A DNA stretch of 64,000 nt, taken from positions 50,770 through 114,769 of the forward strand of contig JAJZOD010000010.1 in the NCBI GenBank assembly GCA_021852055.1. The letters are read 5' to 3'. Below are positions 1-64,000 of this stretch, in pieces (positions within the stretch are counted from its first letter, which is position 1; each line of letters opens with the position of its first letter). Origin of the DNA: Candidatus Micrarchaeota archaeon (GTDB lineage: Archaea; Micrarchaeota; Micrarchaeia; Micrarchaeales; CABMGC01). The translations under genes and the position numbers were made by a program. The notes under the pieces are model-generated. The model did no database searches and was not told the origin of the DNA. It saw only the letters and a list, made by a program, of their open reading frames with translations.

Positions 1-83
1 TATTACAATCAATAGATATATAAATATTTGTATTTATAAATATCTTATAGTCGTCAATGTGATTGCAGACGATTGTTGTTGGA

Positions 84-344
84 ATGGAAAATGTATACTT
101 CTTCAAGGCGTTGTCTAGCCCCACGCGGCTAAAGATAGTCAAGGCGCTCCTCAAGAAGGAGCACTGTGCGTGCGACATACCGCCGATTGTCGGAAAGGCC
201 CAGCCGACGGTTTCACTGGAGCTCAAAAAGCTCGTGAATTACGGCATCCTTGAGCGCCATAAGGAAGGGACCCGTTGCATATACCGCGTAGCCGGAGGCC
301 GCGTCAAGTTCCTGCTCGATACCATACTTTCAGACAAGGCCTAG
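84..344 (+). CDS. ArsR/SmtB-family winged-HTH transcriptional regulator
   Basis: ORF 63-344. FKALSSPTRLKIVKALL...CACDI...QPTVSLELKKLVNYGILER matches the ArsR HTH pattern, including a CxC. ATG 84 follows the TTTATAAATA box (about 36-45), so it is preferred over TTG 63. Confidence 0.8.
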   Translation: MENVYFFKALSSPTRLKIVKALLKKEHCACDIPPIVGKAQPTVSLELKKLVNYGILERHKEGTRCIYRVAGGRVKFLLDTILSDKA

Positions 345-550
345 CGGAGGTAAAAAGATGCGAAGATTGAACTACAGCAAGGAGCTTATCACAATCCTTC
401 TGATTGTAGTTGTAACGGTTGTATTCCGGTGTTTCATCAATTTGTTCAGAAATTAAAATCGTTGCCGAGATCCGAAAGCGTCTCAGCAAGCTCGAAGCCG
501 AGCCCCGTCATCCCTCCTGTTATAAGAATTGCATTTCCAGAAATTTTCAT
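304..550 (-). pseudogene. Remnant of a short-chain dehydrogenase/reductase N-terminus (frameshifted, truncated)
   Basis: The minus-strand ATG at 550 opens MKISGNAILITGGMTGLGFELAETLSDLGN, which contains the TGxxxGxG Rossmann motif. It stops after 34 codons. Reading continues only in another frame (ORF 304-489) and then runs into the arsR 3-prime end. Confidence 0.35.
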
Positions 551-570
551 ATAATCACTTTGCTTTGCAC

Positions 571-1767
571 TCAAGAGGCATCGTAGATCAGGTCATAGTT
601 CCTTCCGAATGCTATCACGATTATGCCCGCAGATATCGACACTACCGCAGCATATATGTAGGAATATGAAGGATTAACAACATAAAGTATACCCATCAGC
701 AGATTCGCGAAGAAAATGCCGAAGCTTCTCGATGCGCTGAGCTTGCCAAGGCTCTTGCCCAGCCCGGATATCCCGCTCTTCATGAGCGAGATTATAGTCG
801 GCTCCAGTGTCTCTATGACTCCCAGACCGAAGCCCATCATGGCAACTCCTATATATGGAAGGATGATCGCGGAATTGAATATATAGCCCAATGCGAGCAG
901 AAACGTGCCTACGCCGGACAACATGTATCCGAGAAGGCCAAGGCTCCTTATCTTCTTCATCCTCTTTCGTGAGCCTATGTAGTAGCCTGTAACCGCTGAT
1001 ACCCCAAGGTATACTCCGTAAGAGGCTATTCCAAATACGCTGTTCCCACTCATCTTCGCTATGGTCAATATCGGGAATCCAAGGCTGTAATAGCTGAATC
1101 CGTACAATGCAGTCGCAAGTATTATCCCGTTGTACGCCCTCTTGTTTATCCTAGCACGCTTGCTCTTTCCGTTCCCGTTATTTGCAGGCTTAGCACGCAC
1201 GTCCTTCAATGTCATCAATAGATATGTTGATACGAGAAGCGGCAGCGCTGTTATGAAGAATATGTGGCTCTCGCTGACTCCGAGATAAAGCATGAATATC
1301 AGTACGACGACTGCAAGCAATCCTCCACCTATGTCTAGGGCATGCAGAAACCCGAACGCTTTTCCTCTGTTTTTGCTATCTGAAGCGCTGGCCAGCAATG
1401 CACGTCTGGGTGCGACCCTCATATTCCTACCCCACCATCCCCCGGCAAACAGTGCTATCGCAAATATCGGGTTCATTGTGAGCCCAACTGCTGACATGAG
1501 CAGTATGAATCCGCTACCTATTACTGCTATCCACTTCCTGCTGTATCTGTCCCCAAGTATTCCACCCACATATGCGAAGAGCGCTCCTCCTCCGAATGCA
1601 AGAGCATTGGCAATTCCAAGATAAAGAGGGCTTGACGCCAGCGCAATCACGAGATAAATAGGGAATATTGCCTGTATCATCTGATATCCCAGGTCTGCGA
1701 AGAACGCAGAGAATGATATCGTCAATATCTGGCGGTTGAGCCATCTTTTGCCTTGCATATTAATCAA
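571..1767 (-). CDS. MFS-type transporter (about 12 TM)
   Basis: 398 aa and highly hydrophobic. Loop 2-3 has a GDRYSRKW-type MFS motif, and a central basic loop separates two 6-TM halves. Confidence 0.75.
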   Translation of the reverse strand: MINMQGKRWLNRQILTISFSAFFADLGYQMIQAIFPIYLVIALASSPLYLGIANALAFGGGALFAYVGGILGDRYSRKWIAVIGSGFILLMSAVGLTMNPIFAIALFAGGWWGRNMRVAPRRALLASASDSKNRGKAFGFLHALDIGGGLLAVVVLIFMLYLGVSESHIFFITALPLLVSTYLLMTLKDVRAKPANNGNGKSKRARINKRAYNGIILATALYGFSYYSLGFPILTIAKMSGNSVFGIASYGVYLGVSAVTGYYIGSRKRMKKIRSLGLLGYMLSGVGTFLLALGYIFNSAIILPYIGVAMMGFGLGVIETLEPTIISLMKSGISGLGKSLGKLSASRSFGIFFANLLMGILYVVNPSYSYIYAAVVSISAGIIVIAFGRNYDLIYDAS

Positions 1768-2064
1768 AATTCAGTTGTGATGTTCTCCCACCAGTAAACG
1801 GCGTGGGCTTCCCGAACTAAACAACGATGATATTATGGATGAGAAAGTTTACAAATCTTGCGAACAAAATAATACTATATGCTGGGACACAGCGGAATCC
1901 GAAAAGATAAATTTCGTAGATGGGAACACAATACCAAACTATACCAAAACAGGATGTTTCTTATGAGCCGTTTATGCCAAATAAAGAAGACTGCTGGCAG
2001 ATGAAATTAAAATTTATTAAAACCGTTATCTGACTGGCGAGATACTGCTAGCTTGCTGCAGAGG

Positions 2065-2107
2065 AGCCTGCATATGCAGGAGCCCGCATATGCAAAGGGT
2101 TTATAAA
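2065..2107 (+). promoter_or_regulatory. Tandem AGCC(T/C)GCATATGCA(G/A) repeats (a perfect 14-bp palindrome CCTGCATATGCAGG at 2067-2080) abutting a TTTATAAA TATA box
   Basis: Read directly. GCATATGC occurs at 2070-2077 and 2086-2093. The TATA box is at 2100-2107, about 50 nt upstream of ATG 2160. Confidence 0.45.
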
Positions 2108-2159
2108 GGGTGAAGCCCCTTATCTCATGTAATATAAGCAATTGTGGGTGTTTAGTTAT

Positions 2160-5100
2160 ATGTCTAAAACACACGGTCCTAAATACGTGTGGATACTGCT
2201 TGCGGTTATTGCTGCAATAGTGGTTATATTTTTACTTTGGACTTCAGCGCGTGTGCCGGGCAGCCCTTCTACTATTAATCAGCTAGTCGAAAACCAGGTT
2301 CAGCAAAATACCAGCTCTGCAGATATGTATGCGCATCTCACTACTGCAACCTTCGCGCTTGTATCTCCATACAATGTGTTTAGCGACAACCGTCGCTTCG
2401 TTGAACTTGCGAACAGTACGTATAACTTCGTCTATTCAAATGCATCAGACTTCAGCAATGTTGAGAATTCATCGTTCATAGTGATAGTTGTCAATGCAAG
2501 CAACACAAAATATGCGGGCCTTGCCCTGAAAGCGGTAAACGCTTCTTTACTCGAGTATGCCATAAACAATACAGATGGGATAATTATAAACAGCAGCAAT
2601 GTATGGGCGTCTCACGGCCAGACCGTTTTTGTCCTTGCAGGCTATAAAAGCCAGAATTCGCTGTCTTCTGCGCTGCTCAGCTTCTTTGTAAGGCAGCAAG
2701 TGTACGCGCCAAAGAGTGCAGCATTAACTTTTGTCACGTTTAACGGAGCGGCGAAGAACTGGAGCCCTAACAGCATAAGTGCAAATGACCCTGTTTTGGA
2801 TGCATACCTTGGCGGCACATATGAGTTGGGCCTTCATGACACTGCACTTCACTATCCATACAGCTACTACGACAATTTTGCATACTTGCTATATTATGCT
2901 CCTGTTCTATCCTCCTATGTACCTGGAATCGAAGGTAACAGCTCCGCTGGGCTTCCTATGGATTCACCTGTTTGCATACCTCCTCCGCCTCCTCCTGATG
3001 GTTCTTCTATCTGCTTTGGAAATTATGTAGCCATGCCAATGATGCAAATCAACAGCCAACCGCCTCAAGAGCCACAATGGAATTTTGATACAGGCGACTG
3101 CAACTTCTTTGGCATATCCGACTGCATAGACGCGAAAGGCTATGCTGTATCAGGGATAAATCCACAGCTGCCGTACCGCAGCATACCTAGCATTTACTAC
3201 GGCTTCACTGCCACAGGCAGCCCTATCCCTCCATCAATGACAGGCACAACAGGCCCTGTTTACAAATACCTGCCCCTCACCTGGTGGATTTACGGCCCGG
3301 GATCTGTCGGCGAGTCAACTGGGGGATTCCAGGCCAGTATCTCAGACCAGCAAGAGATCTCCCTGCTCAAGAGTGCAGGAGTAGAGATGTTTTCTGCGCC
3401 TACCAGCGAGACGCCCCTGGGCACATTTACTACTTACAACGCAACTAACTCCTCACATGCTTATTCGTGCTCCAGCGACCTCTGCGGAATGCAGTTCAAT
3501 TACAGTATATACTCGCTTATGAGTGTATCATCATCTATACCAAGCAGCGCAACCATAGATTCACCAAACGGATACTCACAGGAGCCATACAGCAATTATA
3601 CTGCAGTCCTCGAACCTGTAACTCTTACGACACCGAAGATTGTTAGGTCATCTGCAAGGACCTATTACTTCAGTTACTGGAGTGTATATTCGGAGCTTGA
3701 CGGAAACCAGTATTATCAACAGTTCAACACCTCCAATGCGACATTTCAGGTTATAGGTCCGACGCAGGCAGAGGCAATTTATACAAGCGCAAGTTATCCG
3801 GGCAAAGTCACTATAAATAGCGAATATCTCACAATAGGAGACTACGAAACATGCCCGCCGCCAATGAAATGCGGCATATCCTCTGCCGTCTCAATACCTA
3901 ATGTTAATATATCCTTTGAAAAGATTGGCGGCTCTCTCATATATGCAAACACTACGGGCGCCAACGGCACAGCTACAACACCGACATTGCCGGTAGCATG
4001 CTACAAGGTTACGGCATATAAAAGAGGCTACGATTTCATCATAAGCCCTAACCCGATATGTATAAATGGCAATACAGGGGTATTTGCAGTTGACACGGAT
4101 CCGTTCATATTCAATATATCCTGGCCTTCAATCTATCCTTACGGCGGAGCCCCTACAAACAGCAAGATACCGGTAAACCTTACTCTGTTTTATGCAAGCG
4201 GAAAAGGAGTCCGTGCAGGTAATGTGGCAATACATACGACTGTAGAATCAGGAAAAATATCTGGACCTGCGGCGACATCGAACAATGGAACTGCGAATTT
4301 TATGTGGACTACGGGCGGTTCAAGTGGCTTGTATGACATAAATATAACAGCCTACGGAATTTTCATGCCAACAGAAACATACTCGCTTCCGGTAGTTGTA
4401 TACGCAGGAAACTACTCGTCGATACTCCTAAACATGACCCTTTCAAACAGCACAATCCATGCAAAGCCCGGAGCCTCGTTTATTGACAATATAACATTAA
4501 GTATGTGCCAGTATACCTTCAATTTAAAGTTAAATACGACGCTTTCATGTTTGCCGATAAAGCCTTATCCGGCAAACATCTCGATATCATATGCAAACGG
4601 TGCGCCCCCTGGGGTCAATGTTACCTTTATACCTAATCCGGCACAACCTAACACCGGCGTTTACACAGACAATACTACAATGCATCTCACTTTTGGCAGT
4701 GGAGTTCAGTCAGGCAGATTCACTGCACTTATCACAGCAAAGATAGCAACACCGAATGGATTATACAATACTACAGTTCCGTTGAAACTAGACATTCTGG
4801 CAAACAGCACAAGAAGCACAGGTAACAGCACGGGCAACAGCACAGGTTACGGTGCACTTAATGTCACAGTATTCTTCAATAATGCTCCCGTTGGGGCTGC
4901 AGAGATAAATTCCCCACCTGATTATTACGGATGGTATACAGGTTCGAACGGTGAGTACTATACGGGCTATGTTATACCTCCAAACAACTACGAACTTATA
5001 GGTACGTATGATAACATATCCAATGTCACAACAGCAAAAGTTTATGCAGGAAAAGTGGCGTACGCCTCAATATACCTATATAGTACCTCTTCAAACACAA

Positions 5101-5285
5101 CAACTACTACATCAAGTACAACAACCACGACATCGCAATCGACTACTACTATTTATCCTTGCGGATACAATTTCGGCTGCGTATCAAATCAGCCCATCGC
5201 ATCGGACTGCCCGTCTCAGTGCCCTTTGAAGCAGACACCAATACAAGGGTGTGTTGTAGGATATAGGTCATGGGAGTGCAGTTGA
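2160..5285 (+). CDS. Large secreted/surface glycoprotein (S-layer-like); N-terminal signal-anchor, Thr-rich stalk, Cys-rich C-terminal module
   Basis: ORF 2142-5285. ATG 2160 gives MSKTHGPKYVWILLAVIAAIVVIFLLW (TM/signal). There are dozens of NxS/T sequons, a PPPPPP run, an NSTG repeat, and a poly-T/S tract followed by 8 Cys in the last about 50 aa. Confidence 0.7.
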   Translation: MSKTHGPKYVWILLAVIAAIVVIFLLWTSARVPGSPSTINQLVENQVQQNTSSADMYAHLTTATFALVSPYNVFSDNRRFVELANSTYNFVYSNASDFSNVENSSFIVIVVNASNTKYAGLALKAVNASLLEYAINNTDGIIINSSNVWASHGQTVFVLAGYKSQNSLSSALLSFFVRQQVYAPKSAALTFVTFNGAAKNWSPNSISANDPVLDAYLGGTYELGLHDTALHYPYSYYDNFAYLLYYAPVLSSYVPGIEGNSSAGLPMDSPVCIPPPPPPDGSSICFGNYVAMPMMQINSQPPQEPQWNFDTGDCNFFGISDCIDAKGYAVSGINPQLPYRSIPSIYYGFTATGSPIPPSMTGTTGPVYKYLPLTWWIYGPGSVGESTGGFQASISDQQEISLLKSAGVEMFSAPTSETPLGTFTTYNATNSSHAYSCSSDLCGMQFNYSIYSLMSVSSSIPSSATIDSPNGYSQEPYSNYTAVLEPVTLTTPKIVRSSARTYYFSYWSVYSELDGNQYYQQFNTSNATFQVIGPTQAEAIYTSASYPGKVTINSEYLTIGDYETCPPPMKCGISSAVSIPNVNISFEKIGGSLIYANTTGANGTATTPTLPVACYKVTAYKRGYDFIISPNPICINGNTGVFAVDTDPFIFNISWPSIYPYGGAPTNSKIPVNLTLFYASGKGVRAGNVAIHTTVESGKISGPAATSNNGTANFMWTTGGSSGLYDINITAYGIFMPTETYSLPVVVYAGNYSSILLNMTLSNSTIHAKPGASFIDNITLSMCQYTFNLKLNTTLSCLPIKPYPANISISYANGAPPGVNVTFIPNPAQPNTGVYTDNTTMHLTFGSGVQSGRFTALITAKIATPNGLYNTTVPLKLDILANSTRSTGNSTGNSTGYGALNVTVFFNNAPVGAAEINSPPDYYGWYTGSNGEYYTGYVIPPNNYELIGTYDNISNVTTAKVYAGKVAYASIYLYSTSSNTTTTTSSTTTTTSQSTTTIYPCGYNFGCVSNQPIASDCPSQCPLKQTPIQGCVVGYRSWECS

Positions 5286-5343
5286 CACGCATATCATGGA
5301 TTTGAACATCAAGACTAATTAATGCCTGCATGTTCTAAACTAA

Positions 5344-5847
5344 TTACCTCTTAGCAAACCTGATGTAAATTCTGCGGTACTGCAGCAGGACCGATGCGAC
5401 TAAAATAACAACTATTGCCAGATATGCATACAGGAGCAGGAACGGGGAAGATGCGCTGCTCTTAATGCCGGAGCCTATGCTGATCGTCAGGATCAGGCTC
5501 AGAAGCCCCAAGAAAGCTATTACCAATGCATGCACAGTGAATATCATGCTGAATGCAATGCTCTTGTTGTCTGCACCTTTCTTATCTTCAATGCGATAAA
5601 ACAGTGAAGGAAGATTCATAAGGTACGGGTACTTTTCAAATAGTGTGTATCTGTACCGGATTAACAGGAGCAATACTGCCAGAACGCAGGTGAACACTAG
5701 AGGCACTATGAATAGCGTTACTTTTGCTATTATTCCAAAATAATAGAATCCTGCAATCCATGAGAGAAGCACAAATAGCAATCCAATGGCTATGAGTGCC
5801 TTGGCTACACCTTCCAAGCCGAATCTTTTAAGTGTTCTTACCGGCAT
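5344..5847 (-). CDS. Integral membrane protein (4 TM), unknown function
   Basis: 167 aa with four clear hydrophobic helices and a basic C-terminus. No family recognised. Confidence 0.55.
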   Translation of the reverse strand: MPVRTLKRFGLEGVAKALIAIGLLFVLLSWIAGFYYFGIIAKVTLFIVPLVFTCVLAVLLLLIRYRYTLFEKYPYLMNLPSLFYRIEDKKGADNKSIAFSMIFTVHALVIAFLGLLSLILTISIGSGIKSSASSPFLLLYAYLAIVVILVASVLLQYRRIYIRFAKR

Positions 5848-5962
5848 AATACCCGATACAAAAATAGTACATCAAAGCATTTATACTTTAAGTCACTACA
5901 AACACAGATAACGCAAGCCTTATAGATTAGTGCCCTAAATATTATAAAGAAAATGTGATAGT

Positions 5963-6154
5963 ATGAAAGGCAAAGTGAAGATGTTCAATGCCGCACGCGG
6001 TTTTGGATTCATATCTGGAGAAGATGGTAAAGATGTATATGTGCACGCTACGGCTGTGCAAAATGGTGCAGCGCTTGCAGTTGGCGATTCTGTAGAGTAT
6101 GATGTCGAGCAGGGCGAAAAAGGCCCAAGGGCTAAAAACGTCAAAAAGGCCTGA
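5963..6154 (+). CDS. csp: Cold-shock domain protein (CspA family)
   Basis: MKGKVKMFNAARGFGFISGEDGKDVYVHATAV contains the RNP1-like (RGFGFI) and RNP2-like (VYVH) motifs of bacterial-type CSD proteins. At 63 aa it is the typical length. Confidence 0.9.
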   Translation: MKGKVKMFNAARGFGFISGEDGKDVYVHATAVQNGAALAVGDSVEYDVEQGEKGPRAKNVKKA

Positions 6155-6177
6155 TTTAACTCAGCGTCTTTGTGGCG

Positions 6178-6206
6178 GTGCATGCGCTTGTTTTTAATGC
6201 ATGCAC
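6178..6206 (+). terminator. Hairpin GTGCATGC-N13-GCATGCAC with an internal T5, followed by T-rich tracts
   Basis: Perfect 8-bp inverted repeat 24 nt after the csp stop. The oligo-T runs at about 6245-6270 fit archaeal termination signals. Confidence 0.4.
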
Positions 6207-6358
6207 TGTCACACTCTAATCCTAAGTTGTGCTGACCTGTAAACCTTTTACTTTTATTCAGTTTTTTCTAGAAAGAAGGCCAGACAAAAGCTGTACAGTA
6301 AGCTATGCATAAGCATGCGAGCCGACTAATGCGCCGCTGTCCTTCTGTTGCAGACCGT

Positions 6359-7522
6359 TCAAAAGCCACTCCTGCTTAGCATATTATAACCCTCTAGGAT
6401 AATCCTGTATGTTGTCTCCCAGTCTATGCAGGCATCAGTTATGGACACTCCGTATTTAAGCTCCTGCACATTTCCGTTTACCTTTTGTTTGCCCTCGTTT
6501 ATGTTCGACTCAAGCATCACTCCGAATATGCCCGTATTTCCATCTGCAATCTGCTTGATTATGTCCATAAAGACCCCTGGTTGCTTTGTGTGGTCTTTCC
6601 CAGAGTTTCCGTGGCTGCAGTCTATAATGCATCTGCTCTCCAAGCCGTTGGCATGCAGCTCCTCTTGAGCCTTCCTAACGCTTTCTTTGTCGAAATTAGT
6701 GCCATTTTCACTGCCTCTAAGGACAATATGCGTATTTTCATTTCCACGCGAGTCTATAATTGCAAATTTCCCTGATGAATTCAGCCCGAAGAACCACTGC
6801 GGGCTTCTGGCCGAGATTACAGCATCTATTGCAGGCTGTATATCTCCGTTTATATCGTTCTTGAATCCAACCATCATGGATAGTCCGGATGCAATTGCCC
6901 TCTGTGTCGGTGACCTTACTGTCCTTGCACCTATGGCTGCCCATGAGATGAGATCTGATATATACTGCGGCACAAACGGGTCAACGAACTCTGTTGCTGA
7001 AGGCAGTCCGAGTTTTGCATTGAACAGAAGCAGTTTCCGGGCCATTTTGAGGCCATCATTAATAGCTTCGCGTTCATCAAGGTATGGTTCATTTATAAGC
7101 CCTTTCCAGCCTTTGCCGGTTCTAGGCTTTTCAAAATAGGCTCTCATGACAAGCATAAACCTGTCCTCAACTTTCTTGCCAAGCTCATGAAGGCGCAATG
7201 CGTAGTCCTGAGCAGCTTCAGTATCATGGATAGAGCACGGTCCGCAGATTACAACTGTCCTTCTATCCTCCTTTCTGTCATGTTGCCTAAATATGCTCTG
7301 TATGGTCTTCCTGCTCGCCAGTACGTTATCCAAGGCGCAGGAATCCAGTGGCAGCTCCCTCTTCAACTCCAAAAGGTCTGCAGGAGTCCGGTAGCCCCTG
7401 ACATTAACGTCTTCTATGTTGGATAAGCCTGTTACACCAAAGCTGTGGCTGCCGTTTTCGCTGCGCTCAGGTATAACAGTTCCTGCATTGTTTCCTTTAT
7501 TTTCAATTCCAATCTTTTTCAT
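6359..7522 (-). CDS. aroG: 3-deoxy-7-phosphoheptulonate (DAHP) synthase, class I-alpha (AroF/G/H type)
   Basis: VVICGPCSIHD, YFEKPRTGKGWKGLINEP, IGARTV, GFKN and VSITDACIDWE align along the whole length with E. coli AroG as I recall it. The ORF extends to 7555, but ATG 7522 (MKKIG) is preferred. Confidence 0.9.
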   Translation of the reverse strand: MKKIGIENKGNNAGTVIPERSENGSHSFGVTGLSNIEDVNVRGYRTPADLLELKRELPLDSCALDNVLASRKTIQSIFRQHDRKEDRRTVVICGPCSIHDTEAAQDYALRLHELGKKVEDRFMLVMRAYFEKPRTGKGWKGLINEPYLDEREAINDGLKMARKLLLFNAKLGLPSATEFVDPFVPQYISDLISWAAIGARTVRSPTQRAIASGLSMMVGFKNDINGDIQPAIDAVISARSPQWFFGLNSSGKFAIIDSRGNENTHIVLRGSENGTNFDKESVRKAQEELHANGLESRCIIDCSHGNSGKDHTKQPGVFMDIIKQIADGNTGIFGVMLESNINEGKQKVNGNVQELKYGVSITDACIDWETTYRIILEGYNMLSRSGF

Positions 7523-7834
7523 AACACCACTTTTAAACAGGAGCAGCGCAAGCACTCTTCAGATGCGTATTGAATAATGCCCAATAAAATGGTATGAGTT
7601 GCAGAATTAAATGCAGCTGCAACAGATAAAAAGAGAAAAGATGCTTACGCCGTTTTGCCTTTAATAGAAGGTTCCATACTGCGAGCTAAACAGTACGACC
7701 TCTGCACTAAATCCGTAGCGACAGTATAACATAAAAGCAACTTTTTATAATGAAATGTTTGCACAATAAGATTATTAAGTGTTTTGCCTCAAGCCTCAAA
7801 CAGATGCTGCCTCGCTGTTAAACTCCTGCAGCCT

Positions 7835-8125
7835 TTATAGCATTCCGCCGAGTTTTAAGATTATCATGACGAATACTGCCGGAAGGCCGAATATGGCCGT
7901 TGCCACAAGCACTGCCAGCGTTATCGGTATCCCGAGTCCGAATATCGCATTTATAAGAAATATAGCTATAAGCCCAAGCACGCTGTTTACTACAAGGCCC
8001 AGGAGTACTCTGCCAAGTGAAAACACTATAAATACGACTGCTATTATGGCAACTACTATAATTATCTCAGATGCTACTGAACCCAATGCCAGCGAGAGCA
8101 GTAAAGGCAGCATGACTTCAAACAT
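7835..8125 (-). CDS. BofA-family small membrane protein
   Basis: 96 aa. INAIFGLGIPITLAVLVATAIFGLPAVFVMIILK resembles the conserved C-terminal half of B. subtilis BofA. Confidence 0.55.
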   Translation of the reverse strand: MFEVMLPLLLSLALGSVASEIIIVVAIIAVVFIVFSLGRVLLGLVVNSVLGLIAIFLINAIFGLGIPITLAVLVATAIFGLPAVFVMIILKLGGML

Positions 8126-8290
8126 ATACCTTACTACATCACGATTTTATAAAGCTTTTTCGGTTGAGATTGCAGACCTCTCCTGTCTGAAGCCCTTGCG
8201 TATTATTGTATGGTTTATTGCCTCTTTTTTGTACATTTTTGTACAGAAGACTTATATTATTTAATATGCAGATTTTAACTGGTGAGGGAA

Positions 8291-8455
8291 ATGAAAACAA
8301 AAAGGAGGATAAGGCGACTGATAAAGGAACTAAGAGAGCTTGAATCTGCAAACAGGGATGGAAAGATGGCTGGTATTGCGCTTCTCGGTGCGCCAGATAT
8401 GCAAAAGCATCTTGGCGCATTGGAGTGGAACAGTAAGGCAGGCGTAGGTTCCTGA
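8291..8455 (+). CDS. Small basic hypothetical protein (54 aa)
   Basis: Below the ORF-track cutoff. ATG 8291 is directly preceded by GGTGAGGG (8281-8288), with an AT-rich TATA-like stretch near 8255-8270. Translation is MKTKRRIRRLIKELRELESANRDGK... Confidence 0.35.
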   Translation: MKTKRRIRRLIKELRELESANRDGKMAGIALLGAPDMQKHLGALEWNSKAGVGS

Positions 8456-8466
8456 TGCTTGGCGTT

Positions 8467-8895
8467 TCAGCGCATCAGAGGCATAATATGCGGGGCAGAT
8501 CCGCTTGACTTGATTTTCGAGTAAGACTTAGCGTGCACGCCGTTTATAAATTGTATAAGCATTATTGCGTCTTTGTAATATATGCCTGTAATCCACTTTA
8601 TATTCTCCTGGCTCTCCTGCTGTTCGCCTATGAGGCTGAAGTGAAGCCTGCAATAACCCATGCCTCTCTCCATCTTAACCTCTGTTATGTGTTCGTATCT
8701 TATCATCTTGACGCTGTGGCTCATGCCAAATATATCGCATCTGACTATTATAATGCGTCTGTCTGTAGCAAATGCATGTGCAGGAGCAAGAATCCTGCCT
8801 CCTCCAAGCCTGTGCTCCCTGATCTCCATCCCGACCTCTTCGCCTTCTGCGAGAAGGTCATCTAGTATAGCATATTCGCGCCTGTGGCCCCCCAT
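8467..8895 (-). CDS. Bacterial-type PH domain (bPH_2/YdbS-like) protein
   Basis: LLAEGEEV...FATDRRIIIVR...IRYEHITEVKMERGMGYCRLHF follows the bPH_2 pattern. ATG 8895 (MGGHRREY) is preferred over 8922. Confidence 0.45.
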   Translation of the reverse strand: MGGHRREYAILDDLLAEGEEVGMEIREHRLGGGRILAPAHAFATDRRIIIVRCDIFGMSHSVKMIRYEHITEVKMERGMGYCRLHFSLIGEQQESQENIKWITGIYYKDAIMLIQFINGVHAKSYSKIKSSGSAPHIMPLMR

Positions 8896-9065
8896 TCTGT
8901 CCCCGATTATGTTTATTATCAAAACACATATATTGATTCATAAATGCAGCATATACTGCAGAATATGCGTATGAAATTTATGTCGCAGTGCTATAGGCGT
9001 AGTTTCCAAGAAAATTATGCTGCATTGACGTTAACCCGAATAAACTATATGCAGAGCAATGCCGC

Positions 9066-9578
9066 CTACCTGCTCTTTTTTGGTTTGACTATGCAGCTTT
9101 GCTTTGACAGCTTATTCAGGTAGTATACAATAATGGCGATGTTCACTGCTGCCATTGCAAAGAATACCTGGACAGAAAACGAGCTTATTAAAGAATTAAG
9201 CGAGAACAGCGTTGTTGAACTTATGCCTAAAGCGGCAAAGCCCATAAGAAGGGGTTCAGCGCACCCACAACCGCCGAGAACGCCGCCAAGTATGAGTGTA
9301 ACTGCACTTACAGAACTCGCAGTAAACTTTGCCTTATTCCTGCGCGTATTCCTTATTGAGTATACTGATATTGTAAGAAGCACAGATGCAGTAATTATTA
9401 CTGCATACTCAAGATATGCCGGAACATTTACCAGAAATATGCCATAATCCTGGTATCTTATCAAAAACCCGAAAAACAGGTAATATGCAACTGCTGTAGC
9501 CACATTAAGCGCAGCGTAACTAGGCCTGTAGATCCTTCTAACAGAGTTGTATATCCTTTTAGCAACTTCACTCATCAT
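9066..9578 (-). CDS. Integral membrane protein with an intramembrane GGCGCAEP motif
   Basis: 170 aa, 4-5 TM. The start overlaps the stop of the upstream gene by 4 bp (ATGA coupling at 9575-9578). Confidence 0.55.
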   Translation of the reverse strand: MMSEVAKRIYNSVRRIYRPSYAALNVATAVAYYLFFGFLIRYQDYGIFLVNVPAYLEYAVIITASVLLTISVYSIRNTRRNKAKFTASSVSAVTLILGGVLGGCGCAEPLLMGFAALGISSTTLFSLNSLISSFSVQVFFAMAAVNIAIIVYYLNKLSKQSCIVKPKKSR

Positions 9579-10825
9579 TTCCCACCTTTTGATATCTTTT
9601 GTACAAAATCGTCCTCCTCTACATTTGACGTTTCTACATCTGCGCTGCCATCCTTATTGATTTCCGTACTGCCCTGATGCATCGCATCCTTTGGTGCCTC
9701 CTCCTGCTCCCTTATCCTTTTCATCTCAGCCCTCGTTGCAAGCGCAGACCTGATGTACAGCAATGCTATTATTATGACAATTGCAATTATTATATATTCT
9801 GTACTACCTCCGAGGCTTATGTCAGGAAGCGACAGCACGAACCCTGATGAAGCGGCAAAGGTGTTTGTTTTTGAACAGCTTGCTATTATGCCGGTTGTAT
9901 TCTTTAACAATCCGCTCCCATACGCAGAATACTGCTGTGCGCCTGAAAGTGTCACAGGTTTTTGCATCTCTTTAGATTCATTTATCCTTGGTGCCAGATA
10001 GTCCGCTGCGCTTGTCTTGTTTGACGATAAGCAGCCTGATAGCACTTTGGTACTGTTCCTAAACTCAGATGATGCTATGCCTATGTCCTCTGAACCGTTT
10101 ACAACGGCACGGACAGTGGAGTTTGCGTTATCTGCAAAAGCATAAAATGTTGCGTTGCTGTCCTTCAGCTCAGTGGATGCAAAGCTTATGTTGAGAGTTG
10201 CGCCAGCTGTATTGTTACCAATAAGCTGCGACCTAGCTTCTGCAAGCGTATGGTTTACGAATTCGTTGCTCTGCTGTACAGTTGTATTGCACACGCCATA
10301 CGAGCCGCAAACATAGGCGTACTCATTGCCTCTTAATATGTAGCCGGAGTATGCCGATTCATAACTCTCCAATGCCGCCTGTACAGTTGCATTAAGGTAA
10401 TGATTTATAGTAATGCTTATGTTTTCAGACTGCGCAGCCTGCGGGTAGCCGGATGGCACAAGCCTCAGCGTTATGCTCTTTTGCGATATTCCATTCCCTG
10501 AGAACACCGAAAATGCTGGTATTGTTATAAAGCACGTCGTGCTCTTTCCATAACCTACTACGCACTCCCCGCCGCTTATGCCGGATAGCGCTGTGATATT
10601 GTTGTTTCCTGATTCCCACACCGTATAATTATCAAAAAGCTGCGTGCTTGGAGCTGATACTATTATGCCTGCTGTTATGGTGCTGCCATCCTGGCAGCTT
10701 ATATACGTGGTATTTGTCTGTGTGCACCCTGGAGCGCCATTGCCTACATAAATTGGCGCAACATATACATATGCGTAGGCAGCGCACACTAGCGCTGCTA
10801 TTGCAAATATAAGCGTAACCCTCAT
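9575..10825 (-). CDS. Secreted glycoprotein with C-terminal TM anchor and acidic cytoplasmic tail
   Basis: N-terminal signal MRVTLIFAIAALVCAAYA, many NxS/T sequons, a C-terminal TM (YIIIAIVIIIALLYI) and an E/D-rich tail. Confidence 0.65.
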   Translation of the reverse strand: MRVTLIFAIAALVCAAYAYVYVAPIYVGNGAPGCTQTNTTYISCQDGSTITAGIIVSAPSTQLFDNYTVWESGNNNITALSGISGGECVVGYGKSTTCFITIPAFSVFSGNGISQKSITLRLVPSGYPQAAQSENISITINHYLNATVQAALESYESAYSGYILRGNEYAYVCGSYGVCNTTVQQSNEFVNHTLAEARSQLIGNNTAGATLNISFASTELKDSNATFYAFADNANSTVRAVVNGSEDIGIASSEFRNSTKVLSGCLSSNKTSAADYLAPRINESKEMQKPVTLSGAQQYSAYGSGLLKNTTGIIASCSKTNTFAASSGFVLSLPDISLGGSTEYIIIAIVIIIALLYIRSALATRAEMKRIREQEEAPKDAMHQGSTEINKDGSADVETSNVEEDDFVQKISKGGK

Positions 10826-10969
10826 GTACTCATCAACCTACTGAATAAATATGAATTTTTACCTATTTAAACCTGGCACATTAATGCTAAACATGCAAAA
10901 TCCGGCATTGCGATTAACTCTTGACAGCAAAAATCTATTTAAAATAAGGCGCCAGTGCTAACTCAATGC

Positions 10970-11041
10970 AAATATAATATGGCAGTGGCGGAAGGATGCC
11001 ATATTTTACACGGGCACCGCGGGAAGGTCCAACCCTTTTTT
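10970..11041 (+). ncRNA. Candidate small non-coding transcript (class unknown)
   Basis: TATTTAAAATA box at 10936-10946. Perfect 8-bp stem ATATGGCA/TGCCATAT (10977-10984/10997-11004). A GC-rich segment is followed by T6 at 11036-11041. The ends are inferred, not observed. Confidence 0.2.
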
Positions 11042-11190
11042 GCCATATATCCCCTTCAATATTACTATTATAACAAAAGGTATTTAGGCGCTGCAAGCAG
11101 AAAGTTTATGGCGCTTACCGGGCTGGAATTGCAGTACCGCAAAACCACATAGTTATATATAGCTTTTAATATAACAAACCTACTGATTAT

Positions 11191-11460
11191 ATGATAGGAG
11201 CCATAGTTACATCGATGGACGAAGACCATCTTCTTGTAATACCATCAGGAAATGCAGACTTGGAGTCACTCGTGGGACGATCAGCAAGATATGTCGACAA
11301 GTCCGGAAAGATATGGCCTGCTGTTGTTTCATCGGTAGAGGAACCAGGAGTCATAATAAAATTCACTGTCTTTCCTTCGGGGCTTGGACAGGGCCAGATA
11401 GTAGACATAATAGAGGAAAGTGAGGATTCACAGGCATTTCTAAGCAAAGCCGAAGAGTAA
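11191..11460 (+). CDS. Gar1-like H/ACA RNP component (tentative)
   Basis: 89 aa. G-IV...LLV...VDKSGKIWPAVVSSVEEPGVIIKF resembles the archaeal Gar1 beta-barrel pattern (vDk.gk.iG.V.dvfGpv..Pyv.ik). TATA-like box at about 11153-11170. Confidence 0.4.
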   Translation: MIGAIVTSMDEDHLLVIPSGNADLESLVGRSARYVDKSGKIWPAVVSSVEEPGVIIKFTVFPSGLGQGQIVDIIEESEDSQAFLSKAEE

Positions 11461-11585
11461 CCCGGTTCTGCAGGTGCATGTTGCACTGCACATAAGCCTT
11501 CGGAGATGGCATTCTGCTTATCTTTTAAACATTGCGGCAGCAGTGCATACGGGCTGCACTGCTGCGGCATTATCCGTACTTCTAT

Positions 11586-13223
11586 CTACTTCTTCTTCGG
11601 CTGCTGTTTCGCGCGCATGCGCCTTCTTATAATGTACACTGCTGCTGCAATAACAACTATGGCTATAACCACATCGATAAGGGACCCGCTACCTCCATTC
11701 TGCGAAGATATCATTGCAAAATATGGATTAGATCCGGAATACGACTGCTGTGCTGCACCGTTCGGCTGCCTCCAGTTCTCGTAAAGCGTGACAGGATACG
11801 AACCCGGATTACCATTGGAGTCTGCAGATACCTGGAAGTATATTGTTGTAGATTGTCCAGGCGCAAGTTCAGGCACATAATAACTGCTTGTAACTGGCGT
11901 TATAGGGTACTGGCTCTCGAAACTTACCTGTATGTCCTTTGCATCTATGTTGCCTGTATTCTTCAAAACATAGGATATGTTCACGTCAGTCGAACCCGGC
12001 AGTATGGTATAATTGCCCTGAGAGATGCTGAATAGCGAGGAAGATGCAACAGACAACACCAAGCTCTCGTTTTTAGAGAATCTGGACTGGTAGTTTTGTG
12101 TGTAGTACCTCACGTCAGCACCTATGGTTGCATTAGATACAGTATAGTTGCCTGCAGATACAAGGACCTGTTCTGCAGCTGACTGCCCAGGCGCCAAAGA
12201 GCCGATAAAGTAGTTTTTAACTGAGCTTAGTATGCTTACTCCGCCGCTTGGCACAAGGCTAATGCTCACGTTATTTGCGCTGCCTGTACCTATATTTGTT
12301 ATAGAAAGCACAAGGCTCTGGTTATAACCGCGGTACAGCGCTGAGGGAGTAGCCGATGTTATATTAACAACTATATTGGGGTTGTTTATAAGAACGCCTA
12401 CAGGCTCGTTTACTGTTTCGCTAAAAGCTTTTCCATCCTGCGAAAAATACGTGACATACAAAGGTATGGAGTATGTTCCATTATCAAGGTACCTGTCCGG
12501 CTGGTACTCTGCAAGTACTGTCGCAGAGCCGCCTTCGGGCAGCAGGCCTATATGGAACTCTTTACTTCCTATGGCAGTGAAGTTTTCAGTATTCAGCAGG
12601 CTTACTGTAACATTCTTTGCAGTGCCATACCCTGAATTCGATACTGACAAAGTAAGTGTTGCGGGCTGTCCGGGGGTTATCTCCGACACCTGCGATGTTA
12701 TGGTTATGTTGGGTTCGCCATTCACGTAAAAGCTCAGCGGCATTACAGACTGCCCCGTAACTGTCTCAGTGCCTCCTGTTGCAGAAGTAGTGCTTGTCTG
12801 ATAATTTGCCACTAGATTGAGCGAGTATGTTCCTGTTGGCGTGTCCTCTGGTATGTGTATGTTATAAGTAAAGTAGTTGCTTGAGCCCCCGTACAGGCCC
12901 TGTGACATGCTGCTTATAATATACGAGCTCACAGGTGAGAAATTAAGTATGGGATAACTCCCCTGCAGCTGGAGGTTTACATTCTGCAGCGTTGATGAAT
13001 ACGAGTCATAAAGCTGAAGCGTAAGCGTGACATTGTCCCCTGCAACAATCGGGTTTGGCGTTGTCTGCAGATTGTATACCGATAATGCACTGCCTATGCT
13101 CTGTGCACCCACAACCGTCGGCATAAGAACTGCCAACATAATACCTGCAAACATTCCAACCTTTATTCTATTTTCCATAAAACCACTTTGAGCATTTATT
13201 TTCAATAATACTGTTATCAACAT
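11586..13223 (-). CDS. Secreted multi-domain CARDB/COG1361-type (S-layer-domain) protein with C-terminal TM anchor
   Basis: Four repeats of the pattern xxTLxLxxxNxGxGxAxNVxVSL, a signal peptide (MFAGIMLAVLMPTVVGAQS), and a C-terminal TM plus basic tail. The true start may be ATG 13178. Confidence 0.7.
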   Translation of the reverse strand: MLITVLLKINAQSGFMENRIKVGMFAGIMLAVLMPTVVGAQSIGSALSVYNLQTTPNPIVAGDNVTLTLQLYDSYSSTLQNVNLQLQGSYPILNFSPVSSYIISSMSQGLYGGSSNYFTYNIHIPEDTPTGTYSLNLVANYQTSTTSATGGTETVTGQSVMPLSFYVNGEPNITITSQVSEITPGQPATLTLSVSNSGYGTAKNVTVSLLNTENFTAIGSKEFHIGLLPEGGSATVLAEYQPDRYLDNGTYSIPLYVTYFSQDGKAFSETVNEPVGVLINNPNIVVNITSATPSALYRGYNQSLVLSITNIGTGSANNVSISLVPSGGVSILSSVKNYFIGSLAPGQSAAEQVLVSAGNYTVSNATIGADVRYYTQNYQSRFSKNESLVLSVASSSLFSISQGNYTILPGSTDVNISYVLKNTGNIDAKDIQVSFESQYPITPVTSSYYVPELAPGQSTTIYFQVSADSNGNPGSYPVTLYENWRQPNGAAQQSYSGSNPYFAMISSQNGGSGSLIDVVIAIVVIAAAVYIIRRRMRAKQQPKKK

Positions 13224-13242
13224 TCTGATCCATTCTAATCTT

Positions 13243-14358
13243 CTAATCTATAGTCTTCTTGAATAGCAGGAAGCTGAGCAACACTATGACCAGGGAGAAC
13301 ACAGCAATGACCGATATGTCAAGCAGCATCTCCTGCGGTATGACATAGCCTGCAAGCATAACCTGCCTTATTGCCGATGTAGCGTATGTCAGCGGATCTC
13401 CTACGCTGAAAGGCTGCAGAAACGCAGGGAATGAGGATGCCGGGAAGAATGCTCCAGAGAGAAACCATGTCGGCAGCGTTATCATCTGTGCGACTATTGC
13501 ATACTGCTCTATGGCCTTTATCCTTGATGCTATAAGCAGTGCAAGGGCACTGAACGCAAGCGCCACAAACAGTATTATTATGAATATCCATACAAAGCCC
13601 ATTATCCCCATGGTTATCTGCGCACCGAACAGAAGCCCTAAAAGCACCGCAAGAAAACCATAAAATATGGACTGCACCGTTCCGGACATCATCTTGCCCA
13701 TAACTATCGCGTTTTTGTTTATCGGTGCTATGAGGAAGGATTTTATGCTGCCTAGCTGCCTGTCCAGTATTGTTGAAAATCCGCCGCTGAATATGCCTCC
13801 GAAGGCGACAGCCATAATTATAACACTGGCTATAAGAAAGTCGCGGTAACTTGTCGTTGCCCCAGAGGTGGGCTGTGCAACTACTAAATTATCCGAGGAC
13901 TGTGCAGCCTGCGACTGGCTGCTTACTACGCTTCCATAGTTGGCTGCCGCATTTTCAATGAAAGGCAGCGCTACGCCTATGGATGAAAACTGCGTATTTG
14001 CATAATAAATGTATACGCCAGGCGCAGTACCAGAGTTGGGAAATGTAGGCAATATTACTATTGTTATATATACCTGCCCTGAATGCAGAAGGTTCATTGC
14101 CGTTGCCTGGTCAGTTATGGCATATACTGAAAGAGTGCCCTGCGCTTCAAGGGCGTTTATGAACTGCATAGACTGCTGGTTATTGGCATAGTTGGTTATG
14201 GCGACAGGCACATTTGTTATGCTATTGCCAAGCTGCCCAAAAAACAGTATTATAACTAGAGGAAACATCATTGAGCGTATTATGTTAACGCGCAGGCTGC
14301 TTTTAAATATAAGCATCTCCCTAGTAAATATTGTAAATGAATCAGACATAAGTCCCAT
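13243..14358 (-). CDS. ABC-2 type transporter permease
   Basis: One N-terminal TM, a large extracytoplasmic loop and five C-terminal TMs, which is typical of ABC-2 permeases. ATG 14358 abuts the ATPase stop (14360). Confidence 0.8.
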   Translation of the reverse strand: MGLMSDSFTIFTREMLIFKSSLRVNIIRSMMFPLVIILFFGQLGNSITNVPVAITNYANNQQSMQFINALEAQGTLSVYAITDQATAMNLLHSGQVYITIVILPTFPNSGTAPGVYIYYANTQFSSIGVALPFIENAAANYGSVVSSQSQAAQSSDNLVVAQPTSGATTSYRDFLIASVIIMAVAFGGIFSGGFSTILDRQLGSIKSFLIAPINKNAIVMGKMMSGTVQSIFYGFLAVLLGLLFGAQITMGIMGFVWIFIIILFVALAFSALALLIASRIKAIEQYAIVAQMITLPTWFLSGAFFPASSFPAFLQPFSVGDPLTYATSAIRQVMLAGYVIPQEMLLDISVIAVFSLVIVLLSFLLFKKTID

Positions 14359-14359
14359 T

Positions 14360-15358
14360 TTATCTGCTCCTCCACATCTTGGCCCTCTGATCAACATTCT
14401 GTCCTGACGCAGTATCCCTGAAATCGTTGCCTGTAAGTTTTATAAACACATCATCAAGCGTAGGCAGGTGCATGCTGAATGCGAGTACATCGCTGCCCTC
14501 TTTTTCAAGCATCTGCGCAATTTTTATTGATATGGACAATGGCTTTTTCTGAATGTCAGCCTTTATCTTGTCTCCATCAACTTCAGTATCTATGCCAAAT
14601 TTTGATTTTATCATTTTGCTTATCCTCTCAACCTCGCTGTCCTTTACTGTTATTTCAAGTATATTTCCTTCAGAAGCAAGCCTCTTGAGCTCGGAGGCAG
14701 TGCCAAGCGCCTTTATCTCCCCATGGTCTATTATCGCTATCCTGTCGCATAGTGCGTCAGCCTCCTCGAGGTACTGTGTTGTAAGTATAACAGTTATGCC
14801 CTTCTCATGCAGTGATGTTATGTGATCCCACATGCTTACCCTGCTCTGTACATCGAGCCCGGTAGTAGGCTCGTCAAGTATGAGTATCTTGGGTTCTTGT
14901 ATCATTGACCGTACGAGACTGAGCCTGCGCTGCATGCCTCCTGAGAACGTGCCTGCTGCCGTATCACCGAAGTTCGTCAGCGCAGCCTCTTCAAGCGACT
15001 CCTCCACCCTTTGCTCTACGCGCTCTTTTGGCATGTGGTACAGCCTTGCAAAAAGCCGCAGATTGTCGCGCGCAGTAAGCGCATTCTCAACAACCGTTTC
15101 CTGCGTCATAAATCCTATCATCTGCTTTATCCTTAACGAGTCCCTGTTTATGTCAAGGCCTTCAACTGTTATTTTTCCGGATGTTGGCGTAAGGATACCC
15201 AGAAGCATATTAAGTGTTGTAGTCTTTCCTGCACCGTTAGGCCCCAATATGCCGAATATCTCGCCTTTCTTAATTTCAAGGCTTATGCCCTTCACTGCCT
15301 GAAAATCACCGAAGCTCTTCTTCAGGTTGCTTATCTCAACCGCATACTCTCCAGGCAT
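14360..15358 (-). CDS. ABC transporter ATP-binding protein (DrrA/CcmA-like)
   Basis: Walker A GPNGAGKTT, signature FSGGMQRRL, Walker B ILILDEPTTGLD. Confidence 0.92.
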   Translation of the reverse strand: MPGEYAVEISNLKKSFGDFQAVKGISLEIKKGEIFGILGPNGAGKTTTLNMLLGILTPTSGKITVEGLDINRDSLRIKQMIGFMTQETVVENALTARDNLRLFARLYHMPKERVEQRVEESLEEAALTNFGDTAAGTFSGGMQRRLSLVRSMIQEPKILILDEPTTGLDVQSRVSMWDHITSLHEKGITVILTTQYLEEADALCDRIAIIDHGEIKALGTASELKRLASEGNILEITVKDSEVERISKMIKSKFGIDTEVDGDKIKADIQKKPLSISIKIAQMLEKEGSDVLAFSMHLPTLDDVFIKLTGNDFRDTASGQNVDQRAKMWRSR

Positions 15359-15370
15359 ATTATCACTTCG

Positions 15371-15739
15371 TCATTCAAATTCGCTTACAAGCAATTTCAT
15401 CTCTTTTATCAGCTGAAGTATTATCCTCTTTGATCTGTGCACCATGCTCCTGCCCTGTGGCGTGAGTTTGTAGTGCTTCTGGACCTTCCCTCCAATCAAC
15501 GCTGAGCTGCTTTTTACATATCCGCGTTTTTCAAGGGCATTGAGAGCATTATAAATCTCGTTTTTTGTTATCTGAAACGGCACATGCCTGTGCTGCTTTA
15601 AAATCTTAAGTATGGCATATGGATAGTCGTTGCCTTTTGCTATGGCACGCATGAGCATGAGCTTGAGTATGCCCTTCTTCATGCTACTGCCTATCCTAGA
15701 CTTTTCATCGATTATCTCCCTGTTCCCGTCCACTTTCAT
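15371..15739 (-). CDS. PadR-family transcriptional regulator
   Basis: YPYAILKILK...NEIYNALNALEKRGYVKS...GGKVQKHYKLTPQG matches the PadR wHTH pattern. It is the first gene of the ABC operon. Confidence 0.85.
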   Translation of the reverse strand: MKVDGNREIIDEKSRIGSSMKKGILKLMLMRAIAKGNDYPYAILKILKQHRHVPFQITKNEIYNALNALEKRGYVKSSSALIGGKVQKHYKLTPQGRSMVHRSKRIILQLIKEMKLLVSEFE

Positions 15740-15752
15740 ACCTCCAAGCTAA

Positions 15753-15776
15753 AATAGTTTAAAATTAAACTATTTC
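15753..15776 (-). promoter_or_regulatory. Perfect 10-4-10 palindrome AAATAGTTTA-AAAT-TAAACTATTT in the padR promoter
   Basis: Read directly. It lies 14-37 bp upstream of the padR ATG (15739), overlapping the expected TATA region. Likely an autoregulatory operator. Confidence 0.45.
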
Positions 15777-15973
15777 ATATGGTATTTGGTGCATAAAATA
15801 TAAATACCTGCTGCATTATCCGCATGCATTGCTGCAAAACCAAACCAGGCTCCACATAGGAAAAGCCGTCAGAGAGAGCTCAAGCCTATAACCTGCAAAA
15901 TACGCTCCACAGCAAAACGTATAAAGATAGCCTTACATAATCATATGTATTTTCTTGTACATTTAGTGGTGTC

Positions 15974-18814
15974 TTGATAGATTACAAAGCAGTAGAGGAA
16001 AAGTGGCAAAAAGCGTGGCGCGATGCAAAGATATTCGAGCCCGGGGTGAGCGACAGGCAGCCATATATGGTAACTGCTGCATTTCCTTACACAAACGGGC
16101 CTCAGCACATTGGCCACCTGCGTACATATGCTACTGCCGATGTCCTGGCAAGGTACAAGCGTATGAAGGGCTTCAACGTATTGTACCCTATGGGTTTCCA
16201 TCTTACTGGCATACCGATAATCTCTCAGGCAAACAAGCTCAAGGAAGGCGATCCAGGGGTCATAAAAGACTTTAAGTCATTCGGAATACCTGAGAACGAG
16301 ATAGAAAAGATGAAGGACCCTTTGTACATGGGCAACTACTTCGCAAACTCTGCAAAGAACAGCATGATGCTTGCCGGATACAGCATAGACTGGACAAGAA
16401 GCTTAAATTCAATAGAGCCGAGCTTCAGCAAAATGGTAGAATGGCAGTTCGGTCTGCTGAACAAAAAAGGCCATCTTGTTCAGGGACGGCATCCTGTGGG
16501 CTGGTGCCCAAAAGACGGCGGTGCAGTAGGCATGCATGACACAAAAGGTGATGTAGAGCCCGAGATAGAGAAAGAGACAGCAGTGAAGTTCAAGGTCGTA
16601 GGCGAAGAGTATTCAATACTATGCGTCACGTTCCGGCCTGAAACTATACAGGGGGTAACAAACCTGTTTATAAATGAAACAGCCGTATACGCTATCTGCC
16701 GTTCAGGCCCAGATACCTACTGCATCTCTCTGCAGAGCATGGACTCCCTGAAATATCAGATAGAGCTTGTCAAGATAGCAGAGCTTAAAGGAAGCGAGCT
16801 TCTGTCAAAAAGATGCATAAACCCTTTTAACGGCAGCAGTATACCAATTTATCCGGGATATTTTGTAAAGGAAGACATCGGGACCGGTGCAGTGATGAGC
16901 GTGCCGGCACATGCGCCTTTTGACTATGTTGCCATTGAAAGGCTAAAGAGCTCGGGGTATCCTATCGGCGAGTTAAAGCCTATTGTTGTGGTTTCAATGC
17001 CAAAACCCGATGCAAAGCCCAGCGGTAATGTTGCGTCAGATGTGCCTGAGCTTGAACTGCCGGCGCTCAAATATCTCAGGGCTGTGAATGCCGGAATAAA
17101 TTCCCCAGATGAAGATATAGAGAAAGCGACAAAACTGGAATACAAGGAAGAATCGTACAAGGGCATAATGGCAGTAAAAGAGTATGAGGGAATGCCGGAG
17201 CAGGAGGCCAGGGACAGAATAGCAGAATCGCTTATCAAATCATCTGCCGCAATTGAGGTATATGCACTTGTAAATGATAAGCCAGTTTTTTGCAGATGCA
17301 TGACTCGGGTCGTTGTAAAGGTTGTTGACAATCAGTGGTTTATTAATTATGGCAATGAGGAGTGGAAATCAGCTGTAAGAGAGCATCTCTCAAAAATGAA
17401 TATATTCCCGGAAAAAAGCAGGAGCGCATTCGAATCTGCCATAGAATGGATTAATCTCAGGGCTGTTGTACGCGCACAGGGTCTTGGTACAAGGTTCCCT
17501 ATAGACCCTACCCACATAATAGAATCCCTCTCAGACTCGACAATTTATATGGCATTTTACACCATCAGAAACCTGATCAGGGGAGTTGACCCAGAGAAGC
17601 TTAAGCCAGAGTTCTTTGATTATGTTTATCTGGGCGAAGGCAATCCGCAGGCAGTCTCAGACTCAACAAGCATAGACTACGATATTATTAAAAAGTGCAG
17701 GGAGTCATTCACCTACTGGTACTGTGATACATCACGCCACTCTGCGCTTGAGCTGATATTCAACCACCTGTCTATGTACCTGTTCAACCACGTCGCCATA
17801 TTCAAAAAAGAGAACTGGCCTAAACAGATAGTTGTAAACGGCATGGTTCTCATGGAAGGAGAAAAGATGAGCAAAAGCTTAGGAAACATAATAACCCTTG
17901 ATAACGGGTTCAAGAAGTTCGGCGTTGATCCTGCTAGGCTGGTTGTTGTTGCAAGCACTGATCTTTTCAATGACTCGAATTTCATGGAGGATTCGGTAAA
18001 CGGAGTCAAGGAGCGCTTTGAGTACATTAATGACGTATGCCTTCAGCTTGAAAAACTGGAAACAGGAGAGCTCAGGCAGACAGACTACTGGCTATATTCG
18101 AGGCTTAACAGAAAGATAGATGTGATAAGCAAGGCAATGGAAGAGCTTGAGCTGCGTGCTGTGTCAACTGAACTCTTATACAATACGGCAAAGGAACTGC
18201 GTAGATACTTTGCAAGAGGCGGAAAAAACAGTGTTGTAGTGCGCGATTACGTGTCTAGCATAACGCTCATGCTGCAGCCCATAGCACCCCACATATCTGA
18301 GGAATTATGGCATATTCTAGGCAATGACTCATTTTCATCTGCAGAACGGTGGCCTGTTGCTGACGCAAGCATGATAAATGGGAAAATTGAGGATCAGGAA
18401 TTATTAGTAGACAACGTCATAGAAGATGCAAAACAAGCTTCAGCGCTCATGTCTAAAAAATTTGGGAAAAAGCCTAAACTAATGAGGATTATAGTTGCAA
18501 ACCAGTGGAAGTCGGACATGTTGAATTCATTTGCCAAAAGCAAGAACATTGGCGAATCGGTAAAAGCTGCTGTTGCTGCCGGAGCAGATGTAGCGCAAGC
18601 GCAGCGTTTTGCCGAAGGCCTTGCAAAAAAAGCCAATGAGGTGCACGAAATGCGGCTCAGTGAAAATGACGAATTCGAATCTCTTTCAGGTGCAACCGAG
18701 TACATCGCAGCTATGCTTGGATGCAATATATCCATAGAACAGGAAAGTCAATCCAAATCGCAGCGTGCTCAGCGGGCATCACCCATGAAGCCAAGCATAG
18801 ACATCGAAACCTGA
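15974..18814 (+). CDS. leuS: Leucyl-tRNA synthetase (archaeal type)
   Basis: 946 aa. HIGH-type motif PHIGHLRTY, KMSKS present, and a CP1 editing insertion. The TTG start is preceded by GGTG. Confidence 0.95.
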   Translation: MIDYKAVEEKWQKAWRDAKIFEPGVSDRQPYMVTAAFPYTNGPQHIGHLRTYATADVLARYKRMKGFNVLYPMGFHLTGIPIISQANKLKEGDPGVIKDFKSFGIPENEIEKMKDPLYMGNYFANSAKNSMMLAGYSIDWTRSLNSIEPSFSKMVEWQFGLLNKKGHLVQGRHPVGWCPKDGGAVGMHDTKGDVEPEIEKETAVKFKVVGEEYSILCVTFRPETIQGVTNLFINETAVYAICRSGPDTYCISLQSMDSLKYQIELVKIAELKGSELLSKRCINPFNGSSIPIYPGYFVKEDIGTGAVMSVPAHAPFDYVAIERLKSSGYPIGELKPIVVVSMPKPDAKPSGNVASDVPELELPALKYLRAVNAGINSPDEDIEKATKLEYKEESYKGIMAVKEYEGMPEQEARDRIAESLIKSSAAIEVYALVNDKPVFCRCMTRVVVKVVDNQWFINYGNEEWKSAVREHLSKMNIFPEKSRSAFESAIEWINLRAVVRAQGLGTRFPIDPTHIIESLSDSTIYMAFYTIRNLIRGVDPEKLKPEFFDYVYLGEGNPQAVSDSTSIDYDIIKKCRESFTYWYCDTSRHSALELIFNHLSMYLFNHVAIFKKENWPKQIVVNGMVLMEGEKMSKSLGNIITLDNGFKKFGVDPARLVVVASTDLFNDSNFMEDSVNGVKERFEYINDVCLQLEKLETGELRQTDYWLYSRLNRKIDVISKAMEELELRAVSTELLYNTAKELRRYFARGGKNSVVVRDYVSSITLMLQPIAPHISEELWHILGNDSFSSAERWPVADASMINGKIEDQELLVDNVIEDAKQASALMSKKFGKKPKLMRIIVANQWKSDMLNSFAKSKNIGESVKAAVAAGADVAQAQRFAEGLAKKANEVHEMRLSENDEFESLSGATEYIAAMLGCNISIEQESQSKSQRAQRASPMKPSIDIET

Positions 18815-19132
18815 TAGGCTAAGCCATTCCTAGAAGTTATAGTATTGCAGCACTGTGCTGATATGGATATTATTACAATACTATACTTTACAATATTATA
18901 CTGCCCTTAAATCAGGCACCTTAACTGCCGCCTAACCTCTAAGCTCTAAGTCCAATTTTGCATAATAGCTCCCTAATGTATTATTTTAAGCATTGTCGTT
19001 AGAAAATTATTTTCGTATAGTAGAATTTCCAATATTTATAGAAAGGCATATATACTATATTGTAAAAATATTACTAAATGTGCAAAATACCAGCAGAAGA
19101 AAGATAAGACCCCAAATGCAACGGAGTCTGAC

Positions 19133-19387
19133 ATGCTTGGTATTTTAAAAGTGATAATTATGGAAGACCGCAAACAGAATGCCGCGATGCAGATAAAAAA
19201 GCAGAAGAGGATAATAATGCATAAACAAGAACGTATCGTCAGGGATCTTGGTGACATTGAGCATGTAATCGAATCTGAAACTCGCAAGAAGCATAATCCT
19301 ACTGCATTCTATTTCAGCACGATGTACAACAAGACAAAAAGAATGAGAAACAAGATAATCTCGGATCTAAGGCTAGAATCAGATTAA
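19133..19387 (+). CDS. Hypothetical small basic protein
   Basis: The only support is the ORF and its charged helical composition. A start at internal MEDRK (19160) is possible. Confidence 0.3.
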   Translation: MLGILKVIIMEDRKQNAAMQIKKQKRIIMHKQERIVRDLGDIEHVIESETRKKHNPTAFYFSTMYNKTKRMRNKIISDLRLESD

Positions 19388-19483
19388 ATCTGCTCTGGAA
19401 ATTTATGCTATTACGCTATTTATAAGTTATTTTAATTATACAGATGCGCAAATGTAACAACATGCAAGGATAGAAGTGATTAA

Positions 19484-20032
19484 TTGGCCAGATATGTTAA
19501 AGTACAACGTTCTTTTTACGAGCGCATAGAAGAGCAGAAAAAGAATCCTGTTTTCGTAAATGACTATTCAAAGTTATCCGAGCTTCCTATTCACTGCCTT
19601 GTTGCTGAATTCGGCAACAACGGCAACCGTGGTTTTGCGATAAGGCACTTCAATGCCAATCTGTTGATGCCTGGGGGGTTTGTACAGACTACAGCGTTTG
19701 CAGACCCAACAGCATTTGTGGGCGTGAACTCTCTTGTCCTTAATCGTGCGCGCGCTTTTGAAGATGTAAGCCTCACTAATTATTCTATACTATGCGGCAG
19801 GGCAACTATAAGAGGTGCCGTGTCAATGGAAGACTATGCAGTAGTATCTGGTTACATTACATTATGGGGACGCTTAATAGTTAAAGGTGGAGCTGTATTT
19901 CCTAAAGTAGGCGTATATGGAAGCATATCCCCTTTAGTTATAACCCAACACAACGGCTGTAAAGATTCCCTTATAAGATCTGTTGACGGCAATAAGCTAT
20001 TAAAAAATCTTGCAAAAGAAGTGCGTAGATAA
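19484..20032 (+). CDS. Hypothetical protein with beta-helix-like repeats
   Basis: TTG-initiated ORF. The C-terminal half (RATIRGAVSMEDYAVVSGYITLWGRLIVKGGAVF) looks like hexapeptide/bactofilin-type repeats. No confident family. Confidence 0.4.
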   Translation: MARYVKVQRSFYERIEEQKKNPVFVNDYSKLSELPIHCLVAEFGNNGNRGFAIRHFNANLLMPGGFVQTTAFADPTAFVGVNSLVLNRARAFEDVSLTNYSILCGRATIRGAVSMEDYAVVSGYITLWGRLIVKGGAVFPKVGVYGSISPLVITQHNGCKDSLIRSVDGNKLLKNLAKEVRR

Positions 20033-20116
20033 AATCGACAATGACTTATAGCCGGATAACAAAGCTGCATACGAATGCTTAAATAAATTCTTTTTCTATA
20101 CGCAACTGGTGTTGCG

Positions 20117-21184
20117 ATGATATCTGATGCTTACAGTACTGATATTAAATTGATACAAGTAATGGATACGGATGGTAAAATAGACGACTCTTTGCTTCCA
20201 AAGAATATTAACGATGATAAAATCCTTGAAATGTACAGGATGATGCTTTACGCGAGGAACTTCGACGCCAAGGTTCTCAGCCTTCAGCGTCAGGGCCGTG
20301 CTGTGACATACGCTCCGCTTATAGGGGAAGAGGCGACGCAAATTGGCAGTGCAATGGCTATGCGGAGCAATGACATATTCGTACCTTCGTTCAGACAGCA
20401 TGCTGTTTTTATAGCGAGAGGCATGCCTCTTGATTTGATATTTCTTTATTGGCGTGGATATGAAGAGGGCAACATAATACCCCAAAATGTAAAGGGCTAT
20501 CCAGTAATAGTTCCAGTATCAACCCAGCTTCCTCATGCTTCAGGAATAGCGTTTGCGCAAAAATATCTGAAGACAGGAAGTGCCGTAGTTACATATGTCG
20601 GAGATGGGGGTACATCAGAAGGCGACTTCTATGAAACTATGAATTTTGCTGGCGTGTGGGACGCACCTCTTGTTCTTATAATAGAAAATAATCAATGGGC
20701 CATCTCCGTGCCTAGATCTAAACAGACAATGGCTCAGACGCTTGCGCAAAAAGCAATTGCAGCAGGTATAAATGCAGTTCAGGTAGATGGAAATGATGTG
20801 CTCGCTGTATATAAGGCTACGCAGGATGCCATAACAAAATCGCAGTCGGGACCAACAGTAATAGAGTGCGTCACTTACAGAATGAGTTTGCATACGACTG
20901 CAGATGATCCTACAAAATATCGCAGCGATTCTGAAGTTGAAGCTTGGAAAGTAAAGGATCCTATTCTGCGTGTTAGAAAATATCTTGCTTCAAAAGGCAT
21001 TATTGATGAGAAGATAGATAAAGAGATAATCGAGGCTCAGACTGCCGAGATAGATGCAGCTGTTGAAAAAGCGGAGCAATTCAAGCCTGATCCATCTGCA
21101 ATGTTCACAAACGTCTACAGTTTTATGCCACAGGTACTGCAGAATGAACTGGACAACGCAAAAACGTCAAACTTCTGGGTGTAA
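20117..21184 (+). CDS. 2-oxoacid dehydrogenase E1 component, alpha subunit (ThDP-binding)
   Basis: ThDP motif GDGGTSEGDFYETMNFA...ENNQWAIS. First gene of a four-gene operon. Confidence 0.9.
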   Translation: MISDAYSTDIKLIQVMDTDGKIDDSLLPKNINDDKILEMYRMMLYARNFDAKVLSLQRQGRAVTYAPLIGEEATQIGSAMAMRSNDIFVPSFRQHAVFIARGMPLDLIFLYWRGYEEGNIIPQNVKGYPVIVPVSTQLPHASGIAFAQKYLKTGSAVVTYVGDGGTSEGDFYETMNFAGVWDAPLVLIIENNQWAISVPRSKQTMAQTLAQKAIAAGINAVQVDGNDVLAVYKATQDAITKSQSGPTVIECVTYRMSLHTTADDPTKYRSDSEVEAWKVKDPILRVRKYLASKGIIDEKIDKEIIEAQTAEIDAAVEKAEQFKPDPSAMFTNVYSFMPQVLQNELDNAKTSNFWV

Positions 21185-21186
21185 AA

Positions 21187-22152
21187 ATGCAGATGAATAT
21201 GGTTTCTGCGCTTAACAGCGCTATGGATATAGCAATGAAAGAAAATGACAAAGTTGTACTTCTTGGCGAAGATATAGCAAAAGACGGCGGCGTATTCCGC
21301 GTCACTGACGGTTTGTTGGAGAAGTACGGCAGCGGCAGGGTGATAGACACTCCGCTTGCTGAATCAGGAATAGCAGGCACGTCCATAGGCATGGCGCTGT
21401 CCGGTCTGCATCCTATAGCAGAGATGCAGTTCGCTGGCTTTATGTTCCTTGCTTTTTCACAGATAATAAACCATGCTTCAAGATACAGGAGCAGGACGCG
21501 GTCCTCGATGAGCGTCCCGGTTATTATACGCACTCCTGTAAGCGGCGGTGTCAAAACACTGGAGCACCACTCTGACAGCCCCGAAGCCTACTACTCGCAC
21601 ATCGGCGGCCTTATTGTTGTAGAGCCTTCAAACCCATACGATGCAAAAGGGCTTATGTTAAAAGCAGTGCATATGAATGATCCGGTCGTCTTCCTTGAGC
21701 CAACAAAACTGTACAGGCTTTTCAAACAGGATGTTCCTGAAGAATCATATGAGGTGGAGATAGGCAAGGCGAACAAGATGCGCGAAGGCGATGCACTCAC
21801 AGTAATAACCTACGGAACGATGGTTCCTGTAGTAAATGATGTTGTAAAGAGCAGCAATCTAGACGCCGATATAATAGACCTGCGGACAATAAACCCTCTA
21901 GACGAGAGGACAATACTAGAAAGCGTCAAGAAGACTGGCAGGGTTGCCATAGTGCATGAAGCTTCATTAAGCTTTGGGGTAGGGGCAGAGATATCGGCAA
22001 TGATAGCCGAAAAGGCGATGTTCGACCTTCAGGCACCTATAGTGCGCATAGCATCTCCAAGTTTGCCATATCCCTTCCCGGGCTATGAAAATTATTATGT
22101 TCCAAATGCGCAGAAAGTAGCGCAAGGCCTGGACAGGCTTATGAAAGCGTGA
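21187..22152 (+). CDS. 2-oxoacid dehydrogenase E1 component, beta subunit
   Basis: VVLLGEDIAKDGGVFRVT...DTPLAESGIAG...FLEP patterns are typical of E1-beta. It starts 2 bp after E1-alpha. Confidence 0.9.
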   Translation: MQMNMVSALNSAMDIAMKENDKVVLLGEDIAKDGGVFRVTDGLLEKYGSGRVIDTPLAESGIAGTSIGMALSGLHPIAEMQFAGFMFLAFSQIINHASRYRSRTRSSMSVPVIIRTPVSGGVKTLEHHSDSPEAYYSHIGGLIVVEPSNPYDAKGLMLKAVHMNDPVVFLEPTKLYRLFKQDVPEESYEVEIGKANKMREGDALTVITYGTMVPVVNDVVKSSNLDADIIDLRTINPLDERTILESVKKTGRVAIVHEASLSFGVGAEISAMIAEKAMFDLQAPIVRIASPSLPYPFPGYENYYVPNAQKVAQGLDRLMKA

Positions 22153-22156
22153 TGCG

Positions 22157-23410
22157 ATGAAAGAGATACGATTTGTAGATGTTGGGGAAGGCATCACAGA
22201 AGGCCACGTGCGCAAGTGGCTTTTCAAGGATGGCGACGCTGTAAAAGAAGACCAGTCAATAGTCCAGGTTGAAACTGACAAGGCCGTTGTGAATGTCCCT
22301 GCTCCGATATCTGGTATTTTAAGGATAGCAGCGAAAGAGGGGACAACTGTAAAAGTAGGCGACCTTGTTGCAACTGTCGGAACTGCAGATGAGCTTGCAA
22401 CAATTCAAAAGGCAGGACAGCAGCAGAACGCAACTGCCAGCACAGTTCAGCTCCAGGATGATAAGAAGAAAAACACAGCAACTGCAAGCAGCATGGCAGC
22501 AGAAAATTCACAGGTGCAGCAGCCTCCGGAGATCATTGCAACTCCGTCTGTAAGGAAGCTTGCGAGGGAGCTCGGGGTCGATGTTGCCAATGTTCCAGGA
22601 ACAGGGCCAAACGGCAGGATAACAGAGAATGATGTAAGAAACTTCAAGTCTGCAGTGCAGAAAAAGGCAGTTCCAAAATTCTCCGAGGTTTTGGAGGAGA
22701 AGCATTCTGATGAGATAACCAGGGTTCCAATGTCGCAAACAAGGAAGGCAATAGCCAGGAACATGGAGCTTTCATGGACAATACCGCGTGCTGTCCATAT
22801 GGATGATCTTAATGCGAATGCTCTATTCGGCATAGTCGGCAGGGAGAAACCAAAGCTTGAGAAACTTGGAATAAGGCTCACATTCTTGCCGTTTATAATA
22901 AAGGCAGTAGTGCAGGCACTTAAAGAGTATCCACGGTTTAATTCGAGCTATGATCATGAGAAACAGGAGATAATAGTCAAAAGATACATAAACATAGGTG
23001 TTAGCGCAGAAGCGCCTGACGGGCTCAAGGTGCTTGTAATAAAAGGCGCAGGCTCGAAAAACATAGCGCAGATAGCCAAGGAGCTGCAAGAACTTGCTGC
23101 AAAGGTAAAAGACCAGAGCATAACGCTTGAGGAGATGTCCGACTCTACATTTACAATAACGAATATAGGCAGCCTTGGAGGCGGAACCTACTCTGTGCCT
23201 ATGATAAACTATCCTGAAGTAGCCATACTCGGTGTGCACTTGATCAGGGACAGGCCGGTTGTAGAGGATGGGATGGTTAAAGTAGGCAAGGTTCTTCCAA
23301 TTTCGCTGAGCTTCGACCACCGAGTAGTTGACGGCGCAGACGCAGTTTCATTTGCAAATGCAATAATACGATACCTGGAGGATCCGGACTTTTTAGAGAT
23401 AATGGGTTAG
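22157..23410 (+). CDS. Dihydrolipoamide acyltransferase (E2)
   Basis: Lipoyl domain with VETDKAVVNVPAP, a PSBD (ATPSVRKLARELGVD), and a catalytic domain with the DHRVVDGA motif. Confidence 0.92.
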   Translation: MKEIRFVDVGEGITEGHVRKWLFKDGDAVKEDQSIVQVETDKAVVNVPAPISGILRIAAKEGTTVKVGDLVATVGTADELATIQKAGQQQNATASTVQLQDDKKKNTATASSMAAENSQVQQPPEIIATPSVRKLARELGVDVANVPGTGPNGRITENDVRNFKSAVQKKAVPKFSEVLEEKHSDEITRVPMSQTRKAIARNMELSWTIPRAVHMDDLNANALFGIVGREKPKLEKLGIRLTFLPFIIKAVVQALKEYPRFNSSYDHEKQEIIVKRYINIGVSAEAPDGLKVLVIKGAGSKNIAQIAKELQELAAKVKDQSITLEEMSDSTFTITNIGSLGGGTYSVPMINYPEVAILGVHLIRDRPVVEDGMVKVGKVLPISLSFDHRVVDGADAVSFANAIIRYLEDPDFLEIMG

Positions 23411-23413
23411 CGC

Positions 23414-24778
23414 ATGGTAATGGGCTCGCTTCCTGAAAGGTCAGACCTCGCAGTTGTTGGTGCAGGTGTAGGCGGCTATATCGCTGCCATACGCGCTGCG
23501 CAGCTTGGTATGTCAGTCGTCCTTATAGAAAAAGAGAAGCTTGGAGGGCACTGCTTAAATTATGCGTGCATACCCTCAAAGACACTTCTCAACATATCCA
23601 AGATGTACTATGAGGCAAGGAACTCCGATGGTTTCGGAATAATCGCCCAGCAGCTCAGTATAGATCCGAAGAAGATGCACCAGTACCGTATTGACGTCTC
23701 AAGCAAACTGGAAAACGGCGTTGGATTTCTCTGCAAGTCATACGGTGTGGAAGTAGTAAAGGGTTCTGCTGTGTTCATATCCGGCAACAAACTGCAGCTG
23801 ACAAACGGCACAGAGATAGATTTCACAAAGGCCGTCATTGCAACTGGCTCGGAGCCTGTTGAACTGGAGGACTTTCCATTTGCTGAAGATGTAATAGATT
23901 ACAAAAAGGCATTGTCGCTTGATTACATACCAAAGAGCATGGCTATAATAGGCGCAGGTTATGTTGCTGTTGAAACGGCAACACTGTTTGCAAGGCTCGG
24001 CACCAAGGTGAGCATAATCGCCAGGTCTGATGTGCTGCGCACTTTTGACCAGGAAGCCGTTGAAATAATAAAGACCGGCCTGCAGAAGCTTGGCGTGAAG
24101 ATATACAGAGATGCGATGCCGAAGTCAAAGCAAGGCAGCACAATACAGCTCAGCACCGGGGAGACCATAGATTCAGACATAACTGTTGTTGCGGTGGGCC
24201 TGCGGCCATATACTGCCGGGTTGGGCCTTGAAAACACCAAGACGGAGCTCGATTCAAAAGGCTTCATAAAAGTCGACGGCTCACTGCGAACAAACGATCC
24301 GAATATACTTGCCATAGGCGATGTAATCGGCGAGCCTATGCTTGCCCACAAAGCGATGCGCCAGGGCGTGATAGCTGCAGAAGTTGCATATGGGATGAAA
24401 TCTGCATTTGACAACATCGTCATACCTGCCGTTGTGTTCTCCGAGCCTGAGGTGGCCATAGCCGGCACAATAAACGGCGAAGGCATAACAACAACAAAAT
24501 TCCCGATGTCAGCAATAGGGCGTGCAATAGCAATGGATAAGAAGGAGGGCTTTGTCAAGATAGCTAGCACAAAAGACGGCCTTGTGAAGGGGGTAGAGAT
24601 AGTGTCTGAACACGCAGGTGACATGATAGCTGAGGCTGCGCTTGCAATTGAGATGGGCGCAACAGTAGAGGATATAGCAGATACGATACATCCTCATCCG
24701 ACATTCAGTGAAGGAGTCCAGGAAGCCGCGGAGGCTGCACTTGGAAGGCCTATTCACTTTTTCTACAGCAAGAAGTAG
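23414..24778 (+). CDS. lpd: Dihydrolipoamide dehydrogenase (E3)
   Basis: FAD motif VVGAGVGGY, redox disulfide GGHCLNYACIPSK, and C-terminal HPHPTFSE. Confidence 0.92.
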   Translation: MVMGSLPERSDLAVVGAGVGGYIAAIRAAQLGMSVVLIEKEKLGGHCLNYACIPSKTLLNISKMYYEARNSDGFGIIAQQLSIDPKKMHQYRIDVSSKLENGVGFLCKSYGVEVVKGSAVFISGNKLQLTNGTEIDFTKAVIATGSEPVELEDFPFAEDVIDYKKALSLDYIPKSMAIIGAGYVAVETATLFARLGTKVSIIARSDVLRTFDQEAVEIIKTGLQKLGVKIYRDAMPKSKQGSTIQLSTGETIDSDITVVAVGLRPYTAGLGLENTKTELDSKGFIKVDGSLRTNDPNILAIGDVIGEPMLAHKAMRQGVIAAEVAYGMKSAFDNIVIPAVVFSEPEVAIAGTINGEGITTTKFPMSAIGRAIAMDKKEGFVKIASTKDGLVKGVEIVSEHAGDMIAEAALAIEMGATVEDIADTIHPHPTFSEGVQEAAEAALGRPIHFFYSKK

Positions 24779-24889
24779 TGCTGCACACGCGCAAAAGCAG
24801 TATGGATAAGAACGCTCTGGAGTATTGATAACAGAAGCAGCGTACTAAAGATATTTAGCTATTCTATGAGGAGCTCTAATAATACTTAA

Positions 24890-25180
24890 GTGATCTTTGT
24901 GCATCCGAAGAACAGGAAGAGGCTCGTATTGGGATTGTGGTTTGCTGAGGTGATCCTTGGCATAATAATGATGGCCGTTGGCGTGCTCAACTACCACAAT
25001 ACCTTATGCGACTGCCCTGCAGTCATAATCGGCAATGCCGCAGCATCGTGCAACTGCATTAACTCAGTAGCATTATTCAGCCTCTGGGCAGGGATCGCCT
25101 TTACGGTTCTTGGGTTATTAGGCATTGTGATAAGCAGCTACAGGTTTTCCAGAATGTCAAAAAGGGGCAGGCATAGATGA
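24890..25180 (+). CDS. Small membrane protein (2-3 TM)
   Basis: GTG-initiated, hydrophobic, and its stop overlaps the NAD kinase start (25177-25180). Confidence 0.4.
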   Translation: MIFVHPKNRKRLVLGLWFAEVILGIIMMAVGVLNYHNTLCDCPAVIIGNAAASCNCINSVALFSLWAGIAFTVLGLLGIVISSYRFSRMSKRGRHR

Positions 25181-25935
25181 AGATAAGCATATTTGCAAAG
25201 CGTAACTACAAAGAACTCAAAAAGCTGCGGAGCGCGTTCGATATTGTTAAAGATGGTGACATAGCCCTTGCGGTTGGAGGCGATGGCACATTTCTCAAAG
25301 CGGCAAGGACCACAGACAAACCAATACTTGCAATACGCGACTCCGAGAGCGGCAGCGTAGGTTATCATTCTGACGTCTCGCTGAAGGACATTGATATGTT
25401 AATAGGCAAACTGAAAAGAATGGAGTACTACATAGAAACAGCAGGAAGGAAGCTCGAAATACTTTACAGGAAAAAAAGGCATTATGCTGTCAACGAGGCA
25501 CTTTTGATAAATGCGCTGGGCGAGGTAAGCTTCAGGCTGTATGAGATAAAGGACGGGACAAGGCGGGAGCTGTATCCTTATATAATGAGCGGTGATGGCA
25601 TAATAATGGCCGGAGCCATAGGCAGCACTGCTTACAACCGGTCTGCAGGCGGTCCGATAATACTGAGCGACAAGGTTGTCTGTTTGACTTTCATAAATGC
25701 CGATGGGCCTTACCAGAACCCTCTGGTGATGGACATAAACAGCGAAGTGGAGATATCTATAGAGAAGTACAATGCAAATCTGAGGTATGACGGAATAAAC
25801 ATAGCGCTACTAAAGCCTGGTGACAAATTCAGGATAAAGTGCTCCGACAGGGAGCTTAAGCTTGTCAGATTCAGAGGCAAAGAGGAGGACTTCAGCAGCA
25901 AGCTGCGCAGGATAATTGAGAGCAGGATGGAGTAG
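25177..25935 (+). CDS. nadK: NAD(+) kinase
   Basis: GGDGTFL motif, a conserved NE...L segment, and GSTAYNRSAGGPI. Confidence 0.85.
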   Translation: MKISIFAKRNYKELKKLRSAFDIVKDGDIALAVGGDGTFLKAARTTDKPILAIRDSESGSVGYHSDVSLKDIDMLIGKLKRMEYYIETAGRKLEILYRKKRHYAVNEALLINALGEVSFRLYEIKDGTRRELYPYIMSGDGIIMAGAIGSTAYNRSAGGPIILSDKVVCLTFINADGPYQNPLVMDINSEVEISIEKYNANLRYDGINIALLKPGDKFRIKCSDRELKLVRFRGKEEDFSSKLRRIIESRME

Positions 25936-26064
25936 TCCAAATACAATATGCTGCTATTTTGCTGCTTATCCTGCGGTCGGGAAGCAGTCTTTGCCTGATG
26001 CTGTGCAATTCTGTGAAGATAGCAACGGTTTTATGCCTTTTTGTGCAAAAAGTAGTGTGGTGGC

Positions 26065-26646
26065 GTGAAAACAGTTTATATGGTAAGCACCAATAAGAAC
26101 AAAGTCGCTTCTATATCAAGAAGCCTTGCAAGGTACAAGATAAATGTGAAGCACATTAATCTCAGCCTGCCAGAGCTGCAAAGCGATGACTTCAATGAAG
26201 TTGCAACAGAAAAGGCAAAAGCAGCGTTTGAAAGAACCGGAAAGCCGTGCATCGTCCATGATTCAGGTTTTTTTGTAACTGCACTCAACGGCTTTCCCGG
26301 AGTTCTGACCCATCCTGTTCTTGACATGGTGGGCATAGAAGGCATTCTCAAGCTTACCGAAGGGAAGCCACGGGAGTGCGGTTTTGTGCACTGCATTGCA
26401 TATTATGACGGCAGTATTGCTGCGCCAAAGCTGTTCAGGTCAGAGAATATGGGAACAATGTCGAGAGCACCAAAAGGCTCATCGAATAAACACCACTGGT
26501 CAAGGCTTTTCGAGATTTATATCCCTAATGGCGAAAGCAAGACCCTTGCACAGATGACTGCAAAGGAGTACTGGAAGTGGCGCGATGCAAATAGTGTGGA
26601 TGAAAGCACTACTGATTTTGCAAAGTGGTACCTGAAAAGGAAATGA
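26065..26646 (+). CDS. Non-canonical purine NTP pyrophosphatase (Ham1/ITPase family)
   Basis: STNKNKV...ELQSDD...EKAK...DSGFFVTALNGFPGV matches the Ham1 pattern. GTG start. Confidence 0.8.
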   Translation: MKTVYMVSTNKNKVASISRSLARYKINVKHINLSLPELQSDDFNEVATEKAKAAFERTGKPCIVHDSGFFVTALNGFPGVLTHPVLDMVGIEGILKLTEGKPRECGFVHCIAYYDGSIAAPKLFRSENMGTMSRAPKGSSNKHHWSRLFEIYIPNGESKTLAQMTAKEYWKWRDANSVDESTTDFAKWYLKRK

Positions 26647-26647
26647 C

Positions 26648-27190
26648 ATGAAGGAGATAGAAACAAAGATCATTGATTTTGACGAGAAGAGCCTAAGGGA
26701 ATCTCTGAAAAATTCTGGCGCGAGATATGCTGGAAAAGTCACGCAGAGAAGAGTTGTCTTTGACGCCATGCCTGACACAACGGAGAAACATGAAATATTT
26801 AGGATAAGAACTAATGGAATCATAACAACTTTGACATGGAAGTTCAGAGATGAGACAATCAAGGGCTTCGACAACACTGAAGAGCTTGAAGTTGAGGTAT
26901 CGGACTTTGATAAAACAGTTGATATAATATCCAAACTTTGGAATGGGATCAAGCCTTATCATCAGGAGAACACATTCGAGAAGTGGGACTACAAGGGGGT
27001 AGAGATAGCAATAATCCAGTGGCCACTGGTGCCTCCTTATCTCGAATTAGAAGGAAAAAGTGAGAAGCAGATACGCAATGTGATAAATGAACTCGGAATA
27101 AAAGGAGAGGTGATAGGGAACATAGGCTTGTGGTACGTATTCGACAGGTATGGACAGCATGGAAAGGATGCCGGGGACTTACACCTCTGA
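26648..27190 (+). CDS. CYTH-domain protein (CyaB/thiamine-triphosphatase-like)
   Basis: N-terminal EIETKI (the ExExK signature), then FRIR...TLTWK, with an acidic C-terminal half. Confidence 0.8.
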   Translation: MKEIETKIIDFDEKSLRESLKNSGARYAGKVTQRRVVFDAMPDTTEKHEIFRIRTNGIITTLTWKFRDETIKGFDNTEELEVEVSDFDKTVDIISKLWNGIKPYHQENTFEKWDYKGVEIAIIQWPLVPPYLELEGKSEKQIRNVINELGIKGEVIGNIGLWYVFDRYGQHGKDAGDLHL

Positions 27191-27382
27191 TTCTGGATCA
27201 ATAACTATTCTTACGAGACCCTTCTCCAGCCTCTCAAGTGTTGTGGATCTTATTGCACGGATTCCGAGCTTTTGGGCAGATCGCGCCTTCGAAATCGAAG
27301 ATTGGGTGCTTGTACATAATCATTGCCCAATGACATCAGTGCAAGGCAACGCATTTATTTGTTCGCTTGGTATTACACTATC

Positions 27383-28531
27383 ATGGAAAACCTAAAGAGC
27401 GTAGTCAGTGAGAACGGGCTCGTGTTCCCAGATTACAATAATAGCAATCTTTCAGTATTTTCCGACATAGTAAACGGCAAAGGCAAGACTGCGAATAAGG
27501 ACAATACGGTGTTTATGGTTGTAGACGGCATGGGCTACAACCTCATCAAGAACCTGCTCGTGGACATGTCTGGGTCTGCGCTAAGCAAGGCGCAGATAAG
27601 CAAGGTAAGCACTGTATTTCCATCCAGCACCATCACAGTGCTCACATCCATCGAAACTGGGCTAACGCCGTCTATGCACGGCCTCGTAGGTTGGAATGTA
27701 TACTCGAGGGACATTGGCTCGGTCATAATGCCTTACAGAGAATCACTTACACTGTCAACCAGCATGAGGCTGAGCCATGCAGGCATTGACATTAAGGGTA
27801 TGTTCCCTGAGCCCAAACTGTTCATAAAGGCAGCGAAAAACCAAGGCCTTGCACTGCTTCTTGAAAAAGGAGTGAGAATGCCGTATCAAGGAACAGAGTG
27901 GAAGGAAGAGTCGTATACCATGCAATCAGATATGCTGATAAAACTTAGAGACATTGTAAAAGAAGAGAAGCATGGAGTAGTATATGTTTATTATTCAGTC
28001 ATAGATTCCTTAGAGCATGCATACGGCCCTCATTCAGACGTGGTCAGAAATGGCCTTGCGCTGTTGTTCACCGAGCTGGAGAAGGTTGCCCTTCCGGCGA
28101 TCCAGAAACATGGTTACAATCTGGTAATCACCGCGGATCATGGTCAGACAAGATTCAAAGAAACTAAGATAAACAGCAGAAGCACCATAATGAATTACCT
28201 TACCGGGCCCCCATGGGGCGACAAAAGGTGCATATTCTTCAATGTGGCAAGCGGCAAGGAGGACGACGCCGAGAAATACATAAGCAAGAGGTATGGGGAT
28301 GATTTCATATTAATCAAAAGCGAATCTGCAATAGCATCAGGTGTGTTCGGCAGCAAGCGGGCAGCGGAGAGCATACGGTACAGATTCGGCACTCACATTA
28401 TGATAGCAAAAGGCAATGCTGCACTCAAGTACGAATATGTGAAAGAGGATTTAAAACCTGGGAAGAAAACATCAGGCACTCATTCTGGCCTGTCTAAAGA
28501 TGAAATGGAAGTTCCGTTGATTGTTTACTGA
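27383..28531 (+). CDS. Alkaline-phosphatase-superfamily phosphodiesterase/nucleotide pyrophosphatase (COG1524-like)
   Basis: VVDGMGYN, SSTITVLTS...TGL.PSMHG, DSLEHAYGPHS and ITADHGQ are metal-ligand and nucleophile motifs of the family. ATG 27383 is preferred over the ORF start 27323. Confidence 0.75.
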   Translation: MENLKSVVSENGLVFPDYNNSNLSVFSDIVNGKGKTANKDNTVFMVVDGMGYNLIKNLLVDMSGSALSKAQISKVSTVFPSSTITVLTSIETGLTPSMHGLVGWNVYSRDIGSVIMPYRESLTLSTSMRLSHAGIDIKGMFPEPKLFIKAAKNQGLALLLEKGVRMPYQGTEWKEESYTMQSDMLIKLRDIVKEEKHGVVYVYYSVIDSLEHAYGPHSDVVRNGLALLFTELEKVALPAIQKHGYNLVITADHGQTRFKETKINSRSTIMNYLTGPPWGDKRCIFFNVASGKEDDAEKYISKRYGDDFILIKSESAIASGVFGSKRAAESIRYRFGTHIMIAKGNAALKYEYVKEDLKPGKKTSGTHSGLSKDEMEVPLIVY

Positions 28532-28583
28532 CATAAGTTCACCACATTGAACTTTTTATGATGTGCATCGCCCTTCATCTGCA

Positions 28584-28892
28584 TTATGAATGCACATTGC
28601 CCTCCAGGTAAGCAAAGAACTCTCTGTCGGATATCACGGCGTGCTTCACGGTCTCTGCGAACCCGCATTGGTACTCTGCCCGGGAAGACTCATTAACGTA
28701 GATGTGCCTATGTACACAACATTTGGCTGCTTGAATGTACCGAATAGGTTTTTGCCCATCTTCATGTCCACTGCCGTCTTCCCGCAAATCGATGAATCTG
28801 CCTGTGCGATAAGCGTAGTTGGCTTCTAAGCAGTGTCGGATAGGTACGGCCGACACACAGCAAGGATACAGGTGACCTGCACTTTTGACCAT
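28584..28892 (-). CDS. Hypothetical Cys-rich protein
   Basis: 102-aa ORF that starts 2 bp after the HAD gene stop. It has CC pairs and His residues, and no family is recognised. A competing plus-strand ORF exists at 28590-28829. Confidence 0.3.
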   Translation of the reverse strand: MVKSAGHLYPCCVSAVPIRHCLEANYAYRTGRFIDLREDGSGHEDGQKPIRYIQAAKCCVHRHIYVNESSRAEYQCGFAETVKHAVISDREFFAYLEGNVHS

Positions 28893-28894
28893 GT

Positions 28895-29512
28895 CTACAC
28901 TACTACGCCGTGTTTTGCAAGATCCTTAATCAATCTTTCAAGAGTAGTGTACTTCAAGGCCGTTATCCCAAGTTTGTTTGCAGCATCGACATTTGGTTGA
29001 TAGTCGTCGATAAATACACATTCACTGGGTTTTGCACTTATCTTTTTAAGCATATTGAGGAATGCCTCCTTGCTCGGTTTCCGAACTCCTTGTTCATGCG
29101 ATAACAGCACCACGTCGAAATTGCGGAACAGGTCATCTTTCCATTTTCGCCGACCTTCGCTTAGATCTATTGTGTCGCTAAGCATATGTATCGAATACTG
29201 CTTCTTCAATAGTTTCATATAAGACACGAGTTTCCAGTTTATCTGTGATTTCTTGGCACTGTAGTTTTTTGCCCATCTCCTGTGCGCTTTGTCTATGTCT
29301 ACTGTCACTCCCGCGCGCTCTGCTATCAGCTTCATTGCCTTTTTGATGTGCACCTTGCCCGTTGCAAGGCTATTGCCGTGTGACTTCCATGCCTCGGCAA
29401 CCAAACTCTCGTCTGCACCCAATGCCATAGCAAGCGTTCTGGGCGTCTTCATGCCTGGGCTATCAACATAGAGGAACACACCGCCAAAATCAAATATAAT
29501 GTGCTTGTACAT
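28895..29512 (-). CDS. HAD-superfamily hydrolase
   Basis: Motif I FDFGGV, motif II (S/T) LSDT, and motif IV IDDYQPN. Confidence 0.8.
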   Translation of the reverse strand: MYKHIIFDFGGVFLYVDSPGMKTPRTLAMALGADESLVAEAWKSHGNSLATGKVHIKKAMKLIAERAGVTVDIDKAHRRWAKNYSAKKSQINWKLVSYMKLLKKQYSIHMLSDTIDLSEGRRKWKDDLFRNFDVVLLSHEQGVRKPSKEAFLNMLKKISAKPSECVFIDDYQPNVDAANKLGITALKYTTLERLIKDLAKHGVVV

Positions 29513-29630
29513 ATTGATTGCACCAAGTTAAACATTTACAAGCAATGCTTTTAGTTGTACGTTAAAAATATAAAAAGGTTTCACATTTCAGGAGAGGGAT
29601 TCTTACAACTTAATCCCACAAAATTCATAA

Positions 29631-30029
29631 TTAACCTTGTTTGAGCACCATAAGCGTATTTGTATCAGCCACATCGTTAACATGCCGTATCTTCTCTATT
29701 GCATTGTTAATCTTTATCATTTCATGCGAGCTCACAAAACACACTATATCAAACTGACCTGAAACCTCGTAAACACCGCTGATTCCTAAATCGCGAATTG
29801 CATTTGCCACTTTTGTGGTTGGCGCACCTGTCGAAGTTGCGATTAAAACAACAGCCTTCAGCTCTTTTTCATCTTCTATTGTGAACTTAAGTTCACCGTT
29901 TTTTGTGAGTTTTTTAACCCTTGCGCGTATTGTGCCTTCACTCACGCCTAATTTTTTGGCTATTTCCACAAACGGCGCTCTGCTATTTTCTTTAAGCATG
30001 TGTACTATTTTCTCATCAGTGCTATCCAT
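29631..30029 (-). CDS. Lrp/AsnC-family transcriptional regulator
   Basis: DEKIVHMLKENSRAPFVEIAKKLGVSEGTIRARVKKL HTH plus a C-terminal RAM domain. It overlaps the lysA-like stop by 8 bp, consistent with co-transcription. Confidence 0.85.
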   Translation of the reverse strand: MDSTDEKIVHMLKENSRAPFVEIAKKLGVSEGTIRARVKKLTKNGELKFTIEDEKELKAVVLIATSTGAPTTKVANAIRDLGISGVYEVSGQFDIVCFVSSHEMIKINNAIEKIRHVNDVADTNTLMVLKQG

Positions 30030-31410
30030 TTTTACCCCTGTTGAACTTGGCATGTTTCTTATCTTTAGCTAGCCCGGCAAATCTTGATCCATTAAAATCA
30101 AGGGTTGCAAAGTAGTCCTGTACTGTTTCTGCACGGCGTATCATTTTGATTGCGTCATTGTCTTTCATAAGAAGCTCTGCGCTGCGAAGCTTGCCATTGT
30201 AGTTAAATCCCATTGCATGACCATGAGCTCCTGCATTGTGTATTGCCAGTACATCACCAACATTTATCTTTGGCAGATATCTGTCTTTGGCGAATTTGTC
30301 ATTGTTCTCACACAGCGAGCCTACTACATCATACATGTGGTCTCTCGGTCGGCCCTCCTTGCCTAAAACAGTAATATGGTGGTATGCGCCGTACATTCCA
30401 GGACGCATAAGGTTTGCCATGTTTGCGTCAACACCTATGTACTCCTTATAAGTGTGCTTTTCATGTATTGCTGTAGTTATAAGATAGCCAAACGGTCCTG
30501 TCATCATTCTGCCATTTTCCATGAATATCTTTATATGACCCATTCCGTTACCTTGCAGCATTTTTTTGAATTCTTCGTGTATACCTGCAGACATGGCATC
30601 CAAATCAACGGCTTTCTGTTCCGGTCTGTAAGGTATTCCTATGCCCCCGCCAAGATTTACAAATTCGAATTTTATGTTCAGCTTTTCAGATATCTCTAAT
30701 ACAAGATCGAACAACATTCTTGCTGTTTCTATAAAAGCCCTGTAATCCAGTTCATTTGATGCAATCATAGTGTGAAGTCCAAAGCGTTTTACACCTTTGT
30801 CACGCATTATCCTGTAACCTTCGAATAGTTGTGTTTTTGTAAGGCCGTACTTAGCATCCTCAGGACTTCCTATCACGTTTCCATCAAGTGTTTTGCGCAG
30901 CTTGCCTGGATTGTACCTGAAGCATATTATTTCAGGTATTCCAGCATGCTTTTCAAGGAACTGGATATGGGTTATGTCATCGAGGTTTATTATGGCACCC
31001 AGCTGCATGGCCTTCTTAAACTCTTCTGGTGGGGTATCGTTTGAGGTAAACATGATCCTGTTGCCAGGAATGCCGAGCGCTTCGGCAATGAGCAGCTCAG
31101 GCAACGAGCTGCAGTCAACGCCATTGCCTTCTTCGACTAATATGCGCACTATGCTGGGATTTGGGCATGCCTTTACTGCAAAATGATTCCGGAAGTTTGC
31201 CCAGGAGAATGCAGCATTTAATCTTCTTGCATTTTGGCGTATGCCATCTTCATCATAAATATGGAAGGGTGTTGGATATTCTGCTATTATACTGGCGATT
31301 TGCTTCTTTGTAAAAGGCAAATCAGAGTTATGTCTTCTTAAATTTTTTACAATTTCTTGATTTATTGGGGTTTTTTCCTGTGTTTTTTGTTTCTGTTTCT
31401 TCACTTCCAC
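30022..31410 (-). CDS. lysA: PLP-dependent group IV decarboxylase, most likely diaminopimelate decarboxylase
   Basis: TPFHIYDE...FAVKACPNP (PLP-Lys), GGGIGIPY, and CENNDKF near the C-terminus. The lysine-pathway neighbourhood supports the call. GTG start preceded by AGGTG. Confidence 0.7.
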   Translation of the reverse strand: MEVKKQKQKTQEKTPINQEIVKNLRRHNSDLPFTKKQIASIIAEYPTPFHIYDEDGIRQNARRLNAAFSWANFRNHFAVKACPNPSIVRILVEEGNGVDCSSLPELLIAEALGIPGNRIMFTSNDTPPEEFKKAMQLGAIINLDDITHIQFLEKHAGIPEIICFRYNPGKLRKTLDGNVIGSPEDAKYGLTKTQLFEGYRIMRDKGVKRFGLHTMIASNELDYRAFIETARMLFDLVLEISEKLNIKFEFVNLGGGIGIPYRPEQKAVDLDAMSAGIHEEFKKMLQGNGMGHIKIFMENGRMMTGPFGYLITTAIHEKHTYKEYIGVDANMANLMRPGMYGAYHHITVLGKEGRPRDHMYDVVGSLCENNDKFAKDRYLPKINVGDVLAIHNAGAHGHAMGFNYNGKLRSAELLMKDNDAIKMIRRAETVQDYFATLDFNGSRFAGLAKDKKHAKFNRGKNG

Positions 31411-31418
31411 ACCTAAAA

Positions 31419-31646
31419 TTATACATTCTTAAGTTGTGGCGCAAAAACACATATATCTGTTTTTAAATTATCTATTTCTCCACGCAGATCACGATTATTT
31501 ATAGCAAGAATTAAAATTATATCTTTTAGTCGTTTTTTAGACATCATGTTCAAACGGGATACAGTATCCACTGGAAACAAGTCTGTCCTAGCAATATCTT
31601 TCAAATCTTCTATTATTTTTGTTTCTGGTTTTTTTTGTATTTTCAT
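31419..31646 (-). CDS. Hypothetical 75-aa protein upstream of lysA
   Basis: ORF only. It ends 8 bp before the lysA start. Charged and helical. Confidence 0.3.
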   Translation of the reverse strand: MKIQKKPETKIIEDLKDIARTDLFPVDTVSRLNMMSKKRLKDIILILAINNRDLRGEIDNLKTDICVFAPQLKNV

Positions 31647-31904
31647 TTTTGCGCCAATTTTATATTTATTTTTATATATAAATATAATTATATATAAATA
31701 TATTCGTTCAAATTTTGGGATATTTTACTAAAAAAACCCAATTAATGTAAATACTATACTGGATTTTTTTCAATTACAAATTAGATATAAAGTTTATACG
31801 AAAACTCGCTGTTTCTGCATTTAGAAATGTTATGCGTCGGATCAACAAGAATCGGGATTTCGGCTATTCGAGGAGAAATGTCTAGATATTCGATAGACAC
31901 GATT

Positions 31905-31934
31905 TTCGTAATATTAATACGAAAAATATAAATA
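31905..31934 (+). promoter_or_regulatory. TTCGTA-N7-TACGAA palindrome fused to an ATATAAATA TATA box (dapL promoter)
   Basis: Read directly: TTCGTAATATTAATACGAAAAATATAAATA. A GGAGGAG SD lies at 31963-31969 before ATG 31978. An extra TACGAAAA half-site lies at 31798-31805. Confidence 0.55.
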
Positions 31935-31977
31935 CACGTGTGCATAATATAAATTGGCTATGCGGAGGAGAAGTGCA

Positions 31978-33201
31978 ATGGCCAGAATAAATAATAATTA
32001 CGACAAGCTGAGTACAGGGTATCTATTTCCCGAGGTGGCGAGAAGAACCAAGGCATTTTCCGAGTCAAATCCCGGAGTTGATATATATAAGCTTGGCATC
32101 GGCAACACAACACTTCCTTTGACACCGAGTGTTATAGAAGGGTTAAGAAAAGGAGTAGACAAACTGGCAGACATAAAGACTTACACAGGTTATGGCGATG
32201 AGCAGGGAGACTCACGATTAAGAAAGATGATAGCTGGGCTGTACTTAAGAAAGTATAACGTAAAAATAGAGGAGAATGAGATATTTGTGAGCGACGGAGC
32301 GAAACCTGACTCTGCAAACATCCAATCAATATTTGGCAGTGACGGGAAGATTGCTGTGCAGGATCCTGCCTATCCTGTATATGTTGACAGCAACGTCATA
32401 GCAGGCAGAACCGGACCTGCAGAAGGAAGCACATACAAAGGCATAGTATACATGCCTTGCAATGAACAGAACGGCTTCTTCCCATCAGTTCCTAGAGAGA
32501 AGGTTGATCTGGTGTATATATGCAGCCCTAACAATCCGACCGGTGCTGTAGCGACAAAGGAACAGCTAAGCGATTTTGTAGACTATGCAAGAAATAATAG
32601 GGCCGTCATAATATTTGATGCGGCTTATTGGTCATACATATCCGATCCGGATCTGCCGCGCAGTATTTATGAAGTGGAAGGTGCCAGAGAGTGTGCAATA
32701 GAAATAAACAGCTTCTCTAAAAGCAGTGGATTCACAGGTGTCAGGTTGGGCTGGTCAGTAGTCCCTAAAACTCTTGTAGCTGAGGATGCATCACCCGGAA
32801 AGATAAACTCCTTATGGAACAGAAGGCAGACGACCATGTTCAACGGTGCATCAAACATAGCACAGGAAGGAGGCATAGCGGCGCTTTCCGATAAGGGCCT
32901 TGAGGAGAACCAGGCGATAATAGATTATTATATGGAGAATGCTAGAATAATCAGGGAGTGTCTGATTGAGAAAGGCTTTAAGGTATTCGGCGGCAAAAAT
33001 GCCCCTTATTTATGGGTAAAAACAAAAGACGGCATGAAGTCCTGGGACTTTTTCGACAAGATGTTAAGGGAAGCCCACGTTGTAGTAACACCTGGTTCAG
33101 GCTTCGGCCCATCAGGAGAAGGCTACTTCAGGGTAAGTGCATTTGGCGTGCGTGACAATGTAGTAAAGGCAGTGCAAAGCATACGCGACAACCTAAAATA
33201 A
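31978..33201 (+). CDS. dapL: LL-diaminopimelate aminotransferase (DapL)
   Basis: INNNYDKLSTGYLFPEVARR N-terminus and NSFSKSSGFTGVRLGW (PLP-Lys) are DapL hallmarks. The ORF begins at 31954, but ATG 31978 has the SD. Confidence 0.85.
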   Translation: MARINNNYDKLSTGYLFPEVARRTKAFSESNPGVDIYKLGIGNTTLPLTPSVIEGLRKGVDKLADIKTYTGYGDEQGDSRLRKMIAGLYLRKYNVKIEENEIFVSDGAKPDSANIQSIFGSDGKIAVQDPAYPVYVDSNVIAGRTGPAEGSTYKGIVYMPCNEQNGFFPSVPREKVDLVYICSPNNPTGAVATKEQLSDFVDYARNNRAVIIFDAAYWSYISDPDLPRSIYEVEGARECAIEINSFSKSSGFTGVRLGWSVVPKTLVAEDASPGKINSLWNRRQTTMFNGASNIAQEGGIAALSDKGLEENQAIIDYYMENARIIRECLIEKGFKVFGGKNAPYLWVKTKDGMKSWDFFDKMLREAHVVVTPGSGFGPSGEGYFRVSAFGVRDNVVKAVQSIRDNLK

Positions 33202-33506
33202 ATGCTAATTGAAGAAGGAAAAATGATTATAGATGGTGACCTAACTGTAGATGGTAATATTTATGTAAGTACTACATTAAGGACTCATGATATTTCAATA
33301 AGAGGTAAACTTATTGCAAAAAAAAATATTTGGCTTAGGGATATATAAAGGCAGAAAGTATAGGGGTATCAGGAAATGCATGGTGTTGGGGTTTAGAAGT
33401 AGATAAACAAATCAATGTAAAGGGTAGCTTAGATAATTTTACTGAAATAAAGGCACCTAAAATTTATGCTGATGACGTTAGTGCTGAATTTATATGTGTA
33501 AAGTAA
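33202..33506 (+). pseudogene. Frameshifted small beta-helix-repeat ORF (remnant)
   Basis: MLIEEGKMIIDGDLTVDGNIYVS...GKLIAKKNIWLRDI* (33202-33348) continues in another frame as KAESIGVSGNAW...KAPKIYADDVSAEFICVK* (to 33506). An A9 run precedes the shift. Confidence 0.25.
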
Positions 33507-33648
33507 ATGCCAGAAAAATAGTTGAATATGGTCTGACAAATTTAATTATTTGAAACTATAGAAATATAATTTTTATAGTTATTAAAACTAGAATTGATTA
33601 ATAGGAACATAAATTCTGTATTAGGTACAACAGGATTAGGATTATATT

Positions 33649-34698
33649 TCAGATATAATTGTTAACCTTCAAAAGCTCAGCGTTGAGTATTGTTCCTCCA
33701 GCAGCCCCGCGTATTAAATTATGACCAAGAACAGTAAATTTATAATCTAATATATTACATTTTCGTAGTCTACCTATAATAGACGCCATGCCATTCTCTG
33801 CATCAACATCAAGTTTCGGTTGAGGTCTGTTATCATTATGTAAATAAATTATAGGATTTTTAGGAGCTGATGGAAGGCATAGGTTTTTTATTGGATTGAA
33901 ATTATTAAATGCTTTTATTATGCCATCTTTATCAGTCGTGTTAGAAAGTTTTACACTGATGCTCTCCATATGCCCGTATTTCACTGCTACTCTGTTGCAT
34001 TGTGCACTTATATCAATACTTTCTGGAATTATTTTTTTATTTGATAAAGAACCAAAAATCTTGAGTGGCTCTGTTTCTATTTTTTCTTCCTCACCTTTTA
34101 TGAAGGGTAGTACATTATCGATAGCGTCAAGTGATGGTACGCCAGGATATCCGGCTCCGCTCAAAGCTTGCATAGTAGTAACCATTACCTTCTCGATACC
34201 AAAGGAATCATAAAGTGGTTTTAGTGCAAGACAAAGTTGAATAGTAGAACAATTTGGATTTGCTACTATGAAGCCTGTCCATCCTCTCCTCTCCTTTTGT
34301 ATTTTTATCATACCTAAATGGTTAGGATTTACTTCTGGTATTAGTAATGGAACATCTTCCTCCATACGATGATTCATAGCATTAGTTGAAACAGGATAGC
34401 CGAACTTTGCAAACTTCTCTTCAATTTCAAAGGCTACACTTGAGTCCAAAGCGGATAGTATAATATCGCAATCAAGTTTTGGATTACAGTCTTTTACAAC
34501 AAGATCTCTTACCGTTTCGGGAATCTCATTTCCAATACTCCATCTAGCGTCCATTACTTCGGCATATGTCTTTCCGGATGTTCGCTCAGATGCTGCTATT
34601 TCACTAATCTCAAACCAAGGGTGATTTTCAAGAAGATGAATTATCATTTGTCCTACAACACCGGTCGCACCCAAAACACCAACTTTTATTTTTTTCAT
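33649..34698 (-). CDS. asd: Aspartate-semialdehyde dehydrogenase
   Basis: VGVLGATGVVGQ NAD motif and active-site ANPNCSTI. 349 aa. Confidence 0.9.
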   Translation of the reverse strand: MKKIKVGVLGATGVVGQMIIHLLENHPWFEISEIAASERTSGKTYAEVMDARWSIGNEIPETVRDLVVKDCNPKLDCDIILSALDSSVAFEIEEKFAKFGYPVSTNAMNHRMEEDVPLLIPEVNPNHLGMIKIQKERRGWTGFIVANPNCSTIQLCLALKPLYDSFGIEKVMVTTMQALSGAGYPGVPSLDAIDNVLPFIKGEEEKIETEPLKIFGSLSNKKIIPESIDISAQCNRVAVKYGHMESISVKLSNTTDKDGIIKAFNNFNPIKNLCLPSAPKNPIIYLHNDNRPQPKLDVDAENGMASIIGRLRKCNILDYKFTVLGHNLIRGAAGGTILNAELLKVNNYI

Positions 34699-34700
34699 TT

Positions 34701-36020
34701 TTAAACACCAAAAAATGCGGTATGTAATTTTTTAACTGCTTCTCCTAATTGTTCTTCTTTAATTACAAAACTTTGATTTATCTCTGACATGCTTGAAGAT
34801 ATCATCTCTACATCTATATCAGTTAATGCTGAAAAAATTATGCCCATCACATTAGGAACATGAATCATGTCGTTTCCTACAACTGAGATTATTGTCCTGT
34901 TTTCTTTAATATCAATCTTTCCTATTTCCTTAAGATCAGATTCCGCTTTATCTATTCTTTGATTTTTCAAATTGTCTACAGTAACAGAAACATTTATTTC
35001 AGAAGTTGATACCATATCCACAGAAATGTTGTTTATATCAAAAATCTCAAAAATCCTTCTTAAGAAGCCTTTAGCTTCAAGCATTCTGGGTGTGGATATA
35101 TTTATTACTTTTATATTTTTTTTATAAGTTATAGAACTGATTCTTGACTTTTTTATTATATTGTTCGAAACTACAGTTCCTAGATTTTGGGGATTAAAGG
35201 TATTTAATATCCTTACAGGTATATTTTTTTCTATTGCAGGAAATATTGTTTTAGGATGTAAGATTTTTGCGCCCAATGAGGCTATTTCCGATGCTTCCTC
35301 AAATGATACAGAATCTAATTTTTTAGGATTTTTTACTAATTTAGGATCGGCAGTCATAATTCCATCAACATCTGTCCATATTTGAACTTCTTCAGCATTT
35401 ATTGCAGCACCTATTATTGTGGCTGTGTAATCACTACCACCTCTCCCTAAGGTTGTTATTTTACCTTTAGTATCTTTAGCTATAAATCCTGTAATAACTA
35501 ATATACTGTTTATATTTGATATGCGCTCTTTTATTTCAGGATATTTATCTTTTGAAACTTCAAATTTTGATTCTTTATTTATTATAATGCCTATGTCAAA
35601 AGCATCTTTTGCTTCTGAATCGATACCTAAACTTTTTATGTAACTGGCAACTATTCTGGCAGAAAACCTTTCACCGAAAGACACAAAATTGTCTGCTATT
35701 CCTTGATTCATTTCTTTTAATAAGGATACACCATAGGTTAGATCAGAAAGAAGTTTTACTTCTTTATCGATTATATCTTTATTTAGTTTTAAGAGCGTTA
35801 TAATTTCATAATGCTTATAAATTATTTCATTTAATAAGGCTTTCTGCTTTGTTCCTATTACTGCTTCTTTAGATAATTCTATCAATAAATCTGTCACACC
35901 CCCAATTGCGGAAACTACTATCACTGGTTTACGATTTATATTTTTTTTTATTATCTCTGCAACATTTTTTATTCTTTCTGCATTTGCTAGGGAACTGCCT
36001 CCAAACTTCATTACTAACAT
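34701..36020 (-). CDS. lysC: Aspartate kinase
   Basis: VMKFGGSSL, GRGGSDYTA, and C-terminal ACT repeats. Confidence 0.9.
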   Translation of the reverse strand: MLVMKFGGSSLANAERIKNVAEIIKKNINRKPVIVVSAIGGVTDLLIELSKEAVIGTKQKALLNEIIYKHYEIITLLKLNKDIIDKEVKLLSDLTYGVSLLKEMNQGIADNFVSFGERFSARIVASYIKSLGIDSEAKDAFDIGIIINKESKFEVSKDKYPEIKERISNINSILVITGFIAKDTKGKITTLGRGGSDYTATIIGAAINAEEVQIWTDVDGIMTADPKLVKNPKKLDSVSFEEASEIASLGAKILHPKTIFPAIEKNIPVRILNTFNPQNLGTVVSNNIIKKSRISSITYKKNIKVINISTPRMLEAKGFLRRIFEIFDINNISVDMVSTSEINVSVTVDNLKNQRIDKAESDLKEIGKIDIKENRTIISVVGNDMIHVPNVMGIIFSALTDIDVEMISSSMSEINQSFVIKEEQLGEAVKKLHTAFFGV

Positions 36021-36021
36021 T

Positions 36022-36774
36022 TTATCCCTTTATTATTGAAGAGATTACTTCTTCGAAACTGTAAAATCCTTTTTTATCATTTATCCATTTAGCTGCAAGA
36101 AGTGCGCCCTCAGCAAATCCTGCCCTGTTCCTTGCAATATGTCTTAATTCTATATTATCGGAGATACCATCAAATCCTAAAACATGCGTTCCGGGAAAAA
36201 ATCCTGCTCTAATGCTGCCAACATGTATTTCGTCGGGTTCTATCTTCCTGCCGTCTATTCTGTCAAAAACTAACTTCTTTTTTCTTTTAATGTTAGAGAG
36301 GAGTATATTTCCCAAATTTTTGGCTGTCCCACCTGGAGAATCTGTTTTTTGATTATGATGTATTTCGTATATGTAAGGATCATACATTGGAAATTTATCT
36401 ATAATAAAAGATGCGCTTCTTGCAATACTAAAAAATATATTCATCCCTATGGAAAAATTAGGACTGTATATCATTCCTGAATTATTAGCTTTGATTATTT
36501 CTCTGGCAATTTTAATATTATCATACCAACCTGTTGTTCCTACAACTAATGCTTTTTTATAACTTGCAACTTTGGTTATAGTTTCAATAATATTATCTGG
36601 AGAACTAAAATCTATTATTACATCTGCATCTTCTACTGCTTCTTTTGATAATTCTTTATGGGTTGCATTTTTTCCTTTACGATCTATTATTGAGGATATT
36701 TCAAATTTATTTGCTAAAGCCATACTCTCTACTTCATGGCCCATCTTTCCATAGCCTATCAATGTAATTTTCAT
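36022..36774 (-). CDS. dapB: 4-hydroxy-tetrahydrodipicolinate reductase
   Basis: IGYGKMG N-terminus and EIHHNQKTDSPGGTA signature. Confidence 0.9.
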   Translation of the reverse strand: MKITLIGYGKMGHEVESMALANKFEISSIIDRKGKNATHKELSKEAVEDADVIIDFSSPDNIIETITKVASYKKALVVGTTGWYDNIKIAREIIKANNSGMIYSPNFSIGMNIFFSIARSASFIIDKFPMYDPYIYEIHHNQKTDSPGGTAKNLGNILLSNIKRKKKLVFDRIDGRKIEPDEIHVGSIRAGFFPGTHVLGFDGISDNIELRHIARNRAGFAEGALLAAKWINDKKGFYSFEEVISSIIKG

Positions 36775-36786
36775 ACGCTTACCTTT

Positions 36787-37683
36787 CTAAATTATTTTTA
36801 GCTCGTTATAAAGCATCAGTGTTTTTTTAAGTTGTTCTCTGTTTGTTTGGTTCATTTCGCATAAAGGAAGTCTAAAATTACCAGAGGGCATCCCGACAAT
36901 TGACATTGCAGTTTTTATAGGTATCGGATTTGTTTCTATAAATAAATCTTTAAATAAAGGCATTAACTCAAAATGAATTTTAGAAGCTTCATTAATTTTA
37001 CCTGAATTAGCAAGCTTTACCATTTTTAAAACACGATCTGGTAGTATATTACTAGCTACAGATATTACACCCTTACCGCCAACACTCATTAATGGCAAGG
37101 TCATACTGTCATCGCCACTTAAAACTATAAAGTCTTCAGGTAGTTTTTCTAAAACCTCTATCATCTGGTTTATATTGCCTGAGGCTTCTTTGACACCAAT
37201 AATGTTATCTAACTTACTTATCTTAATTAGAGTTTCTGTAGTTATATTTGTACCTGTTCTTCCAGGTATATTGTAAATAAGTATTGGTATATTTACTGAT
37301 TCAGTTATACTTTTAAAGTGTCTATAAATCCCTTCTTGTGTTGGTTTGTTATAGTAAGGAGTAACTATTAATACTGCATCAACTCCTAGTTTCTCTGCTT
37401 TTTTAGTTTTTTCAATTGTTTTCTGCGTTGAATTAGTGCCGGTACCTACAATAACAGGAACACATCCGTTTGTTTCCTCTAACACAGTAGTTATTATTTT
37501 TTGGAATTCATCATCATTAATTGTAGGAGATTCACCTGTCGTGCCAAGTGGCAATAACCCAGAAACTTCTTTTTGAATTTGAAATTTTACATTTGATCGG
37601 AGCCCGTTGTAATCAACTTGAAGATTATTGTCAAAGGGGGTTATCATAGCAGTTATACATCCGCTTAGTTTTTTGTTAATCAT
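36787..37683 (-). CDS. dapA: 4-hydroxy-tetrahydrodipicolinate synthase
   Basis: AMITPF, GTTGESPT, YNKP, and GVKEASGN (catalytic Lys). Confidence 0.9.
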   Translation of the reverse strand: MINKKLSGCITAMITPFDNNLQVDYNGLRSNVKFQIQKEVSGLLPLGTTGESPTINDDEFQKIITTVLEETNGCVPVIVGTGTNSTQKTIEKTKKAEKLGVDAVLIVTPYYNKPTQEGIYRHFKSITESVNIPILIYNIPGRTGTNITTETLIKISKLDNIIGVKEASGNINQMIEVLEKLPEDFIVLSGDDSMTLPLMSVGGKGVISVASNILPDRVLKMVKLANSGKINEASKIHFELMPLFKDLFIETNPIPIKTAMSIVGMPSGNFRLPLCEMNQTNREQLKKTLMLYNELKII

Positions 37684-37720
37684 ATAATCACGAGCATAGC
37701 TGCATATTGGAATGTAGTTA

Positions 37721-37750
37721 TATTTATATATTTCGTAGAAACATTACGAA
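37721..37750 (-). promoter_or_regulatory. TTCGTA-N7-TACGAA palindrome fused to an ATATATAAATA TATA box (dapA operon promoter)
   Basis: The minus strand reads TTCGTAATGTTTCTACGAAATATATAAATA, 37 nt upstream of the dapA ATG. An extra half-site lies at 37752-37757. Confidence 0.55.
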
Positions 37751-37935
37751 GTTCGTAATAATGACAGAAATAGTTTAGATTAATGAGTATTCTTGAATCT
37801 ACAAATCAAATATTATATATTTGGGCGCCTACTTTGTATCAATAAGGGTTGAAAGCCAGCGGCTACACTTTCTTGACCACCACGCTTAAATACCAGAGCA
37901 TTTTAAATTAATTTAGATGATGTGATGCCCCTCCA

Positions 37936-38280
37936 ATGGCTACCAGAAATAAATACATGCAGGCAGGAGCCTGCGATGGCAGCCGTAGCTGCGTAGGCCT
38001 GTTCAGGGCCCTGCTTCTCAAGGAGTTAAACAAGAACAAGATAATTATACTTAGGCGAGCCTCCGGCACATATAAAAGCAGCGTTACATCTGCATTGCGC
38101 GAGTTGAGCAATACTTATGGAATACCGCTCTCTACACTTAAGCAGTCGGCTTGTTCTCTGAAAAACCTTGGACTTATAGAGTATGGCACTGCAGAAGAAC
38201 CAAAGGAGCTTACAATAACAAAAACAGGCATCAATGCGCTTAAGCTCATGGCAACTGAGCTTGATGAAACTGATAGTTGA
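37936..38280 (+). CDS. Putative winged-HTH DNA-binding protein
   Basis: 114 aa. IPLSTLKQSACSLKNLGLIEY resembles a recognition helix plus wing. It ends 4 bp before the trpB2 ATG. Confidence 0.4.
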   Translation: MATRNKYMQAGACDGSRSCVGLFRALLLKELNKNKIIILRRASGTYKSSVTSALRELSNTYGIPLSTLKQSACSLKNLGLIEYGTAEEPKELTITKTGINALKLMATELDETDS

Positions 38281-38284
38281 TTTT

Positions 38285-39565
38285 ATGGATAATAGAATAA
38301 ACGGGTTTGTTGAAGTACCAAAAAACTTCTACAATGTGCAAAGCATTCTTGATATCCCTCCTCCAAAGGGAGAGAACATCAAATTGCTTCCGAAGATATT
38401 CCCAAAGGAGATGCTTCGTGAAGAGATGAGCAAGGACAAGTACGTGCCTATTCCAGAGGAGGTTAGGGAGGAGATGATGCGCTATAGGCCAACGCCTCTA
38501 GTCGAAGCCATAAGGCTGAAAAAGCATCTGCACCTGCCAGAAGATGTCAGGATATTGTACAAGCGTGAGGATGTTTCGCCAACAGGCAGCCACAAACTCA
38601 ACACTGCCTTGATGCAGGCATACATAAACAGCAAAGAGGGCATAGAAAGGCTGACTACTGAAACAGGGGCAGGACAGTGGGGCTCGGCTTTATCGTATGC
38701 ATGCAACAAATTTGAAGTGGACTGCACAGTGTACATGGTAAGAGCATCCTTTGGACAGAAACCATATAGGAAGGTGCTAATGAAGCTATTTGGTGCAGAT
38801 GTGGTTTCATCACCAAGCAGCAGAACGGAATATGGAAGGGAGATTATCAAGAAAGACCCCCAGACTTCAGGCTCGCTCGGAATAGCCATATCCGAAGCCA
38901 TAGAGGATGCATTGGGTAGTGATAATGTGCGCTACTCATTGGGATCCGTGCTGAACAGCGTACTGATGCATCAAACTGTCATTGGACAGGAACTCAAGGA
39001 GCAGTTGAAGCGCATAGAAGTTGTGCCTGATGCACTTGTTGGCTGTATTGGAGGCGGTTCGAACTTCGCGGGCTTTATGCTTCCTTTCATAGAGGAGAAA
39101 ATCAGTCAGAATGACGTGCTTGACATAGTTGCAGTTGAGCCCAAGGCCTGCCCATCCATAACCAGAGGCAAATATGAGTATGATTATGGCGATTCTGCAG
39201 AAATGACACCTATGCTGAAGATGTACACATTGGGCCATGACTTCGTGCCTCCGCCAATCCATGCCGGCGGTCTGAGGTATCATGGCAAGGCACCTATAGT
39301 GAGCCTGCTTGCGAACAGAGGTATTATGCGTACAGTGGCGTATGAACAAAAAAGTATATTTGATGCAGGTGTGACCTTCGCCAAAACAGAAGGCATAGTT
39401 CCTGCACCGGAATCGTCGCATGCTATAAAGGCAGCCATTGATATGGCAATAGAAGCGATGAGGCGACGAGAAAAGAAGACTATAGTCATGAACCTGAGCG
39501 GCCATGGTCTTTTTGACCTGAAAGGCTATGAGGATTACATGGATGGGAGTTTTAACCGTGCATAG
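38285..39565 (+). CDS. trpB2: Tryptophan synthase beta-like protein, TrpB2 class
   Basis: REDVSPTGSHKLNTA (PLP-Lys), TETGAGQWGSA and GCIGGGSNFAG, plus the N-terminal extension typical of TrpB2. ATG 38285 is preferred over the ORF start 38234. Confidence 0.85.
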   Translation: MDNRINGFVEVPKNFYNVQSILDIPPPKGENIKLLPKIFPKEMLREEMSKDKYVPIPEEVREEMMRYRPTPLVEAIRLKKHLHLPEDVRILYKREDVSPTGSHKLNTALMQAYINSKEGIERLTTETGAGQWGSALSYACNKFEVDCTVYMVRASFGQKPYRKVLMKLFGADVVSSPSSRTEYGREIIKKDPQTSGSLGIAISEAIEDALGSDNVRYSLGSVLNSVLMHQTVIGQELKEQLKRIEVVPDALVGCIGGGSNFAGFMLPFIEEKISQNDVLDIVAVEPKACPSITRGKYEYDYGDSAEMTPMLKMYTLGHDFVPPPIHAGGLRYHGKAPIVSLLANRGIMRTVAYEQKSIFDAGVTFAKTEGIVPAPESSHAIKAAIDMAIEAMRRREKKTIVMNLSGHGLFDLKGYEDYMDGSFNRA

Positions 39566-39678
39566 CGGGAAATCTCACATCATTTATGAGTGGGATGAAA
39601 GCGGATTTCAATCGCTATCTTCTCTCGACAGTTATGTATGCAATGGTATATATGGTTTGGTTTCGGACAAGAGCATAG

Positions 39679-40230
39679 AAAGATACATCGCAGACCAAAA
39701 AGGGATTTGATGAGGACAATAAGTATCGCATTTATCCGACAAGGGCACAGCAGAATAGGTTGTGGAAACAGTCCGTTCTGCTAACACACTTGTACAATCA
39801 GTTCCTTGAAAAGAAGATAGAGGCATACAAAACCAAAGGCATAACACTTTCAAGATACGACCTGCAGAAACTACCGCCTCAACTCAAAAAAGAACACCCT
39901 GAATACAAGGAGATTCATTCACAGGTTCTACAGCAAGTTCCAAAGAGGCTGAATGATACATACAATTCATTCTTCAAAAAGGAAGTTCGGATTCCCTAAT
40001 TTTAGAGCATCAAGATTCTTCTTTGGTTTGATCGAGTCTATTCGCAAAATATGGGATGCAGATTGCAGGATGGCAAAGTGCTGTGGGGTAAGGAAAAGAT
40101 AAGAATGTTTGAACATATCCCAATCCCGGGAAATAAAGAAAAAAATGTTAGCAGATTTATAAAACGTATCTCTGGAATAAAAGTGCATTGATCCATTCCC
40201 ACACTGAAGAGACAGGAACACTTAAAGAAG
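39679..40230 (+). pseudogene. tnpB: Truncated, frameshifted TnpB (IS200/IS605-family OrfB) N-terminal relic
   Basis: KYRIYPTRAQQNRLWKQ...LYNQFLEKKIEAYKTKG...LKKEHPEYKEIHSQVLQQVPKRLNDTYNSFFKK matches the TnpB N-terminus. There is no start codon and a stop at 39997-39999. Homology resumes in another frame (DGKVLWGKEKIRMFEHIPIPG). The RuvC and Zn-finger parts are absent. Confidence 0.6.
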
Positions 40231-40245
40231 ACGCTTGCGCCGGAT

Positions 40246-40800
40246 TCATAATTCCAGAGACATCTGCACAGATCCCACATATCGGTTCTTGTAGCGTATA
40301 TGCTTTGGTATTACCCCCCGCTTAACAAAGCCCATAGACGTATATACATGCAGCGCGCGGGAGTTTGTCTCAAATACTTCAAGGGTAATAAGTTTAAGGC
40401 CTTTCTTTTTTGAGAGCCTTATAAGTTCTGCTATAAGCACCTTGCCTATCCCTAGATTCCTGTATCTTTTTGAGATGCTTATCCCCAAAATCCCTACGTG
40501 TTCCTCACGAAGGACTTTTTGTTTTATTTCCGCAGTTCCGACTACATGGCCATCGACTTCTGCAGATAATTGAATTATGTCACCATTTTTCATCTTTAAG
40601 AGGAGTCCGCGCAGCCATTTGCTTTCGTCTTTTCTGCTCATTTTTTTGTTTGCTAATATCATTGCCTGCTCTTCTACAAGGTCGTTTATAAATTGCAGCA
40701 TATCGTCAAGATCACTGATGCACGGAGTTCTGATTATAACTTCTGTCCCATTCTGTGAGGTATACCTTCTTATTACCTGGTTTGGCTTTAGCCTCAACAT
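40246..40800 (-). CDS. GNAT-family N-acetyltransferase
   Basis: Acetyl-CoA motif A: ISISKRYRNLGIGKVLI; C-terminal ALHVYTSMGF. Confidence 0.85.
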   Translation of the reverse strand: MLRLKPNQVIRRYTSQNGTEVIIRTPCISDLDDMLQFINDLVEEQAMILANKKMSRKDESKWLRGLLLKMKNGDIIQLSAEVDGHVVGTAEIKQKVLREEHVGILGISISKRYRNLGIGKVLIAELIRLSKKKGLKLITLEVFETNSRALHVYTSMGFVKRGVIPKHIRYKNRYVGSVQMSLEL

Positions 40801-41256
40801 TTAATCTATTAAACTACATTCGGAAAATTAATAATCTTTGTGTAGGAAGTTCATTTTATTATGGAGAATTCCTGGCACTGCGGATAAATAGGCAGAGAAA
40901 CTGCCCAGAATGCTTAAATATCATGTGCAGCCTAAAGACTGCATATAGGTGAAGTGATGTCCAGCCAACACGAACACGCATCTCTCTTGATGATTCCAGA
41001 GAGCTGCATATACAAATTCTGCAACTGCGGGATATCAGTCTAATCCTGCTTCAGGCCAGCAACAAGAAACAGACTCTGATCCAGATAGACGTAGCATTCC
41101 TTCCTGGTTACCTGCCTGAGCGTTGCGGCATGTCACTTTCTACGCTCATGCTCAGTGCAAAGATACGGCACACCCCGGATCTTGTCACCTGTGCAAACAC
41201 GTGTATCCGAATATTGCGCATGGCCGGTGCTGTTGGAACCTATTTTTGGTGATAAA

Positions 41257-41943
41257 ATGATAGTATCTAGAAAAAACAGTGTCAAGATAAAACCGTATGA
41301 ACGCAGGGATTTTGTGCAGATTGCACAGATATATAAGGAGGCATTCGCTGATTATCCTTGGAACGAGTACAAAAAGTGTGTATGCGGCCAGAATTACGGC
41401 AGGGATGAGATCCGTGAACTCAGTTTATGCAAAAGATGCGGCAATGCTCCAGTGTTGTCAGACTTTTGGACTCCGGAAAATATATCGCAGGATATCGATT
41501 TGGCATTAAAACAGAGAGACCCCATATTACTTATTTCTTCTACACAGGGGGCAGTAGCAGGGTTCATTTGGGGATATAAGTTTCCTGTAGGGAAGTTTGA
41601 GTTTCTTGCTGATACACTAGGAGATTTAAGCACACGTAATTATCTGGATGACATAGCCGTAGGCTTAAATATGCGCCGAAGAGGCATTGGTACAATTCTG
41701 TGCCTCGAATATCTAAATAAAGCAGCACGAACAGGAGCTGACTCGGTAGTTTTGAGAACTGACGAAAGAAACAAAACTTCGATGGCTTTATTTAAAAATA
41801 GGGGATTTAATCTTATATATATTAATTTGGATGTGCCGTCCTGCAAAGACGGAATTTTGAGAGATCCGGAGTATAACGATAGAATCTATATGGTCAGACA
41901 AACCGAGCTTCTTATGGCAACCAAGAAAATCAAAAGAGAATAA
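41257..41943 (+). CDS. GNAT-family acetyltransferase with an inserted CxC...CxxC zinc-ribbon-like segment
   Basis: VGLNMRRRGIGTIL (motif A) and ALFKNRGF, with KCVCGQNYGRDEIRELSLCKRCGN inserted near the N-terminus. ATG 41257 is preferred over the ORF start 41155. Confidence 0.65.
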   Translation: MIVSRKNSVKIKPYERRDFVQIAQIYKEAFADYPWNEYKKCVCGQNYGRDEIRELSLCKRCGNAPVLSDFWTPENISQDIDLALKQRDPILLISSTQGAVAGFIWGYKFPVGKFEFLADTLGDLSTRNYLDDIAVGLNMRRRGIGTILCLEYLNKAARTGADSVVLRTDERNKTSMALFKNRGFNLIYINLDVPSCKDGILRDPEYNDRIYMVRQTELLMATKKIKRE

Positions 41944-41952
41944 TTAAATATA

Positions 41953-42990
41953 TTGGATAATATACAAGAAGTACACAGAGAAGATGGTATTTTGAAAGAC
42001 GTGGAAAAACTATTGAAGAAATTAATTAGCATATCTTCGGTATCTGGGGATGAAAGAGAGCTTGGCTTGTTCCTTGCAAGTATGCTTGAAGGAGATTTTA
42101 ACGTGAAAACTCAAAAGTTAGGAGACAGGTGCAATGTCCTTGCAACAATAGGCAAGCCAAATGTTCTCCTTACAACACATATGGATACAGTGCCAGGAAA
42201 ATTAGCTTTGAAAGAGGATAAGCAGTATATTTATGGCAGAGGGGCTTGTGATGCAAAGGGCTCCATGGCGGCAATGATATGTGCAGGACTGGATGCTGCT
42301 TCAGCAGGTGTAGAGAACTTCGGGCTCCTGTTTGATGTAGGAGAAGAAACGGATCTTGCTGGAATTAAAAAGGCGTTGTATATTGTAAAACCAAAGCATG
42401 TTATTGTTGGAGAACCGACAGGATTGAAAGCAGGTATAGGACAGAAGGGAGTACTTGATGTGAAGATATCATCGATTGGAAAGGCCGCGCATAGTTCAAC
42501 GCCGTATGAAGGCGTATCTGCGATAAACAGACTTCTTGACATACTGCAGAAACTTAGGAAGATGAATTTTCCACACGGTGATCTTGGGCTAACTACTGTC
42601 AATATAGGAAGGATGTCCGGGGGAGTAGTCAGCAACATAATCCCAGATTATGCTGAAGCAGAGATAGAGTTCAGGACTGTGAAGCCGAATAAAGGTATTA
42701 TAAGAACACTTGAAAGAATAACAAACAAATACAACTTTGAGATAATATGCGATCTGGACCCAGTTCCTGCATTTGACTCTGGAATTGCAGAAGTTCTCGG
42801 TGCGGAAAAGATAATTGTGCCGTATTTTACAGAGATGTTCTTCTGGAGCCAGAGTAAGGCAGTGGTATTCGGACCGGGCAATCCAAAGTTCGCACACACC
42901 ACAGAAGAGAGGATTGATAAATCTGAACTCGAAAGAGGCAGGCAGACGTATCTTATGGCGCTGCGAAACAGTGACTTAATTTTGGACTAG
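41953..42990 (+). CDS. M20-family metallohydrolase (ArgE/DapE/LysK-like deacylase)
   Basis: LLTTHMDTVP, GRGACDAKGS, DVGEETD and GKAAHSS motifs. 345 aa. TTG start. Confidence 0.8.
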   Translation: MDNIQEVHREDGILKDVEKLLKKLISISSVSGDERELGLFLASMLEGDFNVKTQKLGDRCNVLATIGKPNVLLTTHMDTVPGKLALKEDKQYIYGRGACDAKGSMAAMICAGLDAASAGVENFGLLFDVGEETDLAGIKKALYIVKPKHVIVGEPTGLKAGIGQKGVLDVKISSIGKAAHSSTPYEGVSAINRLLDILQKLRKMNFPHGDLGLTTVNIGRMSGGVVSNIIPDYAEAEIEFRTVKPNKGIIRTLERITNKYNFEIICDLDPVPAFDSGIAEVLGAEKIIVPYFTEMFFWSQSKAVVFGPGNPKFAHTTEERIDKSELERGRQTYLMALRNSDLILD

Positions 42991-43070
42991 GTGCAAAATA
43001 CCTAAATGTCAGGCCCATACTGAAACGTTGCACATAAACGTATATATATGAAAAAACACAATGCCTTGCT

Positions 43071-43625
43071 ATGTCATTTATTTCAAGAACTAAGACTGTA
43101 TTGCAAAATACTCCTAGAAAAGCCTGCGAGCCTGCACAGGCGCGCAGTGCACAACAGGCAGTGCAGCCATCAACTACGTCAACAGAAAACCGACATTCAC
43201 TTCAAACGACAAACAAAGAAGACATGGAGATTCTACTGCGAAATCAGGTAAAAGGCAGGTCAGCCAACGCAATAAATGCAATATATCATATTGGAAATGC
43301 TGCATACACTACAAGCGCATGTATCTTTGGCCTTGGCTTTGCAGATACATTTTATTCAGGCAGGGCAAATATGGGAGTGATGGACTTTAGCTTGGCTTTG
43401 ATGACAGCAGGAATTCTGATGATGAGCACAAAGAACACGTTAACTGAAAAAGTCCAAAAAAGATCGAAAACATTTAATGCGGTATTTACCGGTTATTCCG
43501 TTTCATTATTAAGCAGTACGTTGGTTGTCTCATTAAATGGCATTGGAGAGATATTTAAGCCAGAAGCATTGCCACTTTTAGGCGCTACAATGGCTTCGGG
43601 CATTTATGTTTTAATAAATACCTAA
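43071..43625 (+). CDS. Hypothetical membrane protein
   Basis: Polar N-terminal about 60 aa followed by four hydrophobic segments. No family recognised. Confidence 0.45.
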   Translation: MSFISRTKTVLQNTPRKACEPAQARSAQQAVQPSTTSTENRHSLQTTNKEDMEILLRNQVKGRSANAINAIYHIGNAAYTTSACIFGLGFADTFYSGRANMGVMDFSLALMTAGILMMSTKNTLTEKVQKRSKTFNAVFTGYSVSLLSSTLVVSLNGIGEIFKPEALPLLGATMASGIYVLINT

Positions 43626-43741
43626 TCGATTTTAATCCGGCATATTATCTGGGATTGGGGCACAAATCAGCATCCTCTTAATAAGGAGGCTTTACCAGAA
43701 TTTATACTAAATAGCAGAAATGAATTGGAATAAAGAATATC

Positions 43742-43760
43742 TTAGTATTTCTAACATAAT
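43742..43760 (+). repeat. Motif copy A: TTAGTATTTCTAACATAAT
   Basis: 17/19 identical to 44702-44720. The core GTATTTCTAACA is also present, inverted, at 45844-45855. It lies about 57 bp upstream of ATG 43813. Confidence 0.5.
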
Positions 43761-43812
43761 TTAAGATATAGTAAGATTTATTAATCTAAAAATAAATAGC
43801 TAGATAGATATC

Positions 43813-44181
43813 ATGCAAAAAATTAATAATATTAAAAAAACTGTTGTAATAACAAGTATTGTTGCTGGTAGCTTAATAGCACCCGCATTACTAAGAAGTG
43901 AAACACAATTATCAATGCAATCGCAAAAACCACAAACAACAGAAAAAAGCTTAAAATCAGATCAAAAAACAATGCAAAATTTGATTAGAGAAGATATTGC
44001 TTTGGAAAAAAGTGTTTTGCGTGTTACTACCGAAAATAAAAAATTAATGAATGAGATAGCTATTTTAAATAGAAAAGATGACAAATATGGCAATCTGGAT
44101 ATTGGAGTTTTTATTACTGGCGGACTTCTATTTTTAACTGCAGCCTCTATTTCTTTAATAAGTTTTCTTAGTAGGTGGTAA
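43813..44181 (+). CDS. Small bitopic membrane protein, paralog 1 (N-TM, coiled-coil, C-TM)
   Basis: The N-terminus VVITSIVAGSLIAPALLR resembles those of 44183 and 47010. There is a C-terminal TM, and the region is very AT-rich. Confidence 0.5.
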   Translation: MQKINNIKKTVVITSIVAGSLIAPALLRSETQLSMQSQKPQTTEKSLKSDQKTMQNLIREDIALEKSVLRVTTENKKLMNEIAILNRKDDKYGNLDIGVFITGGLLFLTAASISLISFLSRW

Positions 44182-44182
44182 T

Positions 44183-44653
44183 ATGGTAAAAATTAGTAGT
44201 AGTGCTAATAAAAAAATAGTAATAGCAGGTATACTAGCTGGAAGTTTACTGGAATTATCTCTTATACGCGGTAATGCTCCTATTTCAACAACTCCAAAAA
44301 AAGAAAGCGGTATAAGCGTTAATTATGAAGAACTGCAAAAAATGCTTAGAAAAGATGCTCAGCAAGAAAAAAGGCCACTTATAATACATAATGATAAAAA
44401 CTCAGATAATCCAATGGATACCTTAAAACTAAAAGAAAAGAAGTTAGCATCATTACTTTTATCCGAATCAAATAAAAATAAAGCATTAACCGAAAAGGCA
44501 CATGAACTAAAACTAAGTGTAAAGTACAATTCAAATATTATATTGAGCCAGTACGTACCTATAATTTTAATTTCTACTCTTTATGGCGCGATTTTTGGTG
44601 TTACTGTAAGTATTTTGGTAGTAATGGCAAATTCTGACAGATATTATAATTGA
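44183..44653 (+). CDS. Small bitopic membrane protein, paralog 2
   Basis: IVIAGILAGSLLELSLIR at the N-terminus, a charged coiled-coil middle and a C-terminal TM. It starts 1 bp after paralog 1. Confidence 0.5.
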   Translation: MVKISSSANKKIVIAGILAGSLLELSLIRGNAPISTTPKKESGISVNYEELQKMLRKDAQQEKRPLIIHNDKNSDNPMDTLKLKEKKLASLLLSESNKNKALTEKAHELKLSVKYNSNIILSQYVPIILISTLYGAIFGVTVSILVVMANSDRYYN

Positions 44654-44701
44654 ATTTAGTTATCACCTATAAAACTGCTAGATAACTACTCTTATATTAT
44701 T

Positions 44702-44720
44702 TTAGTATTTCTAATATTAT
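44702..44720 (+). repeat. Motif copy B: TTAGTATTTCTAATATTAT
   Basis: See 43742-43760. It lies 960 bp downstream of copy A. Confidence 0.5.
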
Positions 44721-45144
44721 CTTTCCTTTTTCTAATTCTCTCTTATTTTGCGTTTTAACGCACGATCTAGTTTATTAAGTATCTATTCAAAATAAAAATT
44801 TGCGTTTAAATATAGCTAAATTAGGCCCTATTTTTGTCGTCGGGAATAGTTTTGCACCTAAAAATAGCAGTTTTTATCTTGTGTTTTTGAATTGTCATAA
44901 TTATGAAATCTGGCTGTTATTTTCCATGTTTATGCAATAAAAAATATCTCACTAGGAAAAGGCATTTCTTTATACCTGTTTTTTCAAATAATAGGGATGG
45001 CTTAACCAATAAGCCTTGTTTTCCATAATTCTGAAATGAGTTACTTTTTTTACAGTGCTTTTTATTTCATATAATTGAAAATCAACAAAACCAAATAAAA
45101 AGTCTGCAAATTTCATTTAAATGAAAAACTGTTTATTTATTGTT

Positions 45145-45783
45145 TTATAAGCTCTTCAGTGGGCCTTTTAATCCATAGACCTCAGTGTGAATTTTTTCCC
45201 TAATCTTATCATACATTGATTCAGAAAGTGAATCAGGATATGACATTATGATCATCGGGATCGGCTTTTTTGTAGCAGAATAGGCTGGTTGGATATAATC
45301 AAATGGGTTTGCCTTTGCTCCTAACCTTTTATAGAAGTTTATCCTTTTGGCTGCTGTTGGACTTAATGTTTCAGGTTCAACCTCTATAACAACAGGAAAC
45401 TTTAGATTTTCTTTCAGCATCATAAATGCTTCAGGCCCATAGCCTCTACCCCTGAATTCTTTCTTTATTGCGAAATGTTCGCCAAAAGAGAAGTTGTTGA
45501 ACTCCCATATTACTGCAAATCCTGCTGTTTCATTCTTTTCAGTTATTATTGCATATAGCTTAAATTTTTTTTCTTTTAAAAACTCCTTCTCCTTGTCTAG
45601 ATCCCTTCTTTCATCAGGGGGAAACGAACTCTCGTATATATCCCAAATATCTTCGAGTCTATGGGAAGAGTAGTCTACAAGCTCTAGCTTTGTTTTATGG
45701 CCAACACTAGCCCTAAGATTATTACCAATTTCTTGCATTTTTGTTTGCATAGAGCCTATCATTTTTTTATTGATTGTTGCCAT
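45145..45783 (-). CDS. GNAT-family N-acetyltransferase
   Basis: FAIKKEFRGRGYGPEAF (motif A) and FYKRLGA. Confidence 0.75.
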   Translation of the reverse strand: MATINKKMIGSMQTKMQEIGNNLRASVGHKTKLELVDYSSHRLEDIWDIYESSFPPDERRDLDKEKEFLKEKKFKLYAIITEKNETAGFAVIWEFNNFSFGEHFAIKKEFRGRGYGPEAFMMLKENLKFPVVIEVEPETLSPTAAKRINFYKRLGAKANPFDYIQPAYSATKKPIPMIIMSYPDSLSESMYDKIREKIHTEVYGLKGPLKSL

Positions 45784-45843
45784 TTTATCACGTTAATTTT
45801 TTGGTTTGCCCAGATATATATGCTTTGTTGTGTTCTGGAATTG

Positions 45844-45855
45844 TGTTAGAAATAC
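45844..45855 (-). repeat. Motif copy C (inverted): GTATTTCTAACA on the minus strand
   Basis: The plus strand reads TGTTAGAAATAC. It lies 61-72 bp upstream of the GNAT ATG (45783) in gene orientation. Confidence 0.45.
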
Positions 45856-45871
45856 CAACAATATATTATAT

Positions 45872-45931
45872 TATCAGTACTGCATTGTAATTTTATTCAC
45901 GCAATATGCTCTTTGCACCTATCGCATCTAG
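45872..45931 (+). repeat. 60-bp direct repeat, copy 1
   Basis: TATCAGTACTGCATTGTAATTTTATTCACGCAATATGCTCTTTGCACCTATCGCATCTAG. 57/60 identical to 46831-46890. Confidence 0.9.
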
Positions 45932-46062
45932 CTTGGCTCTCAATTTCTCTACTGTCATTAGATATTCTTCGACCTGTGTTGTTGATGGGAAGTTATAGCT
46001 TATTTCAATGCTACCGCGTTTTATTTTCGCATCGCAATAGATGTGTGCATCCTTGACAAAAT

Positions 46063-46494
46063 TTACTTGAAGGGATTCTCAACTGTTATCCCAGGAATTC
46101 TTCTAAAGTCCTTCTCGTTTTCTGTGACAATAACATATATCTCATTCTCTCTCATCGTTTCTGCAATTAAGACATCCCATATAGCTACTTTTATATCAGC
46201 AGCAACAGTTATTGCCCTCTTCGTTGTTGATGTACTGTAATCCAACTTGATCCAATCTTGCGAATCAAAAAAATCTAGTATTATTGACTTTGCTTCCTCT
46301 GCTGCGAGGGGTTTTGAAATGAATCTTGTAAGCACGTTGTAAAGCTCTAATAACACTTGGTTCGAGACAATAACTCTGCCTCCTTTGTTAAGAATATCAT
46401 CGATGAGATTTGTTGTAATAGCATGCTTTTTCTGATCGGCCTTATCGAATGCATATACCAATACGGATGTATCGATGAATTTATCATCTTGCAT
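46063..46494 (-). CDS. vapC: PIN-domain toxin (VapC)
   Basis: KFIDTSVLVYAF (first acidic PIN residue), ...DVLIAETM..., ...IVTENEKDF. ATG 46494 overlaps the vapB end by 11 bp. Confidence 0.85.
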   Translation of the reverse strand: MQDDKFIDTSVLVYAFDKADQKKHAITTNLIDDILNKGGRVIVSNQVLLELYNVLTRFISKPLAAEEAKSIILDFFDSQDWIKLDYSTSTTKRAITVAADIKVAIWDVLIAETMRENEIYVIVTENEKDFRRIPGITVENPFK

Positions 46495-46711
46495 GCCAGT
46501 CATCTCTGATACCAATTATTTTACCAAGGTCATATCCTTTCTTCATGCGATTTAAGATACGTGCACTCGCATCCTTGCTTCGGTTGGACTCCGCAAAGCT
46601 CTTCTCTTTTAGAAGAATTGCTTTTATAACTTCAGAGAAGCTCTTGTCATTCTTCTTTCTTTTTAAGAGTTCCGAATAAACCTCATCGGATATTGCTATT
46701 TGCTTGGCCAT
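46484..46711 (-). CDS. vapB: VapB-type antitoxin
   Basis: MAKQIAISDEVYSELLKRKKNDKSFSEVIKAIL is the common archaeal small-antitoxin pattern, directly upstream of the PIN gene. Confidence 0.75.
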   Translation of the reverse strand: MAKQIAISDEVYSELLKRKKNDKSFSEVIKAILLKEKSFAESNRSKDASARILNRMKKGYDLGKIIGIRDDWHAR

Positions 46712-46830
46712 GCAAGTCACATATGTATATGTATACCTAATGATATAAATAGTTTTCCTTGTCTTGAATTATGTTGGAAGTACTTTAACATTCTTGTCTA
46801 TTCAGTTATCGCAATGTATAATCTTATTTT

Positions 46831-46890
46831 TATCAGTACCGCATTGTAATTTTATTCACGCAATATGCTCTTTGCACGTATTGCATCTAG
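46831..46890 (+). repeat. 60-bp direct repeat, copy 2
   Basis: Offset 959 bp from copy 1, with mismatches at 46840, 46878 and 46882. Confidence 0.9.
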
Positions 46891-47009
46891 TTATGTCTAA
46901 TCCGAGATGCTTTTGTAGCACACATTTTAGTATAATTAATATGCGAATTGGATTTTGAATCGTGGTTGGCTTAGTCAATGCCATTCGATTTTTGATTGCT
47001 TTGGTTGTT

Positions 47010-47414
47010 TTAGTCATTACCGGCCATTCCGATAAGCAGAAAAGGCATCGATGCAACAAGGCCTGCCACTGCGCCCCATGAAATATTAGCGCAGATTTCT
47101 GCGTCTTCCATGTCCTCTTTTCTTTTCAGGATCTTCAACTGGTTAGCACCGGATTTAATACTGTCTGTATTCAAAGTCTTTTTTACAGGATCGTTATAAT
47201 TATTCGGAGGGTCTGCTTTACGTACAATGCCTTTGATTGCGACTGCTCTGCTCAAGTATACACTGTCGTAGTAAGTCCCAACAGTTTCTGTTCCAATACT
47301 AATAAGACTTCCTGCAATCCCTATAGCCATAAGTGTTTTTGCAGGAGAAAATTTCATGCTGTCTTTGTTACTTGATTTATTAGCTTCTTTCTGCTGTATG
47401 GTTTTATGATTCAT
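47010..47414 (-). CDS. Small membrane protein, paralog 3 of the 43813/44183 family
   Basis: N-terminal TM LMAIGIAGSLISIGTE shares the (I/V)AGSL(I/L) core, and there is a C-terminal TM (WGAVAGLVASMPFLLIGMAG). Confidence 0.5.
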   Translation of the reverse strand: MNHKTIQQKEANKSSNKDSMKFSPAKTLMAIGIAGSLISIGTETVGTYYDSVYLSRAVAIKGIVRKADPPNNYNDPVKKTLNTDSIKSGANQLKILKRKEDMEDAEICANISWGAVAGLVASMPFLLIGMAGND

Positions 47415-47579
47415 ATAAATCCCGATTTTATATCTTTAAATCACCTATAAATGCCTTTTGTATAAATAAGTGAGAAATCTGCAAAAGATATACACCGTAA
47501 TATCGTTGCAGAATCTAGTTTCAATCGGCCTGGACAAATTAGCTAAGATATATAAATCAGGGCTTGCCAAAGGAACATC

Positions 47580-48488
47580 ATGAGGAAAAATACAGCTCAA
47601 AATGATAACAAAGTGGCAGTTTCCATAGGCGGTGCGCTGCAGTTTGCATATGCAAAAGGGGCATCTGACATATATCTTGCCAAGCGGATATCAGAAGTTC
47701 TTCGCGGTTCAGCAGACAACACTCTTGGTAGAGATTTGCATGACTCTGTGATGCGGACTACGCTTCCGCTTTCAGCAGAATTACGCCATAAAACAGTGAG
47801 TGCCCTTGTAAGAAAAGAGCTTTCCAGTGGTGAAGTGAATTCTGCCATGGAGCTTGGTTCGGGGTTTTCAACACGCGGCATAGAACTCGCTCTCAATCTC
47901 GGGATAAACTATACAGAAGTCGATTTCTCGTGGATAGTCCAGATTAAGGCTGATGTTATGCGTGCAGTAAACCTTAACCTAAGGACAGAAAATGGAGCAG
48001 TATTTGTAAATCGTGGCCTAGAAAATAATCTCCATATTGTACCTGGCGATGTTTTGCATGGCACACTTCTAGAGGATATTTCATCGAATATCGAAGGGCC
48101 TGTAGTTATTATAACAGAAGGCCTTGTATCACACTTTACTATTGAAGATGCAGAATCACTTTGTAAAAGAATACATGGAATACTCTCGAAAAATGGCGGA
48201 GCCTGGATAAGCTCGGATAATATTATCAGGTCAGAAAAAGCTCAGAACGAGCTGCATTCAACATTGCATTTCAAGAAGAACCTGTTTTCTATGAAAAGCC
48301 GTGAGGAATTTCAGCGATTTTACAAAGTATTGGGATTTAATAAAGTCGATTTTCATCCTGTTTATGATGGAAGCTATCCTATAACAAACAGCATATTTAA
48401 GTCAAATCCCAGTGCATGTGTGGACCCAATAGAAAGGATGATCAATGGCTCGGAAGACGAGCAAAATCTCATCAGCATTGTACGCTGA
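47580..48488 (+). CDS. Class I SAM-dependent methyltransferase, LCM/COG3315-like
   Basis: MELGSGFSTRGIEL (motif I), YTEVDFSWIVQIK, and VVIITEGLVSHF follow the leucine-carboxyl/O-methyltransferase family layout. Confidence 0.55.
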   Translation: MRKNTAQNDNKVAVSIGGALQFAYAKGASDIYLAKRISEVLRGSADNTLGRDLHDSVMRTTLPLSAELRHKTVSALVRKELSSGEVNSAMELGSGFSTRGIELALNLGINYTEVDFSWIVQIKADVMRAVNLNLRTENGAVFVNRGLENNLHIVPGDVLHGTLLEDISSNIEGPVVIITEGLVSHFTIEDAESLCKRIHGILSKNGGAWISSDNIIRSEKAQNELHSTLHFKKNLFSMKSREEFQRFYKVLGFNKVDFHPVYDGSYPITNSIFKSNPSACVDPIERMINGSEDEQNLISIVR

Positions 48489-48513
48489 GTTATGCATAAA
48501 TGCCTGCAGCACT

Positions 48514-48909
48514 CTACAATATTTGATCATCATAAAGTGCAAATCCAAGAACAGCAGCTACACCATACCTCCCATTTCTGGCGGAGTGTTTACGGGCTTT
48601 TTTGATTAGTTTTTTAATTTCAACATCTCCAAGTTTAAATCTCTGTGTTATCCTAGAAAATTTACCCCAGTGTGCAGTCTCTAATGCAACTATTCCTGCC
48701 TGCCTTGCTGCAACTTTAAGAGTCCGTTCTCGCCTTTCATGGTTCATTTTCGGCACTCCTTTTTCTCTTATCCTACATTCTACTTCTGTATAGTTGCCGC
48801 GAACTATGCTTTGTATTATTCCATTAAGATAACTGTTTTTACCTTCAATTTTTGGAATGCTGTCAGATAATGTGCCTGCATCGAACCTTAACTCTTTTTG
48901 TTTTCGCAT
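48514..48909 (-). CDS. Hypothetical protein (ORFan operon, gene 4)
   Basis: 131-aa basic ORF, 23 bp after the preceding gene. No motif recognised. Confidence 0.4.
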   Translation of the reverse strand: MRKQKELRFDAGTLSDSIPKIEGKNSYLNGIIQSIVRGNYTEVECRIREKGVPKMNHERRERTLKVAARQAGIVALETAHWGKFSRITQRFKLGDVEIKKLIKKARKHSARNGRYGVAAVLGFALYDDQIL

Positions 48910-48932
48910 CTTAATACCAGATTGTTGTATTA

Positions 48933-49166
48933 TTATCTTGCAAAGCCACCATTATATTCCTTATATTGCTCTGCCATTTTGTGTGTTTGCAATAAAAAGT
49001 GTTCAACTGCCATAAATTTTGTATCTAAAAATGAAAGATCTCTATTAATGCATTCGTTGTTGTTACTAATGCCTAATTTTTCCTTCGACATCAAATCTAT
49101 GACTGGAACATTGCCCTCTTTATTAACAATTGCGTTGCTGATTTTTATGTGCGTTGTTCTTGGCAT
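48933..49166 (-). CDS. Hypothetical protein (ORFan operon, gene 3)
   Basis: 77-aa ORF, 37 bp after the preceding gene. Confidence 0.35.
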   Translation of the reverse strand: MPRTTHIKISNAIVNKEGNVPVIDLMSKEKLGISNNNECINRDLSFLDTKFMAVEHFLLQTHKMAEQYKEYNGGFAR

Positions 49167-49203
49167 TTTGTAACCTTTTTCAATACCACGCTTAGTTTAT
49201 AGC

Positions 49204-49674
49204 CTACATTTTTTTATCATTCTGAGAATCAAGATGTCCTGAAGTAAGGTCCGGCATGGACTTCCGGCTAAAAGGCGCTGAAGCATGCACGCTATCAAAA
49301 AACTTGAGGTAGCCTGCTACAACGCCGAGTCCCTTTTCCTCCTTAATTGCCTTTAGTTGCCTTAGGAATCCTTCACTTATAAAGTACCCGTCTTGCGTTT
49401 TGTTTATCAAATTGAAGTAGCTTTTTAATATCCGGAGTGTTTCTGCATTGCTTTCTATGCCGCTCACAATAGCATCTGCTGCAGCATCAATATCATCTTT
49501 TCTGTATATTCCTGACATTGATGACACAGCCTTAAAATACTCTGACATGGCATCAATTGTAAGCCTGTTGACACAGAGCGACGGCTGTCTGATTACATCT
49601 TCCCCGTGCCTTGCTGCTGCTTTCAACGGAGCATTAGAACTGTCGCTGCTCTGTTTCGTTGTCCGGATAACCAT
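49204..49674 (-). CDS. Hypothetical protein (ORFan operon, gene 2)
   Basis: 156-aa ORF with predicted helical composition. Confidence 0.4.
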   Translation of the reverse strand: MVIRTTKQSSDSSNAPLKAAARHGEDVIRQPSLCVNRLTIDAMSEYFKAVSSMSGIYRKDDIDAAADAIVSGIESNAETLRILKSYFNLINKTQDGYFISEGFLRQLKAIKEEKGLGVVAGYLKFFDSVHASAPFSRKSMPDLTSGHLDSQNDKKM

Positions 49675-49757
49675 ACAAGCGCCCTTCTCCGGATATGCTT
49701 TTCTCCAATATGGTATATAATAATATTGGTTTTATTGTTTATTTTATTAATGTCTCC

Positions 49758-50387
49758 TTAAACATTTCGCCTTAAACTGGCAAAAACGCTAAAAAGGCCC
49801 TTTCCTTCTACGTGATGCTGAGATAATGTGCCATCGTATCGCAGGAACTCCTCAATACGCGCTATTTTTAATTGCTCGACCGTACTGTCAAGGTGTCCGT
49901 TTAAAGCTTTAAATGCATCAACTGCGCTTACCAGTGTCCTCACATCTTTATACTGCTTTGTTGTCCTCACAACAGTGTCATTGAACGGGTCAAATACCCT
50001 TTCCTGGAGCTGTTTTATCCAATTTAAGGCTGCCATGTGCAGTTCTGCAGTTACACCTATTTCGAGGCATTTTTCTGAAATATCCTCTGCAGTTCTGTTG
50101 ATAAACCTTCCTGGCAGCTGCCTGACCATTATAAAATGAGTACGGTGCCATGAATACAAATCCCACTGTATTTTCTCTTCATATCTTCTGTCAAACGTCA
50201 GCACTCTCCATTTTGCAGTTTTATCCTCGACTTCACGTCTATACCTCCTTTCAAGTGCTGTATCTATCTCATTATATACTTTAGCGAATTCATCCAGGTT
50301 CGTGTTCAGCGTACCGGCACATGATGTCTGCCATTTTTCAATGTCCTGCCTGAATGCCTTTCCCCTTCTTACAAATAAAGCTGACAT
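49758..50387 (-). CDS. Hypothetical protein (ORFan operon, gene 1)
   Basis: 209-aa ORF. A TATA-like ATATTTATAGG lies about 35 nt upstream on the minus strand. Confidence 0.45.
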   Translation of the reverse strand: MSALFVRRGKAFRQDIEKWQTSCAGTLNTNLDEFAKVYNEIDTALERRYRREVEDKTAKWRVLTFDRRYEEKIQWDLYSWHRTHFIMVRQLPGRFINRTAEDISEKCLEIGVTAELHMAALNWIKQLQERVFDPFNDTVVRTTKQYKDVRTLVSAVDAFKALNGHLDSTVEQLKIARIEEFLRYDGTLSQHHVEGKGLFSVFASLRRNV

Positions 50388-50498
50388 AAAATCATAAAAT
50401 AGGTTGTTGGTTTACCTATAAATATCTTATTTCTGCGTGCTAGAAGCATTTTGCATAAATAATACAACATATCTCATGTCTAACCAGAAGTTTGGAGT

Positions 50499-51092
50499 TT
50501 ATTCAGCGTTATCTTCAAGAATATGGTAAATGTTCAAAAGCTCGCGCGAAGAGTTCACTATACTGCAGCATATCTGCATTTTGTCGGCTCTTAATGATGA
50601 ATCGTGTATCTCATATGCGCTGGATATATTGATTATTGGAGTATGCTCGTTGTTGGGCCCGTACCTCCCATGCCTTAGATTGCTGGCTATGACATCGCCA
50701 TCATTATTGCTGTTGCTGCTGAGCCCAAGCCCCAGCGATCCATCCAAAAGTATAAGATGGAATTTTTCTTTTCTAAGCATCTCCAGCGCTTCATCTACGC
50801 TTTTAGGTATTATAAATATGGCAGAATCTCCGAGTTTGCTTTTCTCGGTCTCCTTGCAAAACCTGCTTACAGCAGACCTGAATCCATCCTGCAAGTCTTT
50901 GTCTTCTATTATCTGGTCATCTATTACAAGTACCATTTTCTTCGAATGCGACTGGTTTCTTATTACTGTTTTTCCGTTATTCTTGCCATCAGGCCTGTAT
51001 ACCTGCGCCACGCTGTCCGACCTTATACCCACACGGGCTGTGTTCTCACTTTCTGTGTCAATGCTTTTTCTCCTACTGCCTAAATGCTGCAT
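50499..51092 (-). CDS. Stand-alone CheY-like receiver (REC) domain protein with a polar N-terminal extension
   Basis: MVLVIDDQ (acidic pocket), FHLILLDGSL (putative phospho-acceptor Asp), PIINISS (T/S position). No output domain. Confidence 0.5.
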   Translation of the reverse strand: MQHLGSRRKSIDTESENTARVGIRSDSVAQVYRPDGKNNGKTVIRNQSHSKKMVLVIDDQIIEDKDLQDGFRSAVSRFCKETEKSKLGDSAIFIIPKSVDEALEMLRKEKFHLILLDGSLGLGLSSNSNNDGDVIASNLRHGRYGPNNEHTPIINISSAYEIHDSSLRADKMQICCSIVNSSRELLNIYHILEDNAE

Positions 51093-51101
51093 CGATATCG
51101 C

Positions 51102-51740
51102 CTAGATCCTAACAGCATACGTGTGCCTGTAAACCTTCTTCCCCTGCTTAAGGCCGTAAAGTGTGTATGATGGTACAAATTCAACATCATGGCTTGACAG
51201 GTAAGCTGCAGCAAGCTTCTTGTTGCTCAGGTATATATCAAGGCCGTTGTCTGCCTCTTTTACCTTAGTTATAAACTCGTTTCTCTTCTCGAAGTATCTT
51301 GTTACCCTGTTAACGAACCTCTCCATCTTTTCCGAATCCGAGCCACGGAGCTGTATCACTGCTTCGTAGTAGCCGCCTGATATCCTGTTGCATCTCTCGC
51401 ACATCTGCTTTTTCCATTTTATATGGATCTTCTTATTGACTGTAACAGAGTATTCCGGAAGATCCTCTGTTATCTTCAATGTCACCGAATCCTCGTCTGC
51501 GCTCATAAGCCTTATCCTGTAGCCTTTTATCACCTGCGATAATGCGTCCTCTAAGGCCTCTGAGGTATGCTCCATATATCCTCCTTTTGATTTTATCATT
51601 CCACAGCGATGGCACACTGTGAGCTCTACCTCATCCGGGAGTTTTTTCTGCATCTTGCTTTCGACGCAGTAGCTGCAGAACTCGCCGAAGAACTTCGTAT
51701 CTGCGCTTGACCTATTGCAAATGGGGCAGTGCTTGGGCAT
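51102..51740 (-). CDS. NMD3-family protein (archaeal homolog of the 60S export adaptor)
   Basis: N-terminal CPICN...FCSYC...CHRCG zinc-binding pattern followed by an NMD3-like body. It starts immediately after the secD stop. Confidence 0.6.
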   Translation of the reverse strand: MPKHCPICNRSSADTKFFGEFCSYCVESKMQKKLPDEVELTVCHRCGMIKSKGGYMEHTSEALEDALSQVIKGYRIRLMSADEDSVTLKITEDLPEYSVTVNKKIHIKWKKQMCERCNRISGGYYEAVIQLRGSDSEKMERFVNRVTRYFEKRNEFITKVKEADNGLDIYLSNKKLAAAYLSSHDVEFVPSYTLYGLKQGKKVYRHTYAVRI

Positions 51741-53330
51741 CTATGCTGCACCTCCTTTTGAGAAGTGCCTGCTTAGTATAGCACCGAATGCCGGCCTGGT
51801 TATAACTGCGCCAAACAGCGCACCCAATATTGTCGATTCTGCGAAACCTATAACTGTAACAAGCGATGAAGAGAACAGCAGCGGAAGCATTGCTATTATA
51901 AGGAGTATTGCGTCTGCCCATACTATGTAAAATGCATGGTTAAGCTTTGATTTAAAGCTTGCCTCGCCTGAGCCGACTATAACCTCGTCAGAGATAATTA
52001 TCTGCGCATCAACGCCCGTTCCTACTACTGCTATCATCCCTGCAACTGCCGCCAGGTCTATAGTGCCTATAGTGCCTATTATGGAAACAATAATGAAAAG
52101 CTCTGCGACTGTAGTTAGTATTATTGGCATTACAAGAAACGCGCGCTTGTACCTTATGCTTATGGTTATGGCGACTGCCACCACAGCAAGAAGCAGCGCA
52201 AATACGCTTATAACCTCAAAATGCTGCCCCAGCGTCGGCGGTGTTGTAAACGGCACTCCGACTATCACGCTCACAGGCAGTGCACCGCCGCTAAGCACGC
52301 TTGCTATAGTTGATGACTCATTCTGCGCGCTCTGCACCCTCTGCTGCAATGTTGTGCCGTTCTGCGCATTGCCTGTTATCTGGTAAGCCTCGTTTATGCC
52401 GCCATTGGTAACTCCTGCACTGAGTATCGGCGCCGATAGAAGGCCAACTGCAGGCCATGCGTTAAGCAGTATGCTTGAGCTGAAGTTTCCTGACGCAATA
52501 AATGAAGGGAGCATCTGCTGTGCTGTCTTCTCTGTAACCGTATAATTGAGCGATGTGAGGTTTTGAACTATGTACGCAGGGGTGTTGTTCTCCAGTATTA
52601 CATCACTGTATCTGTTTTTATTGTTTTTGAAGAATGCATACGTGTTCTTCCAGCCTGCAGTGCCGTTTCCCAGCAACTCAACAGGTATGGTCTGGTTGCC
52701 AAGCTCAAGAGCGGAAGACATGGCCTGCAGCCCTTCCTGTGCGTTTATGCCCTGCGCCGTTATAACCGACGAGTTCAATAATACTACTGCATTCTCAGGC
52801 CTGTCAAGAAACATGTACAAGGGCTTGTTTGCCTGTCCGTATGCTATCTTTGCGAAATGATCTGCGCCTGATGTCGTGGTGTAAAAGCTTACGACCCATG
52901 TTGCGTTGTTGCCCGATGTTGTTACAGATGGCTGTATGCCTCCGCTGCCTCCCAGTATATTGGAGCCATTTATTGCAACCTCGCCGTTAACTATGCCCTG
53001 GAATATGCCCTGCTGCTCCACCACTGCTATGGTGCTGTTAATGTCATTTTGATTTACTGAAGGTATTATTAGATACACTGCAGAGTCGCCTATGCCCTCT
53101 ATTGTCACCTCCTTCAAGCCGAATGTCGATACCCTCTGCTGAAGTGTTGACAGAAGCGAGGTCATGGTTGCGGGGGTAACTGAATGCTGCAGTGTCAGCG
53201 GTATCTCAGTGCCTCCAGAGAACTCTATTCCCAAGTGTATGCCGTAATAGGCGTCTGCTGCAGCCAACAGTGCAACTATTGCTATGAGCAGCAGTATCCT
53301 CCTGTCTTTCAGATAATCTAAGCCTATCAT
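51741..53330 (-). CDS. secD: Protein-export membrane protein SecD
   Basis: One N-terminal TM, a large periplasmic domain, and a C-terminal 5-TM bundle with GMIAVVGTGVDAQIIISDE (SecD signature). Confidence 0.85.
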   Translation of the reverse strand: MIGLDYLKDRRILLLIAIVALLAAADAYYGIHLGIEFSGGTEIPLTLQHSVTPATMTSLLSTLQQRVSTFGLKEVTIEGIGDSAVYLIIPSVNQNDINSTIAVVEQQGIFQGIVNGEVAINGSNILGGSGGIQPSVTTSGNNATWVVSFYTTTSGADHFAKIAYGQANKPLYMFLDRPENAVVLLNSSVITAQGINAQEGLQAMSSALELGNQTIPVELLGNGTAGWKNTYAFFKNNKNRYSDVILENNTPAYIVQNLTSLNYTVTEKTAQQMLPSFIASGNFSSSILLNAWPAVGLLSAPILSAGVTNGGINEAYQITGNAQNGTTLQQRVQSAQNESSTIASVLSGGALPVSVIVGVPFTTPPTLGQHFEVISVFALLLAVVAVAITISIRYKRAFLVMPIILTTVAELFIIVSIIGTIGTIDLAAVAGMIAVVGTGVDAQIIISDEVIVGSGEASFKSKLNHAFYIVWADAILLIIAMLPLLFSSSLVTVIGFAESTILGALFGAVITRPAFGAILSRHFSKGGAA

Positions 53331-54481
53331 ACCTTATCCTTCCTCTTTTTATAGAATAGAACTATCGATGCGTTGCCAAGCCATGTTGTGAATATATCGC
53401 CTATAAGGCCGAACAGCACAACGCCGGATATCTCGTAATATGTTGGCACATATGCATACAGCGACACCGCAAACAGCACACCGAATGAGACTATCGCAGC
53501 TACTGTCATTGTCAGCCCTGTTTTCATAGATGCGAAAGCGCGGTCCTCCGGTGCACCCTCATGCCTCTTTAGTATGCGCACTGCATTCAACAGGTCTGTG
53601 TCTATGGCGTATCCTATAAGCATCAGAAGCCCGCCTATGCTCGCCACTCCAAGCGGTATGCCGAAGAGGCCCATTGCGCCTATTGCAACTATCATGTCGT
53701 TTGCGGCCCCGAATACCACTGCAAACGCTGGCGCTACAGACCTGAATATAAAGAATACAACTATCGAGATTATTATAAATGCTATTATTATTACATATTC
53801 TAACTGTCCCAGGAAGAAGCTCCCAAGCGTTGGCGTAAGCTGCTGGTATGAATAGGTTGTAAATGGAACTATGTCACGCACTGCGCTTATCGTTTGGTTT
53901 TCATAAACTGCGCTTGCATTTGCATACTCGCCCTGTGCCATAGCTAATATCTCGGATGGCGTTGCATCACTCTGCGGCGTTTTGCTGCCTATGAACGGCT
54001 GCAGCATGCTGAGCTCATCAGTCAAGGAGGTGCGCATTCCAGCCAGCGAACTGTTTTCAAGCTGTTGCTCAGCAGCAAGCTGCTTTATCAGGGTCTGGTT
54101 TCCGCGTGATGCATTCAGCGCTATCGATGTTGTTGTTATGTTCAGCTGGCTTGTGGTGTAATTTGTGTTGAATGCATAAAGGTTTATGAGGTCTGCTTCC
54201 GCATTAGATATGCTCTGGTTTATTGCTATAGTTATTGTAAGCCCTCCGGGGCTTGACTGTATGGACGGGCTTGTGGTGTGCAGTTTGCTGCTTACCTCGC
54301 TCGCAAGCAGCTGCTGGTTTACTGCAGTGCTTGTCTGCAATGTTATGCTTACACCGCCTGCAAGCGACGAGTCAAGCACTATGTGCGTTGAAAAGTATAG
54401 CCCGAATACAAGCAGCACCAGAGGTACGGCTATGTAGTATCTTGCGTATTTGCTTTTGTATATATTTGGCAGGGTAACCAT
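53327..54481 (-). CDS. secF: Protein-export membrane protein SecF
   Basis: C-terminal LMLIGYAIDTDLLNAVRILK (cf. IGYS.ND.IV.FDRIRE). 4-bp overlap with secD. Confidence 0.85.
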   Translation of the reverse strand: MVTLPNIYKSKYARYYIAVPLVLLVFGLYFSTHIVLDSSLAGGVSITLQTSTAVNQQLLASEVSSKLHTTSPSIQSSPGGLTITIAINQSISNAEADLINLYAFNTNYTTSQLNITTTSIALNASRGNQTLIKQLAAEQQLENSSLAGMRTSLTDELSMLQPFIGSKTPQSDATPSEILAMAQGEYANASAVYENQTISAVRDIVPFTTYSYQQLTPTLGSFFLGQLEYVIIIAFIIISIVVFFIFRSVAPAFAVVFGAANDMIVAIGAMGLFGIPLGVASIGGLLMLIGYAIDTDLLNAVRILKRHEGAPEDRAFASMKTGLTMTVAAIVSFGVLFAVSLYAYVPTYYEISGVVLFGLIGDIFTTWLGNASIVLFYKKRKDKV

Positions 54482-54657
54482 GAAATCGTTGCTACCTATC
54501 CGAAGCTGAAGCGCTTTAGAAGTAAGTATGTTATGTGCATGAAGGTTTTTATGTGTTTGCGGATACCTGCGCTATTTGACTTGTGACACTGCATAAAACC
54601 TTTGCCTTTTTGGCCAGGACATATTCTAGACTTGCATGCACGCATTATTTCAGTATT

Positions 54658-54687
54658 CTGTTTTGCACTGCGCTGTTTTGCACTGCA
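54658..54687 (+). repeat. Tandem 15-bp direct repeat CTGTTTTGCACTGC(G/A)
   Basis: Read directly; the two units are 14/15 identical. It sits in the secF/HTH-gene divergent intergenic region. Confidence 0.8.
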
Positions 54688-54861
54688 TTTTTATATGTCT
54701 TATCTCACGCCCATCTTAAAGATAGGAGTTCACAGCCGTCTTGTATTTTATCAGCCATACCTTTTCATGAACTTGCCGTGTTTCTGTTCTTTTTTTCATT
54801 ATATTTAGATGTTTCTCATAAAACAGAAACATATTTAAATGAGCTAATCCAAAATAGAAAC

Positions 54862-55467
54862 ATGAACAGGAAGGAAGTGGTGTTCAGAAGGCTTGGATGC
54901 GACGCCATAGAGGGAAGGCTCAGCTTCACACAGCTTGCTCTATCGAAGGAACTGAGAATGTCGCTGAGCATTGTAAACAGCGCAGTAAAGAGCCTCGAAG
55001 GCATCGGCGCCGTGGTGCTCAGGGAGCGAGGCTTTGAGGTAATATCCCTGAGCAAACTGCTTCTGTACTGGGCGACTCACAGGAACCTCAAGAAAGACAT
55101 AGTATACCAGACAAGGGTGGAGATGCCTGTAAAGGAAATAGAGCGGACCATGCCTGACGGAATCGCATTCACCGGCTATTCCGGCTATAGGCTCCGTTTC
55201 GGCGAGGCCCCTGCAGACTACAGCGAAGCGTATGCATACGCCACGGACGCAACATTGGAGCATATCAAGAAAAGGTTCAGCCACAATGACAAGATACCGA
55301 ATGTGATAATCCTGCGCTGCGACAGCGAACTGGAAAACGAGATATTGGGCAAAAAGCTGAAGGGCTCATCCGTATGCGCAGCGCAGCTTTTTGCAGACTT
55401 ATGGAACATGAACCAGTGGTATGCGAAGGACTTTGTCGATGCATTATCAAAGAGACTGGGAATATGA
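54862..55467 (+). CDS. wHTH protein, AbiEi-like putative antitoxin/regulator
   Basis: LSFTQLALSKELRMSLSIVNSAVKSLEGIGAV HTH. A TATA-like CATATTTAAATG lies about 25 nt upstream of ATG 54862 (leaderless). ATGA overlap with the next gene. Confidence 0.45.
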   Translation: MNRKEVVFRRLGCDAIEGRLSFTQLALSKELRMSLSIVNSAVKSLEGIGAVVLRERGFEVISLSKLLLYWATHRNLKKDIVYQTRVEMPVKEIERTMPDGIAFTGYSGYRLRFGEAPADYSEAYAYATDATLEHIKKRFSHNDKIPNVIILRCDSELENEILGKKLKGSSVCAAQLFADLWNMNQWYAKDFVDALSKRLGI

Positions 55468-56090
55468 CTGAGTTCTGGAACAGCGACACAACAGAAGCGA
55501 GCTGGAATGGATTGCAGAGGCTCTCCAAAGAGATCGATTTCGTGCTTATAGGTGGATGGGCAACGTATCTTTACACCAAGCTTCAAAAATCCAAGGACAT
55601 AGACATAGTGGCGGATTACAATTCGTTGCGGGTTCTGGAGGATACCTATCGGCTTTCCAAGAACGACAGGCTTTGCAAGTACGAAATAAAACTTGAGAGG
55701 TATGATATTGACATATACCTGCCAGGCTACTCCGTGCTGACGGTGCCTCCAAAGGACATACTGCATAACCACCACACCAGCATAGAGGGCTTCAATGTTG
55801 CAACTGCAGAGGCGCTTCTTGCTCTGAAGCTTGGCGCGGCCTCGGACAGGGGCAACAGCATCAAAGGGCAGAAGGACAAGATAGACATTTTAGGCATACT
55901 CTTCTATGCCAGGCCTGACCTACAGAAGCTCAAGGCGATGCTGGCAGCATACGGCAAGCCGCAATACTTAGAGCTCCTGCAGTCAACCCTCGCGGGGTTT
56001 AATCTGGACAGCCTGAACTACCTGAATCTTAACCAAAACAGCTTTTCCAAGCTGAAGAAAAGGCATCTGGAAGAGCTCAGGAGCATCTGA
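55464..56090 (+). CDS. Minimal nucleotidyltransferase-fold protein, AbiEii-like putative toxin
   Basis: IDFVLIGGWATYLY...SKDIDIV is a GG/GS...DxD polymerase-beta-type NTase signature. Translationally coupled to the HTH gene. Confidence 0.5.
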   Translation: MTEFWNSDTTEASWNGLQRLSKEIDFVLIGGWATYLYTKLQKSKDIDIVADYNSLRVLEDTYRLSKNDRLCKYEIKLERYDIDIYLPGYSVLTVPPKDILHNHHTSIEGFNVATAEALLALKLGAASDRGNSIKGQKDKIDILGILFYARPDLQKLKAMLAAYGKPQYLELLQSTLAGFNLDSLNYLNLNQNSFSKLKKRHLEELRSI

Positions 56091-56091
56091 T

Positions 56092-56376
56092 TCAGCCGTA
56101 TCTCTTCATGAACTTGCCGTGCAGCGCGCGCACAAATCCGTAGATTATTACCATAAGCGACAGCACTATAAGAGACACGCCCAGCGTTACTGTTGTGGTG
56201 TAGTGTAGTGCCTGCTGAAGAACAAGTATCGTGCCTACAAAGAATATGTATATTCCCCAATATATCGAATTGAATATATGCCATCCTGCATGCCGTTCAC
56301 GATAATGAAGCATGCGCTTCATTCTTGCGTCGTGGTACGCAGCAGCCTTCTCGAAATGCGATGATGTTTTTGCCAT
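56092..56376 (-). CDS. Small 2-TM membrane protein
   Basis: 94 aa with a basic N-terminus and two hydrophobic helices. Confidence 0.45.
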   Translation of the reverse strand: MAKTSSHFEKAAAYHDARMKRMLHYRERHAGWHIFNSIYWGIYIFFVGTILVLQQALHYTTTVTLGVSLIVLSLMVIIYGFVRALHGKFMKRYG

Positions 56377-56727
56377 TTAATCACATTTATACATTGAAGT
56401 AAACGCTTTTAAGTGTTTGCTGAAGTGAACACATGCGCAGCAATTCAAAATTCCCACGCTGAAGGATATGCAATTGCAGGATAATCATTGCAGCATGCTG
56501 CATCATAAAACATGCATTGTGCATTGATGCAACCAAAAAACTGCACTGTAAGATAATATGCAATATAATCGGGTTTAGTTAATCGGATTTAGTGTACAAG
56601 CTCACTGCGTTTGCCGTTTTTCCCTTAATCAGGTCCTTTTTCATGAACAGCACAGATGTGTGGTGCCTGTTATTCCTGTACCTCCGTTTCCTGTATCAAT
56701 GTTTTATGTAATGTTTCCTGTAGAAGT

Positions 56728-56928
56728 TTACTGCATAAAGCAGGTTTGCGCTTGTTTCCATGTTTCCATTATAGCGACATGCCATCCTTTGCCTTTTGCA
56801 TATTCTTTATATTTGTCGAGCAGCAGCGCTGCCTGCCCTGATTTCTTGTTTCCTGAAGAATATAAAAAATAGACTGACTGCTTATATTTCAGCTGTATGC
56901 ATCACTTTTCAGTTGCCTTCCGATGCAT
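56728..56928 (-). pseudogene. Small ORF interrupted by an in-frame TGA at codon 9
   Basis: The minus strand reads MHRKATEK-TGA-CIQLKYKQSVYFLYSSGNKKSGQAALLLDKYKEYAKGKGWHVAIMETWKQAQTCFMQ*. The protein-like composition continues after the stop (56902-56904). Confidence 0.3.
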
Positions 56929-56993
56929 GCTGTCAGTAAAAAGACTTATTAAGCTTTATGCAGTGAGTATAAATGCAACAGTGGGTGTACCAA

Positions 56994-57758
56994 ATGGAAA
57001 GGGTAAAGACCGGAATACCGGGGTTTGATGATCTTATAGAGGGCGGGATACCGAAGGGCTTTAATGTTCTGATTACCGGTACACCAGGTACCGGCAAGAC
57101 AATATTTGCATTGCAGTATTTATACAGCGGCGCAATGAAAGGCGAAAACGGGCTTCTTGTAACACTAGACAGCAAACGCCAGGAGCTGATAGAACAGGCG
57201 CAGTGCTTTGGCTGGGATCTTGAGTCATTGCATAAGCAGGATAAGCTGTCAATTTTAGAGGTTCCGATGGACAAGGTTGAGATGGACCTATTTTCTATGA
57301 TAGAAGACGAAGTGCAGCGGATAGACGCAAAACGCCTGGTCTTCGACAATCTGATGAACTTCGCAATAAACATAGACCAATTCAAGGTTCCGGTGTCGTT
57401 CATAATCGGCAATCCAGAAGTGGCATCAGTCATGGGCAATGAGAAGATGTACTACACAGGCAAGTCAGAGAAAAGGATAACGTATCTTCTTATAAACGAG
57501 CTCTCCAGATTGAATACTACGAATATAATGATTACATCGGCTCCGGAAGGCGAAGAAGCACAGCTTACGTCGGATCAAGTGAGCGAGTTCGCTGCTGATG
57601 GAGTAATTGTAATGTACAACCAGCTAGTCGGCGCAAGACATGCAAAAACCATGACAATACTCAAAATGAGGAAAACTAACAACAGCCCGTATATACACGA
57701 TGTTGAGCTTGGGAAGGATGGTGTTATAATAAGACCTGCGCAAGCGGTGTATGAGTAG
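56994..57758 (+). CDS. KaiC/RecA-superfamily single-domain ATPase (archaeal KaiC-like)
   Basis: GIPGFDDLIEGGIPKG, Walker A GTPGTGKT, Walker B LVFDNL. The TATA box GTATAAATG ends about 20 nt before ATG 56994, so the ORF start at 56973 lies in the promoter. Confidence 0.85.
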   Translation: MERVKTGIPGFDDLIEGGIPKGFNVLITGTPGTGKTIFALQYLYSGAMKGENGLLVTLDSKRQELIEQAQCFGWDLESLHKQDKLSILEVPMDKVEMDLFSMIEDEVQRIDAKRLVFDNLMNFAINIDQFKVPVSFIIGNPEVASVMGNEKMYYTGKSEKRITYLLINELSRLNTTNIMITSAPEGEEAQLTSDQVSEFAADGVIVMYNQLVGARHAKTMTILKMRKTNNSPYIHDVELGKDGVIIRPAQAVYE

Positions 57759-57767
57759 TGTATAAAG

Positions 57768-58331
57768 ATGAGCTTCCTTGAAAAGTTAATGCTTTCGAAA
57801 CAGATAAAATTTGAGGATGGACAAACAGAAATATTAAAACAACGAGTTATTTTTGTTCCAAGCGATTTTTTGGGTGAATACACATTCGAAATTTTAAGAG
57901 AGCCGGAGTTAGTTAAATTGATTTACTTTACATTAAAACAAGGGGTAAATAATTTTGGAGAGCAAATAATGAGAACATACGGAAGTACTATAACTGACTA
58001 CTCAAAATTGCTTAGAGATTTATCAGATTTAGCAGGATGGGGTAAAACTACCTATGAATCATTAAATATAGAGCAAGGTAGTGCTACGCTGATTATAGAA
58101 AATTCACCAGTAAGTTCTTACTTAAAAGGTAGAGTTAACTTACCCTGTGACCATATTAGTCGCGGTGTGATTGCTGGTATTGCATCAATTGCACTTAAAA
58201 AGGATTTAGATGTCTTAGAAATAGAATGCATTGCTACCGGTAATAAGGCATGTAAAATGGTTCTAGACTCTAAAGACAAGTTAAAGTCTAATTTTCCAAG
58301 GTTTTATAAAATGCAATTTGGTTCAGAATAA
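57768..58331 (+). CDS. Stand-alone XylR_N-like + V4R (4-vinyl-reductase) small-molecule-binding domain protein, paralog 1
   Basis: C-terminal PCDHISRGVIAGIASIALKKDLDVLEIECIATGNKACKMVLD has the V4R C-x-H...G...G...E-C...G...C pattern. The N-terminus resembles the XylR/DmpR A-domain. Confidence 0.7.
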   Translation: MSFLEKLMLSKQIKFEDGQTEILKQRVIFVPSDFLGEYTFEILREPELVKLIYFTLKQGVNNFGEQIMRTYGSTITDYSKLLRDLSDLAGWGKTTYESLNIEQGSATLIIENSPVSSYLKGRVNLPCDHISRGVIAGIASIALKKDLDVLEIECIATGNKACKMVLDSKDKLKSNFPRFYKMQFGSE

Positions 58332-58350
58332 TAGTTAATAGTGTGGAATA

Positions 58351-58926
58351 ATGTCGTTTTTTGAAAAATTATTGTTATCTAAACAACTATCTTTTAATTT
58401 AGGTGACATAGAATTATTAGACCAGAGATTAGTTATAGTATCTTCAGAAGCATTTGCAAATTATATATATTCCATAAACGATAGCAACGAGTTAGCAGTA
58501 AGTAATTTATATCAAATAGCTAAAAAGGCAATGATACAACTCGGTATAAATATAGGTAAAAAATATTCTTTTTCATTTGGAGACTACTCGACATGGTTTG
58601 TAGAAATTGCAAGACTTAATGGTTGGGGAAAGGCCAAATGGGAGTTATTAGATAAAAAGAACTTTAAAGGAATTATATCAATTGAAGATTCTCCTATAAG
58701 TACTGCTTTAAAAAACAAAGTAAAAAACCCATGTGATCATATAATAAGAGGATTGATTGCCGGTGGTGCTACGAGTTCATTCAAAATGGATGTAGAAGTC
58801 ATAGAAACAGAATGTATTGCACAAGGAAAAGAAAAATGCATTTTTGTAATAGACACTGATAGCAATCTAAAATCACAATTTCCTGACTTATATACGAAGC
58901 AGTTAGTATACAGAAGATTAGGTTAG
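58351..58926 (+). CDS. Stand-alone XylR_N-like + V4R domain protein, paralog 2
   Basis: MSFFEKLLLSKQLSF parallels MSFLEKLMLSKQIKF of paralog 1, and PCDHIIRGLIAGGATSSFKMDVEVIETECIAQGKEKCIFVID is the V4R motif. Confidence 0.7.
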   Translation: MSFFEKLLLSKQLSFNLGDIELLDQRLVIVSSEAFANYIYSINDSNELAVSNLYQIAKKAMIQLGINIGKKYSFSFGDYSTWFVEIARLNGWGKAKWELLDKKNFKGIISIEDSPISTALKNKVKNPCDHIIRGLIAGGATSSFKMDVEVIETECIAQGKEKCIFVIDTDSNLKSQFPDLYTKQLVYRRLG

Positions 58927-58934
58927 TTGATTGA

Positions 58935-59510
58935 ATGGTTAACCCCAAATTATTGGCATCCTCAACAGCAGATTTATGGGAAACATTCGATAACCGTGAG
59001 TTTGGTAGGTTTAGGTCCATAGCCACTCAGATGTTCCGTGAATTAGGATACAAAAACTCAAGCAAGAAAATTAGCTTTTACTTAATGAAAGCGTGTATCT
59101 ATTATGCTGAAATGGAAGACAAATTTGAAAGTAAAGATATTTTGGATAAGTACAAAATAATCAAAAAGTACAAGAGACGTATTATTATAGCACTAAACGG
59201 TGCATTCAAGTCTGCTAATTTTAAAAATTCAGAACTTACTGCAACATACCGTACTGGTTGGTGGTTGAACTTCTTCAAGGAGCACATAAATGGCAATAAA
59301 ATTTATTATATTCCAAGCTTATGGTACTTGTTTTTAGAGCATTATAATCGGTCTAATAGATTACTGCCATCTATAAAATCTGTATTAACTTTATATATGG
59401 CAACTACTAAAGGGCATAATAAAAGAAATCGGAAGGAGCTTATTAAGAGATTAACTGAATATTGGAAAATTGAATTAAATTATAATAAGGAATTATTTGT
59501 GATTGAATGA
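58935..59510 (+). CDS. Hypothetical basic helical protein (ORFan)
   Basis: 191-aa ORF, 8 bp after V4R paralog 2. K/R/Y/W-rich. No motif recognised. Confidence 0.45.
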   Translation: MVNPKLLASSTADLWETFDNREFGRFRSIATQMFRELGYKNSSKKISFYLMKACIYYAEMEDKFESKDILDKYKIIKKYKRRIIIALNGAFKSANFKNSELTATYRTGWWLNFFKEHINGNKIYYIPSLWYLFLEHYNRSNRLLPSIKSVLTLYMATTKGHNKRNRKELIKRLTEYWKIELNYNKELFVIE

Positions 59511-59551
59511 TATATTTTGGTATTTAAATTCGAGTATTTTTGGGTATAACA

Positions 59552-60256
59552 ATGGCAACAATCAGACATCTTGGCATAATAATAGACGGAAATAGGCGAT
59601 TTGCAAAGAAAACTGCCCTACCATACAATCAAGTTTACAAATTAGGAGCACAGAAAGTGTACGAGGTAGTGCGTTATGTGTTTACAAAGACAGATATTCC
59701 AGAGTTAAGTATCTACGCCTTGTCTTATGACAATCTCCTCAGAAAATCAAAGGAACTCGACGCAATATTAAAATCACAAAAAGAGGAGTTCGATAGGTGG
59801 ATAGATGATAGTTTCTTCGAGAAGTACGACATAAAAATCAGATTTATAGGCGAGTTGAATTTACTACCTATAGGCGTTGTAAAAAGCTGCATTGCATTGA
59901 TGGAAAAAACATCAAACAATAAGGGGAAAACACTTAATCTGCTTATGGCTTATTTTGGAAGTAGAGAAATAGTCCTTGCTGTAGAAAGGATACTTAAACA
60001 TAAGAATATTTTTGCAAACGGCAATGGGAAAAACATAGATGTTCAGGATCTTATACAACAAAACCTTTCAATAAAGGAACCGGTTGATTTGATAATACGT
60101 ACTGGCGGAGGGGCAAGGTTGTCTGGATTTTTGCCTTGGCAGTCTGAGTATGCAGAGCTATGCACTATAAAGAAGCTCTGGCCTGAAATAGAAACAAAGG
60201 ATATTCAAGAGACAATTGAGCATTATAATGCTGTCGAAATGAAAAGGGGAAAATGA
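59552..60256 (+). CDS. Divergent cis-prenyltransferase (UppS-family) protein
   Basis: IIIDGNRRFAKK and DLIIRTGGGARLSGFLPWQSEYAEL match the UppS framework, but several canonical residues differ. A TATTTAAATT box at 59521-59530 precedes ATG 59552. Confidence 0.7.
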   Translation: MATIRHLGIIIDGNRRFAKKTALPYNQVYKLGAQKVYEVVRYVFTKTDIPELSIYALSYDNLLRKSKELDAILKSQKEEFDRWIDDSFFEKYDIKIRFIGELNLLPIGVVKSCIALMEKTSNNKGKTLNLLMAYFGSREIVLAVERILKHKNIFANGNGKNIDVQDLIQQNLSIKEPVDLIIRTGGGARLSGFLPWQSEYAELCTIKKLWPEIETKDIQETIEHYNAVEMKRGK

Positions 60257-60257
60257 A

Positions 60258-61376
60258 TTAGGTCACGATTTCCAATTCAATTTCTACGTCAAATACATTA
60301 TTAGCCATATCAGATGATACAGCCTTTGCTTTGTATCTGTGCTCAGAGTTTCCGCTGAGAAATCCCTCTACGGCACCTCTAAGAATTGGAAAGCTTGTGT
60401 ACTCCGTTGCTTTTGGGTACCATGGGTAACCATTAAAAAGTATTGTAGTCTTATTTGCTACGCCTTCTTTTACTTCTACCAATCCAAATCCAAACGCACT
60501 GAATAACTCTGCCAGGTTTTTCAACGGATTTTGATATTTCTTATAATGAGAACCTATATTATGAAATGGCAAGTATGCTGCATTGTGCACTGTTTCTTTG
60601 TCAAATGTTTCTTCTATGTCAAACAATAATGATATCTCTACGATTATTACCCTTTCTCTGGATTCTTTCACAGAGATTATTCCAGGTTTGTACTCTAATG
60701 TTCCTTCTTTAAGAAGTTCGCCGAAACTTTTTAACGCTTCTGATCTGGTCTCCTGCGGAAAATTATTTTGCATGTAGCTGCTGAAATCTATCCTTTGAGG
60801 AATTTCATTTTCAGTAAAATGCTTTATGCTGCGCTGCTTTAAAATTTCAGGACTGCTTATAGTCAAAACGTACCTGCTACTTGATATTTTTTTAACATTG
60901 CCTTCCAAAAAGTAATCGCTAGTTAATTGGCAACATAGCCCAACAACGCCTCCAACGGTAAGGACATATCCCATACCGTTCTTCGATGTTATTACAAGGT
61001 TTTCGGTTTGTAATTCAAATGTTTTACTGGCAAGATCAACATTTGACAAGGTTATTGTCTTGGCGTATCCTGCGTCTACGAAGAAGTTGAATATTGTGGA
61101 TAGAGTGAGTCTGTTTATATTTCCTCTGGGAAACCTGTTGAACATAGCATAACGATAACCAAATCTTTTGCCTACACGATAAAGTTCTTTTATTCCCTCA
61201 TCATGGCCTTTGTTTTTTACAACTAAGTTTTCTAGCTCTGTAAAAAACAGTTCTGGGATTACTAAATTTCTTACGAAGAAATTCCGACCATCAAGTGAAT
61301 AAAAACCATACGAAATATACCCTTTTTTGTCAAAAATCTTAGCTTTTGACAATGGTGTATTATCTATACTGACCAT
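60258..61376 (-). CDS. Protein with two degenerate V4R-like modules
   Basis: Two halves each show ...ELYRVGKRFGYRY... / ...GMGYVLTVGGVVGLCCQ... and ...FGFGLVEV... / ...ILRGAVEGFLSG... . The Gly pattern resembles V4R, but the Cys/His ligands are missing. Confidence 0.4.
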   Translation of the reverse strand: MVSIDNTPLSKAKIFDKKGYISYGFYSLDGRNFFVRNLVIPELFFTELENLVVKNKGHDEGIKELYRVGKRFGYRYAMFNRFPRGNINRLTLSTIFNFFVDAGYAKTITLSNVDLASKTFELQTENLVITSKNGMGYVLTVGGVVGLCCQLTSDYFLEGNVKKISSSRYVLTISSPEILKQRSIKHFTENEIPQRIDFSSYMQNNFPQETRSEALKSFGELLKEGTLEYKPGIISVKESRERVIIVEISLLFDIEETFDKETVHNAAYLPFHNIGSHYKKYQNPLKNLAELFSAFGFGLVEVKEGVANKTTILFNGYPWYPKATEYTSFPILRGAVEGFLSGNSEHRYKAKAVSSDMANNVFDVEIELEIVT

Positions 61377-61479
61377 TTTCTCAGTTATCTATGCGTGCTT
61401 AAGGATAAATAGCTTCTGGGCAGGCGTACACAAAATTTATTAAATATTGTATATATGCCAGTCCATAAGAAAGAATCAC

Positions 61480-62784
61480 TCACTCCATCTTCCTGTAAAC
61501 CATGCTTCCGCTTATCACATTTGTTATTATCAGCCTTTTTATCCTGCTTCCCTTTACTTTCCTGAGCTCCTCCAATAACTGGTCAAGGTCGTGGCCCGTA
61601 AATACGGGAAGTATAAGCACAAGACGCTGCAGATGCCCCAGTTCACCAACAAGTAGGTATTTATCGACTATCTGATTCTTGTTAGGGGCGTAGATGCAGC
61701 TCTTTATATATTCGTATTCGCTTGAATAGAGCTTGTGATTTGAATCTTCAAGAAATAGAAGTGACAGGTAGCTTGCTGCAGTGTTTTCCATAGAGATAGT
61801 AATTCGCTTTATTATGCCTTTGGCAGTAAGGCGGCTGTATAAATATCTGCTTGAACCCTTTCCAAAACCATGTTCCTTGTCTATGTCAGCAAATGATCTC
61901 CTTCCATCCTCGCTCAGGCTTCTGAGAACCAAAAACTCCCGCTTTGTTATAGGAGGAACTGACCCGCTGTGCTTAGCATCTGTTATAATGTCCTCCAAAA
62001 TTCTGAAAAAGCTTTCGCCAGGCCGCAGCGTACCATACCGCGTTATGAACGCTGTAGTGGTCAGGTGTATATTGTAATTTGGAAATAAGAGCTCACGAAG
62101 CTTATTTGATGGCTCAATGCGCCAAGGTCCTTTGCCAATAGGATACAGTGTGTATATCACTACGTCATAATCGCCATGGGTAATAAATGCAAACTGCACA
62201 TTTTTATAGTTCTTCAGTGTGGAGCGTATCTCCTGCACACTTGGGGCATCACCTTCAAATCTTATAAATATCATGTGCTCATGGAAGCCTAGCTTTTCGG
62301 TATTTAGCTCCGGGATATACCTTATCCTGTGCTTTTCCTCAATATTCTTTATACGCCAATTAAGTGTGCTTGGTTTCATGCTTAGTTTCTTCGATAATTC
62401 ACCTAAGGTTATCCTTGCATTAAGGCTTAGCTGTTTTATTATTTCATCTTCATGCTTACCTGAATAAATGCTGGTATTACGAACGCGGCTGGTCTCTTGC
62501 ATGCTCCTTGTCTTAGTTTTGTGCCTGTGTACCATGCCCTCCAGACTGTTAGTTGCAAGTTCTGCATCGCGTTTTATTCCGGGTATGAAGAGCCCGTCTG
62601 GCGTTATCCTACCTATGTAATTGCTCAGGCTGCGCACCTTTCTGTGCTCCTTGTCCCATACTGTTGTTGCTTCATAAACGTACATGTGACCGTTTATCCT
62701 CTTTAGACTGAGATACCTATCGCTATCCCTCTTGAGTTTCTCGAATGTTTCAAGCACTTTAACTGGTACCGCTTCGCCTGCCAT
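61480..62784 (-). CDS. Large regulator with two Lrp/AsnC-like HTH+RAM modules and a unique N-terminal extension
   Basis: EIIKQLSLNARITLGELSKKLSMKPSTLNWRIKNIEE (HTH 1) and REFLVLRSLSEDGRRSFADIDKEHGFGKGSSRYLYSRLTAKGII (HTH 2). The N-terminal about 100 aa are unassigned. Confidence 0.55.
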   Translation of the reverse strand: MAGEAVPVKVLETFEKLKRDSDRYLSLKRINGHMYVYEATTVWDKEHRKVRSLSNYIGRITPDGLFIPGIKRDAELATNSLEGMVHRHKTKTRSMQETSRVRNTSIYSGKHEDEIIKQLSLNARITLGELSKKLSMKPSTLNWRIKNIEEKHRIRYIPELNTEKLGFHEHMIFIRFEGDAPSVQEIRSTLKNYKNVQFAFITHGDYDVVIYTLYPIGKGPWRIEPSNKLRELLFPNYNIHLTTTAFITRYGTLRPGESFFRILEDIITDAKHSGSVPPITKREFLVLRSLSEDGRRSFADIDKEHGFGKGSSRYLYSRLTAKGIIKRITISMENTAASYLSLLFLEDSNHKLYSSEYEYIKSCIYAPNKNQIVDKYLLVGELGHLQRLVLILPVFTGHDLDQLLEELRKVKGSRIKRLIITNVISGSMVYRKME

Positions 62785-63032
62785 ATGGTTATTATAACTT
62801 ATATATTCTTAATACTTTTTATTGTTAGTCTAATATTGCGTATTATTCTGCAATTTTAACTTCTTAAATAAAAAATAAAACAAATTTTGTATAAGTTATA
62901 TAACCTATATTGAAATTGCACAAATCTTAAAAACAGTCCTTTTTATTCTTATTATAACTACAAATCCCTCTGATTTTTAGAGTACGCCTTTAAATATTAC
63001 CTCGCTGTAAATTAATCCGTCAAACCTGAGCT

Positions 63033-64000
63033 ATGTTGTTATTCATCCCCCCAGATTTGGCTGAGATATTAGGTGATTGCTTGGTACGTGCTGCAGTATT
63101 AGAAAGTCCTGGAATAATAGTAATGAAAGAGTTCGAAAAAACATTACCGCGTGGCAGCATACTTCTAAAAGTTGGCTGCGCTGGAATATGTGGTACAGAC
63201 ACTCACACATATAATAAAAATATTCCGGGAAAGCAATATCCACATATTATGGGACATGAGATAAGTGGCACGATAGAAGCTATAAGTCTGGATTGTAAAG
63301 TCAATTCTTATGATAAACTAAGCGTAGGAGATAATGTAGCTGTAACGCCGGGAGTACCCTGCAAAAAATGTTATTATTGTAAAACATTCCCACACATGGA
63401 GAATTACTGTCCTGATAGATCTACACTCGGTTCTACATTTTCTTGCAAAGAGCCACCTTATTTGCTTGGAGGGTTTGCCGAGCATATAATAATACCTGCA
63501 GGTTTTTGGTTACATAAACTTCCTGAAAATATGTCATTAGAAGTAGGATCTCTTGCTGAGCCACTTGCAGTGGCTGTCAGAGCTGTAGGAAGAACTGCAG
63601 CTCCAGGAATTCCTTATGCACAGATGGGTCTTGGTCCGGGCACATCAATAGTTGTGCAAGGTGCAGGTCCAATTGGCATGTTAGTAGCAATTTGTGCAAA
63701 ATTCAGTGGTGCAAGCGTTACACTTCTTGACAAGATTTCTTATAGGTTAGAACTTGCTAAAGCGTTCGGAATCAAAAATGTTATAGATGTTTCTAAGATA
63801 GAAGCAGATACTCTAATAGAAACAATTAAAGAAATGTTTAATGGCATAGGACCTGACGCCGTGATTGAAGCAACTGGAGAATTGGATGCTGTATCAGTCG
63901 GCATTAAATTGCCTAGGCGCGGTGGTAGGTACGTTGAACTAGGCCATTTTGTTGATGAAGGTAACATTCAAATCAAGCCTAATTATTTATGTCGCAATGA
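63033..64000 (+). CDS. Zinc-dependent medium-chain alcohol/polyol dehydrogenase (partial, runs off the window)
   Basis: Not in the ORF track because there is no stop in the window. GCAGICGTDTH, GHEISG, structural-Zn CKKCYYCK...C, and Rossmann VQGAGPIG. ATG 63033 follows an in-frame TGA at 63027. Confidence 0.8.
   Translation, partial: MLLFIPPDLAEILGDCLVRAAVLESPGIIVMKEFEKTLPRGSILLKVGCAGICGTDTHTYNKNIPGKQYPHIMGHEISGTIEAISLDCKVNSYDKLSVGDNVAVTPGVPCKKCYYCKTFPHMENYCPDRSTLGSTFSCKEPPYLLGGFAEHIIIPAGFWLHKLPENMSLEVGSLAEPLAVAVRAVGRTAAPGIPYAQMGLGPGTSIVVQGAGPIGMLVAICAKFSGASVTLLDKISYRLELAKAFGIKNVIDVSKIEADTLIETIKEMFNGIGPDAVIEATGELDAVSVGIKLPRRGGRYVELGHFVDEGNIQIKPNYLCRN

Follow-up and report, generated by a model that had tools for sequence, protein, structure and literature searches.

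A predicted LysM-type operator on the DAP/DapL lysine genes of a Micrarchaeota archaeon

The promoters of dapL and of the dapA-dapB-lysC-asd operon in a Candidatus Micrarchaeota genome share a short module, abutting the TATA box, that is probably a lysine-responsive operator of the LysM type, controlling the DAP/DapL rather than the LysW pathway. Operators for an Lrp-family regulator, with the LysM mode of action preferred, are the best explanation as a whole, to which we would give a probability of about 0.55 on the sequence comparisons set out below. The operator is a familiar kind of switch, placed here on a different lysine pathway. Its prediction supplies a concrete regulator-operator pair for uncultured, genome-reduced DPANN archaea, whose gene regulation is almost unknown, and would mean that a 1-Mb genome retains amino-acid-responsive control of a complete DAP-lysine pathway. 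In the literature, our coverage of which is incomplete, we came across no account of LysM-type regulons that act on DAP genes or occur in DPANN archaea.

Two promoter modules and the anatomy of the operator

The genes concerned lie close together in the window, that is, the whole stretch of 64,000 nucleotides that was analysed:

29631..30029, minus strand: Lrp/AsnC regulator, LysM-like, 132 aa; the proposed binder of the boxes, overlapping the lysA stop codon by 8 nt
30022-31410, minus strand: lysA (Pfam)
31978..33201, plus strand: dapL, LL-diaminopimelate aminotransferase (TIGR03542, 570.9 bits against a cut-off of 364.7)
33649..37683, minus strand: target operon dapA-dapB-lysC-asd (Pfam, ORFs)
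33649-34698, minus strand: asd (Asd; Pfam)
34701-36020, minus strand: lysC, aspartate kinase with ACT domains (Pfam)
36022-36774, minus strand: dapB (DapB; Pfam)
36787-37683, minus strand: dapA (DHDPS; Pfam)

The gene calls on which the original prediction was built (dapA, dapL, lysA and the Lrp/AsnC regulator) hold against Pfam and, for DapL, against TIGR03542. The dapL start codon at 31978 is preceded by a GGAGGAG Shine-Dalgarno sequence. An ORF of 75 aa without family match (31419-31646, minus strand) lies directly upstream of lysA and is apparently the first gene of the lysA-lrp unit; this ORF and lysA (30022..31646, minus strand) form a single unit with the Lrp gene. Divergent from dapA, on the plus strand at 37936-38280, lies a gene for a 114-aa protein resembling the TK0271 activator family (69 bits against a cut-off of 130), followed at 38234-39565 (plus strand) by a TrpB-like PLP enzyme, TrpB2 (628 bits); the two are possibly a separate regulator-target pair.

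Upstream of the dapA operon the minus strand (37750-37721) reads TTCGTAATGTTTCTACGAAATATATAAATA, and upstream of dapL the plus strand (31905-31934) reads TTCGTAATATTAATACGAAAAATATAAATA. The two stretches, which had been described as a shared operator-plus-TATA module with some 26-27 of 30 positions identical, agree at 26 of 30 (87%), with mismatches at positions 9, 12, 13 and 21 and the letters as originally quoted. Both consist of a TTCGTA-N7-TACGAA dyad followed at once by the TATA box, the end of which lies 38 nt from the ATG of dapA (37683) and 44 nt from that of dapL (31978), close to the 37-43 nt that had been estimated. The dyad is rare: the window contains two matches, against 0.00 expected from 100 shuffles, and these same two sites are the only ones in the entire assembly of 1,018,812 bp (1.02 Mb in 14 contigs, 90% complete). 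The proposed genome scan has thus been run, and instead of a random frequency without promoter bias it returns two matches, both in promoters. Copies with one mismatch are absent from the whole assembly, and the 34 copies with two mismatches equal the background for other spacer lengths, so that the exact N7 dyad has no wider regulon in this genome. The core promoters of both modules follow the genome's own consensus, an A-rich BRE at -5 to -3 and TATAAATA, which is its commonest promoter 8-mer class. Among 156 promoter-like sites of the genome, ACGAA precedes the TATA box only in those of dapL and the dapA operon, and on this count TACGAA was rejected as a generic BRE.

Comparison with related genomes indicates that the conserved recognition unit is not the N7 dyad itself; it is a 13-bp palindrome, TACGA-N3-TCGTA, and the N7 dyad is the junction between this primary box and an auxiliary half-box lying on the BRE. 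The second TACGA(A) of the dyad is this half-box, 20 bp downstream of the primary box at the edge of BRE and TATA box. The dapA module accordingly divides into TACGA-act-TCGTA-atgtttc-TACGA-a-atatataaata and the dapL module into cACGA-ttt-TCGTA-atattaa-TACGA-aaa-atataaata, with the following elements:

37745..37757, minus strand: primary LysM-type box of the dapA promoter, TACGA-ACT-TCGTA; kept before dapA in four other genomes (G100, G024, G026, G132)
37732..37737, minus strand: auxiliary half-box TACGAA at the BRE position of the dapA promoter; 7 nt past the primary box, centres 20 bp apart
37721..37731, minus strand: TATA box ATATATAAATA of the dapA operon
31898..31910, plus strand: primary LysM-type box of the dapL promoter, cACGA-TTT-TCGTA; the orthologous dapL promoters of G067, G094, G024 and G058 have TACGA-N3-TCGTA
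31918..31923, plus strand: auxiliary half-box TACGAA at the BRE position of the dapL promoter
31925..31934, plus strand: TATA box AATATAAATA of dapL

The original prediction had also placed extra half-sites beside both copies, and these fared differently. The one at 37752-37757 forms the left arm of the dapA primary box and so belongs to the conserved core, but nothing supports the one at 31798-31805, a lone TACGAA about 100 bp from the dapL module. The hexamer occurs about 400 times per Mb, both strands counted, and we treat this copy as chance because it is single and has no partner. A position weight matrix for the 13-mer finds other matches in the genome, none of them with a TATA box at the right distance; the combination of box and correctly placed TATA box is confined in this genome to the promoters of dapL and the dapA operon.

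We examined the layout further in a set of 26 sites from the comparison. Because these were picked with at most one mismatch in the 13-mer, the conservation of the 13-mer within the set, including C in 26/26 and G in 25-26/26 at positions -4 and -3 of the TACGA-N3-TCGTA arms, is in part a product of the selection, which took no account of auxiliary half-box, spacing or gene context. The auxiliary half-box is well conserved (T22 A20 C23 G16 A24 A21 of 26), 20 sites have 13-15 nt between 13-mer and TATA box, and the centres of primary and auxiliary box lie 20 bp (N7) or 21 bp (N8) apart. The auxiliary TACGA is degenerate in several lineages (TGCAA, CACAA, GAAGA, GTCAC, with a spacer of 7 or 8 nt), and the five promoters of this genus all have the full TACGAA. 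A variant layout was seen in two genomes (L128 of G030, positions 2501-2560, and L159 of G028, positions 20-70): two full 13-bp boxes, TACGA-aat-TCGTA-N7-aACGA-aat-TCGTA, lie 20 bp apart with the TATA box 6 nt later, and the whole operator is about 12 bp further upstream than usual.

Distribution of the module in related genomes

The primary core, auxiliary half-box and TATA box recur together in at least 25 related DPANN genomes, either just past the stop codon of an Lrp orthologue or before dapA, dapL, lysA or dapF. This conservation with the Lrp orthologue and DAP genes supports the proposal of an Lrp-type operator abutting the BRE and TATA box. A scan for the exact N7 dyad in 100 other genomes of the same family gave ten matches, one each in ten genomes. 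In six of these genomes the dyad fills the gap between the stop codon of the Lrp orthologue and the TATA box of a lysine-linked gene, adjoining both; the gene is dapA (G100), lysA (G048) or one for a protein of about 360 aa beside an M20 deacylase (G047, G027, G019, G085). The other four matches fall in coding sequence, and their genomes have no Lrp. Across genera, the DNA that follows the Lrp stop codon shows the recurring module TACGA-wwt-TCGTA-N7(8)-TACGA-a-TATTTAAATA. Further boxes in Lrp-positive genomes stand before dapL (G024, G058, G067, G094), dapA (G024, G026), dapF (G085; TIGR00652) and the ~360-aa protein, which has no family name (G093, G076).

An Lrp orthologue is present in 23 of the 101 family genomes, and at least one 13-mer is found in 19 of these 23 as against 16 of the 78 Lrp-negative genomes (Fisher p = 1e-7), where the matches lie in coding sequence and have no TATA box. 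This association, together with the match to the published LysM box described below, strengthens the case for the lysA-linked Lrp as the cognate regulator, the role for which it had been put forward. In a phylum-wide sample of 401 genomes, the composite 25-mer pattern TACGA-N3-TCGTA-N7-TACGA has 11 matches, compared with 2 for a control pattern, and all 11 adjoin Lrp or dap genes. Three lie outside the family (G132, with the order lrp-dapB-[box]-dapA, G295 and G403). At the locus of G295, a genome from another family of the same order, a gene for a 279-aa protein starts about 57 nt past the LysM-type box (L154, minus strand); this protein resembles neither the DAP enzymes nor the ~360-aa protein. 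A pair of more distant MAGs (L014, L002) have a box-like dyad plus TATA box between lrp and dapB in the order lrp-dapB-dapA-dapL-lysA. A control palindrome, AAGCAT-N7-ATGCTT, proved unexpectedly frequent in the family; it lies in heterogeneous coding contexts, and we attribute it to composition and not to a motif.

The closest relatives of DapL are also DPANN MAGs, the best being a Micrarchaeota MAG with 78% identity and an identical cluster layout, others being labelled Woesearchaeota, Pacearchaeota or Diapherotrites, and several bearing evidently wrong bacterial labels. Most of these closest DapL relatives, taken from GenBank-derived contigs, are distant or mislabelled MAGs that lack the exact dyad. 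One of them (L001) has the gene cluster of the window, yet neither an Lrp within 10 kb nor a box.

These comparisons bear on the reading that the module is no protein operator and reflects a recent promoter duplication, a generic BRE/TATA consensus, or an RNA hairpin or terminator. The near-identity of the two copies and the ability of the dyad to form a stem of 6-8 bp are what such an origin would produce, but orthologous promoters differ in their spacers and retain the half-sites, the spacing and the TATA box, which we took as grounds to reject duplication, and the element lies upstream of the TATA box. As an RNA hairpin or terminator the module was likewise rejected, since its folds are of low stability (-5.7 and -8.5 kcal/mol) and not significant (z = -0.95 and -1.75). 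The comparative data largely refute all of these readings, and we regard them as very improbable.

The dapA promoters of genomes without the Lrp are also informative. We found dapA in 10 of 101 family genomes; where the Lrp is present dapA has the box in front, while in the Lrp-negative G012, G039 and G098 its promoter carries a different palindrome, TGTTATTGCAGTAACA, in the same place. At these loci (L157, L158 and L160, respectively) TGTTATTGCA(G/A)TAACA immediately precedes the TATA box, some 60-90 nt ahead of dapA. On this evidence the type of operator follows the regulator, and the pattern looks like replacement of regulator and operator together at one and the same promoter position. No dapA was detected at E <= 1e-40 in G067, G094 and G055 (L130, L131, L140), which belong to the same genus and have dapL-lysA-lrp. 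As dapA is known from only 10 of 101 genomes and the LysM-like Lrp from 23, many relatives may retain no more than the final steps of the pathway, or use another route.

In the sister species dapL, lysA and lrp form a single unit headed by the box, which lies before dapL, and we infer that a rearrangement separated the regulator from its box in the present genome. The lysA-lrp promoter near 31700 contains gAACGAA and a TATA box only, with no primary box, and we therefore make no claim of Lrp autoregulation here.

The regulator and its known counterparts

The predicted regulator has the make-up of the Lrp/AsnC family, taken as an AsnC-type HTH plus a RAM/AsnC ligand domain in about 130-160 aa. 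Its N-terminal HTH matches PF13404 (HTH_AsnC, E = 2.5e-15) and its C-terminal ligand domain PF01037 (AsnC_trans_reg, E = 1.1e-7), and it aligns over its full length with the FL11 and LrpA structures. A protein homology search has the 132-aa form on record; searched for named LysM relatives, it returned unnamed DPANN proteins only. The best NCBIfam model is LysM (NF040947), matched over its full length (1-135/136) with 126.1 bits (E = 7.6e-37), which falls short of the equivalog cut-off of 180 bits; the next-best family follows 75 bits behind, at 51 bits. Orthologues score 122-153 bits on the LysM model. Since 126 bits lies below 180 and FL11 itself reaches 119 on the same model, the protein is best assigned by sequence to the LysM/FL11 group and is not a proven LysM equivalog. 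As for LysM, its gene is embedded in a lysine-biosynthesis cluster, where it overlaps the lysA stop codon, and its orthologues sit in dapL-lysA-lrp-dapA or lrp-dapB-dapA arrangements.

The closest known counterpart in operator architecture is LysM of Sulfolobus solfataricus and S. acidocaldarius, which binds the boxes GTACGATTAGCGTAC, GTTCGTATGTCGAAC and GTTCTAAAATCGTAC, with C at -4 and G at -3 the most discriminating positions (PMC3597687). The regulators of both systems are encoded within the lysine-biosynthesis cluster (PMC3597687), and the boxes share the core T-W-C-G-W-N3-W-C-G-W-A, the CG at -4/-3 being the CG of TACGA. Against the cognate LysM box, GTWCGW-N3-WCGWAC, the DPANN sites have the C(-4) and G(-3) but lack the outer G/C preference at +/-7; no preference for G(-7)/C(+7) was seen among the 26 sites. 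In the Sulfolobus lysW operator the main box and the lysM stop codon overlap, and 11 bp separate the box from the BRE downstream (PMC3597687); in both systems the main box lies at or beside the regulator's stop codon and at a fixed short distance upstream of BRE and TATA box. An auxiliary degenerate box follows 20-21 bp downstream over the BRE and the TATA edge, again as in DPANN. The primary box here is 3-4 bp closer to the TATA box than that of LysM, and in this particular genome the regulator gene does not adjoin a box. The targets also differ: LysM acts on lysWXJK of the LysW-dependent AAA pathway, whereas the putative targets here are the DAP/DapL genes dapA, dapB, lysC, asd and dapL, joined in relatives by lysA and dapF. 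No lysW-type gene was seen beside any box.

Two other Lrp-type regulators offer partial parallels. FL11 (PH1519) of Pyrococcus (PDB 1ri7, 2e1c, 2znz), a lysine-sensing feast/famine regulator, has the solved structure closest to the Lrp (E = 6.5e-15), and a box that is likewise a 13-bp palindrome of the form abcde-WWW-EDCBA. FL11 boxes are of the type TGAAA-WWW-TTTCA, however, and thus differ in their half-site from the TACGA found here, and FL11 is a global repressor of about 200 transcription units, in contrast to the two promoter-placed boxes of this genome. FL11 regulates lysine genes among others (PMC2995911). The acidic residues aligned with its E98 and D122 are conserved here and are acidic in 22 of 22 orthologues, although the mapping to LysM positions 97/121 (PMC3597687) is not rigorous. 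Ptr2 of Methanocaldococcus jannaschii has two regularly spaced dyads just upstream of BRE and TATA box, in a position tightly constrained relative to the promoter, as here, and activates via recruitment of TBP (PMC2995911); it differs in that it is not known to sense an amino acid, has rb2 and fdxA as targets and recognises a different sequence.

Taken together, the comparisons make it very probable that the Lrp at 29631-30029 binds the boxes, and lysine is likely, though with somewhat less assurance, to be the effector at dapL and the dapA operon. A different factor could be envisaged, given that the genome encodes one other full-length Lrp paralogue (G000 C1:22052-22480) and that the TK0271-like gene shares the dapA intergenic region. 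We consider such a factor improbable, because the box accompanies the LysM-like gene, and not these two, from genus to genus, in many cases abutting that gene's stop codon; it is also absent from the dapA promoters of genomes without the LysM-like gene and matches the LysM box, while the second paralogue reaches only 40 bits on the LysM model.

Direction of regulation and possible significance

[quoted passage not shown] Binding of lysine in the C-terminal RAM domain would alter occupancy such that transcription of dapL and of dapA-dapB-lysC-asd falls when lysine is plentiful. In the preferred mode, that of Sulfolobus LysM, lysine-free Lrp on the primary box would aid recruitment of TBP and TFB, lysine would weaken binding, and the auxiliary half-box would tune activation or turn the promoter off. 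A dual switch might also operate, in which the apo form activates from the primary box and the lysine-bound oligomer spreads onto BRE and TATA box. Every version would have lysine lower expression.

On the sign of regulation, we give activation even odds or slightly better, and lysine-dependent repression a lower probability. In favour of activation are the fixed distance by which the primary box precedes BRE and TATA box in different lineages, the inability of a dimer placed there to occlude the promoter, and the LysM-like sequence of the box. The activating sites of Ptr2, LysM and Ss-LrpB are tightly confined to the stretch just upstream of the BRE and spaced by two or three helical turns (PMC2995911), and the box-to-TATA distance of most of our sites fits those of Ptr2 and LysM. 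On the other side, the core promoters are already consensus-like, and the auxiliary half-box, perfectly conserved in the genus, overlaps BRE and TATA box in a manner suited to occlusion. These same observations form the basis of an alternative in which the Lrp and its boxes are as proposed but lysine acts as co-repressor in the manner of FL11, so that a higher oligomer would fill both boxes, occlude BRE and TATA box and block TBP and TFB, the promoter firing on its own when lysine is absent. Besides the half-box that abuts the TATA box and is invariant in the genus, and core promoters that should need no activator, it has in its favour that the closest solved homologue is itself a lysine-dependent repressor. 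Against it stand the degeneracy of the auxiliary half-box in many relatives where the primary-box distance is fixed, the failure of a lone dimer to occlude, and a box that is LysM-like and not of FL11 type. We judge this co-repressor mode unlikely, though by no means negligible, and prefer LysM-like regulation.

If LysM-like regulation is correct, the experimentally defined LysM box extends far beyond Crenarchaeota and onto another biosynthetic route, an example of a regulator that keeps its DNA specificity, and probably its effector, while the target pathway is replaced. More tentatively, the LysM regulator and its box may be an old, portable pair, with the core kept from Sulfolobales to DPANN as LysW/AAA was swapped for the non-homologous DAP/DapL genes; as part of the same tentative picture, an operon of a GNAT-fold protein and a DapE/ArgE-type deacylase driven by the box could be an undescribed acyl branch of lysine/DAP metabolism. 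The box could be used to find lysine-linked genes in DPANN metagenomes, this GNAT-fold plus M20 operon being a case in point.

The operon was observed in six sister genomes, where the gene driven by a LysM-type box encodes a protein of 350-375 aa and adjoins one for an M20 deacylase of the DapE/ArgE type (L093:8082-9158 and 9169-10305, both plus strand; L094:395-1447, L095:6820-7944 and L097:6834-7940, all minus strand; L123). The window's own genome has no homologue of the protein, and searches of Pfam, NCBIfam and PDB gave no sequence match to it. Its AlphaFold model (pLDDT 70, pTM 0.71) places a GNAT acetyltransferase fold in the C-terminal ~180 residues (Foldseek E = 1e-8 to Naa60), and on the strength of this model the protein may carry out an unnamed acyl step linked to lysine/DAP metabolism.

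Follow-up and report, generated by a model that had tools for sequence, protein, structure and literature searches.

Gene content and organization of the locus

A cluster of six genes in the window, a 64,000-nucleotide stretch of a Candidatus Micrarchaeota contig, raises the question of what a KaiC-like ATPase, proteins of the V4R fold and a cis-prenyltransferase do together, and whether they form a functional unit at all. Re-examination of the open reading frames agreed with the six genes and the spacing described in an earlier note on this DNA (Table 1). The genes encoding the KaiC-like ATPase, V4R1, V4R2, ORF191 and UppS are separated by gaps of 9, 19, 8 and either 29 or 41 bp, depending on the UppS start, and the stop codons of the convergent UppS and D372 genes lie 1 bp apart. 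Homologues of the ATPase align from residue 8 of the longer reading frame, and the IMG product has the shorter length. The TATA-like element is a putative archaeal promoter, from which a leaderless transcript of the KaiC operon would be produced.

Table 1 Features of the cluster and its immediate surroundings, in window coordinates.
Feature	Coordinates	Strand	Description
TATA-like element (gtataaa)	56966..56972	+	read from sequence; ~25 bp upstream of ATG 56994
KaiC-like ATPase	56994..57758	+	single-domain, RecA superfamily; 254 aa; 261 aa from ATG 56973
V4R1 (V4R paralog 1)	57768..58331	+	187 aa; stand-alone V4R, Cys/His/Glu/Cys/Cys Zn-type motif
V4R2 (V4R paralog 2)	58351..58926	+	191 aa; 41% identity to V4R1
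ORF191	58935..59510	+	basic, aromatic-rich, predicted all-helical protein
UppS-like cis-prenyltransferase	59540..60256	+	238 aa from TTG 59540; 234 aa from ATG 59552
D372	60258..61376	-	tandem V4R/Bet3-fold protein; 372 aa; halves ~1-185 and 215-372
Lrp/AsnC-type protein	61480..62784	-	434 aa; two wHTH domains

A pair of DUF6036/AbiEii-like nucleotidyltransferase genes lies approximately 1 kb upstream of the cluster. This pair, the low GC content of the cluster and weak P-loop matches to PADLOC models could be taken to indicate a module for anti-virus defence, or mobile-element cargo, centred on the KaiC-like NTPase. Such a module is barely credible: the PADLOC matches are of the generic P-loop kind, reach no more than 22 bits and are absent for the other five proteins, no integrase, repeats or tRNA were found near the cluster, and its conserved neighbours are core lipid enzymes.

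The KaiC-like ATPase belongs to a distinct subfamily

The domains named in the earlier note were borne out by HMM matches to PF06745, PF02830 (twice) and PF01255/TIGR00055. The KaiC-like ATPase matched PF06745 (KaiC) with E = 4.6e-53, and among solved structures it is closest to KaiC CI domains and PH0186 (2zts), the latter being the nearest with a single domain (E = 4.7e-36). Its Walker A motif reads GTPGTGKT, a subfamily-specific insertion follows Walker B, and 'TLDS' stands at the position of 'TFEE' in KaiC. Because the subfamily thus lacks the canonical 'EE' catalytic pair, it may turn over ATP weakly or not at all. The window protein is 46-50% identical to the D372-adjacent KaiCs of the related loci L001, L012 and L015, whereas its identity to a second KaiC of L015 is 24%. 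The D372-linked KaiCs as a whole constitute one subfamily (46-68% identity, 100-130 bits), from which this unrelated KaiC of the same locus is set apart at ~53 bits.

Archaeal KaiC-like ATPases such as ArlH, GvpD and CirA act as regulators. The window protein shares the single-domain PF06745 architecture of PH0186, ArlH/FlaH, GvpD and CirA, which have been proposed as 'signal transduction hubs', and its gene likewise lies in one operon with those of putative input proteins, but the insertion and the 'TLDS' motif distinguish its subfamily from them. Neither a tandem V4R partner family nor a lipid-gene context was found reported in the accessible literature on archaeal KaiC-like ATPases.

V4R1, V4R2 and D372 share the V4R fold

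V4R1 and V4R2 scored 34.4 and 42.6 bits, respectively, against PF02830 (cut-off 31 bits), and no output domain or HTH was found in either by HMM search. The C-x-H...G...G...E-C...C motif claimed for both paralogs holds beyond the window, as C127, H129, G133, G137, E151, C154 and C162 are invariant across five V4R orthologues. V4R1 has an orthologue in L009 (62% identity), and V4R2 has orthologues at the equivalent position in L009 (67%) and L001 (55%). The V4R family profile also matched the PDB entry of MJ1460 (2osd; E = 3.6e-4). The spacing of the motif fits the Cys/Glu/Cys/Cys Zn site of the MopR structure. V4R domains are binders of hydrophobic ligands, Bet3 holding palmitate in a channel (PMC2253512, PMC10933270), and the Zn site formed by the Cys/Glu motif is structural, giving the cavity its shape (PMC10933270, PMC5847659).

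D372 has no match in Pfam or NCBIfam, yet the suggestion that it consists of two degenerate V4R-like halves is confirmed by its structure model and by profile comparison. Its AF2 model (pLDDT 84.7, pTM 0.87) displays a duplicated secondary-structure pattern, and the top Foldseek matches of the model in the PDB are all of the V4R / H-NOX / Bet3 fold (MopR, PoxR, DmpR, H-NOX, TRAPPC3). Deep-profile hhalign related the C-half to V4R at 96.2% (E = 2.5e-9), the N-half to V4R at 87.5% (E = 3.6e-6), and the two halves to each other at 84%. The family comprises 313 representative clusters, is not in Pfam, and its taxon-named members are all Micrarchaeota MAGs. Cys columns are approximately 80% conserved in the family; the window copy carries T130, I164 and Y169 there, and the Cys site of its N-half has been lost.

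The phenol-responsive sigma54 activators XylR, DmpR, PoxR and MopR are among the closest known systems. Their sensor domains, which have a hydrophobic ligand cavity, share the fold of D372, the PF02830 match of V4R1 and V4R2, and the Cys...Glu-x2-Cys-x7-Cys Zn motif of the two paralogs. The window locus, however, is archaeal and encodes neither an AAA+ sigma54 nor an HTH output domain; D372 joins two V4R units covalently in tandem and has lost the Zn site in this copy, the KaiC-like partner is encoded separately, and the context is lipid biosynthesis rather than aromatic catabolism. BchJ, a V4R-only protein, is encoded in a bacteriochlorophyll gene cluster, whose product is hydrophobic and isoprenoid-tailed, and has been proposed to act on intermediates as a handling protein and not as an enzyme. 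It resembles the window V4R proteins by description, but is bacterial and single-domain and has no KaiC partner. A V4R-related alpha/beta fold also occurs in TRAPPC3/Bet3-TRAPPC6 (Trs33) and in Asgard TRAPPC3-like proteins (PMC2253512), although Pfam Bet3 gave no match at the locus. The hydrophobic channel of TRAPPC3/Bet3 holds lipid (palmitate), and Thor-TRAPPC3 has a Zn site (PMC10933270). The homo- and heterodimers formed by these paralogs are mirrored by V4R1/V4R2 and by the halves of D372, and V4R1 and V4R2 probably form a Bet3/Trs33-like heterodimer. Unlike the TRAPP proteins, the locus has no longin/roadblock partners or GTPase, and its context is one of enzymes, not trafficking.

The KaiC-D372 pair is conserved beside isoprenoid-lipid genes

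Homologues of the window genes are co-localised in other genomes, and linkage of KaiC, D372 and a prenyl enzyme was found in ~30 loci. D372 adjoins or shares a cluster with the KaiC subfamily in 23 of 25 informative loci and adjoins an isoprenoid-lipid enzyme in all 19 loci informative on that point, counts drawn from related genomes that are incompletely independent. These enzymes are PcrB/GGGPS (PF01884), DGGGP-synthase-like UbiA (PF01040), the GGR family (TIGR02032, PF01494) and UppS. The isoprenoid or lipid connection raised in the earlier note is strongly reinforced by both counts. Where KaiC and D372 are co-directional, the gap is -1 to 18 bp in 15 of 16 pairs; they are convergent in five further loci and share a cluster in the window and L001. 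L010 and L017 have D372 with lipid enzymes and no KaiC in view. The linkage is kept throughout three deep D372 clades (25-40% identity) with at least five gene orders.

Two diverged relatives have the window-type gene order: in L001 the cluster lies inside unrelated flanks, and in L009 the order matches as far as the contig reaches, the 1.8-kb contig ending within the cluster. Given this recurrence and the wider linkage, the six-gene arrangement is not due to chance. The recurring core is the KaiC-like ATPase and D372, its family-defining partner. This revises the composition first proposed: the ATPase and D372 stand, whereas the two V4R paralogs are not core but, with ORF191 and UppS, an optional addition in one subclade. 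The two relatives share the window form (KaiC–V4R–V4R–ORF191–UppS, convergent with D372), a derived version of the cluster that forms a low-GC island.

The cluster has a GC content of 0.27-0.43 against 0.45-0.56 in the flanks in the window, L001, L010 and L012. This contrast, together with the fast evolution of ORF191, is what would be expected of a horizontally acquired island in which a housekeeping UppS happens to lie beside unrelated signalling genes. That no functional unit exists is nonetheless very unlikely, considering that distant loci show the same linkage with no GC contrast, that four isoprenoid enzyme families are involved across the clades and gene orders, and that the genes are tightly spaced or overlapping.

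Start and stop codons of D372 often overlap by 4-35 bp with those of UbiA, PcrB and GGR, a translational coupling that suggests equimolar co-assembly. Such coupling fits a stoichiometric structural or carrier subunit at least as well as a sensor. The V4R-fold proteins could accordingly be soluble lipid-binding chaperones that move hydrophobic prenyl intermediates from UppS and GGGPS to the membrane enzymes DGGGPS-like UbiA and GGR, with the KaiC-like ring as an ATP-driven loader or unloader; alternatively, they might serve to withdraw isoprenoid lipids from membranes or to salvage them. The absence of an output domain from the stand-alone V4R proteins is compatible with such a role, which would recall the carrier function proposed for BchJ and the Bet3 acyl channel. 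The tandem or paired architecture offers two pockets, as in Bet3-Trs33 dimers (PMC10933270), and the recruitment of host lipids known from DPANN archaea (10.1101/2023.12.06.570485), the group to which Micrarchaeota belong, would also fit. We consider hand-over possible but rather unlikely, as D372 and ORF191 have no membrane-anchoring segments, the V4R domains studied in most depth act as allosteric sensors, lipid loading is not known for any RecA/KaiC-family ATPase, and Micrarchaeota encode lipid enzymes themselves (PMC12892359).

UppS, ORF191 and the Lrp-type gene

The UppS-like protein, of the UppS / polyprenyl-diphosphate synthase family, matched PF01255 (E = 1.9e-51) and TIGR00055 (uppS; 151.8 bits, cut-off 109.55). 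It retains equivalents of E. coli D26, R30, R194, R200, S202 and E213; the equivalent of E198 is Gly both here and in L001, where the orthologue at the equivalent position is 65% identical. ORF191 has no match in Pfam, NCBIfam or PADLOC. It had been called an ORFan, but two syntenic homologues were found (52% identity in L009; 23%, E = 4e-5, in L001), so that it is not one in the strict sense; it is confined to clusters of the UppS variant. The protein has a pI of 9.8, no predicted TM segment and eight helices in its AF2 model (pLDDT 48.9). Heteromeric cis-prenyltransferases, such as DHDDS-NgBR/Nus1 and the Methanosarcina enzyme, combine a cis-PT with a non-catalytic accessory subunit. UppS in the window is similarly co-conserved with small candidate accessory proteins (V4R, ORF191), but the known accessory subunits have a cis-PT-like fold, while the V4R proteins are alpha/beta and ORF191 is predicted to be all-helical.

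The Lrp/AsnC-type gene lies directly upstream of D372 and is co-directional with it. Its product matched PF13412 (E = 9.3e-10) and has a second HTH at residues 279-336. A homologue (31% identity, E = 7e-43) heads the L015 cluster; none was seen in other loci, and membership of the module is therefore tentative. The protein may regulate transcription of the locus.

This regulator also figures in a redox, thiol or metal sensor, in which the Cys/His cluster of V4R1/V4R2 would detect oxidants or metals and the KaiC-like ATPase would relay the signal to it, the prenyltransferase being merely one among the regulated targets. The model for such a sensor is MsvR, the methanogen HTH-V4R redox regulator, an archaeal V4R protein with conserved cysteines that modulate its DNA binding (PMC3729527). 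V4R1 and V4R2 match the MsvR model weakly, at 22.9 and 25.1 bits, and DJ-1/PfpI genes recur near the clusters of L001 and L015. However, these scores fall well short of the 220-bit cut-off, and the window V4Rs lack the N-terminal HTH of MsvR or any other DNA-binding domain. The Cys cluster is a structural Zn site in PoxR, MopR and Thor-TRAPPC3 (PMC10933270, PMC5847659), none of the three family Cys positions is retained in the window copy of D372, the conserved core partner, and lipid enzymes, not redox genes, are what the module is invariably linked to in genomes. Such a sensor is thus improbable.

A proposed accessory module for isoprenoid-lipid synthesis

We lean, with confidence just short of even, to the view that the locus represents one version of an accessory module for isoprenoid-lipid synthesis in which ligand binding by V4R proteins is coupled through KaiC to control of prenyltransferases. 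No KaiC/V4R/lipid-gene association was found described in a literature search that stopped short of the 2017 mBio KaiC survey, and within that scope this agrees with the earlier note, which knew of no such system. The KaiC-like ATPase and D372 most likely form a complex, extended in the window by V4R1, V4R2 and ORF191 and presumably wired to UppS instead of GGGP synthase, DGGGP synthase or GGR. The hydrophobic V4R-fold pockets would bind prenyl-diphosphate or prenyl-lipid intermediates or products: polyprenyl-PP from UppS in the window variant, and GGPP, GGGP or DGGGP in the others. Pocket occupancy would change the ATPase in its nucleotide or phosphorylation state, and the ATPase could then switch the adjacent prenyltransferases, acting on their activity or their assembly. 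We infer that the outcome would be post-translational feedback control of lipid flux, possibly joined by a transcriptional output through the neighbouring Lrp-type regulator.

GGGPS and DGGGPS are encoded by all major Micrarchaeota lineages (PMC12892359). The proposed accessory module is so far found in Micrarchaeota only. In all relatives examined it adjoins genes for the synthesis of isoprenoid lipids of the membrane or of carrier type, which suggests that it serves archaeal lipid synthesis as a device for control or for hand-over.

Arrangement of the gene cluster

ORF calling recovered five co-directional genes facing a sixth, and the six-gene layout proposed in an earlier note from sequence alone was borne out exactly in its coordinates and spacing. 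The co-directional genes encode a KaiC-like ATPase, two stand-alone V4R paralogs (V4R1 and V4R2), a 191-aa protein (ORF191) and a UppS-like cis-prenyltransferase, and are separated by gaps of 9, 19, 8 and 29 or 41 bp. The convergent gene encodes a 372-aa protein with a tandem V4R/Bet3 fold (D372), and one base lies between its stop codon and that of the UppS-like gene. The alignment of KaiC homologues begins at residue 8 of the long window ORF, the KaiC product in IMG is 254 aa, and a TATA-like element (gtataaa) lies about 25 bp 5' of the ATG at 56994. Because these three observations agree, the start at 56994, which the earlier note had also chosen, is probably the true one, and the operon transcript is probably leaderless.

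Positions of the genes and neighboring features (window coordinates unless a relative's locus is named)
Feature	Position	Strand	Assignment or remark
KaiC-like	56973 or 56994 to 57758	+	ORF; PF06745
V4R1	57768-58331	+	ORF; PF02830
V4R2	58351-58926	+	ORF; PF02830
ORF191	58935-59510	+	ORF; no Pfam or NCBIfam match
UppS-like	59540 (TTG) or 59552 (ATG) to 60256	+	ORF; PF01255 and TIGR00055
D372	60258-61376	-	ORF, convergent; no Pfam or NCBIfam match
Spacer 5' of KaiC gene	56377-56972		non-coding, 596 bp
Two overlapping genes 5' of cluster	54862-56090	+	AbiE-type toxin-antitoxin (candidate)
Lysine/DAP operon	33649-37683	-	second low-GC island
1047-aa ORF	2142-5285	+	no Pfam match at E <= 0.01
HAD-family hydrolase, L024	1835-2620		PcrB-type cluster
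HAD-family hydrolase, L028	5156-5827		PcrB-type cluster
Paralog-bearing locus, L015	3885-8613		two D372 and two KaiC genes
Paralog-bearing locus, L030	3286-5939		two D372 genes
Paralog-bearing locus, L022	5926-9569		two KaiC genes
Large protein, L001	11761-13794		677 aa
Large protein, L012	2893-4788		632 aa
DJ-1/PfpI, L001	13838-14359
DJ-1/PfpI, L015	8635-9282

D372 represents a family with a duplicated V4R fold

D372 matched no Pfam or NCBIfam model at E <= 0.1, V4R and Bet3 included, and a D372 profile had no match among PDB sequences. In an AlphaFold2 model built from a six-sequence alignment (pLDDT 84.7, pTM 0.87), a beta-beta-beta/alpha-alpha-alpha/beta-beta/alpha/beta-beta pattern is repeated, once at about residues 13-181 and again at about 218-371. 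The best 50 Foldseek matches to this model in the PDB include the sensor domains of MopR, PoxR and DmpR, H-NOX, TRAPPC3/Bet3, BcsD/AxCesD and YslB, which belong to the V4R/H-NOX/Bet3 fold group; the probability was about 1.0 for most, and the target TM was about 0.5 for the V4R/Bet3 matches. Each match spans about 150-180 columns, roughly one half of D372, the output giving the length and not the half.

Profile comparisons based on 5-6 sequences were non-significant both for D372 against V4R and for the N-half against the C-half, and significance was reached only with a deep 129-sequence profile, for which an exhaustive representative search supplied 128 full-length family members. With that profile, hhalign matched the C-half to V4R at 96.2% (E = 2.5e-9), the N-half to V4R at 87.5% (E = 3.6e-6) and the two halves to each other at 84% (E = 7e-6). 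The repeated secondary-structure pattern and the hhalign comparison of the halves indicate a duplication, and the earlier description of the protein as two degenerate V4R-like halves proved correct by model, Foldseek and deep-profile hhalign. Gly-x3-Gly helix motifs are found family-wide at G69/G73, G142/G146 and G334/G338 and resemble the V4R/Bet3 glycine doublets of Podar et al. (PMC2253512). The N-half of about 80% of the family has three Cys columns and one Glu; in window D372, T130, I164 and Y169 stand in place of these candidate Zn-site cysteines. The C-half has no Cys column.

The exhaustive profile search assigned 313 representative clusters to the family, 125 of them at E <= 1e-30, and nearly all members are 355-390 aa long. 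The homologues are named only as hypothetical proteins and come from MAGs of Candidatus Micrarchaeia or Micrarchaeota. A scan of the genome collection with one peptide pattern returned 2 genomes, a lower bound when compared with those 313 clusters. D372 is a member of a family absent from Pfam, and we found no description of its tandem-V4R architecture in the literature.

D372 is linked to KaiC-like ATPases and isoprenoid-lipid enzymes

The gene order of the window recurs in two relatives' loci. In L009 it runs KaiC-V4R1-V4R2-ORF191 to the end of the contig, and in L001 it is KaiC-V4R-ORF191 homologue-UppS-(GGR-like FAD protein)-convergent D379, where D379 is the D372 homologue. Identities between L001 and the window are 50% for KaiC, 55% for V4R, 23% for ORF191, 65% for UppS and 42% for D379 versus D372, and the flanks of L001 are entirely unlike those of the window. 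The genes are therefore co-localised in other genomes.

Contexts of D372 homologues were collected from the encoding contigs, a genome scan (L015) and a metagenome scan (26 loci, 25-41% identity), and neighbors were annotated by local phmmer, Pfam and NCBIfam. In 16 loci a KaiC-like gene directly precedes D372 in the same direction, and 15 of these have gaps of -1 to 18 bp. In 5 further loci it is convergent just 3' of D372 or flanks the pair, and in the window and in L001 it shares a cluster with D372; altogether, 23 of the 25 loci with enough flank show the linkage. An isoprenoid-lipid enzyme abuts D372 in all 19 loci with relevant flank, which strongly reinforces the isoprenoid connection suspected from the window. 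The enzyme is a UbiA-family prenyltransferase (best NCBIfam models DGGGP synthases, below cut-off), a PcrB-family GGGP synthase (GGGPS), a geranylgeranyl reductase (GGR)-family flavoenzyme or UppS, and its start or stop codon frequently overlaps that of D372.

An NJ tree of the D372 proteins has three deep clades, among which at least five gene orders occur: KaiC>D>UbiA, GGR>D>UbiA, UbiA>GGR>D><KaiC, KaiC>D>PcrB>HAD>GGR and the window type, KaiC-V4R-V4R-ORF191-UppS><D. This last order belongs to a derived subclade that branches within the KaiC>D>UbiA loci. The PcrB clade, too, has stand-alone V4R genes, as V4R>KaiC>D>PcrB in L025 and farther off in L028 and L035. The contexts of the D372 homologues place the real core at KaiC plus D372, away from the earlier note's emphasis.

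The GC content from V4R1 to D372 is 0.30-0.37, compared with 0.45-0.49 for the upstream genes, and the L001 cluster (0.27-0.39) differs likewise from its flanks (0.52-0.56). The contrast is also seen in L010 and L012 and is absent in distant loci, which suggests that the cassette was transferred into this higher-GC clade. A transferred island could hold these genes next to one another by chance, a reading that we regard as very improbable. The linkage of D372, KaiC and enzyme has outlasted rearrangement, sequence divergence and the exchange of one enzyme family for another, which is strong evidence that they are functionally coupled; given the shared ancestry of the loci, their counts are not independent events.

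Several relatives' loci carry additional genes. In PcrB-type clusters a HAD-family hydrolase, encoded between PcrB/GGGPS and GGR, might dephosphorylate a lipid or glycerol-phosphate intermediate. Two D372 paralogs are present in L015 (54% identity) and in L030, and two KaiC genes flank the D372-UbiA pair in L022 and L015; these duplicates suggest hetero-oligomeric forms of the module. The large proteins encoded after the KaiC/D372/prenyltransferase cluster in L001 and L012 are 58% identical to each other, lack a Pfam or NCBIfam match and are absent from the window, and may be a further component of the module. A DJ-1/PfpI gene (40% identity) recurs within 2-3 kb of the module in L001 and L015, two neighborhoods that otherwise differ.

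Properties of the other encoded proteins

HMM searches upheld the KaiC, V4R and cis-prenyltransferase assignments of the earlier note. The KaiC-like protein matched PF06745 at E = 4.6e-53 (180.4 bits, cut-off 26.6), V4R1 and V4R2 scored 34.4 and 42.6 bits against PF02830 (gathering score 31), and the UppS-like protein matched PF01255 at E = 1.9e-51 (175.2 bits, cut-off 27) and TIGR00055 uppS with 151.8 bits (cut-off 109.55).

A bona fide circadian KaiC, recognized by two tandem RecA-like domains (CI+CII), is ruled out: the window protein is a single domain of 254-261 aa and falls below the cut-offs of TIGR02655 (114.6 bits versus 546) and NF006799 (137.9 versus 408). It has the Walker A motif GTPGTGKT. 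In the D372-linked KaiC subfamily the catalytic Glu-Glu pair after strand 2 ('TFEE') is replaced by 'TLDS', so that one acidic residue is retained, and an insertion follows Walker B. Identities among the KaiCs of the window, L001, L012 and L015 (L015a) are 46-68%, D372-linked KaiCs of distant loci gave phmmer scores of 100-130 bits, and a second, unrelated KaiC of L015 gave 24% identity and about 53 bits. Judged by these comparisons, the KaiCs adjoining D372 form one subfamily. The archaeal KaiC-like ATPases characterized so far are regulators (ArlH, GvpD, CirA).

Equivalents of the E. coli catalytic or substrate-binding residues D26, R30, R194, R200, S202 and E213 are kept in the UppS-like protein, and Gly takes the place of E. 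coli UPPS E198 in the enzymes of the window and of L001. Around 'IRTGGGARLSGF', 'YALSYDNLLR' stands in place of the usual 'YAFSxENWxR'. These two features may mark a distinct cis-prenyltransferase subfamily.

V4R1 and V4R2 carry a Zn-type motif, Cys...Glu-x2-Cys-x7-Cys, and a Gly-x3-Gly helix motif. The pattern Cys-x-His...Gly...Gly...Glu-Cys...Cys previously noted in them does not vary among five orthologous V4R proteins (C127, H129, G133, G137, E151, C154 and C162). Its spacing presumably fits the Cys/Glu/Cys/Cys Zn site of the MopR structure. A Cys cluster and Zn site have been described for PoxR, MopR and Thor-TRAPPC3 (PMC10933270, PMC5847659). At 187 and 191 aa, both proteins have V4R as their only Pfam domain, as had been said of them, and a XylR/DmpR-type NtrC-family sensor architecture was rejected, with neither an AAA+ sigma54-interaction domain nor an HTH present; a Sigma54_activat match on KaiC (15 bits) is noise. 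Against the MsvR model (NF053755, HTH plus V4R, cut-off 220), V4R1 scored 22.9 bits and V4R2 25.1 bits, with only the C-terminal V4R part aligned, and a redox sensor resembling MsvR is improbable. Close relatives of V4R2 were limited to three clusters in a search of 5.8 billion proteins.

ORF191 had been labeled an ORFan, a label that does not hold strictly, as syntenic homologues lie 3' of both V4R genes in L009 (52% identity) and in the same slot in L001 (23% identity, E = 4e-5). The protein is basic (pI 9.8) and aromatic-rich and has no TM segments. Its AlphaFold2 model, predicted as all-helical from a 2-sequence alignment, is of unusable confidence (pLDDT 48.9).

Surroundings of the cluster

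A Lrp/AsnC-type protein with two HTH domains is encoded directly 5' of D372, and a counterpart with 31% identity heads the L015 cluster. By tblastn, the 64-kb window contains no homologue of UbiA, PcrB, GGR, the 677-aa protein (o677) or DJ-1, and it has no tRNAs or Rfam families. The spacer 5' of the KaiC gene is unusually long, and its minus strand holds a frameshifted stretch (…GKGWHVAIME… / …NLLYAVNFYRKHYIKH-stop) that resembles a GNAT acetyltransferase C-terminus; this remnant was without Pfam support. Of the two overlapping genes just 5' of the cluster, one has a 201-aa product that matches nothing in Pfam (its longer ORF faintly matches HTH_41) and the other encodes a DUF6036/AbiEii-like nucleotidyltransferase (PF19502, E = 4.3e-5). 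A complete-looking lysine/DAP operon, comprising DHDPS (dapA), DapB, aspartokinase with ACT domains and aspartate-semialdehyde dehydrogenase, has a GC content of 0.32-0.33 compared with 0.42 for the whole window, and agrees with a report that some Micrarchaeota acquired biosynthetic pathways through HGT (PMC12892359).

A defense function for the cluster was rejected on the outcome of PADLOC and has a negligible probability in our estimation: generic P-loop matches of at most 22 bits were returned for KaiC only, no system was signaled, and the V4R proteins, ORF191, UppS and D372 had no match.

Discussion

The observations comprise the identities and folds of the proteins and the linkage of their genes at operon level and in evolution. 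V4R domains bind hydrophobic ligands, the channel of Bet3/TRAPPC3 holds palmitate and the cavity owes its shape to the Zn site (PMC2253512, PMC10933270), and GGGPS and DGGGPS occur in all major Micrarchaeota lineages (PMC12892359). The best explanation, which we put forward tentatively and at somewhat less than an even chance, is a sensing pathway in which V4R-fold proteins would bind prenyl-diphosphate or prenyl-lipid intermediates, ligand occupancy would determine which state their KaiC-like ATPase partner adopts, and the ATPase would exert post-translational control over the adjacent prenyltransferases, possibly with a transcriptional branch via the Lrp-type protein. The controlled enzyme in the window would be the cis-prenyltransferase making polyprenyl-PP, the precursor of a dolichol-type glycan carrier.

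The main rival, rather unlikely in our judgment, casts the V4R-fold proteins as carriers or hand-over factors, much as has been proposed for BchJ; it is favored by D372 being translationally coupled to enzyme genes. It is also conceivable, if doubtful, that a KaiC-like ring and tandem or paired Bet3-like V4R proteins form an ATP-driven lipid machine that loads, extracts or hands over isoprenoid lipids for the ether-lipid and polyprenol pathways. If true, archaeal membrane-lipid synthesis would have its first dedicated regulator or chaperone, and there would be a prokaryotic case of V4R/Bet3-fold proteins acting on membrane lipids, which is relevant to how the lipid-binding TRAPP core arose.

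The individual parts (KaiC-like, V4R, cis-prenyltransferase) belong to known superfamilies. Full-text searches of the literature yielded nothing tying archaeal KaiC to V4R, isoprenoid or lipid genes, and a related review has neither V4R nor prenyl terms. An earlier mention is possible in the 2017 survey of KaiC hubs by Makarova et al. (mBio), the likeliest source to list such neighborhoods, which is older than most Micrarchaeota genomes. To our knowledge, the control and organization of archaeal isoprenoid ether-lipid and polyprenol glycan-carrier synthesis are almost uncharted, with no dedicated regulator or carrier described.

For the control or organization of archaeal lipid synthesis, the module offers a concrete, testable candidate: a particular ATPase and a new family of tandem V4R proteins, putative hydrophobic-ligand binders, whose genes are built, across a whole DPANN phylum, into the operons of GGGP synthase, DGGGP-synthase-like UbiA, geranylgeranyl reductase and cis-prenyltransferase. 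One branch of the archaeal KaiC-like ATPases, which are abundant and enigmatic, would thereby gain a function, and a lipid-related role for stand-alone prokaryotic V4R/Bet3-like proteins would bear on the evolution from V4R to Bet3/TRAPP. It also touches on membrane-lipid management in small, partly host-dependent archaea.
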